A stretch of DNA of 64,000 bases, from contig CAVTGS010000012.1 of assembly GCA_963734295.1 (NCBI GenBank), positions 326,099 through 390,098 on the forward strand, given 5' to 3'. The first letter of the stretch is position 1. Every line of letters begins with the position of its first letter. The position numbers were made by a program, and so were the translations under genes. This stretch comes from an uncultured beta proteobacterium (GTDB lineage: Bacteria > Pseudomonadota > Gammaproteobacteria > Burkholderiales > JAEUMW01). The notes under the pieces are model-generated. The model searched no databases. It worked only from the letters and a program-made list of their open reading frames with translations, and was not told the origin of the DNA. Positions 1-64,000 of this stretch are shown piece by piece.

Positions 1-787
1 AGATCGGGCGCACCGAAGAGCTCCAGCGGCCGCGTCGTGCCGCGCCCCTCCGAGAGCGTGGTGCCCTCCAGCATTACGGTGCCGGGGTAGCAGCGCGCCA
101 TCCAGAGATTCGGTGCGTTCGGGCTCGGATTGACCCAGACGCGCTCGTCGAGCGGCCAGCCGTAACCCGGCGCAGCCGACGGTTCCCAGCCTTGCATAGC
201 CACCACCTCGCACTCCACGTCCAGGCCTAGCAGTTTCACGAGCCATGACGCGAGCTCGCCGAGGGTGAGACCGTGGCGCATCGGCATCGGTCCCGCGCCG
301 ACGAAGCTCTCCCAGCCCGGACGCAGCCGCAATCCCTCGACCGGGCGGCCGACGGGGTTGGGGCGGTCGAGTATCCAGACCGCCTTGCCGTGCGCCGCGG
401 CGGCTTCGAGCACGTAGCGCAGCGTCGTGACGAACGTGTAGATGCGGCAACCCAGGTCCTGCAGATCGACGAGCAGCACATCGAAGGTGTCCATCATTGC
501 CGCGGTCGGGCGCCGCACCTCGCCATACAGGCTGAATACGGGAATCCCGTGCACCGAGTCGTGGTAGTCCGGCGACTCGACCATGTTGTCCTGCTTGTCC
601 CCGCGCAATCCGTGCTGCGGTCCGAAGGCGGCCACCAGGTCGACGTCGTCCAGCGCCGCGAGCGCATCCAGCGCGTGCGTGAGGTCGCGCGTGACCGACG
701 CCGGATGGGCCAGCAACGCCAAGCGCCGTCCCAGGAGCGGCCGGCGCAGTTCCCGTTCGTCGAGCAGGCGGTCGATGCCGAACTTCA
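1..787 (-). CDS. DUF1343-family protein (NamZ/YbbC-like), N-terminal part; gene runs past window start
   Basis: Own minus-strand translation from ATG 785-787 gives MKFGIDRLLDERELRRPLLGRRLALLAHPASVTRDLTHALDAL... It stays open to position 1, so it is absent from the ORF track. Family call is from remembered DUF1343 N-termini. Confidence 0.6.
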
Positions 788-1378
788 TGGCCTTGCCTCG
801 GCGGGGGGATCGTTCACGGACTCTCCTCCGGTCGCAGCGAGCTCGAGCGCGAACGCGTCGGGATGATGGAAGTCGGGCTGTCCGGGTGGGTGCCGCAGCG
901 CCCAATATGAACGCTCGCCCTGTTCATCCTCGACCACCGCCGAGAGGCCGAGTCGCAGCGGTGCGCTCGCGAGCCTTCCCGGGAGACGGTCGAGCCGAAT
1001 CATCGCCTCGAGCTCGAAACGGCCGGCTGCGCGCCGCACGGAGATCGCGGGGGTCGGGTCGAGCTCGAGCACCGTGCCCTCCCGATAGCGCTGGAACGCG
1101 TAAACCGCCCACGCGCCGGAAGGCGCGAAGTTGAGCTCGTAGTACCCGGGGGCATCCGGCGATGCGATGAAGGCTTCGCAGCACGTGTGCTGCCAGAGCC
1201 TGTGTGCGCGCCGGCTTGGTCCGGGCGACGGTATACGAAGGCGATCGACATTGCCGTCGAGTGTGAACGCGAATGCCACTGCTCCGTCCGGTTTTCTCTG
1301 CACCGCAGCCGATATGGCACGCACGTCACGGCACGGGGTCTTGGGGTGGCAGGTAAGGGCGTTGCCCGAACAGATCAT
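785..1378 (-). CDS. Hypothetical protein, DOMON/CBM9-like
   Basis: ORF 785..1426 with start moved to Met17 (MICSGN). Contains YYELNFAPSGAWAVYAF and SYWALRHPPGQPDFHHPDAF. Its stop overlaps the DUF1343 start, suggesting an operon. Confidence 0.45.
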   Translation of the reverse strand: MICSGNALTCHPKTPCRDVRAISAAVQRKPDGAVAFAFTLDGNVDRLRIPSPGPSRRAHRLWQHTCCEAFIASPDAPGYYELNFAPSGAWAVYAFQRYREGTVLELDPTPAISVRRAAGRFELEAMIRLDRLPGRLASAPLRLGLSAVVEDEQGERSYWALRHPPGQPDFHHPDAFALELAATGGESVNDPPAEARP

Positions 1379-1533
1379 GAGCTGGACGCGGGGATTCACG
1401 GGGCGACGTGGACCATCAGTTCTCACCGGCAGGTTATCACGAGATCAGCCGGGCGCTGCCCGTGGAAGCCGGGATCGCCAGCGGCACCCGGTCCAAAGAA
1501 GCGCAGTAAACTGTCGCGACTTTGCTCTCCCCC

Positions 1534-3483
1534 ATGACCGACCTCGCCTCCATCTTTTGCGCGACCGGGCCGCTAGCTTCCGCGGTGCCCGGCTATCGGC
1601 CTCGGGCTCAGCAGCTCGAAATGGCCCAGGCAGTGGCACGAACGATCGAATCCCACGGCGTGCTCGTCGCGGAGGCCGGGACCGGCACGGGCAAGACCTT
1701 CGCGTACCTGGTGCCCGCGCTGCTCGCCGGCGGCAAGGTGATCATCTCCACCGGCACCAAGACCCTGCAGGATCAGCTCTTCACCAAGGATCTGCCGATG
1801 GTGCGCGATGCGCTCAAGGTGCCGGTCACGGTCGCGCTGCTGAAGGGCCGCGCGAACTACGTCTGCCATCACTACCTCGAGCGCGCCAAAGCCGAAGGGC
1901 GCTTCACGAGCCGCGACGACGCACGCTTCCTGCCGGTGATCGCCCGCTTCGCCCGCACGACCAAGCGCGGCGACAAGGCCGAATGCTCCGGCGTGCCGGA
2001 CAACGCGGGCATCTGGTCGTGGGTCACGTCGACGCGCGAGAACTGTTTGGGCTCCGAGTGCACGCACTACAAGGAATGCTTCGTGATGGAAGCGCGCCGG
2101 CGCGCGATGGCGGCCGACGTGGTGGTGGTGAACCACCATCTCTTCTTCGCCGACGTCATGCTGCGCGACGAAGGCGCGGCGGAGCTGCTGCCCGCCTGCA
2201 ACACGGTGATCTTCGACGAAGCGCATCAGCTGCCCGAGACCGCCAGCTTCTTCTTCGGCGAGAGCGTCTCGACTTCGCAGTTGATCGAGCTCGCGCGCGA
2301 CAGTCGGCTGGAAGGGGTGGCAAGCGCGCCGGATTTCGCGCCGCAGCTCACCCCCGCGGCGCAGGCCCTCGACAAGGCGGCGCGCGACCTGCGCCTCGCG
2401 TTCGAAAAGCCGGATGGGCGGCTGCCGTTTTCTGCGGTCGAGCGCGACGATCGCTTCAACGTCGCGCTCGTGGTTGCGCTGGAGAAGCTCGCGGCGCTGC
2501 GGACAATGCTGGAGTCGCAGGCGGCGCGCAGCGAAGGTTTCGAACGCTGCTTCGCCCGCGCGCAGGAGCTCGCGGGGCGTATCGAGCAGTGGCAGAGCGG
2601 CTTCGACGCGGACTACGTGCGCTGGGTCGAGCTCTTCTCCCACTCGCTGCAGTTGAACGCGACGCCGCTCTCGATCGCGGAGGTGTTCAAGCGCCAGCTC
2701 GAAGGTCATCCGCGCGCGTGGATCTTCACCTCGGCCACGCTCTCGGTGCGCGGCGATTTCCGCCACTATACCGACGACATGGGACTCCTGGAGGGTGCGA
2801 CGGCCGCCTGGGACAGTCCCTTCGACTACGGGCAGCAGGCGTTGCTCTACGTTCCGGAGAATATGCCCGAGCCCAACAGCGAGGGCTACACGAAGGCGGT
2901 GGTGGCGGCGGCGCTGCCGCTCATTCGCGCCGCCGGCGGACGCACGTTTTGTCTCTTCACCTCGCTGCGGGCGATGCGCGCCGCGCACGACATCCTGAAG
3001 GAAAGGTTCCGGCGCGAAGGGCTCTCCTTTCCGGTTCTGGTGCAGGGCGACGGACCGAAGAACGAGCTGCTGGAACGCTTTCGCAAGCTCGGCAACGCGG
3101 TGCTGCTCGGCAGCCAGAGCTTCTGGGAAGGAGTGGACGTGCGCGGTCCGGCGCTCTCGGTGGTGGTGATCGACCGGCTGCCGTTCGCGCCGCCGGACGA
3201 TCCGGTGCTGGCGGCACGCATCGACTGGCTGAACCGGCAGGGACGCAATGCGTTCATGGAGTATCAGGTGCCAGAGGCGGTGATCACGCTCAAGCAGGGC
3301 GCGGGGCGGCTCATCCGCGACGAGACCGACCGCGGGGTGCTCATGATCTGCGACCCGAGGCTCGTCGCGAAGCCGTATGGCAGGCGCATCTGGCAGAGCC
3401 TGCCGCCGATGAAGCGCACGCGCAAGGAAGAGGAGGCGGTGTCGTTCTTCGAGCCGTCGGCGGCGACGCGGCAGGCGCTCTAG
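1534..3483 (+). CDS. dinG: ATP-dependent DNA helicase, DinG/YoaA (XPD-like Fe-S) family
   Basis: ORF 1522..3483, ATG at 1534 (MTDLASIF). Walker A AEAGTGTGKTFAY, DEAH box VIFDEAHQL, and a Cys cluster CHHY..C..C..C. Confidence 0.9.
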   Translation: MTDLASIFCATGPLASAVPGYRPRAQQLEMAQAVARTIESHGVLVAEAGTGTGKTFAYLVPALLAGGKVIISTGTKTLQDQLFTKDLPMVRDALKVPVTVALLKGRANYVCHHYLERAKAEGRFTSRDDARFLPVIARFARTTKRGDKAECSGVPDNAGIWSWVTSTRENCLGSECTHYKECFVMEARRRAMAADVVVVNHHLFFADVMLRDEGAAELLPACNTVIFDEAHQLPETASFFFGESVSTSQLIELARDSRLEGVASAPDFAPQLTPAAQALDKAARDLRLAFEKPDGRLPFSAVERDDRFNVALVVALEKLAALRTMLESQAARSEGFERCFARAQELAGRIEQWQSGFDADYVRWVELFSHSLQLNATPLSIAEVFKRQLEGHPRAWIFTSATLSVRGDFRHYTDDMGLLEGATAAWDSPFDYGQQALLYVPENMPEPNSEGYTKAVVAAALPLIRAAGGRTFCLFTSLRAMRAAHDILKERFRREGLSFPVLVQGDGPKNELLERFRKLGNAVLLGSQSFWEGVDVRGPALSVVVIDRLPFAPPDDPVLAARIDWLNRQGRNAFMEYQVPEAVITLKQGAGRLIRDETDRGVLMICDPRLVAKPYGRRIWQSLPPMKRTRKEEEAVSFFEPSAATRQAL

Positions 3484-3544
3484 AGCGGGTTGCGGTCACG
3501 ATCGTCGGCTCGCGCGGCGGCGCGGCGGGACGGGAGGCGGGTCG

Positions 3545-4405
3545 ATGCGATATGGATTGGTGGTGCACGGCGGCGCCGGTGCGTGGGACGCGGCGGTGCG
3601 CGACGACGCACTGCGCGGCGTGTGCGCCGCGGCTGCCGTTGCCCGCGGCATTCTCGCCGCGGGCGGTGCTGCGGTCGATGCGGTGGTCGCCGCGGTCGTC
3701 GCGCTGGAGGACGAACCGCTCTTCAACGCCGGTACCGGCGCATGCCTCAACCTGGATGGCGAGGCCGAGATGGACGCTCAGGTCATGATGGGCGAGGGCC
3801 TGCGCGCCGGAGCCGTGGCAGCTCTCGGGCGGGTCCGAAATCCGGTGCTGGTCGCCCGCAAGGTGATGGAAGAGACCGAGCACGTGATGCTCGCAGGGAC
3901 GGGCGCGCTGCGCTTCGCGCGGGCCATGGGCTTTGCCGACCATGATCCGGTCACGGGCCGCGCGCGGGCGCGCTGGCGAGATCGTCTGGACGAGCGCGGC
4001 GGGACGGTCGGCGCGGTTGCCGTCGACAGGCAGGGACGATTCGCTGCCGCGACCTCGACGGGCGGCGTCTCGCTCAAGCTACCGGGCAGGGTGGGGGATA
4101 CGCCGGTGCCCGGGGCCGGAAACTACGCGACCTCGTGCGCGGCGGCGTCGGCGACCGGACACGGCGAGCTGATGCTGCGCTGCCTCGCGACGAAGCGGGT
4201 GTGCGACTGCATCGAGCGCGGCCTCTGCGCGCAGGCGGCCGTGGACCGGGTGCTAGCGGAGATGGCGGCCACGGTCGGAGCGGACGCGGGTCTCATCGCC
4301 GTCGATCGCGAAGGGCGCACGGGTGTGGCCCACGCCACGCCGCAAATGCCGTTCGCTTACGTCCGGGAGGGTGACCCCGACCTGACGGCGGCGATCGAAC
4401 GATGA
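3545..4405 (+). CDS. Isoaspartyl peptidase / L-asparaginase (Ntn hydrolase)
   Basis: 286-aa ORF with N-terminal HGGAG and the autoprocessing site GTVGAVAVD...ATSTGG. Confidence 0.85.
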   Translation: MRYGLVVHGGAGAWDAAVRDDALRGVCAAAAVARGILAAGGAAVDAVVAAVVALEDEPLFNAGTGACLNLDGEAEMDAQVMMGEGLRAGAVAALGRVRNPVLVARKVMEETEHVMLAGTGALRFARAMGFADHDPVTGRARARWRDRLDERGGTVGAVAVDRQGRFAAATSTGGVSLKLPGRVGDTPVPGAGNYATSCAAASATGHGELMLRCLATKRVCDCIERGLCAQAAVDRVLAEMAATVGADAGLIAVDREGRTGVAHATPQMPFAYVREGDPDLTAAIER

Positions 4406-4412
4406 GCGCGCT

Positions 4413-4832
4413 TCACTCGAGGGCGTCGCGGATCCACCCGACCACCACGTCGCCGAACTCGGCCCAAAGCCACCAGAGCCCCGCGGCCCAGAGGAGGACG
4501 ATGACGAAGGCGGCGACGTAGTTGCGCGGGGTGTGCCTGTGCTCGTGCAGGAAACGATCAGCGCGGCCTTGGCATTCTTCCAGCACCGGCTTCGGAATCA
4601 GCCTGAAGGCGAGGTAGATCGCGCCCGGCAGCAGGATGAACTCGTCGAGGTAGCCCACGAGCGGCAGGAAATCGGGGATGAGGTCGATCGGGCTGAATGC
4701 GTACCCTGCGACCAGCACGGCGAGCACCTTCGCGGGGAAGGGCGTATCCGGGTGGCGATATGCGAACCAGAGGGCGAGCAGATTGCGCTTGAGCCGCCTA
4801 ACCCACTGCAGGACGCGCGGGTTGATCTTCAA
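4413..4832 (-). CDS. YkvA/DUF1232 family membrane protein
   Basis: 139-aa ORF with [21 protein letters not shown], characteristic of DUF1232. Its start overlaps the rimO stop. Confidence 0.7.
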
Positions 4833-6148
4833 GGCGTCGACTCGGCCCAGAGATCGTGGGCATCGGACTTGACGACGCGCACCCTGGCGAAGTCACCGAC
4901 GGCGAGGCCCCGGGCCTTCGCCACGTACACGAGGCCGTCGATCTCGGGCGCGTCGGCGGCGGAACGGGCGAGCGCGCGGTTGCCGTTCACCTCGTCCACG
5001 AGGACATTCAGAAACTTCCCCACTTTGCGGCGGAGCCGCTCGGCGCTGATTTTCTCCTGCAGCGCCATGAAGCGTGCGCGCCGCTCTTCCTTCACTGCTT
5101 CGGGCACGTGTTCGGGGAGATCGTTCGCACGTGCGCCGGCGACGGGCGAGTAGGCGAAGCAGCCGACTCGGTCGAGCTCGGCTTCCTCGAGGAACTCGAG
5201 GAGTGCCTCGAACTCCGCTTCCGTCTCGCCGGGAAAGCCGACGATGAACGTGCTGCGGATGGTGAGCTCGGGACAGATCGACCGCCAGGCCCGGATGCGG
5301 TCGAGGTTGCCGTCGGCGCTCGCCGGGCGCTTCATGAGCTTGAGGATGCGCGCACTCGCGTGCTGGAACGGCACGTCGAGATAGGGCAGCAGCCGGCCCG
5401 CCGCCATGAGCGGCAACAACTCGTCCACGTGCGGGTAGGGGTAGACGTAGTGCAGGCGCACCCAGGCGCCGAGCTCGCTCATCGCCCGTGCGAGCTCGGT
5501 GAGCCGCGTCCTGAGCGGGCGCCCCTGCCAGAAGCCGGTGCGGTATCGCACGTCGACGCCGTACGCGCTCGTGTCCTGTGAGATCACGAGCAGCTCCTTC
5601 ACGCCGGCGCGGACCAGCGTCTCGGCTTCGGTCATCACTTCGCCGACGGGGCGGCTGACGAGATCGCCCCGCATCGACGGGATGATGCAGAAGGTACAGC
5701 GGTGGTTGCAGCCCTCGGCGATCTTGAGGTAGGCGTAGTGCTTCGGTGTGAGCTTGACTCCTTGCAGCGGGATCAGGCTCGTGAAGGGATCGTGCGGCTG
5801 CGGCAGGTGTGCGTGCACCGCTCCCATCACCTCTGCGGTCGCTTGCGGGCCCGTGACGGCGAGAACCTGGGGATGCGCGTCGCGCACGATGCTGCCCTGC
5901 GCACCGAGGCAGCCGGTAACGATCACGCGGCCGTTTTCGGTCAGCGCCTCGCCGATGGCGTCGAGGGATTCCCGGACCGCGGCATCGATGAAGCCGCAGG
6001 TGTTCACGATCACGAGGTCGGCCTGCTCGTAACTGGGAGAGACGAGATAACCCTCGGCGCGCAGTTGCGTCAGGATGCGCTCGGAATCGACCAGCGCCTT
6101 GGGGCAACCGAGCGAGACGAAGCCGACCTTGGGCGGCACTGAGGGCAC
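4829..6148 (-). CDS. rimO: Ribosomal protein S12 methylthiotransferase RimO
   Basis: ORF 4829..6250. Has [17 protein letters not shown], the radical-SAM motif CNHRCTFC and a TRAM-like C-terminus. The GTG near 6148 is preferred because the 6250 start would overlap phaR. Confidence 0.9.
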
Positions 6149-6191
6149 CGGGGAACCGCCGCGAGTGAAGGCCGGCCGCAGCCGGCGGGTT

Positions 6192-6791
6192 TTAGGTCTT
6201 GCCGCCGCCCTGGCTCTCGTCGGAGGCGGTTTCGTCGGACTTGCCGGCATTGAGCCCGGGAAACGTGAAGCTGCCGAAGAGATTGCGGGTCCGACGCTGG
6301 AGCTGCTGCTGCATCTCGAGGAACATGGTGGCGCTTTGCTCGAGGTAGCTGCTCATGAGGCTTTGGATCGTGGGTCCCTGCAGCTTCATGAACTGGGTCC
6401 AGGCATCGGGGGTGAGCACGGGATTCTCGCCGTAGATGGCGCGCGACTGTTCCTGCAGCCGGTTCTGCAGGTCCATGAAGGTCTGGATGTTCTTCTCCAG
6501 GTAGCTGCCCATCATGCCCTGCATGGTGTGGCCGTAGAAACGGATGACTTGGGACAGCATGTCGCTCGAGAACATCGGCATGCCGTCGCTTTCCTCCTCG
6601 ATGATGATCTGCAGCAGAATGCTCCGCGTGAGGTCGTCTCCCGATTTCGCGTCCAGGACCTTGAATTCGGCGTTGTCCAGAACCAGCCGTTTCACGTCGG
6701 CGAGGGTGATGTAGCTGCTCGTGGCCGTATCGTAGAGCCGCCGGTTGGGGTACTTCTTGATCAGCCGGACGTTTTCGCTTCCTTCAGCCAT
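6192..6791 (-). CDS. phaR: PHA synthesis repressor PhaR
   Basis: C-terminal 199 aa of ORF 6192..7292, starting [33 protein letters not shown] (typical PhaR N-terminus). Lies next to the phasin and phaC genes. Confidence 0.9.
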
Positions 6792-6916
6792 CGGAACTCT
6801 TTCCCGGTAAGATCCACGCTGCGGACGCAGGCGGGGAGGTGCGCTCATGCGATAATTATAACCGTCTGAGAGATAGAAGCTAAATGCATCGTATGCTGCA
6901 ACGCAATAACTCCCCG

Positions 6917-6944
6917 TTGACAAACGGGGCGAGCTGGCTATAAT
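6917..6944 (+). promoter_or_regulatory. Near-consensus sigma70 promoter for the phasin gene
   Basis: TTGACA (6917-6922), 16-nt spacer, TATAAT (6939-6944), about 65 nt upstream of the phasin ATG. Flanked by TGC-rich GCAAC repeats (see findings). Confidence 0.5.
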
Positions 6945-7010
6945 TGGTTTGTGCAGTGCAACAAAACGCGGCGCATAGCCGAGTCGTGTACCCATGTGAG
7001 GAGAGAGAAA

Positions 7011-7568
7011 ATGTTCGAGAAAGCTGAAGATTTTGCCGCCTTCGGCAAGGGAGGACTTGAAACCGCGCTCAAGTTCGCACAGATTTCCATGGACAGCGCC
7101 GAGCGCATGATGAAGCTGCAGCTCGAGGCTGCACGCACGTCGTTCGAGGAGAACAGCAAGACCGCCAAGTCCCTGACCGAAGCCAAGGATCCGCAGCAGC
7201 TCATGAGTCTTCGCACGAAGCTCGCCGAGCAAAGCGTCGAGAAGATGCTCACGTACTGCAAGAGCGTCTATGAGGTGGCGTCCGCGACGCAAGCCGAGGT
7301 GTCGCGCCTGATGGAACAGGCCATGACGTCCAACAGCAAGGAGGTCATGGAGGCCATCGAGAAAGTCATGAAGGCTGCGCCTGGGGGAGCGTCCGACGCC
7401 GCCGTGGCCGCTTTCAAGACCGCCATGTCCGCCACCCAGAGCGCGATGGAGAACATGAACAAGGCGGCGACTCAGGTCACGCAGTTGGCTGATACGTCGA
7501 TTCGGGCCGCGACGCAGGCCACCTCGGAAGCGGCCAAGGCAGCCGTCAAGAAGCCGGCACCCAAGTAA
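7011..7568 (+). CDS. phaP: Phasin family protein
   Basis: ORF 6951..7568 with start at MFEKAEDFAAFGKGGLETALKF, preceded by GAGGAGAGAGAAA. Ala/Lys/Glu-rich helical sequence typical of phasins. Confidence 0.85.
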   Translation: MFEKAEDFAAFGKGGLETALKFAQISMDSAERMMKLQLEAARTSFEENSKTAKSLTEAKDPQQLMSLRTKLAEQSVEKMLTYCKSVYEVASATQAEVSRLMEQAMTSNSKEVMEAIEKVMKAAPGGASDAAVAAFKTAMSATQSAMENMNKAATQVTQLADTSIRAATQATSEAAKAAVKKPAPK

Positions 7569-7654
7569 CGGTAGGGCTGCGGCAAGGGAGTCGCCAGAGC
7601 CCGTCAGAGCTTTGACCGGGTCTCGAGCCGAAAACCCGCAACCACGAAAAAGAA

Positions 7655-7683
7655 GGGCCTCTGCGGGTGATCCGCAGAGGCCC
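7655..7683. terminator. Bidirectional rho-independent terminator between phaP and phaC
   Basis: Perfect 12-bp stem GGGCCTCTGCGG / CCGCAGAGGCCC with a 5-nt loop. An A-run lies upstream and TTGT downstream, between convergent genes. Confidence 0.7.
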
Positions 7684-7703
7684 TTGTCCTGTGTGGGGTC
7701 CGG

Positions 7704-9458
7704 TTACTCGTGCCGCTCCTTCACATAGCTGCCGGGCGCCGGCTCGAGCTCTGAGTAGGTGCGGTTGCCGGTCTTCTTCGGCGCGGGCACCTCTCCCCCC
7801 GATCGCTTGGCGAGCCATTCCGACCAGCGCGGCCACCAGCTGCCCGGTACCTGCTTCGCGCTGGCCAGCCACTCCTCGGGGGTTTCCCGCAACTTTCCTT
7901 CACCCACCCAGTAGTTGCGCCGGTTCTTCGATGCGGGGTTGATCACGCCCGCGATATGTCCGCTCGCCGCCAGTACGAACTCGATGTCGTCGGTTCCGAG
8001 CAGACGGGCACTGATGTAGGCGGACCGCCAGGGCACGATGTGGTCCTCGCGTGCCGCGAGAACGAACGTCGGGAGAGTGATCTTGCGCAGGTTGAGGGGA
8101 GTCCCCAGCGCCGTCAGCTTGTCGGGAACCCGCAGGTTGTTTTCGAAGTACATGTTGCGCACGTACCAGGCGTACAGCTTGCCCGGCAGGTTCGACCCGT
8201 CGCTGTTCCAGTAGAGCAGGTCGAACGCTTCCGGCGTCTTGCCCTTGAGATAGTTGTTGACCACGTAGAACCACACGAGCTCGTTCGCCCGCAGGCTCGC
8301 GAACGTGCTGGCGAGCTCCGAGCCGCGTACCAACCCGCCCTCGGCGAAATCCACCTCGCGCTTCTCGACGTAGGCTTCGTCCAGGTAGACCTCGATCTCG
8401 CCCACGTCGCTGAAGTCGAGCATGGTGGTGAGCAGGGTCAGGCTGTTGACCCGCGTATCACCGCGGGCAGCCATCACGGCAAGCGCTGTGGCGACCAGCG
8501 TACCGCCGACGCAGAAGCCGAGCACGTTCGCTTTCTCCGCCTTTGCGACATTCAAGACGACTTCCAGCGCCTTGAACACGGCGTGCTCGATGTAGTCGTC
8601 CCACGTGAGCGTACCGAGCTCGGGCGGCGTGTTCCGCCACGACACGAGGAAGGTGCTGAAGCCCTGGTCGGTCGCGTACTTCACGAACGAGTTGTCGGGC
8701 TGCATATCGAGGATGTAGTACTTGTTGATGAAGGGCGGGATGACGAGGAAAGGAATCTCGCGCACTTTCTCGGTGGTCGGCTGGTAGTGAATGAGCTGGA
8801 AGATCTCGTTCTGGAAGATCACCGAACCCGGCGTGCGCGCAAGGTTTTCGCCGACCTCGAAGGCGGAGTCGTCGACCATCGAGATGCGCCCCTTTTCGAG
8901 GTCGTCGACGAGATTCTTGTAACCGGCCGCGAGGCTCTGCCCCTTGGTCTCCATCGCGAGCTTCAGCGCCTCGGGGTTCGACGCCGGGAAGTTGGCCGGA
9001 CACATCGCATCGACCACCTGACGGGTGAAGAACTTGAGTTTCTTCTTGCTGTGCGGCTCGAGCTTTGCGGCATCCGCGAGCTCCGAGAGCCAGCGGGCGT
9101 TCAGCAGGTATGATTGCCGGAGAAAGTCGAAGTACGGGATCTCCTTCCACTCCGGCGCGTGGAAGCGCCGGTCGCCTTTCTCCGGCGCCACGACCGGTTC
9201 GACCTCCTGCCCGCTGGCGCGCTGCATGACATTGGTCCACAGCCGGCCCCACTTCTCGGCGTAGCGCTGGTTGAGCTGCTTGAACTGTTCGGCATCGTGC
9301 AGTACGCCCGCCGTGAGCGACTGCACCAACTCGTTCGTGTCCAGCCTCTGGTCCGGGGTGAACTTCTTCAGGAACTGGCTGATCAATCGCTGGTTCGCCT
9401 CGGTGATGGACTTCATCAGCTCGAAGCTCTCGGGCGAAGCTTCCGTTCGCGCTTCCAT
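7704..9458 (-). CDS. phaC: Class I poly(R)-hydroxyalkanoate synthase PhaC
   Basis: 584-aa ORF with lipase box GFCVGGT and a conserved PhaC N-terminal region. Confidence 0.95.
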   Translation of the reverse strand: MEARTEASPESFELMKSITEANQRLISQFLKKFTPDQRLDTNELVQSLTAGVLHDAEQFKQLNQRYAEKWGRLWTNVMQRASGQEVEPVVAPEKGDRRFHAPEWKEIPYFDFLRQSYLLNARWLSELADAAKLEPHSKKKLKFFTRQVVDAMCPANFPASNPEALKLAMETKGQSLAAGYKNLVDDLEKGRISMVDDSAFEVGENLARTPGSVIFQNEIFQLIHYQPTTEKVREIPFLVIPPFINKYYILDMQPDNSFVKYATDQGFSTFLVSWRNTPPELGTLTWDDYIEHAVFKALEVVLNVAKAEKANVLGFCVGGTLVATALAVMAARGDTRVNSLTLLTTMLDFSDVGEIEVYLDEAYVEKREVDFAEGGLVRGSELASTFASLRANELVWFYVVNNYLKGKTPEAFDLLYWNSDGSNLPGKLYAWYVRNMYFENNLRVPDKLTALGTPLNLRKITLPTFVLAAREDHIVPWRSAYISARLLGTDDIEFVLAASGHIAGVINPASKNRRNYWVGEGKLRETPEEWLASAKQVPGSWWPRWSEWLAKRSGGEVPAPKKTGNRTYSELEPAPGSYVKERHE

Positions 9459-9569
9459 AGGGGTCGTCTCCGCGTTTCTTGGCCGGTACGCTGGCGTGGT
9501 GGGGTATCTCTGGGATTCTGGAAGCGGCCTTATTCAGTGTCAAGCACGGTCGCCCGAGGAGGCCAGTAC

Positions 9570-9785
9570 ATGTATATCGTTGCCATCGGTTGGCTCTACG
9601 TCGTCGTTCTGATGGCGCTCTCCGAGAAGACGTTCACCTCGGGGCTTACGACCTTGCTGCTCTTCGGCGTGCTGCCGGTCGGGATGCTCCTCATCGTCCG
9701 CAACGGCAGCAAGCGCAGCCGTCGACTGCGTCGCGAAGCGATCCAGCGTGCGAGCTCGGGCGAGGACGAACCCGCGGATCAGTGA
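9570..9785 (+). CDS. Small membrane protein (2 TM), unknown function
   Basis: Last 71 aa of ORF 9114..9785: MYIVAIGWLYVVVLMALSEKTFTSGLTTLLLFGVLPVGMLLIV followed by a basic tail. Confidence 0.4.
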   Translation: MYIVAIGWLYVVVLMALSEKTFTSGLTTLLLFGVLPVGMLLIVRNGSKRSRRLRREAIQRASSGEDEPADQ

Positions 9786-10549
9786 GCTTGGAACAGGCGC
9801 CCTGCGAGCCAGATGGTGCCGACGCCGAGCGCGATCAGAAGGAGCTGTTCTACCGTCGCCTTGAGCTCCGGACGCCGGTGCAGGCCGGGGATGAGGTCGG
9901 CCACTGCGACATAGAGCATGCTTGCCGCGGCGACCCCGAGGAGCGGTGGCACCAGCGCCTGCAACCGGTAGAGGGTGACGTAGGCGATGAGACCGCCCAG
10001 GAGCGTCGCGACGCTGGAGAGCAGGTTGAAGGCGACGGCCTGCCGGCGGCTGTAGCCGCTGTTTAGCAGGATCAGGAAATCCCCCACCTCCTGCGGGATC
10101 TCGTGCGCAATCATCGCGAGCGCCGTGACGATTCCGAGCTGGATGTCGGCGAGAAAGGCTGCGGCGATCAGAATGCCATCGACGAAGTTGTGGATCGTGT
10201 CCCCCACCAGGATCATGAGACCGCTGCGGCCGTGGTCGTGCTCGATGGCCGGGCTGCCGTGGCTTTCACAGGTGTCCTCGTGGCAGTGCCGCCACAGGAC
10301 GAGCTTCTCCAGGGTGAAGAACCCGAGGATACCGCCCAGCACGACGGTGCCCATCGGCAAGCCGTCGGCGCGCGCGAACGCCTCGGGCAGCAGGTTGAGG
10401 AATACCGCGCCGAGCAGGGTGCCGATCGCATAGCTGATCAACACGGGCACGTGCCGCGGCTTGGCGGACAGCGCGACGAGCGCCGCTGCGGCTACGCTCA
10501 ACATGCCGCCCGCGAGGCAGGCGCCGATGATCCACTGCAGGGCCGTCAT
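9779..10549 (-). CDS. ZIP family metal transporter
   Basis: 256-aa ORF, polytopic, with HEIPQEVGDF and a His-rich loop HCHEDTCESHGSPAIEHDH. Confidence 0.85.
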   Translation of the reverse strand: MTALQWIIGACLAGGMLSVAAAALVALSAKPRHVPVLISYAIGTLLGAVFLNLLPEAFARADGLPMGTVVLGGILGFFTLEKLVLWRHCHEDTCESHGSPAIEHDHGRSGLMILVGDTIHNFVDGILIAAAFLADIQLGIVTALAMIAHEIPQEVGDFLILLNSGYSRRQAVAFNLLSSVATLLGGLIAYVTLYRLQALVPPLLGVAAASMLYVAVADLIPGLHRRPELKATVEQLLLIALGVGTIWLAGRLFQAH

Positions 10550-10601
10550 GGCGGGACGCCGTCAAAAAGTCCGCGATTATACGCGGCGCACCCCTGTCGA
10601 C

Positions 10602-11345
10602 TCAGGGTTCCAGCCAGATCAGCGAGGCCATGCGTCCGGTGACCCCGTCGCGCCGGTGGGAATAGAAGCGCGCGGGATCGCCGAAGGTGCAGAGATTGCC
10701 GCCATACACTCGGGTGGTGCCGATCTTCGCAAGCCGTAGCCGGGCGAGCGCGGGGAGATCGGCGAGCCACTTGTCGGGCGCGGCCGGCACGAACGCCGAT
10801 GCGGCTGCGGCATCGTTGCGCAGGAATGCATCCCTGACGTCGTGGCCGACCTCGAACGCGCGCGGGCCGATCGCCGGCCCAAGGTAAGCGACGAGGCGCC
10901 GGGGCGCGACGCCGAGGGCGGCGACGCTACGCTCGATCACTCCCGCGGCGAGCCCGCGCCAGCCGGCGTGGGCGATCGCGATGGCGCTGCCCGATTCCTC
11001 CGCCAGGAGCACGGGCAGGCAGTCGGCGGCGAGCACGGCCAGCACCTGTCCGGGCTGTCGGGTGAAGCTCGCGTCCGCTTCACGGCCGAGGCGATCGCGG
11101 CCGGGATCCGCGACCTCGATGCCGTGCACCTGGCGCAGCCACAGCGGCGAAGCGGGAAGGTGCGCCGCCAGCCGGGCGCGGTTCTGCGCCACCGCGGCGG
11201 GATCGTCGCCGACGTGGTCGCCCAGGTTGAGGCCGGCGTATGGGCCACCGCTTACCCCACCGGCCCGCGTCGTGATAAAGGCGCGCACGCGGGGAGGTAC
11301 CGGCCAGTCGGGCTCGATGAAGGCGATCGCGTCAGCGGTCGGCAC
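10602..11345 (-). CDS. pgeF: Peptidoglycan editing factor PgeF (YfiH/DUF152, laccase-domain)
   Basis: 247-aa ORF with FITTRAGGVS..PYAGLNLGDHVGDDP. Sits downstream of rluD in the conserved rluD-pgeF arrangement. Confidence 0.85.
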   Translation of the reverse strand: MPTADAIAFIEPDWPVPPRVRAFITTRAGGVSGGPYAGLNLGDHVGDDPAAVAQNRARLAAHLPASPLWLRQVHGIEVADPGRDRLGREADASFTRQPGQVLAVLAADCLPVLLAEESGSAIAIAHAGWRGLAAGVIERSVAALGVAPRRLVAYLGPAIGPRAFEVGHDVRDAFLRNDAAAASAFVPAAPDKWLADLPALARLRLAKIGTTRVYGGNLCTFGDPARFYSHRRDGVTGRMASLIWLEP

Positions 11346-12318
11346 GCGCGTTTCCGTGAGTACGCAGCGCGCCGATCAGCGTTTGCATGTCCGCCGGCAG
11401 CGGCACGGTCCAGCGCAGGGGGATACCGCTGGCGGGGTGCACGAGACCGAGGGTTTGCGCGTGCAGCGCCTGGCGCGAGAATGCGATCGCGGCCGCGGGG
11501 CAGGAAGCCGGAAGGGATCTGTGCCCGTACACCGGGTCACCGACCAGCGGGTGGCCGATCGACTGCATGTGGACGCGAATCTGGTGCGTGCGCCCGGTTT
11601 CCAAAGCCAGGCGGAGCAGGGTGATCCCGGCGAACCGCTCGACCGCACGGTAGCGCGTGCGTGCCGGCCTCCCGGCGGCGACCACGGCCATGCGCGTGCG
11701 GCTCACCGGATGGCGGCCGATGGGCGCCTCCACGTCGCCGTCGTGTGCGACCTCGCCATACACGAGGGCAAGATACTCCCGCGTGACGGTGCGCGCCTGC
11801 AACTGGCGCACGAGGGCGACCTGCGCCGGCAGCGTCTTCGCGACGACGAGCAGCCCGCTCGTATCCTTGTCGAGCCGGTGCACGATGCCCGACCGGGGCA
11901 CGTTCGCGGTCTCCGGCGCATGGCGCAGCACCGCGTTCTGCAGGGTGCCGCGCGGATTGCCGCTGCCAGGATGCACCACCAGCCCCGCAGGCTTGTCGAC
12001 GACGAGGAGGGTGGCATCTTCGAACACGATCTCGAGGGGAATGTCTTCCGGCAGCGTCGCCAGCACTTCCGGATCGGGTTCACCGTCTACCTGCACCCGG
12101 TCGCCGGTCCACACCTTGTCGCGCGGCGCCAACGGTGTGCCGTCGCGGGTCACACGACCGCGACGCATCCACGCCTGGAGGCGGCTGCGGGAATGATCGG
12201 GCAGCAGGTGTACGAGCGCCTGGTCCGCCCGCAGTCCGGCGCACGCAAGGGGGACCGTCAGCGTGAGCGGGCCTTCGGTTGCGCTATAATTCGGGCCGTT
12301 CGAATCTTGCCGCACCAT
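11332..12318 (-). CDS. rluD: 23S rRNA pseudouridine synthase RluD
   Basis: ORF 11332..12429 with start at MVRQDSNG (12318) to avoid bamD. S4 domain plus IVHRLDKDTSGLLVVAK. Confidence 0.9.
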   Translation of the reverse strand: MVRQDSNGPNYSATEGPLTLTVPLACAGLRADQALVHLLPDHSRSRLQAWMRRGRVTRDGTPLAPRDKVWTGDRVQVDGEPDPEVLATLPEDIPLEIVFEDATLLVVDKPAGLVVHPGSGNPRGTLQNAVLRHAPETANVPRSGIVHRLDKDTSGLLVVAKTLPAQVALVRQLQARTVTREYLALVYGEVAHDGDVEAPIGRHPVSRTRMAVVAAGRPARTRYRAVERFAGITLLRLALETGRTHQIRVHMQSIGHPLVGDPVYGHRSLPASCPAAAIAFSRQALHAQTLGLVHPASGIPLRWTVPLPADMQTLIGALRTHGNARADR

Positions 12319-12322
12319 TCGT

Positions 12323-13141
12323 GTGTCGACCGCCATGCCGCGCAGTGTAGCCCTCGCCTTGAGCCTTCTCCTATCGCTCGTGCTGGTCGCCGGCTGCGGC
12401 TTGCTGCCGGAGAAGTACGACGAGACCAAGGGCTGGTCGGCCCAGAAGCTCTATTCCGAGGCGCGGAGCGAGCTCGCCGACGGCAACTTCGAGAAGGCGA
12501 TCAAGCTCTACGAAACGCTCGAGTCGCGCTACCCCTACGGACGCTATGCCCAGCAGTCGCAGCTCGACGTCGCCTACGCCTATTACAAGGATCGCCAGTC
12601 CGCCTCGGCCGTGGCGGCGTGCGACCGCTTCATCAAGCTGCATCCGAATCACGTGGCGGTCGACTATGCCTACTACCTGAAGGGGCTCGCGAATTTCAAC
12701 GAAGACCTGGGAATGCTCGGCAACCTGAGCGGACAGGACATGACGGAGCGCGACCCGAAGGCGCTGCGCGAATCGTACGACGCCTTCCGCGACCTGACGG
12801 TGCGCTTCCCGAACAGCAAGTACACGCCCGATGCCATTGCGCGGATGAATTACCTGCTCAACGCGCTCGCCTCGCACGAGGTGGCGGTCGCGCGCTTCTA
12901 CTACAAGCGCGGCGCGTACGTCGCCGCCGCCAACCGCGGCCAGAGCGCACTCACCCGCTATCCGCAGGCCCCGGCCAACGAAGAGGCGCTCGTCATCATG
13001 GCGATGAGCTACGACAAGCTCGGCCTCACCGACCTGCGCGACGACGCTGAACGGGTGCTCGTCACCAACTTTCCCGAAACGAAGTACAAGCTCGGCACCA
13101 ACCCGCACAAGCAGTGGTGGCAGATCTGGAACACCAACTGA
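12323..13141 (+). CDS. bamD: Outer membrane protein assembly factor BamD
   Basis: 272-aa ORF with lipobox LVAGC and TPR-like YSEARSELADGNFEKAIKLYETLESRYPYG. Divergent from rluD, as in many proteobacteria. Confidence 0.9.
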   Translation: MSTAMPRSVALALSLLLSLVLVAGCGLLPEKYDETKGWSAQKLYSEARSELADGNFEKAIKLYETLESRYPYGRYAQQSQLDVAYAYYKDRQSASAVAACDRFIKLHPNHVAVDYAYYLKGLANFNEDLGMLGNLSGQDMTERDPKALRESYDAFRDLTVRFPNSKYTPDAIARMNYLLNALASHEVAVARFYYKRGAYVAAANRGQSALTRYPQAPANEEALVIMAMSYDKLGLTDLRDDAERVLVTNFPETKYKLGTNPHKQWWQIWNTN

Positions 13142-13151
13142 CCGGCAGGCG

Positions 13152-13385
13152 TCAGTCGCCCAGACCGAGTTCCTCCCGCAAGAGCTCCGCGATTTCCGAC
13201 GCGCGCGCGGGCTCCACCATCAGGCGCATGCCCGACAGTCCTACCGGCCCGAAGATCGGCAGCACGCTCGCCAGGTGCTCGTTGGCGATCACGTAGTCCA
13301 CGCCTTCCCGCTCCAGGATCATCTTGATCATGACGAGCTCCTGGAGATCGGCCGGTCGATAGATTTCGGTGAGCGGTGTGTCCAT
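13152..13385 (-). CDS. DUF2007-like small protein
   Basis: ORF 13152..13418 with start at MDTPLTEIYRPADLQELVMIKMILEREGV. Confidence 0.5.
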   Translation of the reverse strand: MDTPLTEIYRPADLQELVMIKMILEREGVDYVIANEHLASVLPIFGPVGLSGMRLMVEPARASEIAELLREELGLGD

Positions 13386-13398
13386 CTTTCCCTTGCCA

Positions 13399-14259
13399 TC
13401 ATCCGAGGGCCAGCGCAACGACCCCGACCGTCATCAGTACTGCCGCGACCCCGCGCCGACGCGCATCGCCTTCCGACAAGAGCCGCGCGCCGAGATAGGC
13501 AGCGATCAGGATGCTCACTTCCCGCGCCGGCGCGACGTAGCTCACGAGCGTGAACTGCATCGCGGTTAGCACGAGAATATACGACAGGGGGCACAGAACC
13601 GCCACGGCGAGAACATCGCGCCGGTGCTCGCGCCACGCCGTGCGCACCGATTCGCTGCGGCCGCGCAGCAGCGGCGTCATCAGCGCGACGCGTCCGACGT
13701 TGGTCAGCCAGTCCTGCAGGATCGGCGGCGTCATCGCCAAAGCGACCGCGGTCTTATCCACCAACGTATAGGCGGCAATCGTGATGCCCGTCGCGAGCGC
13801 GATCCGTACCGCGCGCTCGATGCCCTTGCGCCGGAGCGCCCGTGGATCGCCGGTCAGAAGCAATCCGCCGGCGCTGATCAGCAGTGCACCTCCGAGCGCG
13901 GGAAGGGCCGGGCGCTCGCCCAGGACGATCATCGCTGCGACTACCGTCAGCAGCGGCCCGGTGGCGCGCGCGATCGGATACACGAGCGAAAGGTCGCCGT
14001 GGCGGTAGCCGCGGTCGAGCAGCAGATAGTAGGCGGTGTGCAGTCCCGCGCTCGCGGCGACCAGCGCGATGTTCTGCCAGCCGAGAACGGGCCGCAGAAG
14101 CACGAAGACGCCGAGCGCGAGCGGCGCATAGAGCACGGCCGAGATCGCGGCGAACAGCCAGACGAAGCCGATGCCGCCGCCGGAACGCTTCAGGAGGAAG
14201 TTCCAGCCCGCGTGGGTAAACGCGGCGACGAGCACCAGCGCGAGCGCCGCGGCGGTCAT
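13399..14259 (-). CDS. EamA/DMT family transporter
   Basis: 286-aa ORF, about 10 TM, with two EamA-like halves. Confidence 0.75.
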   Translation of the reverse strand: MTAAALALVLVAAFTHAGWNFLLKRSGGGIGFVWLFAAISAVLYAPLALGVFVLLRPVLGWQNIALVAASAGLHTAYYLLLDRGYRHGDLSLVYPIARATGPLLTVVAAMIVLGERPALPALGGALLISAGGLLLTGDPRALRRKGIERAVRIALATGITIAAYTLVDKTAVALAMTPPILQDWLTNVGRVALMTPLLRGRSESVRTAWREHRRDVLAVAVLCPLSYILVLTAMQFTLVSYVAPAREVSILIAAYLGARLLSEGDARRRGVAAVLMTVGVVALALG

Positions 14260-14308
14260 GGACCGCTTCGCCGGTCAGGCGGGCCGGTGCCCACGGCAGA
14301 AAGAGCGC

Positions 14309-14515
14309 TCAGGCGGCGTCGAAACCGGCTGCGACGATTGCTGCCTTGAACGCGGCCGGCGCTGCCCTCGCGCTGTCGTAGGTCACTACCGCCTCGCCCT
14401 TGTCGAGCGACACGTCCACGCTCTCGACGCCCGCGACCGCCTGCACGACGCGTTTGACGTTCGCGACACAGCCGCCGCAGGTCATGCCGCTCACCTTGAT
14501 CGTCACGGTTTCCAT
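14309..14515 (-). CDS. copZ: Heavy-metal-associated (HMA) copper chaperone
   Basis: 68-aa ORF METVTIKVSGMTCGGCVANVKR with the GMTCxxC motif. Confidence 0.85.
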   Translation of the reverse strand: METVTIKVSGMTCGGCVANVKRVVQAVAGVESVDVSLDKGEAVVTYDSARAAPAAFKAAIVAAGFDAA

Positions 14516-14675
14516 CGCTCACCACCTCGAAAGCGGGATACAGAGCGCACCAAAAAAGCAGAACACCAAGAGAACACCGGATTCTGGCACGCCGCGGGTT
14601 CGGCGCGCGAGGCATCGGAGCCGACCTCGAAAGCGGGACACCGACGGCACCGAGAAAGGGAGAGCATGCCTCGGC

Positions 14676-14812
14676 TTCGGGACCCGTCAAAGCCGCGACG
14701 GCCGCGGCTTTGTGCTGGGGCAGGATGCCGACTTCGAAGCGTGCGTTCCCGGCCTCGTGAGCGATGCGGGCCGCTGTGGCAGGGTACAAGTGAGCATGAG
14801 GATCCCCACACC
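14676..14812 (-). pseudogene. Relic of a second copA-like P-type ATPase (internal fragment, frameshifted)
   Basis: Minus strand reads GVGILMLT...[34 protein letters not shown], parallel to intact Cop[49 protein letters not shown] identity to 16090-16230 is about 75% by eye. Confidence 0.65.
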
Positions 14813-14836
14813 GAGGTTACGCCGGCAGGCGACGAA

Positions 14837-15253
14837 TCATTCCGGCACTACTACCCGCGGCGCCAGCCCCATGCGTCGAGCTCGCCGGGCGAACTTCTTG
14901 TCGTCAAACGAGGCCATGCTGTCGCAACCTCGATAGCTGGCATGATGCAAGGCATCCGCCAACTCCAGCCCGGCTTCGCAATGGGAAAGCGCCTGGAGGA
15001 TGCTCTCTCGATCCTCGACCGTGACCTGGGGTAAGGCCAGAAGGTGATTCATCACTCCTGCAATCTCCGCCGTCGAGAACGCGTAATACCCGCGCAGCAC
15101 CCATTCCAGCTCCAGCAGCACGGTCTTGCAAACCATCAGCGGCCGGCCTGACTCCATCAGCCGCCGCGCGGCCTCCCGCTGCTTGGAGACATCGACGCCA
15201 CCTTGGTCCTGGATGTAATAGCGCGCCAGAACATTGGTATCGAGTCCGATCAC
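14837..15253 (-). CDS. vapC: PIN-domain toxin VapC
   Basis: C-terminal 138 aa of ORF 14837..15664, starting at GTG (V)IGLDTNVLARYY... A GTGA overlap joins it to the antitoxin stop. Confidence 0.8.
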   Translation of the reverse strand: MIGLDTNVLARYYIQDQGGVDVSKQREAARRLMESGRPLMVCKTVLLELEWVLRGYYAFSTAEIAGVMNHLLALPQVTVEDRESILQALSHCEAGLELADALHHASYRGCDSMASFDDKKFARRARRMGLAPRVVVPE

Positions 15254-15504
15254 CTGCTTCGCCCCGTCTTGTCCTTGCCCAGCAAACCGGCCGGATCGAA
15301 ATCCACCGATACGGCCCGCCGCTTGCTCTTGAGCATCCCGAAACCGCTTGCGGGAAGGTCTGCGGGCGTGCTGACGACACGCATTTCCACGTGGTCGCCG
15401 ACCAGGACAAACTCGACCTTGCTGCCCTGACGGAGCCCCAATTGCTGGCGCAGTGGTTTCGGAATGGTGACTTGCCCCTTGCTTGTAATGGACGTAATTT
15501 CCAT
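15250..15504 (-). CDS. vapB: AbrB/MazE/SpoVT-family antitoxin
   Basis: ORF 15250..15543 with start at MEITSITSKGQVTIPKPLRQQLGL (SpoVT-AbrB fold signature). Confidence 0.75.
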   Translation of the reverse strand: MEITSITSKGQVTIPKPLRQQLGLRQGSKVEFVLVGDHVEMRVVSTPADLPASGFGMLKSKRRAVSVDFDPAGLLGKDKTGRSR

Positions 15505-15682
15505 CGCTGGCACCTTGGTAATACCGCGTAAGAATAATACCATTCCTGGGGTGTCGCGGAGGTAGATCGTCCAGAAGGGATGGTGAAGGGGAGTGCTTGT
15601 GAAAGCGCGACGCGTCGCGGCGAAGGGTCCGCGAGCTATCGTCCGACTCGGCGTAAATCACCAATCTCTTGCACTGACCTGC

Positions 15683-18127
15683 TCAGGCTTCTCTTTGCTT
15701 TCTCTGCGCGCGCTGAGGCGCCCGCTCTTCCTGAACCCTTGGCTTCCACCGCCTGAGCGACAACGAATTCGTCACCACCGACACCGAGCTCATCGCCATC
15801 GCCGCGCCTGCGATCACCGGGCTCAGGAATCCGAGCGCAGCGAGCGGTATGCCGAGCACGTTGTAGATGAACGCGAAGAAGAGGTTCTGCCGGATCTTGC
15901 GCACGGTCGCGCGCGAGAGCAGCACCGCGTCCGCGACGCCGGTGAGGTCGTTACGCATGAGGGTGACGTCGGCCGCCTCGATGGCGATGTCGGAACCCGA
16001 GGCGAGGGCGAAGCTCACGTCCGCCGCGGCGAGGGCGGGCGCATCGTTGATGCCGTCGCCGGCCATACCGACGTGGCGATCGGGACCCTTGAGCGCAGCG
16101 ACAGCCGCGGCCTTGTTTTGGGGCAGGATGCCGGCTTCGACGCGTTCGATCCCCACCTCCTCGGCGATACGTGCGGCAATGGCCGCGTTGTCGCCGGTGA
16201 GCATGACGACCCCGACGCCGAGCTCGCGCAGGCGCGCCACTGCGTCCCGGGACGTGGGGCGTAGCGCATCGGCGATGCCAATGAGCCCGAGCGCGCGACT
16301 GCCGGTCCCGACCGCGACGACGGTCCGGCCTTCTCGCGATAACGATCCTGCAAGCGGCGCATCGACGGCAATCCCTGCGGCCGCGAGGAACGACTCCGAA
16401 CCGAGCACGTAGCGTGTATCGTCGATAGCGCCGGTGACGCCCTGACCCGCCACCGCCCGAAAGTCGCTCACCGGCGCGAGCGTCATACCCATCCCCCGCG
16501 CCGCATCGATGATCGCCTTCGCGAGCGGATGCTCCGAGCCCTGCTCGAGGCTGCCTGCGATGTGCAGCAATTCTTCGCGCGTTGTTCCGGCTGCAGGATG
16601 CACGGCCGTCACCACAGGCTTGCCCTCCGTCAGCGTGCCGGTCTTGTCCACGGCGAGCGTCGTAATGGTGCCGGCGCGCTCCAGCGCCGCTGCGTTGCGC
16701 ACGAGAATCCCGTGCTGCGCGCCGCGACCGGTGCCGACCATGATCGCCGTCGGAGTCGCGAGACCGAGTGCGCACGGGCACGCGATGACTAGCACCGCGA
16801 CCGCGTTGACGAGCGCCTGGGTGAAGTCGCCCGCGATGGCCCACCAGCCGGCGAAGGTGAGCAGCGCGATAGCGACGACGACGGGGACGAAGATGCCCGA
16901 TACCACGTCGGCCAGCCGCTGGATGGGCGCCTTGCTGCCCTGCGCCTGCTCGACCAGCCGCACGATCTCTGCGAGCTGGGTGCCGGCGCCGACACCGGTG
17001 GCGCGGATGCGCAGCATCCCTTGCTGATTCTGGGTCGCGGCGAAGACTCGGCTGCCAGCTCGCTTGGCTGTCGCCAAGCTCTCGCCGGTGAGCATGCTTT
17101 CGTCCACGCTCGAGTCGCCGTCGATGACCGACCCGTCCACCGGGATGCGCTCGCCGGCGCGCACGATCACCTCGTCGCCCGCCTCGAGCAGCGCCGCGTC
17201 GACCTCTACGACCTCGCCGGCGCGTACGACTCGCGCGGTCTTCGGCTGCAGCTTGATCAACGCTTCGATCGCGGCCGAGGTCTTGCCCTTCGCCCGCGCC
17301 TCCAGCACCTTGCCGAGCATGACGAGCGTGATCACCGCCGCGCTTGCCTCGAAATAGACGTGGAGCAGGTGGAGGCCGAACACCGTGACGACGGCGCTGA
17401 AGAGCCACGCCATGGTCGTGCCGAGCGCGACCAGCACGTCCATGTTCGCACCGCCGCCGCGTAAGGCGTGCCACGCCCCCCGGTAGAATCGCCAGCCGAA
17501 CCAGAACTGCACGGGCGTCGCGAGCACGAGCTGCAGCCAGCGCGGGAGCAGGTCGGCGTGGCTCGGGCCCATGGCGAACATCTGCGCCAGAAGCGGCAGG
17601 GTGAGCGCCGCGCTCAGCCAGAAGTCGCGCAGCTCGCGCCGGAAGTGGGCCGCGCGCTCCGCTTTCTCCCGCTCCTGGCTCGCGCCGGAGATTTCGTTCG
17701 CGCCATAGCCCGCGCGCGCGACCGCAGCGATCAGCTCGCCGACCCCGATGCTGCCCGGCGGGTAGGTCACCCGTGCGCGCTCGGTGGCGAGGTTTACCGC
17801 CGCGCTCACGCCCGGGAGCTTGGCGAGTACCTTCTCGACGCGTGCGGCGCAAGCGGCGCAGGTCATGCCGGTGATGGCGAGCTCGACGCTGCGGGTAGGT
17901 ACCGTGAAACCGGCGCCTTCGATGGAGTGGACCAGCGCATCGGCCGGGGTGGTAGCGGGATCGAAATCGATCTGCGCCTTTTCAGCCGCGAGGTTGACCG
18001 CCGCCGATACGCCGGGCAGGCGATTCAGCGTTTTCTCGAGTCGCGTCGCGCAGGCCGCGCAGGTCATGCCTTCGACGGGAAGCTCGATGCGCTGGCGGAC
18101 GGTGGTGTTCATGCGGGGTCCCTGCAC
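15683..18127 (-). CDS. copA: Copper-translocating P1B-type ATPase CopA
   Basis: 814-aa ORF with two N-terminal [11 protein letters not shown] domains, CPC motif ([12 protein letters not shown]), DKTGTLT and GDGINDAP. Confidence 0.95.
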
Positions 18128-18222
18128 GATCGCAGCTTACTATCCGCCCCGGCCAGGGTGAAGCGATCGGCACGGGGACGCGCCCTGAATATAATGCGGC
18201 CTCCTGCTCGTTCGCCCGACCC

Positions 18223-19341
18223 ATGCCAAGACTCGCTTCGATCGCGCTCAGCCTTTGTCTCGCGGTGTGCGCGCTTTGCGCACTCGCCGAGCCGCGGGAG
18301 GTGATCCGCATCGGCTTCGCGGCGCCGCTCTCCGGTCCGCAAGCCCACTACGGCAAGGACAGCCAGAACGGTGCAGAGCTCGCGATCGAGGAGCTGAACG
18401 CGGCGGGCTTCAGCATTGGCGGCCGGCCGGTGAAGTTCGAGCTCGTGGTCGAAGACGATCAGGCAAGCCCCGCGGTCGGCACGATCGTGGCGCAGCGGCT
18501 GGTGGATCGGAACATCCGCGCGATGGCGGGGCACTTCAATTCCGGGGTCACCATCCCGGCCTCGCGCATCTATCACGACGCCGGCATTCCGCAGCTCTCG
18601 GTGTCGACCAACGTGCAGTACACCCGGCAGGGTTACCGCACGGCATTTCGCGTGATGGCGGCCGACGACAAGCAGGGCGCGGCGCTCGGGCAATACGCGG
18701 TGGCGCGGCTCGGTCTCAAGCGCTTCGCCGTGGTGGACGATCGCACCGCCTACGGTCAGGGGCTGGCCGACGCCTTCGCCGCGGCGGTGACGGCAGCGGG
18801 CGGGCAGGTGGTGAAGCGGGAGTTCGCGACCGACAAGGACGTGGACTTCCGTGCGCTGCTGACCGTCGTGCGCAGTGCCCATCCCGATGCGATCTTCTTC
18901 GGCGGTTACGACGTGCAGGCGGGACCGCTGGCGCGCCAGATGCGGGAGCTCGGCATGACCGCGGTGCTCCTCGGAGGCGAGACCCTGCGCACCGCGAAGT
19001 TCATCGAGCTCGCGGGTCCGGCTGCGGAAGGCCATCTCGCCTCGACGCCCGGTGCGGCGCTGGAGGGGCGACCCGGGGGCGCGGCGTTCACTGAAAAGTA
19101 TCGGCGGCGCTTCGGCCAGGAGACGGGCTTGTACGCACCGTACCTCTACGATTCCGTGATGGTCGTCGCGACGGCGATGCAGAAGGCGGGATCGCCGGAG
19201 CCCTCGAAGTTGGGGGCGGCGCTGCGCTCGAACCGCTACCCCGGGGTCACGGCCGACATCGCGTTCGACGCCGACGGGAACCTTGTGGAAGCACCGCTCT
19301 CCATCTTCCGGGCGAGCGGTGGCCGGTGGGTGCTGCAATGA
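18223..19341 (+). CDS. ABC transporter substrate-binding protein (branched-chain amino acid/LivK-like)
   Basis: 372-aa ORF with a signal peptide and type-1 periplasmic binding fold features. No cognate permease genes are nearby. Confidence 0.75.
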   Translation: MPRLASIALSLCLAVCALCALAEPREVIRIGFAAPLSGPQAHYGKDSQNGAELAIEELNAAGFSIGGRPVKFELVVEDDQASPAVGTIVAQRLVDRNIRAMAGHFNSGVTIPASRIYHDAGIPQLSVSTNVQYTRQGYRTAFRVMAADDKQGAALGQYAVARLGLKRFAVVDDRTAYGQGLADAFAAAVTAAGGQVVKREFATDKDVDFRALLTVVRSAHPDAIFFGGYDVQAGPLARQMRELGMTAVLLGGETLRTAKFIELAGPAAEGHLASTPGAALEGRPGGAAFTEKYRRRFGQETGLYAPYLYDSVMVVATAMQKAGSPEPSKLGAALRSNRYPGVTADIAFDADGNLVEAPLSIFRASGGRWVLQ

Positions 19342-19366
19342 AGCATTGCCCTGGAGGAAATCCCGG

Positions 19367-19978
19367 ATGCTCTATCGAATGCTCAGATTTTTCGCCACGT
19401 CCCTGGTGATGACGGCCGCGCCGGCCGCACTGGCGCAGGAGATCACCCGTGACGCCAAGGCCGACGCGACCGTGGAGACGGGGATGGCTTCGGTCTACGC
19501 GTCCGACCTGGAGGGGCGTCTCACCGCGAGCGGGGCGCTCTACGACAGCCAGAAGCTCACCGCCGCGCACCGCTCGCTGCCGCTCGGTTCGCGGATTCGA
19601 GTAACCGATGCCGCGTCGGGAAAAAGCGTGAGCGTCGCGGTGAACGACCGCTGGGGCGGCGGACCCGGACAGATCGTGAACCTCTCGCAGCGGGCCGCCG
19701 CCGAGCTGGGAATGCACCCCAACGGGCAGCGCAGAGTCGAGCTCACGGTGGAGGCACTCGGGGACGGCAAGCGCCAAGCGTCGACCGCGGGATCGACACC
19801 GCGGCTTCTGCCGGACCGGATCGAGGCGACTGCCAACAATGCCCCGGGTCGAGCGCGGGTGTGCGCCAACGAGGCGGAGATTCTCGGCCTCAAGGATGTG
19901 CTGTGGGAGAGCCATGTCCGCAACTGCCTCGGACGCAAGTCGAAACCCGCTGCCGCCGCCGAGGCCAAAGCGCCATGA
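19367..19978 (+). CDS. RlpA-like (DPBB domain) lipoprotein/lytic transglycosylase family
   Basis: ORF 19283..19978 with start at MLYRMLRFF. Signal peptide, then GMASVYASDLEGRLTASGALYD..LTAAHRSLPLGSRIRVT. Confidence 0.7.
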   Translation: MLYRMLRFFATSLVMTAAPAALAQEITRDAKADATVETGMASVYASDLEGRLTASGALYDSQKLTAAHRSLPLGSRIRVTDAASGKSVSVAVNDRWGGGPGQIVNLSQRAAAELGMHPNGQRRVELTVEALGDGKRQASTAGSTPRLLPDRIEATANNAPGRARVCANEAEILGLKDVLWESHVRNCLGRKSKPAAAAEAKAP

Positions 19979-20451
19979 CCGGAATGACCGCGATGAGAGC
20001 ACTGCTAGTCCTGTTCGTGGCACTCACGTTGGCGGCGTGCACGAACGACCGGCCCCGTACGTCCACCGAAGGATCGAAGATGAAGGTTGTCACCGCCCAG
20101 GATCTCGCAGGCACCGAGTGGCTGCTGGAGAGCCTCGGCGGAGCGAGCGTGCTCGAGCGTGCGCCGGCGACGCTTGCGTTCCCCGAGCCGGGCCGGGTCG
20201 CCGGCAAGGGCTCCTGCAATCGCTTCATGGGATCGGTGGAGATCGGCCAGGGGGCGGTGCGCTTCGGGAAGATGGCGAGCACCATGATGGCCTGTCCCCC
20301 CGAGGTCATGCAGCAGGAGGCGGCCTACCTCAAGGCGCTCGAAAACGCGGACCGCATGTCGCTCGAGGGCCGCTATCTGCTGGTCTACGCGAAGGGGCTG
20401 GAGAAGCCGCTGCGCTTTACCCGGATGGATTCCGTGAAACCTGCGTCCTGA
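19975..20451 (+). CDS. META domain (HslJ-like) lipoprotein
   Basis: ORF 19861..20451 with start at MTGMTAMR and an ATGA overlap with the previous stop. Lipobox LAAC and the motif GSCNRFMGS...MACP. Confidence 0.7.
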   Translation: MTGMTAMRALLVLFVALTLAACTNDRPRTSTEGSKMKVVTAQDLAGTEWLLESLGGASVLERAPATLAFPEPGRVAGKGSCNRFMGSVEIGQGAVRFGKMASTMMACPPEVMQQEAAYLKALENADRMSLEGRYLLVYAKGLEKPLRFTRMDSVKPAS

Positions 20452-20475
20452 GGCGCTGAAGGGCGGCGTCGGAAC

Positions 20476-21135
20476 CTACTGCGGTGCCATGCGCTCGAGC
20501 CAGGCTTTGCGCTCGCCGAGCTTCCTTTTCCAGCCGTTGGCAAGAGCCGGGATGCCACACAGCCGGTCCAGGTCTGCCGGGCTCGGTCTATGACACAGCA
20601 CGATCTCCCAGAAGCGGCGGATCGATACCTGAGCCGGTCCTTGCTCGATGCGTTCGAACGCGCTGCCCACCACGATCGTGCCCGGTGTGAGCACGCGGTA
20701 GTACCAGCCCGTGAGGCAGCGCGAGGCAATCCGCTGCGACAGATCGCCGACACCGAAGCGGTGGTTGATTTTCCAGCAGGGGCTGCGGGGCTGGCTCACC
20801 TCGAGGATCGTCCCGTCGATCCGGAACACGTCCCCGATGTGGACGTTGTCCTCGTTCCACCCCATGGTCGATAGATTCTCGCCGAGACAGCCGGGCACGA
20901 ACTCGGCGGCGAGCGCGGGAAAGTCGGCCGCGAGGTGGCGGTAGTTCTCCGCCGCATAATGGTGGAGCGCCTTTTCCGGGCCCCCGTGCACGCGCAGATC
21001 CGCCTGATGGTCGCCTGCGAGACCCGTCACGGTGACGCGCCCGGACGCAATGGGCCGCTTGAACATTCCCGTCCGGTGCCCTTCGGGCTCGAGCAGCGCG
21101 ATGTCCCCGATGTAGATCCCGCCGAGAGATGGCAT
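20476..21135 (-). CDS. MOSC domain-containing protein (YiiM-like)
   Basis: C-terminal 219 aa of ORF 20476..21507, from MPSLGGIYIGD, with GDHQADLRVHGGPEKALHHY and SQPRSPCWK. Confidence 0.75.
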   Translation of the reverse strand: MPSLGGIYIGDIALLEPEGHRTGMFKRPIASGRVTVTGLAGDHQADLRVHGGPEKALHHYAAENYRHLAADFPALAAEFVPGCLGENLSTMGWNEDNVHIGDVFRIDGTILEVSQPRSPCWKINHRFGVGDLSQRIASRCLTGWYYRVLTPGTIVVGSAFERIEQGPAQVSIRRFWEIVLCHRPSPADLDRLCGIPALANGWKRKLGERKAWLERMAPQ

Positions 21136-21274
21136 GTGATGTATGGTCCGTTGAAGGTGGTTCAAAGGGCGCTCCGCGATTCCTTCCGCCCTTGCCATTG
21201 CGGCAGCATAATGCGAGGAAAAGAGGAGTGCATCGGCACGACGCCGCTGCCGAGCCTCTTCATCGGGAGGTTCC

Positions 21275-22339
21275 ATGGACGTCCACCGCAGCCCCATCGG
21301 GGAGCGCATCGACTGGGTATTCGAGTTGGCACGGCGCCACGGCGAAGCGTTCCGCAGCCCCGAGTCCTGGCTCGCTCGCGAGCGGTATCTGGCCAAGCAC
21401 CCGACCGCCGTCGCCGTGCTGAAATGCATGGACGGACGGATCAACATCCCCGTCGCGACGCGCACGCCGCCCGGCATCCTGATGCCGTTTCGCAACCTGG
21501 GCGGCATGTTCGACCTGGGCTGGCCTCACCTGGGCGAGGTGCTGGCCCACCATGTCTCGCGGATGGTCGCGGAAGGACGCCAGGTGCTTTTCCTCATCAC
21601 CTATCATTTCTCGAAGGGCGATCGGCGACGCGGCTGCGCGGGGTTCAATCACGATACGGCGGCCGCGTACGCGCACGCGCGCCAGATCCAGGGCCAAGTG
21701 GAGCACATCTTCGGCGCCGACCACGGTACGGTCTATCCACTCGTGTGCGGGTTCGAAACCGACGAGGACGCGCTCATCCTGCACGGTACCGGTGCCATTA
21801 CGTTCAATCTGGCCGACGTCACGGACGCCGACCGGCCAACGCTGGCACCCCGGCTCGCGGCCTTCCTGCCCGACATGCCGAGTCGGATGCGGGACGATCT
21901 GCTGCCGCTCCTGCTCGGCAACCTCGACCACATCGCGGAGGTACGCGCCCAAGCCGCGCGCCACGAGCGCGAGCTGGACATCGAGCACCGGGAGTGGATG
22001 ATCTGCCTCGGCCGGGGCTTCGACTTCCTACACACGCCCAACATCGCCCTCATCGTCGGGCCCTACAGTCCCAACCTGGACGGACCTGTACGCAGGGCCG
22101 CCGCCATCATCCGCGACAACATGGCGGCCGGCCGGATTCCGGAGGACGGATTCCTGCTGCTCGCCTCCGTGCCCTACGACGATCTGGGTGTGGATCGCGC
22201 GCGCGCCGAGCTCAAGTCGCGGTTTCTGTCGCGCTTCGCGGCGGACGTGATCGGTGCGGAATTCCCGGACCTCGCGTCGCGGATGTTCCAGCGCACTGCC
22301 GTGCTGGACTGGCGTTCGCGGTCCCTCGAAGCAACCTAA
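21275..22339 (+). CDS. Hypothetical protein with beta-carbonic-anhydrase-like CxDxR motif
   Basis: 354-aa ORF with coding-like composition. Contains KCMDGRINIP and HFSKGDRRRGCAGF. I do not recognise a named family. Confidence 0.5.
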   Translation: MDVHRSPIGERIDWVFELARRHGEAFRSPESWLARERYLAKHPTAVAVLKCMDGRINIPVATRTPPGILMPFRNLGGMFDLGWPHLGEVLAHHVSRMVAEGRQVLFLITYHFSKGDRRRGCAGFNHDTAAAYAHARQIQGQVEHIFGADHGTVYPLVCGFETDEDALILHGTGAITFNLADVTDADRPTLAPRLAAFLPDMPSRMRDDLLPLLLGNLDHIAEVRAQAARHERELDIEHREWMICLGRGFDFLHTPNIALIVGPYSPNLDGPVRRAAAIIRDNMAAGRIPEDGFLLLASVPYDDLGVDRARAELKSRFLSRFAADVIGAEFPDLASRMFQRTAVLDWRSRSLEAT

Positions 22340-22343
22340 ACGC

Positions 22344-22775
22344 TCACCCGCCGCCCACCGTCCACTCGTGTTCGCATTTCCGGCAGCGCACGCGCAGCCA
22401 CACTTCCGGCTGGCCGGCCGGAAGCTGCCCCGAAGGAAGCAGCAGTCGCATGGGTTGTGGCCCGGAGCCAATGACCTTGAAAGCGGCATAAGCCTGGCAC
22501 TGCGCGCATGTAGCGTCGCGCGCTACGCGCTCTGCCCGGGTGAGGCCGTTCTGGTACTTGCCCCACGCGTAGATGCAGAGGACGAAAGCACAGCCGGCGA
22601 GCGCGATCATCAGCAGCCGCTCCAACGCCGGTGCCTTGGCCGTGACGTCGTCCAGCGCGACGGCGATCAAGATCATGCTGAGAAAGCAGGTCACGAGGTA
22701 ACCGTGGCTCTCGATGAGCTGACGCTCGTACCAGCGCTTGAAGCCGAGCTTGCGGATGGACTCCTCGTAGCGCAT
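22344..22775 (-). CDS. Hypothetical membrane protein with C-terminal CxxC...CxxC zinc-ribbon-like tail
   Basis: 143-aa ORF with two TM segments, then CAQCQ...CRKCEHEW. Confidence 0.4.
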   Translation of the reverse strand: MRYEESIRKLGFKRWYERQLIESHGYLVTCFLSMILIAVALDDVTAKAPALERLLMIALAGCAFVLCIYAWGKYQNGLTRAERVARDATCAQCQAYAAFKVIGSGPQPMRLLLPSGQLPAGQPEVWLRVRCRKCEHEWTVGGG

Positions 22776-22853
22776 GGCGTGCCCCGAAACGCTTCTGCGG
22801 GAATGCGATTCTACGCCCGGGAGCGCGGGCAGTCGCGTCCAGGAACAGAGTTT

Positions 22854-23174
22854 CTAACCGACCACCACCGCCGTGCCGCTGGCCGCCACCATCAGCATGC
22901 CGTTCTCGGCGCCCAGCACCTCGTAGGCCAGGTCGACACCGACCACCGCCGTCGCGCCGAGCTTGCCGGCGGCTTCGATCATCTCGTCGAGGGCGGTCTG
23001 GCGGGCGTCGGAAAGCGTGTGCTCGTAGGCGCCGGCGCGCCCGCCGACGATGTCGCGCACCCGCGCGAAGAGATCGCGAAAGACGTTTGCGCCGACGATC
23101 GCCTCGCCGGTTACGATGCCGAGATAGCGCGTGATGCGGTGACCTTCGATGCTGGGAGTGGTGGTGACGATCAT
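22854..23174 (-). CDS. YbjQ (UPF0145) family protein
   Basis: C-terminal 106 aa of ORF 22854..23831: [37 protein letters not shown]... Confidence 0.8.
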
Positions 23175-24010
23175 GGGGTCTCCTTGGTTCGACGAGTCGT
23201 CGGGGCGGGGCGAGCTTCGTTGAGAAACGTCGCGAGTGCGTCGCGATAGGTAGCGGCACTCACGAGAAAGGCGTCGTTGTGGCCGCCCTGCATCTCGACC
23301 AGACGTTTCGGGGGCCGCGCCGCTGCGAGCAGGCGCTCCGGATGGGACATCTCGAACAACTCGTCCTGGCGGCTGTGGAGAATGAGGAGCGGCGCGTCGA
23401 TCCGGTGTACCTGGTCGAGGCTGTCGAACCTGTGCTTCAGAATCCACTGCACGGGCAGAAACGGCAAACGCTTCTGCGCGATGTCCTTCACCGACGTGAA
23501 GCCGCTCTCCACGACCACACCGCCCACGGACACCTCCGCGGCGAGATGCACGGCCACCGCGGAGCCGAGCGACTCGCCGTACGCGACGATGCGCTCCGGC
23601 GCCACGCCACGCGTCGTGGTGAGCCAGTCGTAGGCGGCACGCGCGTCGCGATAAAAGCCCTGCTCGCTGGGCGTGCCGCTGCTCCGGCCGTAGCCGCGGT
23701 AGTCGATGATCAGCGTGTCGGCACCGATGTCGCGGAACACCGCGAGCTTCTCCAGCCGGTGTGAGACGTTGCCCCCATTGCCGTGAAGAAAAAGCACCGC
23801 CGGTGCATCGGGTCTGCCGGAGGGCACCCACCAGCCGTGCAGCTTCTCTCCGTCTGCGGTTGCGAGTGCAACGTTTTCGAACGTGAGCCCGGCATCGGCT
23901 GGTGTACGGACGATGTCGTGCGTCGGGAAGTACATCGACTGTTGCTCGTACCAGCGCAGACCGAGGAACAGTGCAAGCAGCAGCGCGCCGAGGGACAGGG
24001 CGGCAGTCAC
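23171..24010 (-). CDS. Alpha/beta hydrolase (membrane-anchored)
   Basis: ORF 23171..24274 with FLHGNGGN, nucleophile elbow GESLGS and C-terminal GGHND. The start is uncertain: GTG near 24010 or ATG at 24073. Confidence 0.7.
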
Positions 24011-24041
24011 GGTCGGGGCGTCCGGCGACAGCCTGCGGGTT

Positions 24042-25046
24042 TCAGATGGATCGCAGGAGCGCGACCAGGACATTCGGGTCGAGCGTCGGCGTGCCGGGTT
24101 CGTCCTTGAAGATGTACAGGCCCTTGGTGTAGATCGTTCGCGTCGGACTCGAACCCCACCCTTTCTTGATGTCCCACATGTACAAGCCAAACTTCCACGG
24201 ATGCAGGCCGGCGGTTTCGCGAAATGCGTTCGGAATGCCGGTGTCGACGATCTGCACCGGCGCACCATTGCCAACGGCCCGCCAGAGGCGGGTATAGGGG
24301 CCCTTCGCTTCGTCCCACTCGTACTTCCACTGAATCACGATGTAGTTCCAGGCTCCCTTCTGGACGGGAAAATCGAAGACGCTGCCGGTTCGCGTGGCGT
24401 CCGTGCCGTCGAGAACGGCATTGGCATTGACCCAGAAACGCAGCTTTCCATCCTTGCGCAGATCGAGCTTGTGCATCCCCTGGACGTTCCTGCTGCCGAC
24501 CGCGTGCCCGAGACCCATGATCGAAATGTGGTCCCCGCTGCCATCGAAGGGATGGTCGCTGCCGACGTAGAGCGCGAATGCAGCCCAATAGGGAACACCA
24601 TCGCGCAGTACGAACGGCGACGTCGCACTCCAGGCGGACATGATGGCCGCACGTGCAGATTGATAAGGTTTGCCGCCTCCGTACGTCCCCGAATCCTGCC
24701 GATAGGACATCCCTTCGAAAATCTTGTGGCGGAACGCCTTTCCCTCGGCGCGTGCAGGATCTGCGGTCCTCATCACCGTAAACTCCGAGGTGTTAGGGTC
24801 GCGATAGCCCGGCTCCGGAAAAGTGGTCAGGTCGCGCTCGATGTTCCTGCCTTCGCCATCCTGGCCCACCTGCAGCGAGATCCGATTCTTGGGATAAATG
24901 TCGAGCGGCTTGCCGGGGTCGATCCAGGCGACGGTGCGCGGATCGTTGGGCCCCGGGGCGGCAACGGCGGGGGGCGCGGCCGCCGCTCCGCCGTGCAAGC
25001 TCATCGCTGCCGCCAGGAGCAGGGTAGAGCACCAGTAGCGTGTCAT
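24042..25046 (-). CDS. Secreted protein, polysaccharide-lyase-like (concanavalin-like fold)
   Basis: ORF 24042..25064 with signal peptide MTRYWCSTLLLAAAMSLHG and WKFGLYMW / KGLYIF beta-sandwich-type motifs. Family assignment is tentative. Confidence 0.4.
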   Translation of the reverse strand: MTRYWCSTLLLAAAMSLHGGAAAAPPAVAAPGPNDPRTVAWIDPGKPLDIYPKNRISLQVGQDGEGRNIERDLTTFPEPGYRDPNTSEFTVMRTADPARAEGKAFRHKIFEGMSYRQDSGTYGGGKPYQSARAAIMSAWSATSPFVLRDGVPYWAAFALYVGSDHPFDGSGDHISIMGLGHAVGSRNVQGMHKLDLRKDGKLRFWVNANAVLDGTDATRTGSVFDFPVQKGAWNYIVIQWKYEWDEAKGPYTRLWRAVGNGAPVQIVDTGIPNAFRETAGLHPWKFGLYMWDIKKGWGSSPTRTIYTKGLYIFKDEPGTPTLDPNVLVALLRSI

Positions 25047-25060
25047 GTTGCGTTCCCCCG

Positions 25061-26224
25061 TCACTTTACGGGTCCGCGAGTCGGCTGCGTCCGCACCGCT
25101 CGGATGTCAGTGCCTCGATTCGCACGGGACGATTGCAGGTCGTCACCGTGCAGGCCCATGGCGGCGTACATCGCCTCCAGCTGGGGCACCACTGCGTTCG
25201 CGGAGAAGGCTGCTTCGACCTTGTGCCGCGCGGCGACTCCCATCCGTCTCGCAAGGTCCGGGTCGGCGAGCAGACGTTCGAGCCGGTCGGCCAGTGTCCG
25301 AACATCGCCCGGTTCGACGAGGAATCCTTCGACGCCATCGGTCACCGCCTCGGGAATCCCGCCTACGGGTGTGGTCAGGATAGGCAGTCCCGCGGCCATC
25401 GCCTCCAGCACGCTGACGGGGAGACCCTCGTTGTAGGAAGGCAGCACGTACAGCACTGCCGTGGCGAGCAGCCGCTCCTTGTCCTCGCCCCGCACCCAGC
25501 CCAGCAGCTCGACGCGGTCCGCGATACCGAGCTCTTCGGCGCGCACGCGCACCTCCGCGACCTCGCCATCGCCGCCCAGAAGCAGGCGCAGGTCCGGCCT
25601 CGTGGCAGCGACGCGTGCTGCCGCATTCAAGAGATCATAGCTGCCCTTGCCTGGACCCAATCGTCCCAGGAACAAGACCGATCCGGGGGTACGGTTCTCC
25701 CACGATGGAGTCTGGTCGGGCACCAGCACCGGGTTGTATATGGAAACCACGTTTGGGTTGCTGCACATCTGCAGCACCCACTTCTGCCATGCCGCCGACA
25801 GAACCAGCACCCGCTGACAACGGTTGTACACGAAACGCACGAATCGCTTGCGGAGCGGACCACATTCCTTGTCGTAGAAGACGGCGAATCCTCCTCCATG
25901 CAGGTGCAGAACGGCCGGAACGTCGAACAGAAAGGCCAGCAGGAAAAAGGTCGACTTCCTCCAGAAACTGGCACGGGAGGCAACGTGAACGTGAACGAGC
26001 GCGGGGCGGCGCAGCAGAGCCACCGCATACGAGCCCAGCGCGCTCATCGCACACCAGAGCTTTCTCAGCGCCGATCCATCGCAATGCGTGGCGATGTACC
26101 TGATCCCGAATCGCTCGAACAAACCGTATTGCTCATAAACTCGAACGACGGACGAAATCCCGCCGCGCGTATCGAGAGAGGTGCCCAGCATCAGAATTCG
26201 AGGTTGCAAAGCGGCTTCCTGCAC
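25061..26224 (-). CDS. Glycosyltransferase family 4
   Basis: 387-aa ORF with the GT-B signature EGLPVSVLEAMAAGLPILTTPVGGIPE. Confidence 0.85.
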   Translation of the reverse strand: MQEAALQPRILMLGTSLDTRGGISSVVRVYEQYGLFERFGIRYIATHCDGSALRKLWCAMSALGSYAVALLRRPALVHVHVASRASFWRKSTFFLLAFLFDVPAVLHLHGGGFAVFYDKECGPLRKRFVRFVYNRCQRVLVLSAAWQKWVLQMCSNPNVVSIYNPVLVPDQTPSWENRTPGSVLFLGRLGPGKGSYDLLNAAARVAATRPDLRLLLGGDGEVAEVRVRAEELGIADRVELLGWVRGEDKERLLATAVLYVLPSYNEGLPVSVLEAMAAGLPILTTPVGGIPEAVTDGVEGFLVEPGDVRTLADRLERLLADPDLARRMGVAARHKVEAAFSANAVVPQLEAMYAAMGLHGDDLQSSRANRGTDIRAVRTQPTRGPVK

Positions 26225-26242
26225 GTGGGTTAAGAGAACGCT

Positions 26243-27604
26243 TCAGACGTCGCAGACGACGGCGCGGAATTTGCCATTCCTGGTCCGAGGAATGTTTCCG
26301 ACGCTGCGAATGGCAATGGCGACGCCGTTGCCGATCCTCTCGCGAGCGTTGTTGATGATCAGACGTTCCACGTCGGCGCTGTAGCCGGTACCATCTACCA
26401 CGAGAATGTCGATGCGATCGAGCGCTTTCTGTCTGATCTGCGCTTCGATCACGCCGGATACGCCCTTGAAGATGTGATCGAGACGCCCGATGTGGCGTCC
26501 GTCGGGCAACTTGACGAGATCGTCCACGCGTCCCTGGATCGCACGCACGACCGGAAGGCTCCGACCACAGCGGCAGGACGCACCGGCTTCGGCGAGCTCG
26601 ACGAAGTCTCCCGTACGATAGCGGACAAGCGGCATGGCGAGGTTGTTGAAACCCGTGCCGACGATTTCATGAGTGCCGTCGCCGACCGGAATGAACTCGC
26701 AAAACGAGTAATCCGACATGACGTGATAGGTACCGTGCTCGCAGGTTCCGATCGCGGCGACGCGCTCGAACTGCCCGTACCAGTCGAAGACCCTGCACCC
26801 GAACCGCCGCTCGATCACCGCGCGCTGCGCGCCGGAGAGCGACTCGGAGGACGTGACGATTCCTTGCAGTTGCGCGCCACCGTACGACCGATCGGCAGCC
26901 TCCAGCCAGCTCGCGAGAAAGCCGATCGAAGAAGGGTAAGCCTGAATGACGAGCGGATCGAATCTGGCAAGGGCTTCGAGGTAGGCCGGCGCGTTCCCCT
27001 CCGACAGATGATACGAGGAGAGCATCAGCATGTTTTCGGTACGACTCATGCGCCAGTACGGTGGCTCCGGCTGCGATACCGGCGCCACCATGTCACCGCG
27101 AATCCATGCCCGCCGGCCCATCGGCGTCAGCCCTGCCCAGCTCAGTTGCCGCTGGATGAAGGCGTTCTCACGATTGATTGCGCGCAGGTCCTGAAACACC
27201 TTCAGAGGTGAACCGGTCGTGCCGCTGGTAGCACCCTCGAATACAGGCCGGCTGGCCGCCGAGAGCAAGGCGCGCCCCGCCGCACGCACCTCGCTCTTGT
27301 CGAGCAGCGGGATCCGCGCGAGATCGGACTCGTGCTGGATATCGCCAGGAGTGACGCCGGCCTCGCCGAAGCGCTTTCGGTAGAAGGCACAATGCGTGTG
27401 AGCGTGCTCCAGCACGCGCGACAGCATGGCCATGCGGTAGTGGTCGATGGCCGCGCGGTCGTACCATTGCGATGCATCGACCTCGGCCCGCAGGCGGCCG
27501 AAGCTGCGGCCCTCGCGCAGACGCGCACGCGACCAGGCGCGCAGAGAGATCAAGGCCTCCTGCGCCCAGATCGGGCTACGGCGGTAGAGGGGCGACGAGA
27601 ACAT
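26243..27604 (-). CDS. Adenylate-forming enzyme, PaaK/CapK/F390-synthetase-like (copy 1)
   Basis: 453-aa ORF with FEGATSGTTGSPLKV and a C-terminal NGKFRAV-type motif. Confidence 0.75.
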   Translation of the reverse strand: MFSSPLYRRSPIWAQEALISLRAWSRARLREGRSFGRLRAEVDASQWYDRAAIDHYRMAMLSRVLEHAHTHCAFYRKRFGEAGVTPGDIQHESDLARIPLLDKSEVRAAGRALLSAASRPVFEGATSGTTGSPLKVFQDLRAINRENAFIQRQLSWAGLTPMGRRAWIRGDMVAPVSQPEPPYWRMSRTENMLMLSSYHLSEGNAPAYLEALARFDPLVIQAYPSSIGFLASWLEAADRSYGGAQLQGIVTSSESLSGAQRAVIERRFGCRVFDWYGQFERVAAIGTCEHGTYHVMSDYSFCEFIPVGDGTHEIVGTGFNNLAMPLVRYRTGDFVELAEAGASCRCGRSLPVVRAIQGRVDDLVKLPDGRHIGRLDHIFKGVSGVIEAQIRQKALDRIDILVVDGTGYSADVERLIINNARERIGNGVAIAIRSVGNIPRTRNGKFRAVVCDV

Positions 27605-27753
27605 CGGTTTTCTTCACGCACGAACGATCAGCAGATGACTGCGACGCGCGCTGCTGCGCGAACGCGGGGAAAGCTCTGCGAACCAAACGAGACCCGACAG
27701 TTTCGCACGCTACAGCCCACGGCGCCCCGACGCGGCGATCGGCGGGGCAGACT

Positions 27754-29091
27754 TCAACCCGAAACTGCCGCGAACCGCCGGATTACGAACGGAGTCTTGC
27801 CCGACGGCAGCCGCTCCATCTCGTCGACGACCTCGACCGTGAGCCGCATGTCCGCCGGCACCCACACATAGGCATTACGAAGCAACTGGGCTTCGTCGAT
27901 GCGGCCGACCCGCGGATCGACCAGGACGCGAAGGGTCGCGCGGTCTGCGGCATCTTGCAACACCTGCATGCGCACGAGGCCCTTGATCCCGGCCGCGGCA
28001 TGGGTGAGGCCGACGATTACTTCGCCGCGCGGCGAGATAAGGTGCTCCTTGTCGCGGCCCTCGATCGACATGACCGGCTTGAGCCCCAGACACACGTCGT
28101 CCAGATCCTCGTGGGTGTAGCTCTCGGGCACGATCGCACGGTCGCCCGAGCGGTAGCGCGCGAGCGGCATCGCTTCGTTCCAATACCCGGTAGCGACGAT
28201 CTCGAACGCGCGATGCCCTGCGGGCGCTTCGCCGCTGGCGATCGGGAGGAGCTCGACGCGCCCGTAGGCCGGATTGAAGAAGTAAGCCCCAGCGGCCACG
28301 CCGGCGGCAAGAACGACGCGCTCGGCCATCCCGTAGTAGTCGATCACCGTGGCGTTGAAAACGCTCTCCATGAGCAGCCGGCCCGCCGGGTGCAGCATCT
28401 CGGACGATGTCAGCACGACCGGAATCTCGAGCGAGAGGCCGCGCTGCTGCAGCAGTCGGGCCAGCGCCTCGCCCGAGCTCGGATGGGTGAAGAGGACATC
28501 CGGACGCAGGTCGCGCAGGGCCTCGAAGTACCAGTCGACGGTGAGTGCGCTCAGATGATTGGACGACAGCAGGAGACGGCGCCCACCGTCGCGGTATTGG
28601 CCGAAGGGGGGCTCGCGATCGCTCTGTGGCTTGACGTTGTCGGCGCGCAGGCGCGCCATGCGCGCGCTCCTGAAGCTGTAGTTCCACACACCCAGCAAGT
28701 CGTCGATGAACGCCTGTTCGACGGCCACGTTGGCGAGCGACCGCACCAGCTTGACCGGTATGCCGGTCGTGCCACTCGTCGCCGCCGGGATGCGTATCAG
28801 CGCCGGCGTGCAAAAGAGCTCCGGATGCGCGCGCACGTCGTCCTTTTCGATAATTGGCCGTTCCGCGAGCGGAACTCCCCTCGGGAGACCGTCCGGCAGC
28901 CTTGCCGCCCATTGCAGGGTACGCGCCGTGAGCCGTTCCGCGAGCGCCCGACGGGCGGCCCGATCCATCGTATCGAGCTCCCGCAGCAGCTTGCGCACCG
29001 GCTCATAGTACTGGTGGCGGTAGCGCAGCCGGTCGTCGATGACCGCCGATCTCTTGAAGGCGTCGGTCAGCCGGTCGATCAGTCTCGGCAT
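27754..29091 (-). CDS. Adenylate-forming enzyme, PaaK/CapK/F390-synthetase-like (copy 2)
   Basis: 445-aa ORF with AATSGTTGIPVKLV and the same architecture as copy 1, but strongly diverged. Confidence 0.75.
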   Translation of the reverse strand: MPRLIDRLTDAFKRSAVIDDRLRYRHQYYEPVRKLLRELDTMDRAARRALAERLTARTLQWAARLPDGLPRGVPLAERPIIEKDDVRAHPELFCTPALIRIPAATSGTTGIPVKLVRSLANVAVEQAFIDDLLGVWNYSFRSARMARLRADNVKPQSDREPPFGQYRDGGRRLLLSSNHLSALTVDWYFEALRDLRPDVLFTHPSSGEALARLLQQRGLSLEIPVVLTSSEMLHPAGRLLMESVFNATVIDYYGMAERVVLAAGVAAGAYFFNPAYGRVELLPIASGEAPAGHRAFEIVATGYWNEAMPLARYRSGDRAIVPESYTHEDLDDVCLGLKPVMSIEGRDKEHLISPRGEVIVGLTHAAAGIKGLVRMQVLQDAADRATLRVLVDPRVGRIDEAQLLRNAYVWVPADMRLTVEVVDEMERLPSGKTPFVIRRFAAVSG

Positions 29092-29148
29092 GCGGGTTCC
29101 GGGGAGACTGCGGCGTGGGACACCGGCATGGAGCGAGAGGGTGTCGAC

Positions 29149-29748
29149 TTAGCCGACGATCGCAAAGTCGATCGGCTTGAAGCGCCCATTGTTCGAGCCC
29201 TCGGCCGAACACGCGGTGAGGCCGCATACCATGTCCATCTCCGCCAGGAGATCGACGTGATCGCCAGCGCGGGACGCGGGAACCCCGACCGTGAGTCTGC
29301 CTTGGGTATCGATGACGACGTTCATGAAGATGTTGAACGTCGTCGCGATCTGCTCGGGCCCGATGCCGAACCGGGCCAGGCTAGTGCAGAGGTTCTCGAA
29401 GCAGCTCGGATGGTGGCCACGGTGCTGGTAGAGGATCTCGAACATCTCCTGACTGCAGGGCGTGAGCAGGAAGTCGTGGCGCCCGACCGTGTCGTCCAGG
29501 ATCGTGAACATCCTGCGGCTGTCGTTCGCGTAAAGGACGTCACCGGTGGTCAGGTAGATCTTCCCCGCGTAGTCGAGCGAGCGCCCCGACGACAGCCAGC
29601 AGGCGGGGTCGTGATCGGCAAACGCGAAAAGATCGGCCACCTGCTCGCCCTGCGGATCGACGACGCGCAGCATCTGCCCCTTGCGAATACTAAATGCGGT
29701 GCCCGACTGTGGAGCGATGCGGGTGAGCGGCGGAGACGAATCCATCAT
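29149..29748 (-). CDS. DUF1989 (urea-carboxylase-associated / CgdAB-like) family protein
   Basis: C-terminal 199 aa of ORF 29149..30519, from MMDSSPPLTRIAPQSGTAFSIRKGQMLRVVDPQGEQVADLFAF. An ATGA overlap joins it to the upstream gene. Confidence 0.7.
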   Translation of the reverse strand: MMDSSPPLTRIAPQSGTAFSIRKGQMLRVVDPQGEQVADLFAFADHDPACWLSSGRSLDYAGKIYLTTGDVLYANDSRRMFTILDDTVGRHDFLLTPCSQEMFEILYQHRGHHPSCFENLCTSLARFGIGPEQIATTFNIFMNVVIDTQGRLTVGVPASRAGDHVDLLAEMDMVCGLTACSAEGSNNGRFKPIDFAIVG

Positions 29749-30581
29749 TTTTCTTCTGTATGCATGTTGTGGAACGGGCATGTCCAGTCGTCCGGTACGT
29801 TGCGCCCCGAGTACTGGCGGGCCTCCGAGCTCTGCCCGAAGTCCTTGAGCACCGGATTGATGGACCCCTGATAGGCCATGTCTCGCGCGCGAATGATGCG
29901 CTTCATCGTTTCGAACTTGCCGCGCGCACGGAGGTGGTCGAACTGCTCGTGGAGATTGAACACCAGGGTCGGCTGCCCGACCGTGCGCGCCATGCGCGAG
30001 GCGCGCGGATGCAGGCCCACGACGAAGAATCCGCGCCCGCCGATGCTGAACGAGAACTCCGGATGGGCCGGATCCGAGCTGATCCGCTGATCCCAGGAAA
30101 AGTGCATGCCGTCGAGCTCGTGCATGCCTTGCAGGTGCCGCCAGAGCAGTTCCTCGAAGTGCAACTCCGTCTCGACGGCCGGGCTTCGGAACATGGCGAT
30201 GAAGCTCACGAACTGGTCGCCGATGTCCCGAAATTCGTGGCTGAATTCGTAGAGATCGTAACAGACCCCGCTCACCGCGGCGCGGGAGGCGAGCTCGGTA
30301 TAGAGGCTGAAGCGATAGGTTCTGCGATTGAGTGCCGACTTGGCGCCCACGCACGGAAATCCCTCGCCCATTACCCGGGCTCTCAGGTCCTCGTGCGCCG
30401 CAGCCAGGTCGGCATCGGCGGCCCGCCCTGGGATCAGCGGGTGAACGACCGCGTTGCCGACGAAAGCGGCGTAGCCCGAAGCTTGGCGCGCCGCCGGGTC
30501 GTTCGCCAGCGGATTCCACGGCCGCGCGGGGGCGCCGGCGCCCGTCTCTGCTTCCAATCTGTCCGCTGCGGCGATGTCCAT
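29745..30581 (-). CDS. YqcI/YcgG family protein (GntA-like putative heme-dependent N-oxygenase family)
   Basis: 278-aa ORF with FPCVGAKSALNR..YRF, FVSFIAMF and GGRGFFVVGLHP. Confidence 0.7.
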   Translation of the reverse strand: MDIAAADRLEAETGAGAPARPWNPLANDPAARQASGYAAFVGNAVVHPLIPGRAADADLAAAHEDLRARVMGEGFPCVGAKSALNRRTYRFSLYTELASRAAVSGVCYDLYEFSHEFRDIGDQFVSFIAMFRSPAVETELHFEELLWRHLQGMHELDGMHFSWDQRISSDPAHPEFSFSIGGRGFFVVGLHPRASRMARTVGQPTLVFNLHEQFDHLRARGKFETMKRIIRARDMAYQGSINPVLKDFGQSSEARQYSGRNVPDDWTCPFHNMHTEEK

Positions 30582-30786
30582 GGGGGTTGCATTCTACTCA
30601 GCCGGTCGGAGCGCGCGCAGGACGTCGACGCATGGCGGGCGTCCGGAGGTGTCCGGCTCGCTTGGCGTGCCTCCCGGCGGGGGCGCATTATTCTCATAAC
30701 GCTACCGGCTTGCGACAGTCCGGTCGGAACGGGGGTCGTGGTGACTCCCGGAGGCGTCGTCTCGCTTCCCGGCAAACCGCCAGTCC

Positions 30787-32296
30787 TTACCCAGCCGCAC
30801 TCATCGCCCGCTCCCGCAGCACCCGCTTCAGCACCTTGCCCGTGGCGCTCTTCGGCAGTGCGTCGACGATGTTGACCCGATGCGGGACCTTGTACGGCGC
30901 GACATGCTCGCGGCAAAAGGCGACGATCTCTTCGGGCGTCACCTGAGCGTCCGCCTTCGGGACCACGTCCGCGAACACCTGCTCCCCGCGCACGCGATGG
31001 GCTGCACCGTACACCGCGGCTTCCTGCACGTCGAGGTGACGGTACAGCACCTGCTCGACTTCCGCCGGCCACACCTTCAGGCCCGCGACGTTGATCATGT
31101 CCTTCACGCGGTCGACGATGAAAAGATAGCCGTCCGCATCGAGCCGTCCGATGTCGCCGGTATGCAGCCAGCCGCCGCGCAGTGCCAGCGCGCTTTCCTC
31201 GGGCCGGTTCCAGTAGCCCTGCATCACGCCGGGACCGCGGAAACAGATCTCGCCCCATTCGCCGGTCGGCACCTCGCGGTCGCTCGTATCCAGGATGCGC
31301 ACGCGCACCCCCGGAACGCACCTGCCTACGCTGCCGATGCGGTGCTGATCGGGCACGTTGACGTTGGTGAGCGGTGAGGTTTCGGTGAGCCCGTAACCCT
31401 GGTAGATCGGGCGACCGGTGCGCGCCTGCCAGCGATGCACGAGCTCATCGGGCAGCGGCGCCGCACCCGCGACTTCGTATCGCAGCGAGGTGAGGTCGTA
31501 GTCCTCCAGCTGCATCGCGAGCAGCGTCGCATAGATCGTGGCGACGGCAAAGAGGAGGGTGGCGCGCTCCTCCTGAATGGCGCGAAGAATCACGCGTGGC
31601 TCGACCCGCCGGAACGAGAAGGAGCGTCGCGCCCGCCTCGAAGGCGGCGTTCATCATCACGTTCTGCGCGAACACGTGAAAGAGCGGCAGAAACGTCACG
31701 ACCTTGTCCTCGCGGACGAATTTCATCGTCTGTACCGTGATGCGCATGTTGGAGACGACATTGCCGACGGTGAGCGTCGCGCCCTTGGGTCGCCCGGTGG
31801 TGCCGGAAGTGTAGAGGATGGCTGCCGGGTCGCTCGCCTTCCGGGGCTCCATCGGACCCGACACCGAGGTACCCGCCATCCAGTCGCCGAGTGGCACCGC
31901 GCCATCGGCTTCCCCCTCGCACGCGACGACGTGCGCCAGGGCCGGGCAGCGGTCCCGCGGCACGTTCCGCACGAGATCGCCCACGGTGAAGACGGCGCGC
32001 GCGCCCGAATCGTCGAGGATGTACTGGACCTCCTCGGTCGTCAGCGTCGGATTCATGGATACCGCGATGCCGCCCACGCGCTGCACCGCGAGGTAGACGA
32101 GAGGAAACGCCGGAATGTTCGGCAGATAAAGCACGACCCGGTCGCCCGGGGCAATGCCCGCGTCCGCCAGCGATCGGGCGAGACGGGCTGCGTGCGCGTC
32201 GAGAGTGGCGTAGTCGATCGACGTGCCTTCGAAAACGATCGCGGCGTGGCGCGGATCGACGCGCGCCACCCGGGCCACGTGGCGGGCGATGTTCAT
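30787..32296 (-). pseudogene. AMP-dependent acyl-CoA synthetase/ligase, one frameshift near 31600-31612
   Basis: ORF 31445..32296 carries the N-half (YTSGTTGRPKG ... FEAGATLLLVP). ORF 30787..31593 carries the C-half ((V)ILRAIQEERATLLFAV ... GYGLTETS ... GDIG ... PKSATGKVLK). They join only by a 1-nt shift. Confidence 0.8.
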
Positions 32297-32307
32297 GCCC
32301 GACCGCG

Positions 32308-32626
32308 TCAGGTGATGCGCTTCTTCAGGTCGGCTGCATAATCCTCATATCGGCGCAGCGGTGTGACGTCGATGTGGACGTGCTGCCCGTGGGCCTGCAT
32401 GATCGGCAGATCCATCAGGATCTGGTCGAGGGTGTCGGGGCCGTCCACGTCCACGATCGCGATCACACGTCGACTGCCGACGCATTTCCACAGATCCACC
32501 ACGGCGCCCGCCTTTTTGGCGCCCAGGGCAGCATCGGCCTCCTGCGCCCAAAGGGTAAAGAGCTCCTTCTGTGGACATGGTGGCGGGGTACTCGACGTTG
32601 AAAAGCAGGTGATAGAGCATGGTCAT
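32308..32626 (-). pseudogene. Muconolactone delta-isomerase-like (dimeric alpha+beta barrel) gene, frameshift near 32565
   Basis: MTMLYHLLFNVEYPATMSTEG (frame of ORF 32345..32626) continues as ELFTLWAQEADAALGAKKAGAVVDLWKCVG...DVTPLRRYEDY in the frame of ORF 32308..32502. Confidence 0.65.
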
Positions 32627-32734
32627 CCTCCTCGTTATGGGTGGGCGGTCGAACCCGGTGGGGATTATGAACCCATGCGAATCCCGGTGGCACGACCTGC
32701 GGTAACCCAGACTGGTCGTATGGTCCCGCCGGGC

Positions 32735-33130
32735 TCAGGTGCGGTAGGCAGCCCCGGTCTTCTCGGCGATCGCGCGGGCCTGCGCGACGAAGCCGACGAA
32801 CATGTCGGTGAGGAGCTTCGTGACCTCGGGCCCCGCCTTCGACGGTGTCCCGGCGTCGAGCGGCGGCGCAGGGTCGTACTCGGCGAGAAGCTGCACCGCC
32901 TTCGCGTACTCGACCCCGCGCAGCCTTTCGATCAGCGACAGGCCGAAGTCCAGCCCTGCGGTCACGCCCGCGCCCGTGATGCGGTTGCGGTCCGTGACGA
33001 CACGCGCACGGCTCGGCGTTGCGCCGAAGAGCGGAAGGATGTCGGAGGGTGACCCAGTGGGAGGTGGCCTCATAACCGCGGAGCAGGCCTGCCGCGCCGA
33101 GGACGAGCGACCCGGTACACCGCGCCGTGC
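32735..33130 (-). pseudogene. DJ-1/PfpI family gene, 5'-truncated and frameshifted near 33040
   Basis: CTGSLVLGAAGLLRGYEATSHW (own translation of 33050-33118) shifts frame into ..DILPLFGATPSRARVVTDRNRITGAGVTAGLDF.. (ORF 32735..33073). No N-terminal third precedes it; the hsdR stop lies at 33186. Confidence 0.65.
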
Positions 33131-33185
33131 CGCGTGTGAGCGCCGTTCGCGAGGACGGTTCCGATCGCCCTGGCCGATAAGCCTC

Positions 33186-36330
<3,145 letters not shown>

Positions 36331-36334
<4 letters not shown>

Positions 36335-37206
36335 CGGCCCCCTGCCATTCGGGCTGCCTTCAGAGCGCCCGCAACGAGGACGCGGATCTCCTCGACGACG
36401 TGCTGCAGGCCGGGCGCTTCGAGGCGGTTCTTGTCGACAAACGCGTTCCACTGCGTTTGCTTCGCTGCGTCGCGGGCGAAGGCGTCCGAAAGTCCGAGCG
36501 GTACGCCGTCGGGAACCGTAGTGCGGCGGCGCTCGAAGGTGGCCAAGATCGCGCGCTCCAGCTCTCCGGGATCGCATACGTTCTCACGCAGCAGCGCATG
36601 CAGGTCGAAATAGTCCTTCATCCGGCTGTTGGCCGACCCGAGCGCCACCATGGCATGCAGCTTCTCCGCCATCACGGATGCGCGGGAATAGGCACGCAGG
36701 CGAGGCCGGGGCAGATCGAGCAGGCTGGGATAGTCGATCCAGGCCGGCTCCGGCGTCACCACGTCGCCGACGCCGACATCGACCTGCACACGGAGCCGCG
36801 CCGCGCCGAGGCGGGACTGAAGCGTCACTCGGTGCCCGCCGTATTCGGCTTCCAGGCGGATCGGTGCGACGCTCACCGTATCGGCCAGGAACGTCATCGC
36901 ATCTGGTTCGACGGTGGCGTTGCATACCTCGCCGAAGATCTGCGCCAGCGCATCGTCCGATAGGTCGCCGAAGCCCAGCAGGTCGGCATCGCGCGTCGGG
37001 CGAAGCGTATCGCCGAACCAGACTAGCAGGAGCAGCGCGCCCTTCAGCACGAACCGATCCCCATGGGGAGATTGTGAGAGCCGGTAAAGGAACCGCTCCA
37101 CGGCATAACGTGCGAGGACGAGGTTCGGGTCCACGCCGATCGCTTTCGCATGCCGCGCGAGCCGAACCTGCACCGAACGGGCGAGGCCGTCGCGCGCCCC
37201 GCTCAT
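36331..37206 (-). CDS. abiEii: AbiEii/AbiGii nucleotidyltransferase toxin (type IV TA)
   Basis: C-terminal 291 aa of ORF 36331..37305, from MSGARDGLARSVQVRLARHAK, with VLKGALLLL..RPTRDADLLG. Its stop overlaps the hsdR-A GTG start (GTGA). Confidence 0.8.
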
Positions 37207-37811
37207 CCCGCCAGCGACTCCAGATAGGGACGCATCACGCGCTGGACGCGGCAGACGGCGGCGTAGCGGTCCAGCGCATCCATCGTGAAGCGGCGCGCGC
37301 GCCAAGCCTCGCGCAGCGCCTCCAGCGCCACGTCGAGGCCGATCTTGTTGCGATACTTGAAGCAGTCGGCCAGGGTCTTGGCGACGCCGTAGACGCGCAC
37401 CGTGCGTCCCTCGATACGGTGCGACTCGACCCCTTCGGTCAGCGCCGCCCCAGAATAGCGGACCACGCGCAGCGGCGGATACTTCAACGCGGGACGCCGC
37501 GCGCGCCGGTCGATGGCGACCCAGACTTGGGCAGGCACGTGCGTGCCGAGGCCGTGGAACTGCAGCGCGGAAAGCAGGCAGATGGCGCCTTGCGGAATCG
37601 CGGCGCTCGCCATCACCAGGCCGTGGTGCTCCGTCGCAGACCGGTCGGCCAGCCGGTAGAGTCCACGCACGACGCGCTCGATCTCACCCGCGGCGACGAG
37701 CCGGGTCAGCACTTGGCGGTGAACGCCCGCTGCCGCGAGCTCATGGGCCGTCACGCCCTGGCTGCGGCGCGCAAGCTTGAGGACCTGATCCCGTTGGTTA
37801 GCCGCAGGCAT
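37203..37811 (-). CDS. abiEi: AbiEi antitoxin (wHTH transcriptional autoregulator)
   Basis: 202-aa ORF with VTAHELAAAGVHRQVLTRLVAAGEIERVVRGLYRL and a C-terminal AbiEi_4-like region. It overlaps abiEii by 4 nt. Confidence 0.8.
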   Translation of the reverse strand: MPAANQRDQVLKLARRSQGVTAHELAAAGVHRQVLTRLVAAGEIERVVRGLYRLADRSATEHHGLVMASAAIPQGAICLLSALQFHGLGTHVPAQVWVAIDRRARRPALKYPPLRVVRYSGAALTEGVESHRIEGRTVRVYGVAKTLADCFKYRNKIGLDVALEALREAWRARRFTMDALDRYAAVCRVQRVMRPYLESLAG

Positions 37812-37813
37812 GT

Positions 37814-37846
37814 GGCTAATCGTAGCCTCTCGCGACTAAATGTCAA
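37814..37846 (-). promoter_or_regulatory. Putative abiE promoter with palindromic operator
   Basis: Minus strand reads TTGACA (37846-37841), 16 nt, TACGAT (37824-37819), 7 nt, ATG. A perfect palindrome GGCTA-CGAT-TAGCC (37814-37827) overlaps the -10 element. Confidence 0.4.
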
Positions 37847-37902
37847 CGTTTCGCCACGCATCTATGGTCGCGCGCAAGCGCATCGCGCGGCGTCCCGCCC
37901 CC

Positions 37903-38105
37903 ACCGCCAGCCAGTCGTTGCCCACCGGGTCGTCGAAGTCGATCACCCGCGCCTGCGGGACGCGTCAGCTTGTGGAAGGCGTCGTCCAGGGCTTCGGCGA
38001 GCAGTGTCGGGTTGAGCCGCGCGAGTGCGTCGCGCAGGCGCGCTGCACCAGGACCACCTCCCCGTAGTCGTCGCGCTCGACGACGGATTCGGTAAAGGAG
38101 GTCAT
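37903..38105 (-). pseudogene. hsdR: hsdR 5' remnant (copy B), internally deleted and frameshifted
   Basis: Own translation gives [10 protein letters not shown] | [12 protein letters not shown](fs)[27 protein letters not shown] | [17 protein letters not shown], after which the homology ends. Confidence 0.75.
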
Positions 38106-38260
38106 CCCAGTACGCTTCTTGGGGAAAGCCTTAAATAGGCAACCCGTTGTCTAAAAACGGTTTCATAGTTGACCCACCCCTCGTTAGGGGTTTGCGCCTA
38201 AATGAAAATCTCGGATTAATGATCTCCGACCGGCAACCGCGTCGGGAGAAACTCCGGGGC

Positions 38261-39325
38261 CTATTCAACTCCGTGCTTCATCCAGCCCAGGTCTTTGAGA
38301 CGTCGCCACGCGGCGGCGACTTGTTCGCGCCGCATGAGTTCCGCCTTGCGCGTGCTCCATGCCCGAACGGCCTTTGCTGCCGCCTCGGGTTTTCTCGCGG
38401 CTTCGGCATCCTCCCGCGTCGCCACCCAGTGCACCGTCGCGAGCAGTTCCATGCCGAGAGGCGTCTCGAATCCTTCGATCAACTCGGAAACCCGGTCGAA
38501 GCGTGCACGCGTGTCGGCGTGATCGTTCAAGTACCGCTCCGCCGCGGCGGCGGCTTCAGGCTTGAGGTGAATCGGCGTGTCAGGTTTGTTCTCGCCAGCG
38601 CCGTAACCGGTAATGAAGTGGCCGTCCATCTTTTCCAGCACATGGCGCAACACGTCCGCATAAGGGCCGTAATGGTGCCGAACGAATCTGACCTGGTTCA
38701 GTTGCTCTCCAGCCTCGGTGAGGAAGTAGACGAGCTTCTGAATCTCCAACAACGTAACGGGATAGTCGAAGCCAGGAACCAGATAACGGTTAATGAGCCC
38801 GAGCACGGCCGCGCGCCCCTTGGTCATCTTCGGGCGTGGCGTATGGTTTCTTATGCCCTTTGCGTCCGGCGCGCCCGCAGGTTCGTAAACCAGCCAGCGG
38901 ACTTCCGGCACCCGTGCGAACGCTTCGCGCATCCGCTGCTGCACTTCGGGCCAGGGCAAGCCGCCCAGGCCGCAGCCCAACGGTGGTACGGCAACGGACC
39001 GGATGCCCATGCGGTGCACGTCGGCGAGCAGCGCCTGCAGCCCGGATTCGATATCTTCCATCCGCGATGGGCTGCGCCAATGCCGCTTGGTGGGGAAATT
39101 GATGATGAAGCGCGGGTTGGTCAGCGCCTGACGGTCGAAAATGAACATGCGCCCGGGCATCACCTCGCCCGCCCCACACGCGCGCCGATAGGCTTCGTAG
39201 TTGTCGGGATACGCCTTGCGGAACTGGAGTGCGATCCCCTTGCCCATGACGCCTTCCGTGTTGACCGTATTCACCACGGCCTCCACGTCAGCCTCCAGCA
39301 AATTGCCTCTCGTCAGCTCGAACAT
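38261..39325 (-). CDS. darG: DarG antitoxin (macrodomain DNA ADP-ribosyl glycohydrolase)
   Basis: ORF 38261..39394 with start at MFELTRGNLLEADVEAVVNTVNTEGVMGKGIALQFRKAYPDNY (macrodomain). GGAGG lies 7 nt upstream. The long C-terminal domain is as in DarG. Confidence 0.85.
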   Translation of the reverse strand: MFELTRGNLLEADVEAVVNTVNTEGVMGKGIALQFRKAYPDNYEAYRRACGAGEVMPGRMFIFDRQALTNPRFIINFPTKRHWRSPSRMEDIESGLQALLADVHRMGIRSVAVPPLGCGLGGLPWPEVQQRMREAFARVPEVRWLVYEPAGAPDAKGIRNHTPRPKMTKGRAAVLGLINRYLVPGFDYPVTLLEIQKLVYFLTEAGEQLNQVRFVRHHYGPYADVLRHVLEKMDGHFITGYGAGENKPDTPIHLKPEAAAAAERYLNDHADTRARFDRVSELIEGFETPLGMELLATVHWVATREDAEAARKPEAAAKAVRAWSTRKAELMRREQVAAAWRRLKDLGWMKHGVE

Positions 39326-39338
39326 AGCCCCTCCGTTT

Positions 39339-39956
39339 TCAATAGTACCAATCGCGACGAATCTCGACTCGTGGTTTGTGGCCAATTCCGGCAATCGCAG
39401 CCCTGACCCGCTCCGCGATGGATTGGTCGATCACGCCGATGGCCTCAATCGCCTCCCAGGGGCACCAGTCATGAACCAGGAACTCGGCCTGCCGCTTTTC
39501 CTTCACCTCTGTGTCGCCACCCCACTGACGCAACGGCATCACCGCCCAGTCCACCTCGTCGAGCTTGGCTGTGGTGTCGTACTGATTCGCGTAGCCAAGG
39601 TCAGCATGACGATCCGTGAAAAACCAAGGCCTCGCGGTCGCCCGAATCGTTTCGATGGACGACACCAGATGCACAATGGGTTGCTGGCCCTCTCGGTAAT
39701 TTTCATGCCCCTGCGCGACCACGTAGAGCATCACCGAGCGCGGGCAGAAGTTGAATGGGACATAGTTGCCCAGCGTGCCGCCGGCCGCCACAGTCACCGA
39801 ATGACGCAACCGCCGCACCTTGATGTGACTGTAGCCGATGTTGGTATTCGCGAGTTCATGGGCGGTGCGCTGCGCGTCACACCACAGGCGACCCTCGCGA
39901 ACAATTTGTTCCAGATTGTCTGCGTGGGTGATGTGGTAGATGGCGCGGTTGGTCAC
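39339..39956 (-). CDS. darT: DarT ssDNA thymidine ADP-ribosyltransferase toxin (DUF4433)
   Basis: 205-aa ORF (GTG start) [29 protein letters not shown] ... FFTDRHA ... [14 protein letters not shown]. Confidence 0.85.
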
Positions 39957-40183
39957 GGTGCCGCAACCTCTGAAAGGCTTGCCATCTTGAATCTGGCCCT
40001 GTTCGCCTGTCGTCCCACCGCAATACCATTCTTACCGCGGTACTGCGCCGTCACGCCGTTCACCAGGATGCGGTGCAGGGCGCGGTTGCGCACGATGAGG
40101 TCCGCGCCTTCGGGCCGCGTCAGTTTGCGGAAGGCATCGTCCAATGCCTCGGCGGGCAGCGCCGGGTTCAGCCGCGCAAGCGC
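39953..40183 (-). pseudogene. hsdR: hsdR 5' remnant (copy C), distal piece after the IS21 insertion
   Basis: [54 protein letters not shown]..., then truncated. Its stop overlaps the darT GTG. Confidence 0.75.
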
Positions 40184-40267
40184 TGTCGCGGATCGGCATA
40201 AAGGAGCCGGGGATGATCGGCATAATGGAGCCAGTTTCGGAGGGGTAAGACGGGCATCCCGGCGTGG

Positions 40268-41056
40268 TTAAGAATGGGTGGTTTTGGACGTATTGGCAAC
40301 CTTGATTTTGTTGGCCGTAGGGGCGAGTTTCGGCGCCCGATACGACTGCCCGTCGAGTACCAGGCAGTAGGCGTTGTGGCGTAGCCGATCCAGGGTCGCC
40401 GAGGCCAGCAGTCGGTTGGCGGGGAAGGCTTGATCCCACTCGGTGAAGTCGAGGTTGCTGGTAACGATCGTGGCAGTGGTTTCGTAACGTTCGGCGATCA
40501 GATCGTGCAGATCTTCATCGGCGGGTGGACGCAGCGGCTTGAGGCCGAAGTCGTCGATCACGAGTAGCGCAATGCGGGCGAGGCTGGCGAGTTTGCGCTC
40601 GTAGGTACCGGTGGCGCGGGCGGCGTTCATGGCGGCGACCAGTTGCGCGCAGGTGGTGAACAGCACGTCGACGCCCTGGCGGATGGCGCAGTGGCCGAGG
40701 GCCTGCGCGAGGTGCGACTTCCCGGTGCCACACGGTCCGACGATGAGCACGGGGACGCGCTCGTCGAGGTAACGGCCGGTGGCGAGCTCGTGCACCAGGG
40801 CGCGATTGAGTTGCGGCAGGCGTTCGAAGTCGAACTGATCGAGGGTCTTGCTGGCGCGGAAGGCGGCACGGCGCAAACGCAGGGCGAACTTCTTTTGTTC
40901 GCGCCGGGCAACCTCATCCTCGATCAACAGCGCCAGGAACTCGGTGTAGGCGAGCTTGCCGTCGAGGGCTTGGCGATTACGTGCCTCGAGCGAATCGAGG
41001 ATGCCAGACAGGCGCAGTTGTTTGAGATAGGGAACGAGCTCGGGAACGGGGTTCAT
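40268..41056 (-). CDS. istB: IS21 helper ATPase IstB
   Basis: C-terminal 262 aa of ORF 40268..41776, from MNPVPELVPYLKQLRLSGILDSLEARN, with Walker A GPCGTGKSHL and LLVIDDFG. Confidence 0.9.
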   Translation of the reverse strand: MNPVPELVPYLKQLRLSGILDSLEARNRQALDGKLAYTEFLALLIEDEVARREQKKFALRLRRAAFRASKTLDQFDFERLPQLNRALVHELATGRYLDERVPVLIVGPCGTGKSHLAQALGHCAIRQGVDVLFTTCAQLVAAMNAARATGTYERKLASLARIALLVIDDFGLKPLRPPADEDLHDLIAERYETTATIVTSNLDFTEWDQAFPANRLLASATLDRLRHNAYCLVLDGQSYRAPKLAPTANKIKVANTSKTTHS

Positions 41057-41079
41057 CGGTGATGCCTCCGGGGTGGGAT

Positions 41080-42612
41080 TCAGTGCAGCAGGGTGGGATC
41101 GACGCCGAACAGGGTCTCGGCGTCGCGGACAAAGCGTGCGCTGGTACCGTACGCGCGCGCCGATGCGGGGACATGCAGCAGCGGTTGTTGATCGAAGCCG
41201 CCGGCGAGAATGGTCTTGACGGTGCGGTAGAACGGGCTGTCGTGAGCGAGCGCCCGGGCGCACGCGGCTTCCAGCCGGGCGTTGCCGTAGCGTTCGGCCA
41301 AGCGCAGCACACCTTGCGCGGCGCGTAGCCTCTCGACGATGCGATCGGCGAGCAGTTGGTCGACCAATTGCGCGCAGGCGGGACCCACTGCCGTGGCTTG
41401 CTGCAGGCACCAGTGGCGGTCGTGGGCGAAGTAGGCTTGCGCCTGCGGCGGCAGGTGATCGCGGACGGTGAAGCGTTGCCCGGGTTTGCGGCCCCGCGGA
41501 TGCACCGCGACCTGCCGATAGTCCTGATAGATCGCCACGGCGGTGTCGGTGGCCCGCAGCCACAGCGCCTGGCCGATCAAGGTGAACGGTACCGAGTAGA
41601 AGCAGCGGTCGAACTGGACGTGGCAATCGCGATGCACGCGCACGCCACTCCAGGTGCCAAGATCGGGCGCGATCGCCGGCAAGGCGCGCAGCAGCCGTTT
41701 CTCGACGGCGAACAGCGCGAGTGGCTGCGTGCGGGTAGTGCCGTGGATACGCACCCCCGCTTCCGTCATCACCCATTGCCGGACTTGGGCATTGAGATCG
41801 GCGAGATCGCGAAAGCTGCGGGTCGGCAGGAAGTTACCCTTGACATAGCCGACCCCGCGCTCGACGACGCCCTTCTTCGCCGGATCGGCGGGCGGACACG
41901 GGTCGATCTTGAAACCGTACCCTTCCGCGCACTCGGCGTAGGCGCGCTGCACCAGCGGATCGCGGGCACAGGCGCGAGTGATAGCGCACTTGGGGTTGTC
42001 GATAATGACCCGCGCCGGAACGGCGGCGAACCATTCGAAGGCGCGGCGGTGACAGCCGAGCCAGGTAGCCACCGTCTGCTCCCACACGAACTCGACGTAC
42101 TGATGGCGCGAGAAGCACAGCGTCATCACGAACGCCCAGGTACGGCGCAGCTCGCTACGAGCGGGATCGAGCAGCAGCGGCCCGGCACCGAAATCGACCT
42201 GCGCTGCTTCGCCGGGCGCGAACTGCAGCCGCACCGTGGCCTGCGGCGGCCGCGCCGCGTTGAGCGCGGCGAGCATGCGCCGCACCGCCGAGTAGCTGCC
42301 GCTGTACCCATGCTCGCGACACAGCGCAGCGTGGATCGCGACACCACCCACACCCTGCTCGGCCCAGCGCGCCACCACATCGCGAAACGGCTCGACCGTG
42401 GAAATCGTGCTGCGCGCCCGGCGCGCCTGGCCGATCACCACCGCGATCTCGCCGTCCTCGGGCAGCGGCGTGTCGGGGGCGAGCCAGCCCTGCTGCGTGG
42501 CCAGCGCCCGCAGCGCTGCCACCTTCGGCCGGCCCATCAACCGCGCCCGGGCAATATCGCGGTCGGAATCGCCCTGGCGCAAGCGCACCAGGACCGCTCG
42601 ATACTGGAACAT
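41080..42612 (-). CDS. istA: IS21 transposase IstA
   Basis: ORF 41080..42654 with start at MFQYRAVLVRLRQGDSDRDIARA. HTH plus a DDE (rve) core. Confidence 0.9.
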   Translation of the reverse strand: MFQYRAVLVRLRQGDSDRDIARARLMGRPKVAALRALATQQGWLAPDTPLPEDGEIAVVIGQARRARSTISTVEPFRDVVARWAEQGVGGVAIHAALCREHGYSGSYSAVRRMLAALNAARPPQATVRLQFAPGEAAQVDFGAGPLLLDPARSELRRTWAFVMTLCFSRHQYVEFVWEQTVATWLGCHRRAFEWFAAVPARVIIDNPKCAITRACARDPLVQRAYAECAEGYGFKIDPCPPADPAKKGVVERGVGYVKGNFLPTRSFRDLADLNAQVRQWVMTEAGVRIHGTTRTQPLALFAVEKRLLRALPAIAPDLGTWSGVRVHRDCHVQFDRCFYSVPFTLIGQALWLRATDTAVAIYQDYRQVAVHPRGRKPGQRFTVRDHLPPQAQAYFAHDRHWCLQQATAVGPACAQLVDQLLADRIVERLRAAQGVLRLAERYGNARLEAACARALAHDSPFYRTVKTILAGGFDQQPLLHVPASARAYGTSARFVRDAETLFGVDPTLLH

Positions 42613-42767
42613 CTCGATTCTCCTACGCCCCACCGCGGTTCTCCCTCTGGACAAAAGTCCGAAAGGGTAGCGGTAACGCGCTCAGTTCGAGATGCCCGTC
42701 TTTGCCTCACCTGGCTCCAATATGCCGATCACGGAGTGGCTCCAATATGCCGATCGCTGACAAGCGC

Positions 42768-42926
42768 GTCGCGCAGGCGCTGCAGAAGGACCACCTGCCC
42801 GTAGTCGTCGCGTTCCGCAGCGGGTTCGCCGGGTGCGATCTTGGCGCCGTTCCTGACCTGCCAGCCGACGATTTCCAGCCAGGCAAGCGCGGCTTGCTCG
42901 ACGACGGATTCAGTGAAGGTAGTCAT
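42768..42926 (-). pseudogene. hsdR: hsdR 5' remnant (copy C), proximal piece before the IS21 insertion
   Basis: ORF 42729..42926: [55 protein letters not shown], then IS21 terminal sequence. Confidence 0.85.
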
Positions 42927-42976
42927 GAAGTCGGCCTGTGCCGGGACACGCTTAAATGAGCCGCCTGTTGATTTAT

Positions 42977-44602
42977 CCTAAAAACGGCAAACGGCGATCT
43001 CGCCATTGTGTAACCTTTTGAGTGGGCGAGGGGAAGTTGCTATTGGGGGAGCCACCAAATGGGTGAAGCGAGAAAGCGCGGTGCTGCTGCGGTGCACGAG
43101 GCGCTGACAGTGCTGGGGGTCGAGGCGCTCGGAGGCCCAGTGCAGGTGCGCTGGAACCAGCGTGAAGCGGCGACACCGTTCGGTCAGATGGCGTATTTTG
43201 CGGAGTTTCTGAATCTCACGGGGTTGTACCGGCGCTGGGTCGAGAGTTGCCCGTTGCATTATGCGAGCCCGAACGGATCGCAGATTGGCGACGTGCTGGG
43301 GACGCTGTTCTTGTCGGTGCTCGCGGGGCACTGGCGCTATGCGCACATCGCGGCCCTGCGCGCTGACGCGGTCAGTGCGGGGTTGCTGGGGATGAAGGCC
43401 ATCGTCTCCGAAGACACGGTGCGCCGGGCGCTGAAGGCGCTCGATGAGGACGCAGCGGTGGGCTGGTTGCAGTCTCATCTGGATGCCAGTGTGCTGCCGC
43501 TGCTGGCCGCGCCGTGGGTGCTCGACACCGATGTGACGGTCAAGCCGCTGTACGGGAAGCAGGAAGGAGCGCTCATTGGCTACAACCCGCACAAGCCGGG
43601 GCGTCCCTCGCACGCCTACCACAGCTACCAGATGGCGGGGCTGCGACTGATGCTGTCGGTGACGGTGGCCGCGGGCAATCAAAGCCACGCCAACGCCACC
43701 CTGCCTGGACTGATCGAGTTGATCGAACGCTTGCCGCGCGAGAAGCGTCCGGCGCTGGTGCGCGGCGACTGCGGCCAGGGCGGCGAGCCGACGATGGCAG
43801 CGCTGGAAGCACGCGCGGTGCACTACTTGTTCAAGCTGCGTCTCACGAAGAACGTCAAGCGCTATATCGAGCGCAGCTTCGCCAGCGGGCAGTGGTGCGA
43901 TGCGGGGCAAGGCTGGCAAGCTCAGGAGGGAATGATCCAGCTCATGGGTTGGAGCCGAGCGCGGCGTATCGTGATTCTGCGTCGCCCGCTGCAGGGCGAC
44001 GTGCTGCTCAGCGATGAACAGCAACTGCGCCTGGCCTTCGTCGAGAAGGACGTCCCGGCCAAGGGCTACGAGTACGCCGTGCTGGTGACCGATCTTGCCT
44101 ACGACATGCTCGCCATCGCGCAGCTGTACCGCGACCGCGGCGATGCGGAGAACGCCTTCGACGAGTTGAAGAACCAGTGGGGCTGGGGCGGCTTCACCAC
44201 GCACGATCTGAAGCGTTGCCGCCTCACCGCCATGACCGTGGCGCTCGCCTACAACTGGTGGAGCCTGTTCGTGCGACTCGCCCACCCCGAGGGGCGCCTG
44301 GAGGCAATCACCAGCCGCCCGTTCCTGCTCTCGGCGATCGGGCGCATGACTTCCCATGCCGGACAGACTCACCTGTCGATCACGCCGATGCACGCAAAGG
44401 CAACCTACGCCCGAGCGCTGCTCACCGCGGTGAGCCAGCGGTTGCAGGGCTGGAAAAGATCTGCGGAGCAGTTGCCCATCATATCGGTGTGGCAGCGCGT
44501 GTGCGAGTTCATCGCCACTCACGTGACTGGATTCAACTGGCTCGCAGCGCGATCGGAACCCCGCTTGATGCACTGCACATAGAGGCAACTGCGGTTTTTA
44601 GG
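42977..44602 (+). mobile_element. IS element, IS1380-family-like (single DDE transposase)
   Basis: Terminal inverted repeats CCTAAAAACGGCA (42977-) and TGCGGTTTTTAGG (-44602). Flanking 5-bp direct repeat TTTAT (42972-42976 and 44603-44607). About 1.6 kb with CC ends, which fits IS1380. Confidence 0.6.
43059..44582 (+). CDS. DDE transposase (IS4/IS1380 superfamily)
   Basis: 507-aa ORF with LDTDVT, RGDCGQGG and YRDRGDAENAFDELKNQWGWGGF (Y-R-E-K-type C-terminal signature). Confidence 0.8.
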   Translation: MGEARKRGAAAVHEALTVLGVEALGGPVQVRWNQREAATPFGQMAYFAEFLNLTGLYRRWVESCPLHYASPNGSQIGDVLGTLFLSVLAGHWRYAHIAALRADAVSAGLLGMKAIVSEDTVRRALKALDEDAAVGWLQSHLDASVLPLLAAPWVLDTDVTVKPLYGKQEGALIGYNPHKPGRPSHAYHSYQMAGLRLMLSVTVAAGNQSHANATLPGLIELIERLPREKRPALVRGDCGQGGEPTMAALEARAVHYLFKLRLTKNVKRYIERSFASGQWCDAGQGWQAQEGMIQLMGWSRARRIVILRRPLQGDVLLSDEQQLRLAFVEKDVPAKGYEYAVLVTDLAYDMLAIAQLYRDRGDAENAFDELKNQWGWGGFTTHDLKRCRLTAMTVALAYNWWSLFVRLAHPEGRLEAITSRPFLLSAIGRMTSHAGQTHLSITPMHAKATYARALLTAVSQRLQGWKRSAEQLPIISVWQRVCEFIATHVTGFNWLAARSEPRLMHCT

Positions 44603-44777
44603 TTTATATGATTTTTGCGACTGACGGCGGCGGTCTGGTTGGCTTGCCCTTAAATGAAGCTCAGGCCCAGAATGGTCGGTATCTGGTGAACTTGCGCGAG
44701 GCACCCACACTCTTGTCGGGCTTGCTTAGCCCCGCGTCGAGACGCTTCGCAGGCAAGAGCGATGGCCTGTGACTTAC

Positions 44778-46549
44778 TCATGGCACTTCTTCTGGCGCAG
44801 CGGACTTGAAGAGATCCGTGAGCGCGTCGAGCTTTTGCCCAACCTCTCCATCGATGGTCGCAGGATCAACGCCGTCCACAAGTTCATGAAGGCTGCCCTT
44901 GCGCAACAACATGGGCGTATTGGTCTGCGCCGCCACCCGGCGGAAGAACTCTTCAGCGAAGTCGGACAGCTTGACCTGCCGCGTCGCTGTGTCCCAAATT
45001 AGCCGGCGCGCATCGACGGCGGCATTGCGCCAGGTATCGAAGTCGTGCGCACGGTTGCCGAACACGCGCTCCCGGACTAGCTCGTCGAGCACTTGATCGA
45101 CGACTGCATCGAACAGCGGCAACGCGAGCTTGTTCTTGGCATAGGCAGCCAAGAGTGTCGGAGTGACGAAATAGTTCTCCGCCTCGTAGCGCTGCCAGTA
45201 GCGGACACTCAAACCGCCTTCGTCAGCGTCCTGTCGATTCTTGCCGTCGTTATCGAGGACAGCGAGCCCCTTCAGACTGGGCAGGAGATTGCGCAACGCA
45301 AAGAAGTGCGCGCGTGGTGTGATGCCGAAGCCGCCCTCGACACGCTCAAGTTCGCTGTCAGTGTCAGCCAGCGGGTAATTGTCTTGCACGTAGAACGCGT
45401 TCATGCGTTCGTCCCAAATCGTGGCGACCGGGTGGTTAAGCCTTCGGGCGAGCGCCTGCAGCATGTCGAGGTCCGTGCCGCCTTCGACATACAGCACATA
45501 ACCGCGCTGCCTGGCGCGGACGTAGTGCTCGGCGCCGAAGTGCTTCAGCGCGTTCTTGATGTCTGCCTTCTGCGCCAAGTCGTCCGCCCGACCTTCAAGG
45601 AGTAGCACCAGGTTCGTATCGAGCGCCTCGTCGAGGATGACCTCCGAGTGCGTGGCCATGACGATCTGCGAGCCGCTTTCTCGCGCGACGTCGCGCAGCA
45701 GCACGTAGATCTGCCGCTGGCGGAGGATCTCCAGGTGCGCATCAGGCTCGTCGACGAGCACGATGCTGCCCCTGTGCGCATAGAGGTACGCGAGCACCAG
45801 CAGCATCTGCTGCAAGCCGCGACCTGCCTGTGAAAGATCGAAGGGCGTCTTGGCGCCTTCCTGCCGGTAGTCGAGCGTGACGGCGCCCCGTGTCGTCTCG
45901 GCCGGGTCGCCCAGGCGGATGCGGAACAGCCGATACATGAAGTCCCTGACCCGCTTCCAATCGTCGGGCGCATCTCGCGCGACCATCAGGCAAAGGTTAC
46001 GCAACACCTCCGCGGTCCGCCCCTGGCCCAGCAGCACGTCGATTCGGCCCGACTTCAAGATCGGCTCCTCGCTCTCCAGGCCGGACATCGGGTAGAGCAG
46101 CTCGGTCTTAATGGCGGCGGCCTGTGCGATGAGGGCCATGTCCTGCTTGGCGTCGTCGGCCGGATCGCAGTAGATCAAGTCGTCGCCGAAATTGCGAAAC
46201 GACATGGTTAACGGTTTGACGTCGCCGTGGACCCAAACTCCCGCCGTGAGGGTCATCGGGACATCCTTGTTGCCGGTACGCACCTTGGCCTGATGCCACA
46301 AGAGCCGCGTCCTCGGGATGGGTACTGCCGTCATCGCAAGGCGGTTGATGGCCGCCGCAGTACGGTCTCTGGCGCTGGACTTGGCACGCGCTTCGTGCCA
46401 GCTTTTCACTGCGAGCGACCATAGCGCGATGCCCTGGATCGCACTCGTCTTGCCACAGTTGTTAGGGCCGATCAGCACCGCGGGATGCCCCAGCGAGATG
46501 CGCTGCTTCTCACCGAAACGCTTGAAGTTCTCGATCTCGATGTACTCGA

Positions 46550-46556
<7 letters not shown>
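44778..46556 (-). CDS. Fused ABC-type ATPase (AAA_15/21-like) + DUF4435/Toprim-like domain protein (PARIS AriA-AriB-like fusion)
   Basis: 592-aa intact ORF with Walker A GPNNCGKT, signature-like LSQAGRGLQQ, Walker B IVLVDEPDAHL and ATHS. The C-terminus has YVLYVEGGTDLDML, LAVLDNDG and YEAENYF. Its start overlaps the hsdS stop by 7 nt. Confidence 0.7.
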
Positions 46557-49504
<2,948 letters not shown>

Positions 49505-49521
49505 TGCACGTCCTTTTGTGA

Positions 49522-50715
49522 TCACGCGGGCGCCTGCGCAGCCCCGCCCCCGGGCCCCGCATCGTTGAACAGCGCGATATAGGGCGCAAAGCGAAAGCGC
49601 CGGTTGCGCGCATAGCCCGTCATTTCGCTCAGCACGCCGAGCCTCACGAGCCGGGACACCAGGCTGTTTGCCGCTGCGTAGGTGGTGCCGGTCATCTTCT
49701 GCACGTCATTTACCGCGACGATCGGTCGGTCGAACAGCGATTCGAGCACCTTGTGGCCGCTACCCGCCGCGCGGCCGAGTTGCGCCGTGATCGCGGCGCG
49801 GTGCTGCTCGCGCAGGTGCAGGATGCGCCGCACCGTCTCCGCGGCCTCGCCGGCCACCCCGATCACACCACGCAGGAAGAAGCTTAGCCAGTCCTCCCAG
49901 GCGCCGCTGTCGCGTACCGCCTGCAAGTGCTCGTAGTACGTCTGCCGGTGCTGCTTGAAGAAATGCGACAGGTACAGCACCGGCTTGTGCAGCACGCCGC
50001 GCTCGGTGAGCAAGAAGGTGATCAGCAGCCGGCCAACGCGCCCGTTGCCGTCGAGGAACGGGTGAATCGTCTCGAACTGCACATGCGCGAGCGCGATTTT
50101 CACGAGCGGCGGCAGGTCGTCGGACGCGTGCAGGAACTTCTCCAGGTTCCCCAGCACGTCGGGCACCGCGTGGTGCGGCGGCGGCACAAAGGTCGCGCTA
50201 TTCAGCGTGCAGCCTGCCGGGCCGATCCAGTTCTGGCTCGTGCGCAGTTCACCGGGCTGAAGCCGGCCGCCGCGCACGCCGCGCATCAGCTCGGCGTGGA
50301 TCTCGCGGATCAGCCGCACCGACACCGGCAGTTCGGGCAGCCGTGCCAACCCGTGGTTCATTGCCCGCACGTAGTTGATCACCTCGCCCACGTCGCGCGG
50401 CAACCTCTGTTCGAAGAGCTGCGCCTCGGCCGCCAGCAGGTCTTGCAGCGAGCTTTGCGTGCCCTCGATCTGGCTGGAGAGCACCGCTTCCTTACGCACA
50501 TACATGAAGACGAAGAGGTCGGGGTTCGGCAGGGTGAGCACCGACCCGTCGAGCCGACCCAGCGCGCGGTCAGCGGCCGACAGCAGGCCCTGCAGCTCGC
50601 CGCCCAGTGCCAGCGCGGGCTGTGGCGGCAGCGGTGCCGGCATGAACGCCCGGTAGCCCGTGGGCTGGGTGATGTAGCGTCCCGCTCTGATCGAGGCTTC
50701 GCCGCCAGTTGCCAT
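49522..50715 (-). CDS. Fic/DOC family protein
   Basis: 397-aa ORF with the Fic motif [14 protein letters not shown], a Fic_N-like N-terminus and a C-terminal wHTH. It ends just upstream of hsdM. Confidence 0.85.
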
Positions 50716-50936
50716 CCAGATCGCTGCCTTTCATACGGGATCAGAATCGCTCCATATGATAGTCAGCGTTTAACAAGAACGGAAGGCAGCCGCCTTGTTT
50801 TACTTTGCGGAGTCCCCTGGGGCCGCTTCGAGATCACGTTCCGGGGCGGGTCTGCGGCGGTGTTCTCGTAGTCGAGGCTCCCGGCGCAGGGCGGATCAGC
50901 CAGCACCAGCGTGTATCCGTCCTTGCAGGAAGGGCG

Positions 50937-51992
50937 CTAGATCGCCTCCGCGAGCGCCCGGCCCAGCTCCTGGGTGCTGGCCTTGCCGCCCAGGTCGGGC
51001 GTGTGAGGGCCGTTCGCGAGGACGGTTTCGATCGCTCCCATCACCGCTGCGGCGGCCTCGGGATGCCCGAGGTGTTCCAGCATCATCGCGCCCGACCAGA
51101 CCTGTCCGATGGGATTCGCGATATTGCGGCCGAAGATGTCTGGCGCGGAGCCGTGCACTGGCTCGAAGAGCGAGGGATACTCGCGCTCCGGATTGAGATT
51201 GGCCGACGGTGCGATCGCGATGGTGCCGGTGGTTCCGGGGCCGAGGTCCGAGAGGATGTCGCCGAAAAGATTGGATCCCACCACCACGTCGAACCAGTCG
51301 GGGTGCTGGACGAAGTGGGCGGAGAGGATGTCGATGTGGTACTGGTCGGTGCGCACGTCGGGGAAGTCTTGCGCCATCGCTGCGAAGCGCTCGTCCCAGA
51401 ACGGCATGGTGATGGCGATGCCGTTCGATTTGGTCGCGGAGGTGAGGTGCTTCTTCGGGCGCGAGCGGGCAAGCTCGAAGGCGTAGCGCAGGATGCGGTC
51501 GACGCCTTTTCGGGTGAAGGTGCTCTGCTGCACGACGACCTCGTCCTCGGTGCCTTCGTACATGCGACCGCCGACCGAGGAGTACTCGCCCTCGTTGTTC
51601 TCGCGCACCACCACGTAGTCGATGTCGCCGGGCGCGCGGTTCGCGAGCGGCGAGCGCAGGCCGGGGAAGAGGCGCACCGGACGCAGGCTCACGTACTGGC
51701 GGAAGCCGCGGCGCATCGGGATCAGCAGGCCCCACAGCGACACATGATCGGGCACGCCCGGGAAGCCGACGGCGCCGAAGTAGATCGCCTCGAAGGGGCG
51801 AAGCTGATCGAGCCCGTCCTCGGGCATCAGGCGGCCGGTCTTCGTGTAGTACTCGCAGCCCCAGGGGAACTCCACCCAGTCGCAACGGAAGCCGAATTTC
51901 CGGCCTGCGGCCTCCATCGCCCGGATGCCCTCGGGCATCACTTCGTTGCCGATTCCGTCTCCGGGAATCACCGCGATCCTGTGCGTCGTCAT
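50937..51992 (-). CDS. Tartrate dehydrogenase/decarboxylase (isocitrate/isopropylmalate dehydrogenase family)
   Basis: C-terminal 351 aa of ORF 50937..52244, from MTTHRIAVIPGDGIGNEV, with NLFGDILSDLG. Confidence 0.85.
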   Translation of the reverse strand: MTTHRIAVIPGDGIGNEVMPEGIRAMEAAGRKFGFRCDWVEFPWGCEYYTKTGRLMPEDGLDQLRPFEAIYFGAVGFPGVPDHVSLWGLLIPMRRGFRQYVSLRPVRLFPGLRSPLANRAPGDIDYVVVRENNEGEYSSVGGRMYEGTEDEVVVQQSTFTRKGVDRILRYAFELARSRPKKHLTSATKSNGIAITMPFWDERFAAMAQDFPDVRTDQYHIDILSAHFVQHPDWFDVVVGSNLFGDILSDLGPGTTGTIAIAPSANLNPEREYPSLFEPVHGSAPDIFGRNIANPIGQVWSGAMMLEHLGHPEAAAAVMGAIETVLANGPHTPDLGGKASTQELGRALAEAI

Positions 51993-52079
51993 GGTCGTGT
52001 CCTCCGCGCCGCGCAGCTGCGATGGTAACCGATCGCGTCGTCGAAGAACGCCTGCGTGCGTCGATGCGATAATGCGGCC

Positions 52080-53081
52080 ATGTCGGCCACGCTCCGTTCC
52101 GCCCACCGCCTGTGCACCGCTCCGATGATGGACTGGTCGGACCGGCATTGCCGGTACTTCTTCCGCCAGCTCGCTCCCCACGCGCGCCTCTACACGGAGA
52201 TGGTCACCACGGGCGCGCTCCTGCACGGCAATGCGGAACGCCACCTGCGGTTCGATGGCGCGGAGTCACCCGTGGCACTGCAGCTCGGGGGCAGCGAGCC
52301 GGCCGACCTCGCGCGCTGTGCCGAGCTCGGCGAGCGCTGGGGCTACGACGAGATCAACTTGAACTGCGGCTGCCCGTCGGAGCGGGTACTGAAAGGAGCG
52401 TTCGGCGCCTGCCTGATGCACGAGCCGGAACTGGTGGCGGATTGCGTGCGGGCGATGCGGGAGGTGGTGTCGCTGCCGGTGACGGTCAAGCACCGGCTCG
52501 GCGTCGACGACAGCGAGTCTTTCGACTTCGTGCGGCGGTTCGTCGAGACGGTCGCACGCGCGGGCTGCACGACCTTCATCGTGCATGCGCGCAATGCGAT
52601 CCTGAAGGGTCTGTCGCCGAAGGACAATCGCGCCGTGCCGCCGCTCAAGTACGACTACGTGTATCGACTGAAGGCGTCGTTCCCGGAGCTTTCGATCGTG
52701 CTGAACGGCGGCGTGGCGACACGGGCGGATATCGAGGCACACTTGCTCCGGGTGGACGGCGTCATGCTGGGGCGCGCGGCTTACCACGACGCCTATTTGC
52801 TCGCGGCGACGGATGCACGCCTCTACCGGGGCGTGGCGCCGACCCGCGCGGAGGTGGTGCGGGCGATGGCGGACTACGCTCGGCGCGAAACGCAGGAAGG
52901 CACGCCGCTTCGCGCGATCGTCCGGCACCTGCTCGGTCTGTATCAGGGCGAGCCGCGGGCCCGCGCCTGGCGCCGCTGCCTTTCGGATGCCTCGCGACTC
53001 GCCGAGAACCGGCCCGAGCTCCTGCTCGAAGCGCTCGCGCTGGTCGAGGGTGACGGGCGTGCCTGGTCAGAAGCCGCCTGA
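52080..53081 (+). CDS. dusA: tRNA-dihydrouridine(20/20a) synthase DusA
   Basis: ORF 52056..53081 with start at MSATLRSAHRLCTAPMMDWSDRHCRYF and INLNCGCPS. Confidence 0.9.
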   Translation: MSATLRSAHRLCTAPMMDWSDRHCRYFFRQLAPHARLYTEMVTTGALLHGNAERHLRFDGAESPVALQLGGSEPADLARCAELGERWGYDEINLNCGCPSERVLKGAFGACLMHEPELVADCVRAMREVVSLPVTVKHRLGVDDSESFDFVRRFVETVARAGCTTFIVHARNAILKGLSPKDNRAVPPLKYDYVYRLKASFPELSIVLNGGVATRADIEAHLLRVDGVMLGRAAYHDAYLLAATDARLYRGVAPTRAEVVRAMADYARRETQEGTPLRAIVRHLLGLYQGEPRARAWRRCLSDASRLAENRPELLLEALALVEGDGRAWSEAA

Positions 53082-53088
53082 CCGACCA

Positions 53089-53601
53089 TCAGGTGCGGCG
53101 GCGCAGCCGCTTGGCGTTGCTCGTCGCCTTCGCGTGCACGGGGCTCACGGCACCGTGGGCGATGCGCGGCAGCGTAGACAGGGCCCGATTGCCGGCCGCC
53201 ACCATCCCGTTCACGACCTTGGCAGGATTCGCGACGGCACGCGCCGAGCGGGCTGCCAACAGCGGATTGCATGCGCGCATGAGCAGCCACCATTGCTGCG
53301 AAGCGTTGCTCCCGATCTGCTGCTGGAATGCGACCGCCTCGCGGGCCGCATTGATCCAGGCTTGTGAAAAGGCGATCAACTTCTCCGTGCCCATGTTCGT
53401 GAATTCGCGCCGATCCGCCGCGCCGGGAAACGGTCCGGCGGCGACCATACGCGCGGTGCGCTGCGCGACGACCTGCGGTGCCGCGAGCATGGTTTCCCAG
53501 GTCTTCATGCCGACCTGCCACCACACCATGGTCGGGTAGGCGCGGACCAGCGCTCGGCTGTAACGCTGCAGATCGTCGCTGTTCCAGGGCAGAAATTGCA
53601 T
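53089..53601 (-). CDS. Hypothetical protein
   Basis: C-terminal 170 aa of ORF 53089..53733, from MQFLPWNSDDLQRY. Helical and Ala-rich; no family recognised. Confidence 0.4.
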   Translation of the reverse strand: MQFLPWNSDDLQRYSRALVRAYPTMVWWQVGMKTWETMLAAPQVVAQRTARMVAAGPFPGAADRREFTNMGTEKLIAFSQAWINAAREAVAFQQQIGSNASQQWWLLMRACNPLLAARSARAVANPAKVVNGMVAAGNRALSTLPRIAHGAVSPVHAKATSNAKRLRRRT

Positions 53602-53792
53602 GGGCGGTCTCCGAAGGGGGCACTCTGGACGGAGCCGACATTCTACGCGCGCCGTGACAGAATGACAGAAGTCTCTGCGGCGTTGCAGCAAGCCTCTACA
53701 CCGAGGCCGGAACAGCTGGGCGCTCGAGCCCAATTCCGCCCGCCACCGGCGGCGGCATATATAATCCGGGTCGATTCCCCGCTCGGTGCGCC

Positions 53793-54464
53793 GTGAAGAT
53801 TCTCGCCCTCGATACCTCCACGGAGTATTGCTCGGTCGCCCTGCTGCACGAAAGCGACGTCCTCTCGGACGAGGTGCGAGCCGGCCAGAAACACTCCGAG
53901 CTCTTGCTCCCCATGGTCGACCGGCTGCTCGCCGAGGCTGGCGTGCGCCTCGAGGATCTCGACGGCATCGCCTTCGGCGCCGGACCCGGGTCCTTCACTG
54001 GACTGCGCATCGCCTGCGCGGTGGCGCAAGGGCTCGCCTTCGGCACCGGTAAGCGCGTGGTGCCCGTGTCGACCCTGCTCGCAATGGCGGAGCGGAGCGG
54101 GGCGGCGCGCGTCGTCGCGGCGCTGGATGCGCGCATGAACGAGGTCTACCTGGGCGCCTATGTGCGCGAGGCGGACGCCTGGCGCACGGTGATCGAACCC
54201 TGCCTGCAGGCGCCGACCGCGGTGCCGGAGCTGCCGGGCGCGGGGTGGACCGCGGTCGGCAACGGTTTCGCGGTGTGCGACGGTGCGCTCGCCGATAGCT
54301 GTGGTGCCCGGCTGGCGCGGGTCGAGGTCCTCGTCCATCCGCAGGCGGCGGAGATGGCCCGCCTCGCGGCACCGCTCTTCGCGCGCGGTCTGGGTGTCGC
54401 GCCGGAAGAGGCGGTCCCCCTGTACGTGCGGGACAAGGTGGCGCTCAAGGTGGCCGAACGGTGA
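53793..54464 (+). CDS. tsaB: tRNA t6A biosynthesis protein TsaB
   Basis: 223-aa ORF MKILALDTSTEYCSVALL with GPGSFTGLRI. Confidence 0.9.
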   Translation: MKILALDTSTEYCSVALLHESDVLSDEVRAGQKHSELLLPMVDRLLAEAGVRLEDLDGIAFGAGPGSFTGLRIACAVAQGLAFGTGKRVVPVSTLLAMAERSGAARVVAALDARMNEVYLGAYVREADAWRTVIEPCLQAPTAVPELPGAGWTAVGNGFAVCDGALADSCGARLARVEVLVHPQAAEMARLAAPLFARGLGVAPEEAVPLYVRDKVALKVAER

Positions 54465-54922
54465 GCGCGCAGCTCAAGCCCGAGCCGCGGGTTTACGCCA
54501 TGCGGCCCGCGGATCTCGATCGGGTGGTCGCGATCGAGGAGACCCTCTACTCGCATCCGTGGACGCGCGGGAATTTTGCGGATTCCCTGAGCGCGGGCTA
54601 TCGCTGCCGGATACTCGAGCGCGACGGTGTGGTCATCGGCTACGGCATCCTGATGCCCGCGATCGACGAGGCGCATCTGCTGAACCTGAGCATCGCGGCG
54701 GAAGCGCAGCGGCGCGGCTACGGCAGAATGCTCCTCGCGCACTTCATGGGTCTCGCGCGCGACGCTGGCGCCCGCTCCATCTACCTCGAGGTGCGGCCGT
54801 CCAATGTCATCGCGCGCGATCTCTACCGGCACGACGGCTTTCGCGAGGTCGGCATCCGGCGCGGTTATTATCCGGCCCGCACGGGTCGCGAGGACGCGAT
54901 CGTCATGGAGCGCAAACTGTGA
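54461..54922 (+). CDS. rimI: Ribosomal-protein-alanine N-acetyltransferase RimI
   Basis: 153-aa GNAT ORF with 4-nt overlaps on both sides in the tsaB-rimI-udg arrangement. Confidence 0.85.
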
Positions 54923-55673
54923 AGACGCGGCGCGAGTCGATCCTGGAGGAAATGGGGCTCACACCGATCTGGCGTCTGCGCCGGCGCGAAGAACCGGCCC
55001 CTGCGCCGGATGTCCCGCGCGTCGCTGCGACGGCAGTCGCCGGGTCGCCACCCGCCGCAGCAGTCGCGCCCGCCCCGCCCGGTGTGGATCGGCGTACGCG
55101 GATTCTCGGCCTGGACTGGCCTGCGCTCAAAGCCGAAGTCGCGGGCTGCACCGCGTGTCCGCTGCACGCGCAGCGCACCCAGACCGTGTTCGGCGTCGGC
55201 GACGAGCGGGCGGAATGGCTCTTCGTGGGCGAGGGCCCCGGGGCCGAGGAAGACGCACGCGGTGAGCCGTTCGTGGGGCAGGCCGGCAAGCTGCTCGACA
55301 ACATGCTGGCGGCGATCGGATTGCGGCGCGGCGAGAACGTCTACATCGCCAACGTGGTGAAGTGCCGCCCGCCCGGCAACCGCAATCCGGAACCCGCCGA
55401 GGCGGCAGCCTGCGAGCCCTTCCTCACGCGCCAGATCGCGCTCATCCGGCCCAAGCTCCTGATCGCGCTCGGGCGCGTGGCGGCGTGAACCTGCTCGCAC
55501 GCGACGCCACCATCGCGAGCCTGCGCGGCCGGCTGCACGACTATCGCGGCACCCCGCTGGTGGTCACCTATCATCCTGCCTATCTCCTGCGCAACCTGCC
55601 CGACAAGGCGAAGGCCTGGGAAGACCTGTGCTTCGCGCGCTCGGCGATGGCTCGACTGCGCGCGGACGGGTGA
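54919..55673 (+). pseudogene. Uracil-DNA glycosylase family 4, frameshift at about 55485
   Basis: GTG 54919. [24 protein letters not shown] ... ALGRVAA* (ORF 54283..55488 frame) continues as NLLARDATIASLRG..PLVVTYHPAYLLRN in ORF 55362..55673. Confidence 0.75.
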
Positions 55674-55841
55674 CGCATGTCCGCCTCGGTTTCGATTTCG
55701 ATCGTCACTCAAGGCCCATGCCCGCGACGGCTTGGGCAAGACCATCGATTTCGTGTACTGGAAGTTTCCGGCTACGGCGCGGCGCGTGATAACGCGCGAC
55801 AATGCCGTTACAATGCGCTCCCCTGCCCACGGAGGTTAGTC

Positions 55842-56486
55842 ATGATTAGAAGGCTTTGGCTCCTTGCCATCCTTGCATTCGTAACCCTGCTGCCCGGTTG
55901 CGGCTACAACCAGATCCAGACCGCCGACGAACAGGTCAAGGCGGCGTGGGGGGAGGTCCTCAACCAGTATCAGCGGCGCGCCGACCTGATTCCGAATCTC
56001 GTCAATACGGTGAAGGGTTTCGCCCAGCAGGAGCAGGAGGTCCTGACCAAGGTGGTCGAGGCCCGCGCCCGGGCGACCAGCATCCAGGCCACACCGGAGC
56101 TCGTGAACAATCCGGAGGCATTCGCGAAGTTCCAGGCCGCCCAAGGCGAGCTGACCGGAGCGCTATCGCGCCTGATGGTGGTGGTGGAAAACTATCCGCA
56201 GCTCAAGTCGGATCAGAACTTCCGCGATCTGCAGGCACAGCTGGAAGGCACCGAGAACCGCATCGCGGTCGCGCGTAACCGCTACATCAAGGCGGTGCAG
56301 GAGTTCAACAACGCGGTGCGTCAGTTCCCGACCAACCTCACGGCCATGATGTTCGGTTACAAGGTCAAGCCGACCTTCGCCGTGGAGAACGAAGCGGCGA
56401 TCGCGGCGCCGCCCAAGGTGGATTTCGGCAAGACCCCGCCGGCTCCGCCCGCCCCGCCTGCGGTTCCTGCGCCGGCGAGCAAGTAA
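55842..56486 (+). CDS. lemA: LemA family protein
   Basis: ORF 55677..56486 with start at MIRRLWLLAIL, lipobox LPGC, and NRYIKAVQEFNNAVRQFPTNL. Confidence 0.85.
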   Translation: MIRRLWLLAILAFVTLLPGCGYNQIQTADEQVKAAWGEVLNQYQRRADLIPNLVNTVKGFAQQEQEVLTKVVEARARATSIQATPELVNNPEAFAKFQAAQGELTGALSRLMVVVENYPQLKSDQNFRDLQAQLEGTENRIAVARNRYIKAVQEFNNAVRQFPTNLTAMMFGYKVKPTFAVENEAAIAAPPKVDFGKTPPAPPAPPAVPAPASK

Positions 56487-56493
56487 GGCGCGG

Positions 56494-57376
56494 ATGTCGC
56501 GCTTTCTCGCCGGCCTGCTGCTGGCGGTCGCGCTTTTGGGCGCCGCGTGCGCGCGTGCCGACATCGCGGTACCGCCGCTCACGACGCGCGTCACCGATTT
56601 GACCGGGACGCTGTCCGGGCCGCAGCGACAGGCGCTCGAGGACAAGCTCGCCGCATTCGAGGCGGCGAAGGGCAGCCAGATCGCGGTGCTGATCGTGCCG
56701 ACCACCGAGCCCGAGACCATCGAACAGTACGCGCTGCGCGTGGCGGAGCAGTGGCGGCTCGGGCGCAAAGGCGTCGACGACGGGGCGCTTCTGCTGGTTG
56801 CGAAGAACGACCGGCGCCTGCGCATCGAGGTCGGCTACGGGCTCGAAGGCGTGCTCCCCGATGCCGGCGCGAAGCGCATCGTCTCCGATACCATCACGCC
56901 GTACTTCCGGCAGGGGGATTTCTACGGGGGTATCGCGGCGGGCGTCGACCGGATGATCCGCGTGGTCGACGGCGAGCCGCTGCCGCCGCCCACCCCGCGG
57001 GGCGCGAGCGGCAGCCACCAGGTCGATCTCGGTGCGGTGATCGGCATCGTCATCGTCGGGCTCGTTCTGACGACCATCCTGTCGGCGATGCTGGGGCGCT
57101 TCTTCGGGGGCGCGCTCGGGGCAGGCGGCACCGGGGTGATGGCATTCCTTTCCTCGACCTCGGTGCTGCTCGCGATATTCGCGGCGCTCGCCGTGCTCCT
57201 GCTGGGCGGGCTGCTCGCGAGCGGCTCCGGCTACCGGGCAACGCGCGGTCGCCATCCCGGGGGGTGGGGCGGTGGTTTTCCGGGCGGCTTCGGCGGCGGC
57301 GGACGCGGTGGGCGGCGGCTGGGGGGGTGGCGGCGGGGGCGGATTCGGGGGCGGTGGCGCCTCGGGGAACTGGTGA
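56494..57376 (+). CDS. TPM domain protein (YgcG-like) with Gly-rich tail; apparent frameshift in the tail
   Basis: ORF 56494..57867 has the TPM domain (VTDLTGTLS...IAVLIVP) plus TM segments. The natural ending GGGGGGGFGGGGASGNW* (stop 57374-57376) is in another frame, and a G7 run sits at 57321-57327. Confidence 0.7.
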
Positions 57377-57377
57377 G

Positions 57378-57881
57378 ATGGACCTCGGCCGTTTCTTTCG
57401 TCACGTCGCGAGCGGACCCTGGAGCATCCAGCGGGCCTTTCCCGCCGCCACGATGGCCGCGATCGAACGCGAGATCCGCGCCGCGGAAGCGACCCACCGG
57501 GGCGAGATCGTCTTCGCCGTGCAGGGTTCGCTCGACTTCTGGCGTCTCGTGCACGGCACGAGCGCGCGCGAGCGGGCGCTCGAGGTCTTCTCGGAGCTCC
57601 GGGTCTGGGACACCGAGCACAGCAACGGCGTGCTCGTCTACCTGCTGCTCGCCGATCGCGACGTGGAGATCGTCGCGGATCGGGGCATCCATGGCCCGTG
57701 CGGCCCCGAAGCGTGGGAGGAGATCTGCCGCCGGATGGAGGCGGAGTTTCGTGCCGGCCGCTTCGAAGCGGGCGTCGTCCACGGCGTGCGCGCCGTCGGC
57801 GAGCATCTCGCCCGTCATTTCCCCGGCGACGATAGCAACCCCAACGAGCTCACTGACGAGCCGGTGATCATCCGCGGCTGA
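57378..57881 (+). CDS. TPM domain-containing protein
   Basis: Last 167 aa of ORF 56547..57881, from MDLGRFFRHVASGPW, with GEIVFAV...SNGVLVYLLLADRDVEIVADRG. Confidence 0.75.
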   Translation: MDLGRFFRHVASGPWSIQRAFPAATMAAIEREIRAAEATHRGEIVFAVQGSLDFWRLVHGTSARERALEVFSELRVWDTEHSNGVLVYLLLADRDVEIVADRGIHGPCGPEAWEEICRRMEAEFRAGRFEAGVVHGVRAVGEHLARHFPGDDSNPNELTDEPVIIRG

Positions 57882-58117
57882 CCGCCATGGGCCTTTCGTC
57901 CCCGGCACTTCCCCGGGCGAGGCGCCTTGGCTACCATTACGGCTTCGTTCACCGCGCGCGCATAGAAGTGGTTCCGTTTGTTTGAACAACTTTCCCCGAT
58001 TTATAAGTGGACTCCGGGCAGATTGCTGAAGGTGCAGAGTTGTCCACGGCGGCGTGCGTCGCTTGCGACGAACGCAAAGCCGCGGTGGGCAACTCGGGGC
58101 GCACCCGGGACTTCATC

Positions 58118-58948
58118 TTACGCAGCCAAGCGCATGGGCGGCAGCGCTGCCAGATACTGCTCGTCGGGCGTGATGCGCCCCAGGCTCGAATGACTGCGAT
58201 GCGTGTTGTACCAGGACAGATACTCGGCAATGTCGGTGCGTGCCGCGCTCACGCTGTCGTAGGCTTTCAGGTACACCCGTTCGTACTTCACGCTGCGCCA
58301 CAGGCGCTCGACGAAGACGTTGTCGCGCCAAGCCCCGCGCCCGTCCATGGACAGCTTGCAGCCTTGCTCCAGCACGACTCGGGTGAACTCTTCGGCCGTG
58401 AACTGGCTGCCCTGGTCGGTGTTGACGATCTCAGGGGTGCCGTATCGGGCCAAGGCCTGTTCCATCACCTCTCTGGCGTGGCAGGCTTCCAGCGTGATCG
58501 CCACCTTGTGCGCCAGCACCTTGCGGCTGACCACATCGACCACGGCAGTGAGGTACACGAAGCCCCGCGCCATCGGGATGTAGGTGGTGTCCAGCGCCCA
58601 GACCTGGTTGGCGCGGGTGATCGCCAGCTGGCGCAGCAGGTAGGGGTAGATGGTGTGGCCCGGTGTGGTTTTGCTGGTGCCCGGCTGGGGTGCCAGCGCC
58701 TCAATGCCCATGCGCAGCATCAGCGTTCTGATGTGGCGTCGTCCCGCATGGATACCTTGCCGAGCCAGGTGGTCACGCAGCATGCGTGCACCCATGAAGG
58801 GGTGCTCCAGGTGCAGTTCGTCAATCTTGCGCATGAGTGCCAGATCGGCCGGGCTGACCGGCAAAGGCAAGTAATACACCGTGCCCCGACTGATGTTCAG
58901 CAGCTTGGCCTGGCGCGTGATGGAAAGCTCGTGGTCTCGGTCAATCAT
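58118..58948 (-). CDS. IS3-family transposase OrfB (DDE integrase core)
   Basis: 276-aa ORF with [18 protein letters not shown] and [11 protein letters not shown]. Confidence 0.9.
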
Positions 58949-59262
58949 GGCTTTGCGCTCAGCAATCCCGCCTTGGTGAGCGCGCTTTCTAAAAAATCAT
59001 TCTCCAGCGTCAACGCCCCGATCTTCGCGTGCAGCGGGGCGAGGTTCACCGGCTCGGGCGGGGCGCCAGAGCCAAAGATTTCGGCTGCGCGCTCGAGCAG
59101 CCGCCCCTTCCAGTCGGCGATCTGGTTCGGATGCACCTCGAACTGTTCGCACAGCTCCGCCATCGTGCGGTCCTCTCGCAAGGCGGCCAGGGCCACTCGG
59201 GCCTTGAACGCCGGATTGTGCGCGCGCCGCGTGCGCCGCGCCGATGCTTTCTTCTTGACCAT
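58945..59262 (-). CDS. IS3-family transposase OrfA (HTH)
   Basis: ORF 58945..59319 with start at [32 protein letters not shown] overlap with orfB. Confidence 0.85.
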
Positions 59263-59463
59263 CAGAAACTCCTTCTTGTCAGACCGCTTTCGGTCCGGCT
59301 TTATACCCGGAGTTTCCACTTATAGCGCTGTTCAAATTCGTGAGACCACTTCTCATCGTGTACTTCCCATAGATGTCCGAGACTTGCGCGCCTTCACCCT
59401 CTCGTAAGTGTTCTTCGGTAGCCGCCTTCATACCCCGCCATTCCGACTGATCGAGGAGAACCC

Positions 59464-60378
59464 GTGATTCCTCAAGAGCGATATTCGCTGTCGGTGTTGA
59501 GCGTTCTCGAGGCCGAGAGCATCCACATCCTGCGCGAGGTCGCCGCCGAGTGCGAGCGGCCGGTCATGATGTATTCGGTCGGCAAGGACTCCTCCACCAT
59601 GGTCCGCCTCGCGCAGAAAGCCTTCCATCCCGGGAAGATCCCCTTTCCGCTGCTGCATATCGACACGGCCTACAAGTTCCCCGAGATGTACGCGTTTCGC
59701 GATCGCTACTGCCGCGAGATCGGCGTCGAGCTGCGCATTCATCGCAACGAGGAGGCACTCGCGGGAAATGCCAATCCGTGGGATCTCGGTACCGTGAAAT
59801 GCTGTGCCCTGCTCAAGACCCAGGGGCTCCTGGGCGGTCTGCGCGAGGGCGAGTTCGACGCCGTGATCGGCGGCGCGAGGCGCGAGGAGGAACGCTCGCG
59901 CGCCAAGGAGCGCATCTATTCCTTTCGCGATGGCCATGGCCAGTGGGATCCGAAGAATCAGCGGCCCGAGCTGTGGAACCTCTACAACGGCAAGGTGAAT
60001 CCCGGCGAGAGCATCCGCGTGTTTCCGCTCTCGAACTGGACCGAGCTCGACATCTGGCGCTACATCGAGCTGGAGGGGATCCCGGTGGTGCCGCTGTATT
60101 TTGCCGAGGAACGGGAGGTCGTCGTCCGCGGCAGCCAGCTCATCCCGGTGGGCGAGAAGACGCGGCTGCTGGCGGGCGAGGCACCGCAACGGGTGATGTG
60201 CCGCTATCGCACGCTCGGCTGCTACCCCTGCACGGGTGCAGTGCGTTCGACTGCGCGGACGGTGCGCGAGATTATCGCGGAGCTCGAGATCGCGAAGCAT
60301 TCCGAGCGCATCACCCGCATCATCGACCACGACCAGGACGGCTCGATGGAACAGAAGAAGCGCGAGGGATATTTCTGA
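59464..60378 (+). CDS. cysD: Sulfate adenylyltransferase subunit 2 CysD
   Basis: 304-aa ORF (GTG start) with [23 protein letters not shown] and a C-terminal KKREGYF. Confidence 0.95.
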
Positions 60379-60379
60379 C

Positions 60380-62284
60380 ATGAACATGGCGACGACGCTC
60401 CCGCACCGCACCGGCGAACCGGACCTCCTGCGCTTCGCCACCGCGGGCAGCGTGGACGACGGCAAGTCGACCCTGATCGGCCGTCTGCTGCACGACGCGA
60501 ACGCGCTCTACGAAGATCACATCGAAGCGCTGAAGAAGAAGTCCGGTCGCGAGAGCGGTGGCATGGACTTTTCCCTCATCACCGACGGGCTCAAGGCCGA
60601 GCGCGAGCAGGGCATTACGATCGACGTCGCATACCGCTATTTCTCGACGCCGAAGCGGCGCTTCATCATCGCGGACACGCCCGGGCACGAGCAGTACACG
60701 CGCAACATGGCGACCGGCGCCTCGACCGCGGACGTGGCGGTGGTGCTGATCGATGCGCGACTCGGCGTGCTCACGCAATCCAAGCGTCACGGCTTCATCG
60801 CATCGCTCCTCGGGGTGCCGCACCTCGTGGTGGCGGTCAACAAGATGGACATGGTCGACTACGAGCAGGAAGTCTTCGAGCGCATCCGTGAAGAGTACGT
60901 GGAGTTCACGGCCCGGCTGGGTCTCGCGGACGTGACCTTCATTCCCATCAGCGCGCTGATGGGCGACAACGTGGTGAGCCGCAGCGGCAACATGCCCTGG
61001 TATCCGGGGGTGCCGCTGCTCACCTATCTCGAGAACGTCTCGATCGCGGGGGACCGCAATCTCGTCGACTTCCGCTTTCCGGTGCAGCGGGTGGTCCGCC
61101 CGAACCAGGATTTTCGCGGCTACTGCGGCCAGATCGCGTCGGGCGTCGTGCGTCCCGGCGACGAGGTGGTGGCGCTTACCTCCGGGCAGCGCTCCCGCGT
61201 CACCCGCATCGCCACCTACGACGGCGACCTCGATTATGCGTTCGCGCCACTGTCCGTCACGTTGTGCCTGGCCGACGAGATCGACATCAGCCGCGGCGAC
61301 ATGCTGGCGCATCCGAACAACGTGCCCCGCGTCGAACGCGCGCTCGACGCGATGATGATCTGGCTCGCGGACAAGCCCCTAGAAGTGGGCCGCAGCTATC
61401 TGGTGAAGCACACCACCAACGTCGTGAAAGCGAGCTGCGCGCAACTCTTGTATCGCGTCGATCCGAATACGCTGCACCGCGAAGACGCCACCCAGCTCGG
61501 CATGAACGACATCGGCCGGGTGCGCCTCACGCTCTTCCGTCCCCTCTTTCTCGACCAGTACGAGCGCAACCGGGCCACCGGCAGCTTCGTCCTGATCGAT
61601 CCGCTCACCAACCTGACGGTGGGCGCCGGCATGGTGAGCGACCGTCTGCGCGCCGCGGATGTCCGCACCGAGACCGCGCAACAGCCCGTGAGCGGCGAAA
61701 TCACCTGGCATCGCGGCCGGGTCGACTTCGCGGAGCGCGCCAAGCTTCTGCGCCAGCAGCCCGCCACGGTCTGGCTCACGGGGCTCTCGGCGTCCGGCAA
61801 GTCGACCATCGCCTTCGAGCTCGAACGGCGGCTCATCGGGCGCGGTCATGCGTGCTTCGTGCTCGATGGCGACAACATCCGCCACGGACTGAGCCGCGAT
61901 CTGGGCTTCACGCCGCAGGATCGCACCGAGAACATCCGCCGCATCGCGCAGGTCGCCCACCTCCTCAACGAGGCGGGGCTGATCGTGATCACGGCGTTCA
62001 TTTCACCCTACGCCCAGGACCGCGAGCTGGCGCGCCAGGTGATCGGCCCGGACCGATTTCTGGAGACTTATCTCGCAGCCGACCTCTCGACCTGCGAGCA
62101 GAGAGATCCCAAGGGTCTGTATGCCAAGGCGAGAAACGGCAGAATCGCGGAATTCACCGGCGTCTCGGCGCCCTACGAACCGCCGGAGCGTCCCGCCTTG
62201 TCGCTCGACACCGCGTCGCAGGATGTCGACGCGTGCGTGCGTGCGATCCTGAAGGTTCTCTCGGATCGGCTCGACAGTGCTTGA
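60380..62284 (+). CDS. cysN: Bifunctional sulfate adenylyltransferase subunit 1 / adenylylsulfate kinase (CysN-CysC fusion)
   Basis: ORF 60236..62284 with start at MNMATTLPH. GTPase motifs GSVDDGKST, DTPGH and NKMD. C-terminal APS-kinase P-loop GLSASGKST. Confidence 0.95.
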   Translation: MNMATTLPHRTGEPDLLRFATAGSVDDGKSTLIGRLLHDANALYEDHIEALKKKSGRESGGMDFSLITDGLKAEREQGITIDVAYRYFSTPKRRFIIADTPGHEQYTRNMATGASTADVAVVLIDARLGVLTQSKRHGFIASLLGVPHLVVAVNKMDMVDYEQEVFERIREEYVEFTARLGLADVTFIPISALMGDNVVSRSGNMPWYPGVPLLTYLENVSIAGDRNLVDFRFPVQRVVRPNQDFRGYCGQIASGVVRPGDEVVALTSGQRSRVTRIATYDGDLDYAFAPLSVTLCLADEIDISRGDMLAHPNNVPRVERALDAMMIWLADKPLEVGRSYLVKHTTNVVKASCAQLLYRVDPNTLHREDATQLGMNDIGRVRLTLFRPLFLDQYERNRATGSFVLIDPLTNLTVGAGMVSDRLRAADVRTETAQQPVSGEITWHRGRVDFAERAKLLRQQPATVWLTGLSASGKSTIAFELERRLIGRGHACFVLDGDNIRHGLSRDLGFTPQDRTENIRRIAQVAHLLNEAGLIVITAFISPYAQDRELARQVIGPDRFLETYLAADLSTCEQRDPKGLYAKARNGRIAEFTGVSAPYEPPERPALSLDTASQDVDACVRAILKVLSDRLDSA

Positions 62285-63062
62285 CTTCGCGACGACCCTG
62301 TCGGGTTTCGGGGTCGGCATCATCGTCGGGTTGACGGGCATCGGCGGCGGCGCGCTCATGACGCCGGTGCTGGTGCTCTTCTTCGGCGTGGCGCCTCATA
62401 CCGCGGTCGGTACCGATCTCCTGTTCGCCTGCATCACCAAGGTGTTCGGTGTGCTGGTCCACGGCCGCCGGGGCACCGTGGACTGGCAGGTCGTGGGGAG
62501 ACTGGCGGCCGGCAGCCTGCCGGCCGCGCTCGCGACCGTTCTCTTCCTCGCTTTCTTCGGCACCAGCGACGCGCGCAACGAGGTGATCCTGACCGGCGTC
62601 GGCATCGCGCTCGTGCTCACGGCGGCGGGTCTGCTCTTTCGCCGGCGGCTGCAGGAGGTCGGGAAGTCGCTCCGGTCGCGTGCGCCGAGCAAGTTCAAGC
62701 GCGCACAACCCTCGCTCACCGTGTTGGCTGGAGCGATCGTCGGGTCGCTGGTGGCGCTCACCTCGGTCGGCGCCGGCGCGCTGGGCACGGTCGCGCTGGT
62801 CTACCTCTATCCGTTCCGGCTCACTGCGGCGAAACTGGTGGGCACCGACCTGGCCCATGCCATTCCATTGGCTCTCGTCGCGGGAGCTGGGCATCTCGTG
62901 CTGGGACACACCGACTTCGCACTGCTGGCGAATCTGCTGCTGGGCTCGATCCCGGGCATCCTCCTGGGATCGTCTTTGAGCACCCGCGCGCCAGAAGCGT
63001 TGATCCGCAACGCGATGGCGGGGGTATTGCTGGTGGTGGCGGGCAAGCTCTTGTTTCGATAG
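62277..63062 (+). CDS. TauE/SafE (DUF81) family sulfite/anion exporter
   Basis: 261-aa polytopic ORF with GLTGIGGGALMTP. It overlaps the cysNC stop. Confidence 0.8.
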   Translation: MLDFATTLSGFGVGIIVGLTGIGGGALMTPVLVLFFGVAPHTAVGTDLLFACITKVFGVLVHGRRGTVDWQVVGRLAAGSLPAALATVLFLAFFGTSDARNEVILTGVGIALVLTAAGLLFRRRLQEVGKSLRSRAPSKFKRAQPSLTVLAGAIVGSLVALTSVGAGALGTVALVYLYPFRLTAAKLVGTDLAHAIPLALVAGAGHLVLGHTDFALLANLLLGSIPGILLGSSLSTRAPEALIRNAMAGVLLVVAGKLLFR

Positions 63063-63069
63063 CGGGACG

Positions 63070-63486
63070 TCAGTCGCGGTCTCCGATCAGGGTGCAGACC
63101 ACCTTGCGGCTGCGCCGGGGTCCATCGAACTCGCAGAAGAAAATGCCCTGCCAGGTTGAAAGCCCGGGCGCGCCGTCGATGATGGGGAGCGTCTCCGACG
63201 GACCCACCAACCCCGCCTTGAGATGGGCGTCCCCGTTGCTGTCCTGCTCGTCGTGCAGCCAGATGCCGGCCGGAATCAGCTTGCGCAGGCAGCTCACCAC
63301 ATCGGTGGGGACGCTCGCATCGAAGTTCTCCTGGATCATGATTGCCGCAGTGGCACCCTGCGCATAGACGTTGACGAGCCCCGACCGCAATCCCGACTGG
63401 CTGACCACGTCACGGACCCGCCCCGTGATGTCCACCAGTTCTTCGCGATGATCGGTGCGTAGCTCCAGCGTGACTCTCATCTCCAC
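63070..63486 (-). CDS. yjbQ: YjbQ (UPF0047) family protein
   Basis: 138-aa ORF with ITGRVRDVV, VYAQGATAAIMIQEN and GDAHLKAGLVGPS. Confidence 0.8.
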   Translation of the reverse strand: MEMRVTLELRTDHREELVDITGRVRDVVSQSGLRSGLVNVYAQGATAAIMIQENFDASVPTDVVSCLRKLIPAGIWLHDEQDSNGDAHLKAGLVGPSETLPIIDGAPGLSTWQGIFFCEFDGPRRSRKVVCTLIGDRD

Positions 63487-63681
63487 GACTCCTCTTGGAT
63501 CTATGTTGGAATTCTAACGCCGTGCAGCGGGGGTCGGGCCTGGCCGCTCGCCTGTCGCGGGTTTTTTGACTTGTCCGGTTTCGTAGTTCATGAATTGTCC
63601 GCTTTTGCGGTGGCGCGTGGAAAGTCGCGAAGGGCGTAGCCCGAAGCGGGTTTCCACGCGCGCGGCCGACGCGAAGCGGGC

Positions 63682-64000
63682 TTACGCGGCGGCCTTCAAG
63701 GCAATTTCGGGTAGCAGTGCGCCATCGCGCTCATAACGAGCCAGAAGGCGCGGGCCGTGAAACAGCGCGAGCGAGCCCTCGGCATAGCGATGCACCGCCA
63801 CCTTGGCTTTGACGTAGTGGCAGCGGTGGCGATCGGCCGGGATCTGGAGCTTGAGGTTGTCAAAGCGCACGCAGTTGTCGTGGCCCACTGTGCGCTCGAA
63901 GTGTTCGCACAGGATCTCATCGAGTGCGCCACCGACCCAGGGCACGAAGGCCGAGCCGGCTTCGCGCGCGGCCACCTGAAACTCGGCGTTGAAGGCCGGG
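63682..64000 (-). CDS. C-terminal part of an IS transposase (ISNCY-like integrase-core family); 5' end beyond window
   Basis: ORF 63682..63975 and upstream open frame: ..FNAEFQVAAREAGSAFVPW...TVGHDNCVRFDNLKLQIPADRHRCHYVKAKVAVHRYAEGSLALFHGPRLLARY. Family call is from memory. Confidence 0.45.
   Translation of the reverse strand, partial: PAFNAEFQVAAREAGSAFVPWVGGALDEILCEHFERTVGHDNCVRFDNLKLQIPADRHRCHYVKAKVAVHRYAEGSLALFHGPRLLARYERDGALLPEIALKAAA

Follow-up and report, generated by a model that had tools for sequence, protein, structure and literature searches.

The window, by which we mean the whole stretch of 64,000 nucleotides analyzed, derives from a metagenome-assembled genome (MAG; 83% complete, 36 contigs) and carries a run of ten genes, all on the minus strand, between positions 22854 and 32626. 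The gene order, gaps, and family assignments given in a preliminary description of this DNA were confirmed. The features, grouped into the four modules described below, are as follows.

32309–32626, minus strand: muconolactone-isomerase-like (MIase-like) gene; module 1, disrupted by a single-nucleotide insertion
30787–32296, minus strand: FadD-type (PRK06187-like) acyl-CoA synthetase (ACS); module 1, PF00501 plus PF13193 in two frames
30582–30786, minus strand: 205-nt spacer 5′ of YqcI; left border of the cassette (module 2)
29745–30581, minus strand: YqcI/YcgG, predicted thiolate-haem N-hydroxylase; module 2, PF08892 (6.5e-58)
29149–29748, minus strand: DUF1989, predicted zinc enzyme; module 2, PF09347 (1e-56)
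27754–29091, minus strand: CapK2, CapK/PaaK-type adenylate-forming ligase; module 2, ANL motifs
27605–27753, minus strand: 149-nt spacer from CapK2 to CapK1; right border of the cassette
26243–27604, minus strand: CapK1, diverged CapK/PaaK-type ligase; module 3
25061–26224, minus strand: GT4 glycosyltransferase; module 3, PF00534 (3.7e-39) plus PF13692
24042–25046, minus strand: secreted beta-jelly-roll polysaccharide-lyase-like protein (PL); module 3, PF14099
23171–24010 (or 24073), minus strand: membrane-anchored alpha/beta hydrolase (ABH); module 4, PF00561 and PF12146
22854–23174, minus strand: YbjQ (UPF0145); module 4, PF01906 (6.8e-38)

The YqcI/DUF1989 and ABH/YbjQ gene pairs each overlap by 4 nt, as do the GT4 and PL genes given a GTG start at position 25064, and the two spacers listed are the only large gaps. 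Comparison with intact relatives also bore out the earlier observation that the two most upstream genes are frameshifted. The MIase-like gene has a single inserted base near position 32575; after its N-terminal sequence MLYHLLFNVEYP, the MIase sequence carries on in a different frame and is otherwise undamaged; the homologue in genus relative G003 (L131:2781-3092) is intact, with 103 amino acids and a PF02426 match of 3e-20. The ACS gene carries a 1-nt insertion (G) near position 31615 and is a single frame in contig L007 and in G003, whose intact orthologue falls narrowly short of the NF004837 cut-off (473 versus 476 bits). Apart from these insertions, the reading frames of both genes are pristine, and the frameshifts may represent either true mutations or assembly errors.

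Comparison with relatives from the same genus revealed that the run consists of four separately inherited modules whose presence or absence is independent: MIase-like and ACS (module 1), YqcI/YcgG–DUF1989–CapK2 (module 2), CapK1–GT4–PL (module 3), and ABH–YbjQ (module 4), the last being core to the genus. Window positions 22854–27577 and 30809–32632 align to G003, wherein positions 27578–30808 are replaced by 1.9 kb carrying an HbpS-like gene on the opposite strand. It is this gene, not YqcI, that adjoins MIase–ACS in G003, and an HbpS-like gene likewise lies upstream of CapK1 in G005. Both of these genomes possess CapK1–GT4–PL–ABH–YbjQ without YqcI–DUF1989–CapK2, and their CapK1 copies are 75% identical to that of the window. 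G002 retains ABH–YbjQ alone; these two genes are found together in G002, G003, G004, and G005, with or without other modules, and YbjQ is 78–96% identical to its counterparts in four genus relatives. Thus, YqcI/YcgG–DUF1989–CapK2 is a mobile 3.2-kb cassette situated between an older MIase–ACS module and an older CapK1–GT4–lyase module. At its left border, homology to G003 ends at position 30809, and at its right border homology to G003 and G005 restarts at 27577–27604, which is the start of CapK1; a search of the right border for repeats or IS scars found none. Approximately 80 nt directly before the YqcI start, which contain TAGAAT, are kept in L007, and a consensus scan of the 205-nt spacer gave no promoter call.

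These comparisons bear on the original proposal that all ten genes form one cluster, with three adenylating enzymes acting in a single pathway toward an acylated or amidated glycoconjugate or small molecule. The genes are indeed codirectional, the gaps between them are short, and there are three start/stop overlaps. Synteny with contigs L006 and L011 extends over eight of the genes, from YqcI to YbjQ, and L007 and L008 likewise have ACS upstream of YqcI. However, these contigs come from the same genus (84–87% identity), and therefore the synteny is inherited. Other genus members hold subsets of the genes in all combinations, the 205-nt gap separates ACS from YqcI, only MIase and ACS are frameshifted whereas the other eight genes are intact, and no homologue of MIase, FadD-type ACS, PL, ABH, or YbjQ accompanies the YqcI–DUF1989 pair outside the genus in the loci surveyed. 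The genus comparison largely refutes the one-cluster interpretation, which we consider very improbable. Nor do the three adenylate-forming enzymes form a functional set: the FadD-type ACS is part of a separate module, and CapK2 and CapK1 were not inherited together, given the 149-nt gap and the cassette swap. A suggested comparison with exosortase/PEP-CTERM loci yielded only scores below the NCBIfam cut-offs.

To place the cassette in a broader context, we surveyed 80 YqcI-seeded loci from nine phyla. DUF1989 adjoins YqcI in 67 of these, the overlap is 4 nt in 35 of 66 pair loci, and DUF1989 is 70–76% identical where YqcI is 55–62%. All-against-all clustering of neighbors identified CapK2 as the sole recurrent further neighbor of the pair. 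Eight of the 80 loci have an adjacent CapK-like gene, or about 10% versus a rough expectation of less than 1% (five CapK-like genes in 4.5 Mb), and from the CapK2 side the pair is adjacent in four of ten informative contexts. An orthologue of CapK2 comes after YqcI(–DUF1989) in Nitrosomonas, Janthinobacterium, an actinobacterial MAG, and metagenomes, and in L047 and L097 YqcI is paired directly with CapK2, with no DUF1989. In a YqcI tree, the trio-bearing Nitrosomonas and Janthinobacterium sequences lie at the base of the window's clade, and actinomycete homologues linked to NRPS genes form separate clades without DUF1989. Therefore, the possibility of a chance juxtaposition, raised in the preliminary description, does not hold for YqcI–DUF1989, which recur elsewhere (with CapK2 in a minority of cases).

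The predicted proteins permit some assessment of their chemistry. YqcI scores 272 bits against NF041366, and the sole matches to its AF2 model (pLDDT 86) are AglA structures (TM 0.65/0.74). Its C77 and R199 correspond in the alignment to the AglA haem ligand Cys44 and to AglA Arg166, respectively, and both are invariant, whereas His211 occupies the place of the AglA gating residue Arg179. An arginine-type substrate is therefore a guess at the family level only. DUF1989 matches 3ORU and the DUF1989 domain of Tdm, such that C98/H113/C116/C180 align with Tdm C263/H276/C279/C343 (PMC12560246). The ANL motifs of CapK2 (TSGTTGIPVK, YGMAE, RYRSGDR, and SGKTPF) are invariant in five orthologues, and PF27533 (CapK_C) is a precomputed annotation on proteins 91–98% identical to it. 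CapK1 is 32% identical to CapK2; its scores against the DVU_1553 family (110 bits) and PaaK models (88 bits) both fall far short of the cut-offs.

Several observations point toward a glycan. Relatives of CapK1 at 33–41% identity adjoin genes for UDP-sugar dehydrogenase and GT4, CapK-like-then-GT4 adjacency appears again in metagenome loci L101–L113, and distant CapK relatives reside in uronic-acid polysaccharide loci, where they adjoin genes for UDP-sugar dehydrogenase, GT4, heparinase-like proteins, Wzz, and initiating transferases. PL matches PF14099 at 36.1 bits (cut-off 29.9) and begins with a signal-peptide-like N-terminus, MTRYWCSTLLLAAAMSLHGGAAAAP. Its AF2 model (pLDDT 88) resembles polyuronide lyases, the top Foldseek matches being PL20 glucuronan lyase (2ZZJ), PL13 heparinase I, and PL14/PL7 alginate lyases. 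Against such a link, no genes for a flippase, polymerase, export, initiating transferase, or uronic-acid synthesis were found nearby in the window. In Vibrio polysaccharide, glycine amidation of lipid-linked GulNAcA requires VpsH, a CapK/PaaK-like protein (PMC13463779). The glycoconjugate amidation envisaged earlier thus has genetic precedent for a CapK-type ligase, but not as the work of ten genes in one unit.

With about even confidence, we propose that the run juxtaposes modules and that the cassette modifies a guanidino group, by N-hydroxylation and a further conversion, before joining it to a carboxylate, which at this locus is plausibly that of a glycan uronic acid. YqcI, using O2 and generic ferredoxin electrons, would hydroxylate one guanidino nitrogen on a substrate of the arginine type. 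DUF1989, translationally coupled and more conserved, would then convert the N-hydroxyguanidine at its Cys3/His metal site, plausibly by deimination or hydrolysis, to give a hydroxyurea-type group or to free a hydroxylamine-type nucleophile. CapK2 with ATP would adenylate a carboxylate and link it, as an amide or hydroxamate, to or through the DUF1989 product. At this locus, the carboxylate might most plausibly be that of a glycan uronic acid, the glycan being acted on by CapK1 (a putative second amidoligase), GT4, and the secreted polyuronide lyase. No description of this chemistry was found in the literature searched.

The genomic settings of the pair also suit a second explanation, namely that the product or substrate of the trio is a soluble small molecule (for example, an amide or hydroxamate derived from N-hydroxy-arginine, a signal, an antimetabolite, or a chelator) and that the proximity of CapK1–GT4–lyase is incidental. 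Within 8 kb, about 58 of the 66 pair loci lack any polysaccharide gene. The trio stands alone amid housekeeping genes in Janthinobacterium (between map and rpsB), YqcI and CapK2 lie amid thiolase, P450, and FAD-oxidoreductase genes in the actinobacterial MAG, and an ABC/HlyD/OEP exporter follows the trio in Nitrosomonas. Moreover, six CapK2-family genes have no YqcI nearby, three of which pair with a PNP_UDP_1 gene instead, and therefore CapK2 may act on a soluble substrate; linked and unlinked CapK2 genes are not cleanly separated by sequence identity. Characterized YqcI/YcgG enzymes all use soluble arginine derivatives, in natural-product pathways (PMC12866846). However, two GT2 genes also follow the Nitrosomonas trio, the pair or trio occurs inside polysaccharide loci (L009, L010, L091, L093, and L133), with extra CapK-like ligases in L009, L093, and L133 as in the window, and VpsH, the only genetically assigned CapK-like enzyme, uses a lipid-linked sugar (PMC13463779). 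We regard a soluble product as possible but rather unlikely.

A third explanation treats YqcI–DUF1989 as a catabolic or detoxifying route for free guanidino compounds, serving as a nitrogen source or releasing hydroxylamine, urea, or ammonia, with CapK2 as an unrelated neighbor. Carboxyguanidine deiminase CgdAB is reported to belong to the DUF1989 family (Schneider et al., 2020), the pair is common among nitrifiers such as Nitrospira, Nitrosomonas, and Nitrosospira, and in most genomes surveyed it is a free-standing two-gene operon. Yet DUF1989 scores far below the equivalog cut-offs for CgdA (120 versus 285) and CgdB (94 versus 206), no guanidine riboswitch or other Rfam element was found upstream in eight loci searched, and the genes adjoining the pair in the loci surveyed include no guanidine carboxylase, allophanate hydrolase, transporter, or urease. 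In a Nitrospirales survey, orphan CgdB hits of this kind were judged to be probable false positives with respect to guanidine degradation (PMC12342949). Together with the excess of CapK-like adjacency, these results make the catabolic route improbable.

The preferred reading, a guanidino-modifying and ligating cassette set beside a glycan module, can be compared with several known systems. Some EPS operons carry their own lyase or hydrolase, such as AlgL in alginate, PslG, and BcsZ. CapK1–GT4–lyase likewise combines synthesis or tailoring genes with a secreted enzyme of polyuronide-lyase fold, although it has one glycosyltransferase only and no polymerase, flippase, or export genes in the window. 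CapK2 and CapK1 share with VpsH and capsule-locus CapK, compared at the family level, the PaaK/CapK-like adenylate-forming fold (PF27533). In the VpsH case, genetics indicate that a sugar-acid carboxylate receives glycine (PMC13463779). VpsH has no N-hydroxylase partner, whereas CapK2 lies beside YqcI, and CapK2-family genes, unlike VpsH of the VPS locus, also occur far from polysaccharide genes.

DUF1989 shares PF09347 and a Cys3 (+His) metal site with CgdAB and the zinc domain of the TMAO demethylase Tdm (PMC12560246), whose known activities are both on small nitrogen-rich or N-oxide substrates. In contrast to the CgdA/CgdB pair, it is a single 199-amino acid protein; it has no GcvT domain, and it is partnered with a haem oxygenase instead of a biotin carboxylase. 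YqcI belongs to the same Pfam family as AglA, DcsA, GntA, ChmN, AmbT, and Mhr24 and keeps the sandwich fold, Cys haem ligand, and propionate-binding Arg of AglA, but it is only approximately 21% identical to AglA and has an extra N-terminal segment of about 60 residues with a conserved WNPL motif. Unlike characterized YqcI/YcgG members, it has no NRPS, phosphonate, or guanitoxin cluster around it, and none of those members is coupled to DUF1989. In the D-cycloserine pathway, DcsA and DcsB form N-hydroxyarginine and then hydrolyze it to hydroxyurea. The second enzyme there is an arginase-family protein rather than DUF1989, and the other dcs genes are absent here. Nevertheless, the proposed logic is alike, with an N-hydroxylase followed by a hydroxyguanidine-cleaving enzyme (PMC12866846).

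All ten genes named in the preliminary description were found on the minus strand between positions 22854 and 32626 of the window (GC content ~66%), and their family assignments hold. The host genome is a Burkholderiales metagenome-assembled genome (MAG) that is 83% complete and comprises 36 contigs.

Genes of the run, from upstream to downstream
Minus strand: muconolactone-isomerase-like (MIase-like) gene; PF02426 match (3e-20) obtained from a relative's intact homologue, without which the gene is not recognisable
Minus strand: FadD-type acyl-CoA synthetase (ACS) gene, split across two frames
29745-30581, minus strand: YqcI/YcgG gene; PF08892 (6.5e-58)
Minus strand: DUF1989 gene (199 aa); PF09347 (1e-56)
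Minus strand: CapK2, a PaaK/CapK-like ligase gene
Minus strand: CapK1, a PaaK/CapK-like ligase gene (32% identity between the CapK1 and CapK2 products)
Minus strand: GT4 glycosyltransferase gene
Minus strand: PF14099 lyase-like protein gene, with a signal-peptide-like N-terminus
Minus strand: alpha/beta hydrolase gene
Minus strand: YbjQ gene

Exact gene starts bear out the compact spacing reported earlier. There are 4-nt overlaps at YqcI/DUF1989 and hydrolase/YbjQ, GT4 and the lyase-like gene also overlap if a GTG start is taken, and the two larger gaps measure 149 and 205 nt. The two upstream genes are indeed frameshifted, each by a single extra base that intact relatives do not have (near 31615 in the ACS gene and near 32575 in the MIase-like gene), and their reading frames are otherwise undamaged. 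Frameshifts are concentrated at 30787-36300, a region that holds these two and a truncated DJ-1-like fragment (32735-33073), and none were found in the 7.7 kb from YbjQ to YqcI; the concentration reflects either local decay or locally poor assembly. A promoter and terminator scan gave a count no higher than in shuffled sequence. The run is flanked by genes for a P-type ATPase, a binding protein, a MOSC-domain protein, and a CsoSCA-like protein. The last of these (21275-22339, plus strand, 354 aa) is divergent from the MOSC-domain gene and matches the carboxysome shell carbonic anhydrase catalytic domain PF20686 weakly (22.6 versus a cut-off of 21.5 bits), and there are no carboxysome genes nearby.

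The ten genes had been proposed to act as one unit, a view that was largely refuted when the window was compared, at the DNA and protein levels, with four of the five other genomes of the genus (G002 to G005), which carry its parts in differing combinations. The hydrolase-YbjQ genes are present in G002, G003, G004, and G005. Upstream of them, G003, G004, and G005 carry CapK1, GT4, and the lyase-like gene, and G002 has Hcp-like and other genes at this position. Among the genomes compared, the YqcI-DUF1989-CapK2 trio occurs in the window and G004 only, and YqcI is found in just one of the five genus genomes besides the window's own. Homology between G003 and the window stops at 27577 (the start of CapK1) and restarts at 30809 (the end of the ACS gene), and between these borders lies 1.9 kb in which a gene on the opposite strand encodes a secreted HbpS-like protein. 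The MIase-ACS genes of G003 adjoin DNA matching window positions 50932-53590, so G003 lacks the window's defence island. In G005, the same HbpS-like gene is located upstream of CapK1, and beyond it is an MFS transporter gene rather than MIase-ACS. The trio is a 3.2-kb cassette in a variable slot, whose borders carry no notable direct or inverted repeats and no IS remnants or mobile-element scars.

Because of this pattern of presence and absence, the ten genes make up four or more modules, each with a history of its own, and the run is very probably a mosaic. Eight genes are syntenic on two other contigs (L006 and L011, the latter from G004) at 74-96% identity, which reflects inheritance within the genus and says little about function. 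Note that even a neat series of co-directional genes whose stops overlap can be a patchwork. The secreted protein gene that fills the slot of the cassette is HbpS/GlcG-like, resembling haem-degrading proteins (L131:4992-6014 in G003 and L130:4627-5481 in G005). The fact that both occupants of the slot, this gene and the haem-enzyme cassette, are haem-related may be a coincidence.

To look beyond the genus, we surveyed one genome per species with a YqcI-alignment seed, which yielded 80 loci onto which the ten window proteins were mapped by tblastn. DUF1989 adjoins YqcI in 67 of the 80 loci, and these span Nitrospirota, Pseudomonadota, Acidobacteriota, Bacteroidota, Planctomycetota, Chloroflexota, Actinomycetota, Armatimonadota, and Vulcanimicrobiota. 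Of 66 such pairs, 35 have a 4-nt stop/start overlap, and most others are separated by no more than 15 nt. DUF1989 is the better conserved partner, at 70-76% identity versus 55-62% for YqcI. Loci that lack DUF1989 are mostly from Streptomyces and Lentzea (~45% identity), where YqcI lies beside NRPS or ACS genes and forms separate clades in the YqcI tree. When all flanking ORFs were clustered against each other, the sole further recurrent family was of the CapK2 type. Conservation of the run elsewhere thus applies to YqcI-DUF1989, in places with CapK2, and not to the MIase-like, ACS, lyase-like, hydrolase, or YbjQ genes, whose homologues never accompany the pair outside the genus in this survey. 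What is best supported is the structural picture, in which the YqcI-DUF1989(-CapK2) cassette is the sole deeply conserved unit of a patchwork run.

The pair is carried by Nitrospira, Nitrosomonas, and the PET degrader Piscinibacter (Ideonella) sakaiensis, among others, and several cultured strains have these genes. Both families are widespread, with a handful of reactions known for each, and few gene pairs that we have seen are linked as consistently as these two, which stay together across nine phyla. In the literature searched, no paper mentions YqcI together with DUF1989 or gives the pair a function, and a survey of Nitrospirales dismissed orphan CgdB-like matches as likely false positives (PMC12342949). 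Rfam searches for a guanidine or other riboswitch upstream of YqcI gave no match in the window (E<=1) and none at the gathering score in seven other loci.

What the window adds is a CapK-type partner for this pair and the exchange of the cassette. A CapK-like gene adjoins YqcI or the pair in 8 of the 80 loci, which belong to the window's genus, Nitrosomonas, Janthinobacterium fluminis, a gammaproteobacterial MAG, an actinobacterial MAG, and three Cytophagales. In two loci (L047 and L097), YqcI is joined straight to CapK2 with no DUF1989 between them. The Janthinobacterium trio lies between map and rpsB, and that of Nitrosomonas sp. MAG_42 (L015/L091, CP091135.1, 4668-20134) is accompanied by two GT2 genes, an epimerase gene, and an ABC/HlyD/OEP exporter. 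The latter region adjoins a tmRNA gene, a phage-type integrase gene, a ParDE pair, and a replication-initiator gene, and the cassette there rides on an integrated island. In the YqcI tree, the 36-row clade that includes the window has Nitrosomonas and Janthinobacterium as successive basal branches, with pair-only Nitrospira nested within, which fits an ancestral trio whose ligase was later lost.

For the reverse comparison, a CapK2-seeded metagenome scan and five look-ups gave 10 informative CapK2-family contexts at no less than 55% identity. YqcI is immediately upstream in four of these (L095, L097, L098, and L133) and is not adjacent in the other six (L099, L100, and L134 to L137). Given the five CapK-like genes in the 4.5 Mb of the window's genome, we roughly estimate the likelihood of chance adjacency at well below 1%. 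The YqcI-CapK2 link is therefore real, yet facultative. Identity does not set the YqcI-linked CapK2 proteins apart as a subfamily, since linked and unlinked members overlap at 55-63%. An AMP-binding gene upstream in L133 was considered as a homologue of the window's ACS gene and rejected, as it encodes another PaaK-like ligase, for which BLASTP showed no significant similarity. On balance, the trio probably constitutes a functional unit.

The pair or trio is situated among polysaccharide genes in five places.

Polysaccharide-related genes beside the pair or trio
L009: GT4 genes, a sulfotransferase gene, a heparinase-like gene, and a second CapK1-like gene
L010: Wzz, initiating transferase, and UDP-sugar dehydrogenase genes
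L091: two GT2 genes, an epimerase gene, and an exporter, on an island beside tmRNA and integrase genes
L093: GT4 genes, a heparinase-like gene, and AsnB
L133: Wzy and a further PaaK-like ligase gene

A general link of the pair to such loci was rejected, because among 66 pair loci searched out to 8 kb with a phmmer panel of 23 polysaccharide-gene seeds, only ~6 gave a match. The wider CapK family is firmly tied to uronic-acid glycans. Its members (25-41% identity) occur in tandem beside GT4, heparinase-like, Wzz, and initiating-transferase genes (L102, L105, and L107) or directly upstream of a UDP-sugar dehydrogenase gene (L108 to L112). The first three, all metagenome contigs, carry three CapK-like genes (one divergent and two in tandem), two GT4 genes, and heparinase II/III-like, Wzz, and initiating-transferase genes; they resemble polysaccharide loci in which there are several amidoligases but an N-hydroxylase is absent. 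The only genetic assignment in the literature concerns the PaaK/CapK-like protein VpsH, which is required for adding glycine to the L-GulNAcA of a lipid-linked Vibrio polysaccharide intermediate, (PMC13463779), and this tie to amino-acid amidation of a polysaccharide dates only from 2026.

The lyase-like protein belongs to a narrow family (33 clusters in a large protein database) and scores 36.1 against the PF14099 cut-off of 29.9. Its confidently modeled structure gave Foldseek top matches to 2ZZJ, 3IMN, 5GMT, and 2CWS (E 6e-11 to 1e-7, with modest TM scores of 0.41-0.64), and the predicted fold resembles the beta-jelly-roll of PL20 glucuronan lyase, PL13 heparinase I, and PL7/PL14 alginate lyases. 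The window's genome holds a second copy of this gene (C12:816522-817418, 73% identical) and three further CapK-like ligase genes (C11:176482-177855, C4:11461-12882, and C18:125618-126988), mostly in the company of housekeeping-looking genes. An exosortase A/PEP-CTERM exopolysaccharide locus, a comparison that had been suggested, was rejected, with marker families far under their cut-offs: TIGR03098 (ligase) scores 282 versus 592 with the intact ACS of G003, TIGR03101 (hydrolase) 16 versus 203 with the alpha/beta hydrolase, and TIGR03088 (glycosyltransferase) 118 versus 409 with GT4.

Because the CapK1-GT4-lyase module neighbors the cassette, a uronic-acid glycan is the most plausible acceptor in this genome. 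A serious rival is that the product is soluble. The CapK ligases of the window have just GT4 and the lyase-like gene adjacent, CapK2-family genes elsewhere also stand alone, and flippase, polymerase, and sugar-acid synthesis genes were not found within the window. A PNP_UDP_1 (nucleoside phosphorylase family) gene directly follows an unlinked CapK2-family ligase gene on three unrelated contigs (L100:2216-4377, L135:6001-8304, and L137:6001-8111), a second recurrent pairing that hints at a soluble substrate. We retain the glycan as target tentatively, with somewhat more doubt than belief.

YqcI matches PF08892 over its full length (profile positions 2-211 of 211). Its AF2 model (pLDDT 85.6) has Foldseek matches at E<=0.001 to five entries only, all of them the reference N-hydroxylase AglA (TM 0.65/0.74, rmsd 2.9 A), and the protein is accordingly predicted to have the AglA-type sandwich fold. 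AglA was reached only through profile and fold searches, as phmmer of YqcI against PDB sequences gave no match. In the profile alignment, C77 corresponds to the haem ligand Cys44 and R199 to the propionate-binding Arg166, and neither C77 nor R199 varies among 35 sequences. Among the AglA gating residues, Phe182 corresponds to Phe214 and Phe152 to a Phe of GGRGFF, and Arg179 is replaced by His211, which suggests that substrate specificity differs from that of AglA. The YqcI enzymes that have been characterised number six, and each of them N-hydroxylates the guanidino group of an arginine derivative (PMC12866846).

The equivalog model for the guanitoxin pre-toxin N-hydroxylase GntA (NF041366) gives YqcI 272 bits versus a cut-off of 145, and guanitoxin models matched none of the other nine genes of the run. 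The same name is applied to five homologues from Nitrospira, Janthinobacterium, and others (P0025, P0044, P0075, P0080, and P0110) that lie beside DUF1989 only. Because its carriers have no guanitoxin cluster, the name is probably a systematic over-annotation, and in practice the NCBI model labels proteins as guanitoxin enzymes in genomes without that pathway. Membership in a guanitoxin or other known YqcI natural-product cluster was rejected, since the partner genes are absent and the NRPS-linked actinomycete homologues represent other clades.

Among DUF1989 enzymes, the carboxyguanidine deiminase CgdAB deiminates a substituted guanidine and the TMAO demethylase Tdm rearranges an N-oxide; CapK/PaaK enzymes adenylate carboxylates. 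On the basis of such family chemistry, the simplest chain joining the three proteins would be to hydroxylate, convert, and ligate. By family analogy, YqcI would N-hydroxylate a guanidino group, DUF1989 would convert the hydroxylated product, and CapK2 would adenylate and ligate a carboxylate. The CapK-type third partner and the VpsH amidation genetics make this a concrete, testable three-step hypothesis. The best overall explanation, which joins the mosaic, the functional unit, and the glycan target, we regard as an even call. A far more speculative and improbable extension is that the cassette decorates a carboxylate, here the uronic acid of an extracellular glycan, with a guanidine-derived group that is N-oxygenated (a hydroxamate or an N-hydroxyguanidine/hydroxyurea amide), which would yield a metal-binding or redox-active polysaccharide. 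In the broader form of this reading, the pair, common in nitrifiers, could provide an O2-dependent route from guanidino to hydroxylamine- or NO-level nitrogen without nitric-oxide synthase.

In CapK2, the ANL motifs are retained, the C-terminal catalytic Lys among them, and these are invariant in five orthologues; PF27533 (CapK_C) is precomputed on proteins 91-98% identical to it. The assignment of CapK1 comes from PaaK-like NCBIfam and PDB matches only. Neither is the phenylacetate-CoA ligase PaaK by score (TIGR02155, cut-off 646), with 21 bits for CapK2 and 84.5 bits for CapK1. CgdAB consists of two paralogous subunits, whereas the window's genome holds a single DUF1989 gene whose product is far below both equivalogs (TIGR03424, 119.7 versus 284.7; TIGR03425, 93.7 versus 205.95), and no guanidine/urea carboxylase or allophanate hydrolase gene is adjacent to DUF1989 in the window or the 66 loci. 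In Tdm, DUF1989 is fused to a GcvT-type domain in a protein of ~760 aa, whereas the window protein has 199 aa and scores 92.8 versus a cut-off of 1100 (NF053776). The window protein aligns with 3ORU and with the DUF1989 domain of Tdm, such that C98, H113, C116, and C180 correspond to Tdm C263, H276, C279, and C343, and in Tdm, C263, C279, and C343 are zinc ligands (PMC12560246).

Follow-up and report, generated by a model that had tools for sequence, protein, structure and literature searches.

Gene X and the operon around it

Gene X lies at positions 44778..46556 on the minus strand of the window, by which we mean the whole stretch of 64,000 nucleotides analysed here. The open reading frame list and its translation give a protein of 592 amino acids that starts with ATG, the stop codon being included in the coordinates. 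X is a genuine conserved gene whose product joins, in one chain, an ATPase to a putative metal-dependent Toprim nuclease. Database searches return 7992 matches, full-length at 62–92% identity, and comparison with a 90%-identical relative (L082) gives a dN/dS of 0.13, a value that averages both lineages and does not establish function in this genome; together, the matches and this ratio exclude a chance reading frame. At NCBI, the relatives of X are named 'ATP-dependent nuclease/endonuclease'.

As read from the DNA, Fic-hsdM-hsdS-X is a co-transcribed operon in which X appears translationally coupled to hsdS. Its first gene encodes a Fic/DOC protein (49522..50715, minus strand; Pfam Fic_N and Fic) and overlaps the start of hsdM (47789..49525, minus strand). 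The latter is frameshifted and hence a pseudogene or non-functional, with HsdM_N and N6_Mtase recognized by Pfam in two stretches; tblastn places the loss of frame at about 48701 and its recovery at about 48274–48142, and the indels measure 2, 28, 5 and 26 nt. hsdS (46550..47710, minus strand), on the other hand, is an open frame of 386 amino acids with a Pfam Methylase_S match at 1.8e-15, and it shares 40% identity with the 374-residue HsdS of L082 across residues 10–374. Its stop codon and the start of X overlap by 7 nt, ATGCTGA, at 46550..46556 on the minus strand (cgc gcg cc ATG C TGA, read directly from the sequence), and a GGAG sits 8 nt upstream of the X ATG. The coupling to hsdS proposed in the initial annotation is thus borne out by the overlap, by the GGAG and by the recurrence of the 7-nt overlap in L082, as well as in L083 and L084.

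Downstream, X is separated from hsdR by an insert at 36331..44582, delimited by Pfam and by tblastn with the intact HsdR of L082. The gene next downstream of X is a DDE transposase on the plus strand (43059–44582); the remaining genes recognized by Pfam lie on the minus strand and comprise IS21 istA (41080–42654) and istB (within 40268–41776), DarT (39339–39956) and DarG (38261–39394), and AbiEi (37203–37811) and AbiEii (36331–37305). Remnants of the hsdR 5' end, detected by tblastn with L082 HsdR, are scattered between them at 42762–42926, 39989–40183 and 37902–38040. hsdR itself (33186..36334, minus strand) now lies about 8.4 kb downstream of X and carries several frameshifts, with HSDR_N, SWI2_SNF2, T1R_D3-like and T1RH-like_C found by Pfam on its fragments. 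There are at least four uncompensated frame changes within 36334–33192 (tblastn frames −1/−2/−3/−1/−3), caused by indels of 1–2 nt outside homopolymers. Assembly error is an unlikely source of the hsdM and hsdR frameshifts, since the indels fall outside homopolymers and cluster in this pair of genes, whereas no damage is seen in X, Fic, DarTG, AbiE or IS21. The earlier view that the restriction-modification (R-M) genes are inactivated holds for hsdM and hsdR, hsdS being open. The defence genes that share the locus with X are type I R-M, Fic, DarTG and AbiE.

The ATPase and Toprim halves of X

The single-polypeptide layout proposed initially, in which an ABC/OLD-type ATPase makes up the N-terminal part and a Toprim-type nuclease the C-terminal part, agrees with Pfam for the first half and with the topology of an AlphaFold2 (AF2) model for the second, and all of the motifs quoted at that stage are found in the translation and can be assigned positions. 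The ATPase half spans residues 1–334 (45555..46556, minus strand). AAA_21 (72.7 bits, 7e-20) and AAA_15 (58.3 bits, 1.4e-15), the two families put forward for it, both exceed their Pfam cut-offs. Walker A, GPNNCGKT, occupies residues 30–37 (46446–46469), followed by the Q-loop residue Q41, the signature-like LSQAGRGLQQ at residues 241–250 (45807–45836), the Walker B/D-loop segment VLVDEPDAHL (45732–45761, of which LVDEPDAHL is residues 267–275) and the H-loop ATHS at residues 301–304 (45645–45656), all on the minus strand. None of these elements (Walker A, Q-loop, signature, Walker B, D-loop, H-loop) varies in the family alignments, and the ATPase is shown in this way to hold the full set of predicted catalytic motifs. 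The PADLOC models for NsnB, AriA, Old and GajA match X in this half only, and the AriAB model (E 2.4e-12) is confined to 73 ATPase residues, 259–331. With the full-length model as a Foldseek query, PtuA, GajA, SMC heads and Thermus scotoductus (Ts) OLD are returned, ABC/SMC heads being dominant. The alignments to GajA (8u7i, 672 columns) and Ts OLD (6p74, 674 columns) each span at least 670 columns, so X shares their domain order. Because ABC/SMC heads had swamped this search, the C-terminal half was modelled separately.

The AF2 model of the C-terminal half (pLDDT 87, pTM 0.84) shows a predicted fold consisting of a Toprim domain and a helical bundle. The Toprim core, placed at residues ~350–465 (45162..45509, minus strand) by AF2 topology, invariant residues and hhalign, runs in the order beta1-alpha1-beta2-alpha2-beta3-hairpin-helix, and the domain that follows, residues ~466–585 (44802..45161, minus strand), is all-helical with pLDDT above 90. 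Three segments on the minus strand carry the acidic residues of the core: YVLYVEGGTDLDML (residues 353–366, 45459–45500), which contains beta1 and E358-G-G-T-D362; LAVLDNDG (residues 431–438, 45243–45266), with beta3 and D435-N-D437; and YEAENYF (residues 457–463, 45168–45188), with E458-A-E460-N-Y. In a family alignment at 28–54% identity, E358, D362, D435, W454, E458, E460 and Y462 are invariant, as is K553 in the helical domain, where K529, E571 and D577 are near-invariant in the family alignments; D437, the second Asp of the DxD, is present in X and variable across the family. The two-metal site of OLD is built from a Toprim Glu, an acidic residue at i+4, the DxD, an acidic residue of the following helix and a Lys of the helical domain, which in Burkholderia OLD is the catalytic K562 (PMC6755086). 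On alignment, the set E358/D362/D435/E458/E460 plus K553 appears to parallel E400/E404/D455/E508/K562 of that enzyme.

The five best PDB matches of the C-terminal model in Foldseek are OLD class 2 C-terminal regions, among them 6njx, 6njv and 6njw (prob 0.93–0.95) and 6nk8; the similarity is weak (E about 1e-2, TM 0.31–0.38, rmsd about 10 Å), and the alignments cover 259–264 columns, that is, the Toprim core together with the helical domain. AriB is absent from the top 50 structural matches of the same model, and a Foldseek search against a viral library gave no meaningful match. Profile and sequence searches with the C-terminal half are empty throughout: Pfam returns nothing for residues 322–592 even at E≤10, DUF4435 and OLD-like_TOPRIM included; PADLOC gives 0 matches even at E≤10, AriB, Old and GajA included; and three different queries against the PDB sequences likewise bring up no match for this half. 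Across 43 full-length distant relatives, Pfam reports ATPase families alone, and DUF4435 is not one of the 25 that were listed (E≤0.1).

The C-terminal domains of 26 distant relatives, searched on their own, provide a further link. Six of the 26 match PADLOC AriAB, the best at 9.2e-6 on profile positions 429–529 of 694, which is the Toprim core, and one matches PADLOC AriB (5e-4); three GajA models are each matched by one relative's domain (E 0.011–0.029). Faint Pfam matches are to DUF4435 (one of the 26, E 0.028), DUF3226 and OLD-like_TOPRIM (one relative, E 0.09), which we take to be families of the Toprim clan. PF14491 is carried by none of the 61 matches of the most AriB-like relative (P0232). 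Finally, an hhalign alignment with P2 Old continues colinearly out of the ATPase and sets VLYVEGGTD of X on VLLVEGKTE. A separate hhalign comparison, of the C-terminal profile with the single P2 Old sequence, covers only 24 residues at a probability of 1.8% and is too insensitive.

Four lines, namely the AF2 model, the OLD structure matches, the distant relatives and the invariant residues, indirectly identify the C-terminal half as a putative Toprim nuclease with a helical domain. Its apparent link to AriB and DUF4435 is only transitive, running through the distant relatives. The initial annotation had assigned this half to DUF4435, a claim that fails at E≤10 in both Pfam and PADLOC, and had looked to structure prediction for a likeness to AriA/AriB; the Toprim topology is indeed predicted, and the best matches are OLD class 2 C-terminal regions, not AriB. 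The description of X as 'PARIS-like' survives if it is taken loosely, as a name for an OLD-ABC + Toprim module; a narrower reading does not, AriAB covering 73 ATPase residues and the structure being nearer to OLD class 2 than to AriB.

Family distribution and comparison with known systems

The X family counts more than 7900 database relatives and at least 546 species-representative genomes and spans many phyla, and its distribution is patchy, with variable, mobile and defence contexts across these phyla. To survey R-M neighbours we used iterated HMMs and Pfam neighbour counts, tblastn with the frameshifted proteins of the window being too insensitive. HsdM/R/S-like genes occur near X relatives at 24 of 80 species-representative loci. 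Between one in four and one in three of the loci sampled, approximately, belong to type I R-M operons, and the remainder (~70%) are solitary, with neighbours that are housekeeping or unrelated genes. Where the linkage exists, the usual order is hsdM-hsdS-X-hsdR, with a spacing of 0–15 nt to hsdS or an overlap, in several phyla; such operons are found in Thioalkalivibrio, Pseudogulbenkiania, Pseudorhodoferax and metagenomic contigs, and X stands between hsdS and hsdR in the window and in L001, L004, L019, L021, L037, L068, L082–85, L087 and L088. The same inter-genic R-M slots also hold SLFN/AlbA_2, DUF1016, DUF5655, Fic, DarTG and AbiE; that unrelated cassettes fill the same positions marks the slot as one in which independent defence genes are carried as cargo. 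No full-length X relative was found on plasmids by tblastn; the family is chromosomal, with plasmids essentially devoid of it. No helicase family is recurrent near 81 loci, and none figures among the genes listed immediately downstream of X at 63 loci.

Compared with known systems, X is a divergent relative of OLD/PARIS-type systems and no new kind of system. First of all, the Class 1 OLD proteins (P2 Old, Ts OLD and Vibrio cholerae OLD) are, like X, single chains of ~580–600 amino acids with the ATPase before the Toprim domain, and the VEGxT[ED] Toprim start of X is colinear with that of P2 Old. They are often encoded by solitary genes (PMC10568477), as are most members of the X family. However, the OLD-like_TOPRIM and PADLOC Old models miss the C-terminal half of X, the second Asp of the DxD is variable in the X family, and a quarter to a third of the family lies inside type I R-M operons. 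According to the published description of Class 1 OLD genes, by contrast, these do not adjoin other defence genes (PMC10568477). Second, PARIS combines an AAA_15/AAA_21 ATPase with a Toprim effector, has a conceptual tie to anti-restriction sensing and includes single-gene AriAB fusions (PMC9122126). It is defined operationally by AAA_15 at ≥32 bits or AAA_21 at ≥27 bits plus DUF4435 (PF14491) at ≥27 bits in the same or an adjacent protein (PMC9122126). X exceeds both ATPase thresholds (58.3 and 72.7 bits) and has no DUF4435 match in residues 322–592 in Pfam at E≤10; furthermore, PARIS typically resides on P4-like satellites and in prophage hotspots, whereas the X family is chromosomal.

Third, GajA of Gabija, a Class 2 OLD protein, is also an ATPase-Toprim fusion, and the C-terminal regions of Class 2 OLD, with their catalytic lysine in the helical domain (PMC6755086), are the best structural matches of X. 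Gabija differs in that no GajB/UvrD-like helicase is among the recurrent neighbours of X, the window having a transposase downstream, and in that the GajA HMMs match X in the ATPase only and the relatives' C-terminal domains at E about 0.01–0.03. Fourth, PrrC of the EcoprrI type Ic locus, and RloC, share with X an ABC-type NTPase N-domain followed by a C-terminal nuclease, and PrrC is likewise embedded in a type I R-M operon, where it has a guardian role (PMC12707154). The nuclease of PrrC is, however, a HEPN-like ACNase, in contrast to the unrelated Toprim of X, and most X relatives are unlinked to R-M. No ACNase domain was found in X by Pfam, NCBIfam or PADLOC, the C-terminal half being a predicted Toprim. 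Finally, the OLD-ABC + Toprim modules described as backup effectors in BREX/BR loci are the same type of module in a restriction-like operon and are read as anti-restriction countermeasures (PMC12839542); the host operon of X is, on the other hand, a classical type I R-M operon, and its Toprim is divergent and fused.

A probable autonomous effector, or a possible guardian of restriction

We consider X to be probably an autonomous single-chain ATPase-gated Toprim nuclease of the OLD/PARIS superfamily and a putative defence effector. By analogy with its relatives, the ATPase head would dimerize or oligomerize and serve as both sensor and gate; a phage-derived trigger would lead the ATPase to license the Toprim site to cleave nucleic acid, the substrate being tRNA, as for AriB, or DNA, as for OLD and GajA; and cleavage would halt the infection, probably at a cost to host growth. 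X would act as a module independent of a working restriction enzyme, having outlasted here the frameshifted hsdM and hsdR. We argue for autonomy because ~70% of the sampled loci are without R-M and because X is intact and under purifying selection (dN/dS 0.13) beside these two damaged genes.

A restriction-guard trigger for X is nevertheless plausible, and the strongest competing explanation, which we judge to be unlikely overall, makes X a guardian of the adjacent type I enzyme in the style of PrrC or PARIS, firing only when restriction is blocked. X would then be silenced by contact with HsdS, HsdM or HsdR, or would directly sense an Ocr-like DNA mimic, and its nuclease would probably cut tRNA. 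The recurrence of hsdM-hsdS-X-hsdR with tight spacing to hsdS in several phyla speaks for this explanation, as does the slot of X, which matches the position of prrC in the prr locus (prrA-prrB-prrC-prrD). The resemblance of distant relatives to the AriAB and AriB models is also in its favour, and there is precedent in PrrC and PARIS themselves (PMC12707154) and in the OLD-ABC + Toprim modules inside BREX and related loci, which are read likewise (PMC12839542). However, linkage to R-M is seen at only some 25–30% of the sampled loci, X falls outside the operational PARIS definition for want of DUF4435 at ≥27 bits (PMC9122126), and the coexistence here of an intact X with a dead hsdM and hsdR is hard to square with obligatory silencing by the R-M enzyme. 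A more specific and somewhat more doubtful form of the idea sees the whole X family as a Toprim-based analogue of PrrC, a latent nuclease docked on the type I complex and an independently evolved guard built from OLD/PARIS parts. X may in that case be made stoichiometrically with HsdS and freed when a phage DNA mimic or an Stp-like peptide disables the complex, and the solitary members may be derived, self-sensing versions.

It is much less probable that X belongs to the type I enzyme as an additional subunit, perhaps supplying an alternative nuclease or processing DNA ends together with HsdR, and is no defence system in its own right. Its coupling to hsdS suggests balanced co-expression and it stands between hsdS and hsdR at many loci, but most family members have no R-M genes beside them, type I enzymes are already complete as R2M2S1, and the unrelated defence cassettes found in the same slots mark a cargo site. 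A housekeeping repair or recombination ATPase (RecF/RecN/SbcC-like) with a non-nuclease C-terminus, as similarity to Pfam SMC_N and AAA_23 and the SMC heads among the Foldseek matches could suggest, is highly improbable given that SMC_N stays under its cut-off and covers the P-loop region only, that the distribution is patchy with variable, mobile and defence contexts, and that the C-terminus has Toprim topology and an invariant acidic set.

Among anti-phage effectors, the OLD-ABC + Toprim modules (OLD, Gabija, PARIS, retron effectors) form a major class, and the X family appears to be a large and phylogenetically broad branch of them. Its nuclease half escapes the versions of Pfam and PADLOC (v2.0.0) used here, and PADLOC-style rules that require full-length matches probably miss the family or call the ATPase alone. 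The placement of X in the slot of prrC provides a concrete case for layered immunity, in which restriction is combined with a backup nuclease, outside the enterobacteria, and the window suggests that such a module can outlast the decay of the restriction genes. Current concepts are thereby extended, not changed, and annotation would benefit.

A conserved OLD-type ATPase gene coupled to hsdS

X (44778–46556, minus strand) starts at an ATG and runs for 592 codons, and its translation contains every peptide quoted in the initial annotation: GPNNCGKT (residues 30–37), LSQAGRGLQQ (241–250), LVDEPDAHL (267–275), ATHS (301–304), YVLYVEGGTDLDML (353–366), LAVLDNDG (431–438) and YEAENYF (457–463). Because the G+C content of the window is ~65%, long ORFs are expected by chance; X is a genuine gene and not one of these, as its homologues and dN/dS attest. 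There are 7992 database relatives, the 120 best listed being full-length and 62–92% identical, and a pairwise comparison with one 90%-identical relative shows purifying selection (dN/dS 0.13 overall, 0.08 in the ATPase half and 0.17 in the C-terminal half). The hsdS stop and X start share 7 nt (...cgc gcg cc ATG C TGA tcg...), a GGAG lies 8 nt 5′ of the ATG, and the identical overlap recurs in L082, the intact locus of a 90%-identical relative; X is co-transcribed with hsdS and, as originally proposed, translationally coupled to it.

The N-terminal half exceeds the Pfam cut-offs for AAA_21 (72.7 bits) and AAA_15 (58.3 bits), with SMC_N marginally under its own. PADLOC matches (NsnB, AriA, Old, GajA, PtuA, AbiLi and MAD3) are all confined to the P-loop or the signature/Walker B region, and every match in an NCBIfam scan was far under cut-off. 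Two family alignments show no or almost no variation in Walker A, Q41, the signature-like AGRG, the DE of Walker B, the D-loop and the histidine of the H-loop. X contains a complete ABC ATPase, in agreement with the first reading of its motifs, of the kind named OLD-type ABC ATPase and common to OLD, Gabija, PARIS, Septu and Menshen (PMC12065111, PMC12839542).

The C-terminal half between AriB and OLD

Direct evidence for the first reading is thinnest in the C-terminal half. Direct sequence searches with residues 322–592 gave no Pfam and no PADLOC match even at E ≤ 10, family profiles matched by sequence no solved structure outside the ATPase, and a Pfam scan of 43 full-length distant relatives returned ATPase families only. 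A search with the C-terminal domain alone retrieved 434 representative clusters, whose full-length proteins are nearly all 550–610 aa with the domain at residues ~340–590. When 26 diverse C-terminal domains from these clusters were scanned against PADLOC and Pfam, six matched AriAB, the single-gene PARIS fusion model (best 9.2e-6, at profile positions 429–529 of 694, the Toprim core), one matched AriB (5e-4, positions 3–100 of 236), and three GajA models were each matched weakly by one relative (0.011–0.029). Faint Pfam matches among these domains include DUF4435 (0.028), DUF3226 (0.041, two members) and OLD-like_TOPRIM (0.09), all of which we take to be Toprim-clan families. In hhalign, the family profile aligned with P2 Old at 81% probability, colinear from signature through Walker B and H-loop to VLLVEGKTE/VLYVEGGTD; the C-terminal profile alone against the single P2 Old sequence was uninformative.

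The confident AF2 model of residues 335–592 (pLDDT 87, pTM 0.84) has the order β1–α1–β2–α2–β3–hairpin–helix ahead of a helical bundle, with E358 just past β1, D435 at the end of β3 and E458/E460 where the following helix begins. Its five best Foldseek matches in the PDB all come from the C-terminal part of Class 2 OLD nucleases, 6njx, 6njv and 6njw (probability 0.93–0.95) and 6nk8 among them, aligned over 259–267 columns that span the Toprim and helical domains, with weak scores (E ~1e-2, TM 0.31–0.38). AriB, with which the initial annotation had suggested a structural comparison, is missing from the 50 matches listed. The full-length model aligns over ~670 columns with GajA and Thermus OLD and therefore shares the OLD domain order. 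Among sequences 28–54% identical to X, residues E358, D362, D435, W454, E458, E460, Y462 and K553 are invariant and G359, T361, N461, K529 and E571 nearly so. This acidic-plus-lysine set has its counterpart in the two-metal site of Burkholderia OLD (E400, E404, D455/D457, T506/E508, K562; PMC6755086), whereas the second Asp of the DxD (D437 in X) is not kept across the family.

These data show that the fold is Toprim-like and that the acidic-plus-lysine set is conserved. Four indirect lines, namely the model, Foldseek, the matches of distant relatives and conservation, agree that the C-terminal half comprises a Toprim nuclease and, after it, a helical domain, and this call is well supported. 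The specific label DUF4435 lacks such support, the direct Pfam and PADLOC searches being empty and its single match among the 26 domains faint; the family is a divergent branch between AriB-type and OLD-type Toprims. Many relatives of its most AriB-like subfamily (proteins P0271–P0330) are only 200–310 aa, though their contigs are long; such short proteins may represent split, AriB-like versions in which the Toprim stands alone, or else gene calls broken by frameshifts in long-read MAGs.

Restriction-modification loci around X and its relatives

Relatives occur in at least 546 species (scanned with one genome per species) of Proteobacteria, Acidobacteriota, Verrucomicrobiota, Planctomycetota, Chloroflexota, Gemmatimonadota, Bacteroidota and Cyanobacteria, and a plasmid search found the family essentially absent. 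The intact L082 locus reads hsdM–SLFN/AlbA_2–hsdS–X–SLFN/AlbA_2–hsdR; other orders are hsdM-hsdS-DUF1016-X-hsdR (Pseudogulbenkiania), hsdM-hsdS-X-DUF5655-Fic-hsdR (Pseudorhodoferax) and hsdR-X-hsdM-hsdS (Thioalkalivibrio). With iterated HMMs for HsdM, HsdR and HsdS, such genes were found near X in 24 of the 80 best loci, where those showing all three have the order M-S-X-(cargo)-R, and in 9 of the 40 among them that have 6 kb or more on either side of X. Pfam neighbour counts place Methylase_S immediately upstream in 9/64 loci, HsdR domains immediately downstream in 5/63 and Eco57I, MmeI or Type ISP enzymes adjoining in a few, the remaining immediate neighbours being unrelated and often housekeeping. 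Embedding in restriction-modification (R-M) loci is therefore frequent, far above chance placement, yet not obligatory. In eight loci (L006, L018, L022, L023, L053, L056, L077 and L079) X directly follows an ORF of 1000–1400 aa, which matches the HsdM and/or HsdR HMMs in L006, L018, L023 and L079; given these ORFs and the Eco57I, MmeI and Type ISP matches in pooled upstream neighbours, linkage may extend to single-chain Type IIG/ISP restriction enzymes. The Thioalkalivibrio operon (L081) has a second OLD-ABC ATPase after hsdS (14702–17384; AAA_15/AAA_21, faint DUF3696, Menshen NsnB-like) with a 311-aa partner that has no Pfam match, so that a single type I locus holds two distinct ABC-ATPase modules.

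In the window, the minus strand reads 5′ to 3′ an Iso_dh family (isocitrate/isopropylmalate-type) dehydrogenase, Fic/DOC (Fic_N + Fic; 49522–50715), hsdM (49525–47789), hsdS (47710–46550) and X. Immediately downstream of X come two different insertion sequences in direct succession (40268–44582), a DDE transposase (DDE_Tnp_1_4; 43059–44582, plus strand) and an IS21 element with istA (42654–41080, minus) and istB, followed on the minus strand by DarT–DarG (39956–38261), AbiEi–AbiEii (37811–36331) and hsdR (about 36334–33186). Compared with the intact L082 genes, hsdM changes frame near 48701, returns near 48274–48142 and carries extra inserted sequence, and hsdR runs through frames −1/−2/−3/−1/−3. 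The 1–2-nt indels behind these changes lie outside homopolymer runs and cluster in the two genes, and the ORFs of X, Fic, DarTG, AbiE and IS21 remain open, so genuine decay seems more likely than sequencing error. The earlier suggestion of inactivated R-M genes thus holds for hsdM and hsdR; the hsdS ORF is open. An AMP-dependent ligase-like gene (recognized by eye from its translation; 30787–32296, minus) appears split into overlapping ORFs (31445–32296 and 30787–31593), implying one more frameshift, outside the R-M genes, that bears on whether sequencing errors explain some frameshifts of this assembly.

The Fic/DOC stop overlaps the hsdM start, making Fic the first gene of a Fic-hsdM-hsdS-X operon; elsewhere, Fic genes lie within the Pseudorhodoferax R-M locus (L088) and adjoin that of Thioalkalivibrio (L081). 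The hsdR 5′ end has left three further remnants (42762–42926, 39989–40183 and 37902–38040, corresponding to aa 1–55, 54–118 and 50–129 of the intact relative's HsdR at 63–80% identity) where the IS21, DarTG and AbiE cassettes meet. This points to serial insertion or exchange of cassettes at this end of hsdR; the X–hsdR interval may thus act as a cargo slot, occupied in relatives by SLFN/AlbA_2, DUF5655 plus Fic, or nothing. DarT (PF14487, 4e-60) and DarG (macro domain), a toxin-antitoxin/defence pair, are apparently intact inside the split type I locus, as is the AbiEi/AbiEii pair directly upstream of the decayed hsdR. A further ORF (58118–58948, minus) resembles by eye an IS3-type transposase orfB.

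Effector or guardian

By analogy with OLD, GajA and PARIS (PMC6755086, PMC10568477, PMC11464382, PMC12409363), the ATPase head of X would dimerise or oligomerise and gate the nuclease, a phage cue would relieve this gate, and the Toprim would then cut DNA (OLD-like) or tRNA (AriB-like) and stop the infection. As to the substrate, sequence leans toward AriB and structure toward OLD. We consider X to be probably an autonomous effector. The majority of relatives are solitary, and in the window X has outlived hsdM and hsdR, both dead; this argues that X is independent of a working restriction complex, and the same two observations speak against the guardian role suggested initially, in which X would sense anti-restriction. 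In the prr locus, the PrrC gene lies between hsdS and hsdR. This shared slot is one good precedent for a guardian, as are the sensing of Ocr by PARIS and the OLD-ABC+Toprim modules in BREX loci, which have been interpreted as guardians (PMC12707154, PMC12839542); in its strict form we nevertheless regard that role as unlikely for X.

The kind of system to which X belongs is already known: fused AriAB proteins were reported together with PARIS (PMC9122126), and NCBI names the relatives 'ATP-dependent nuclease/endonuclease'. What is new is, first, the family itself, which is large, divergent and fused, with a nuclease half that Pfam and PADLOC miss, and, second, that its members recur in the PrrC-like slot of type I R-M operons.
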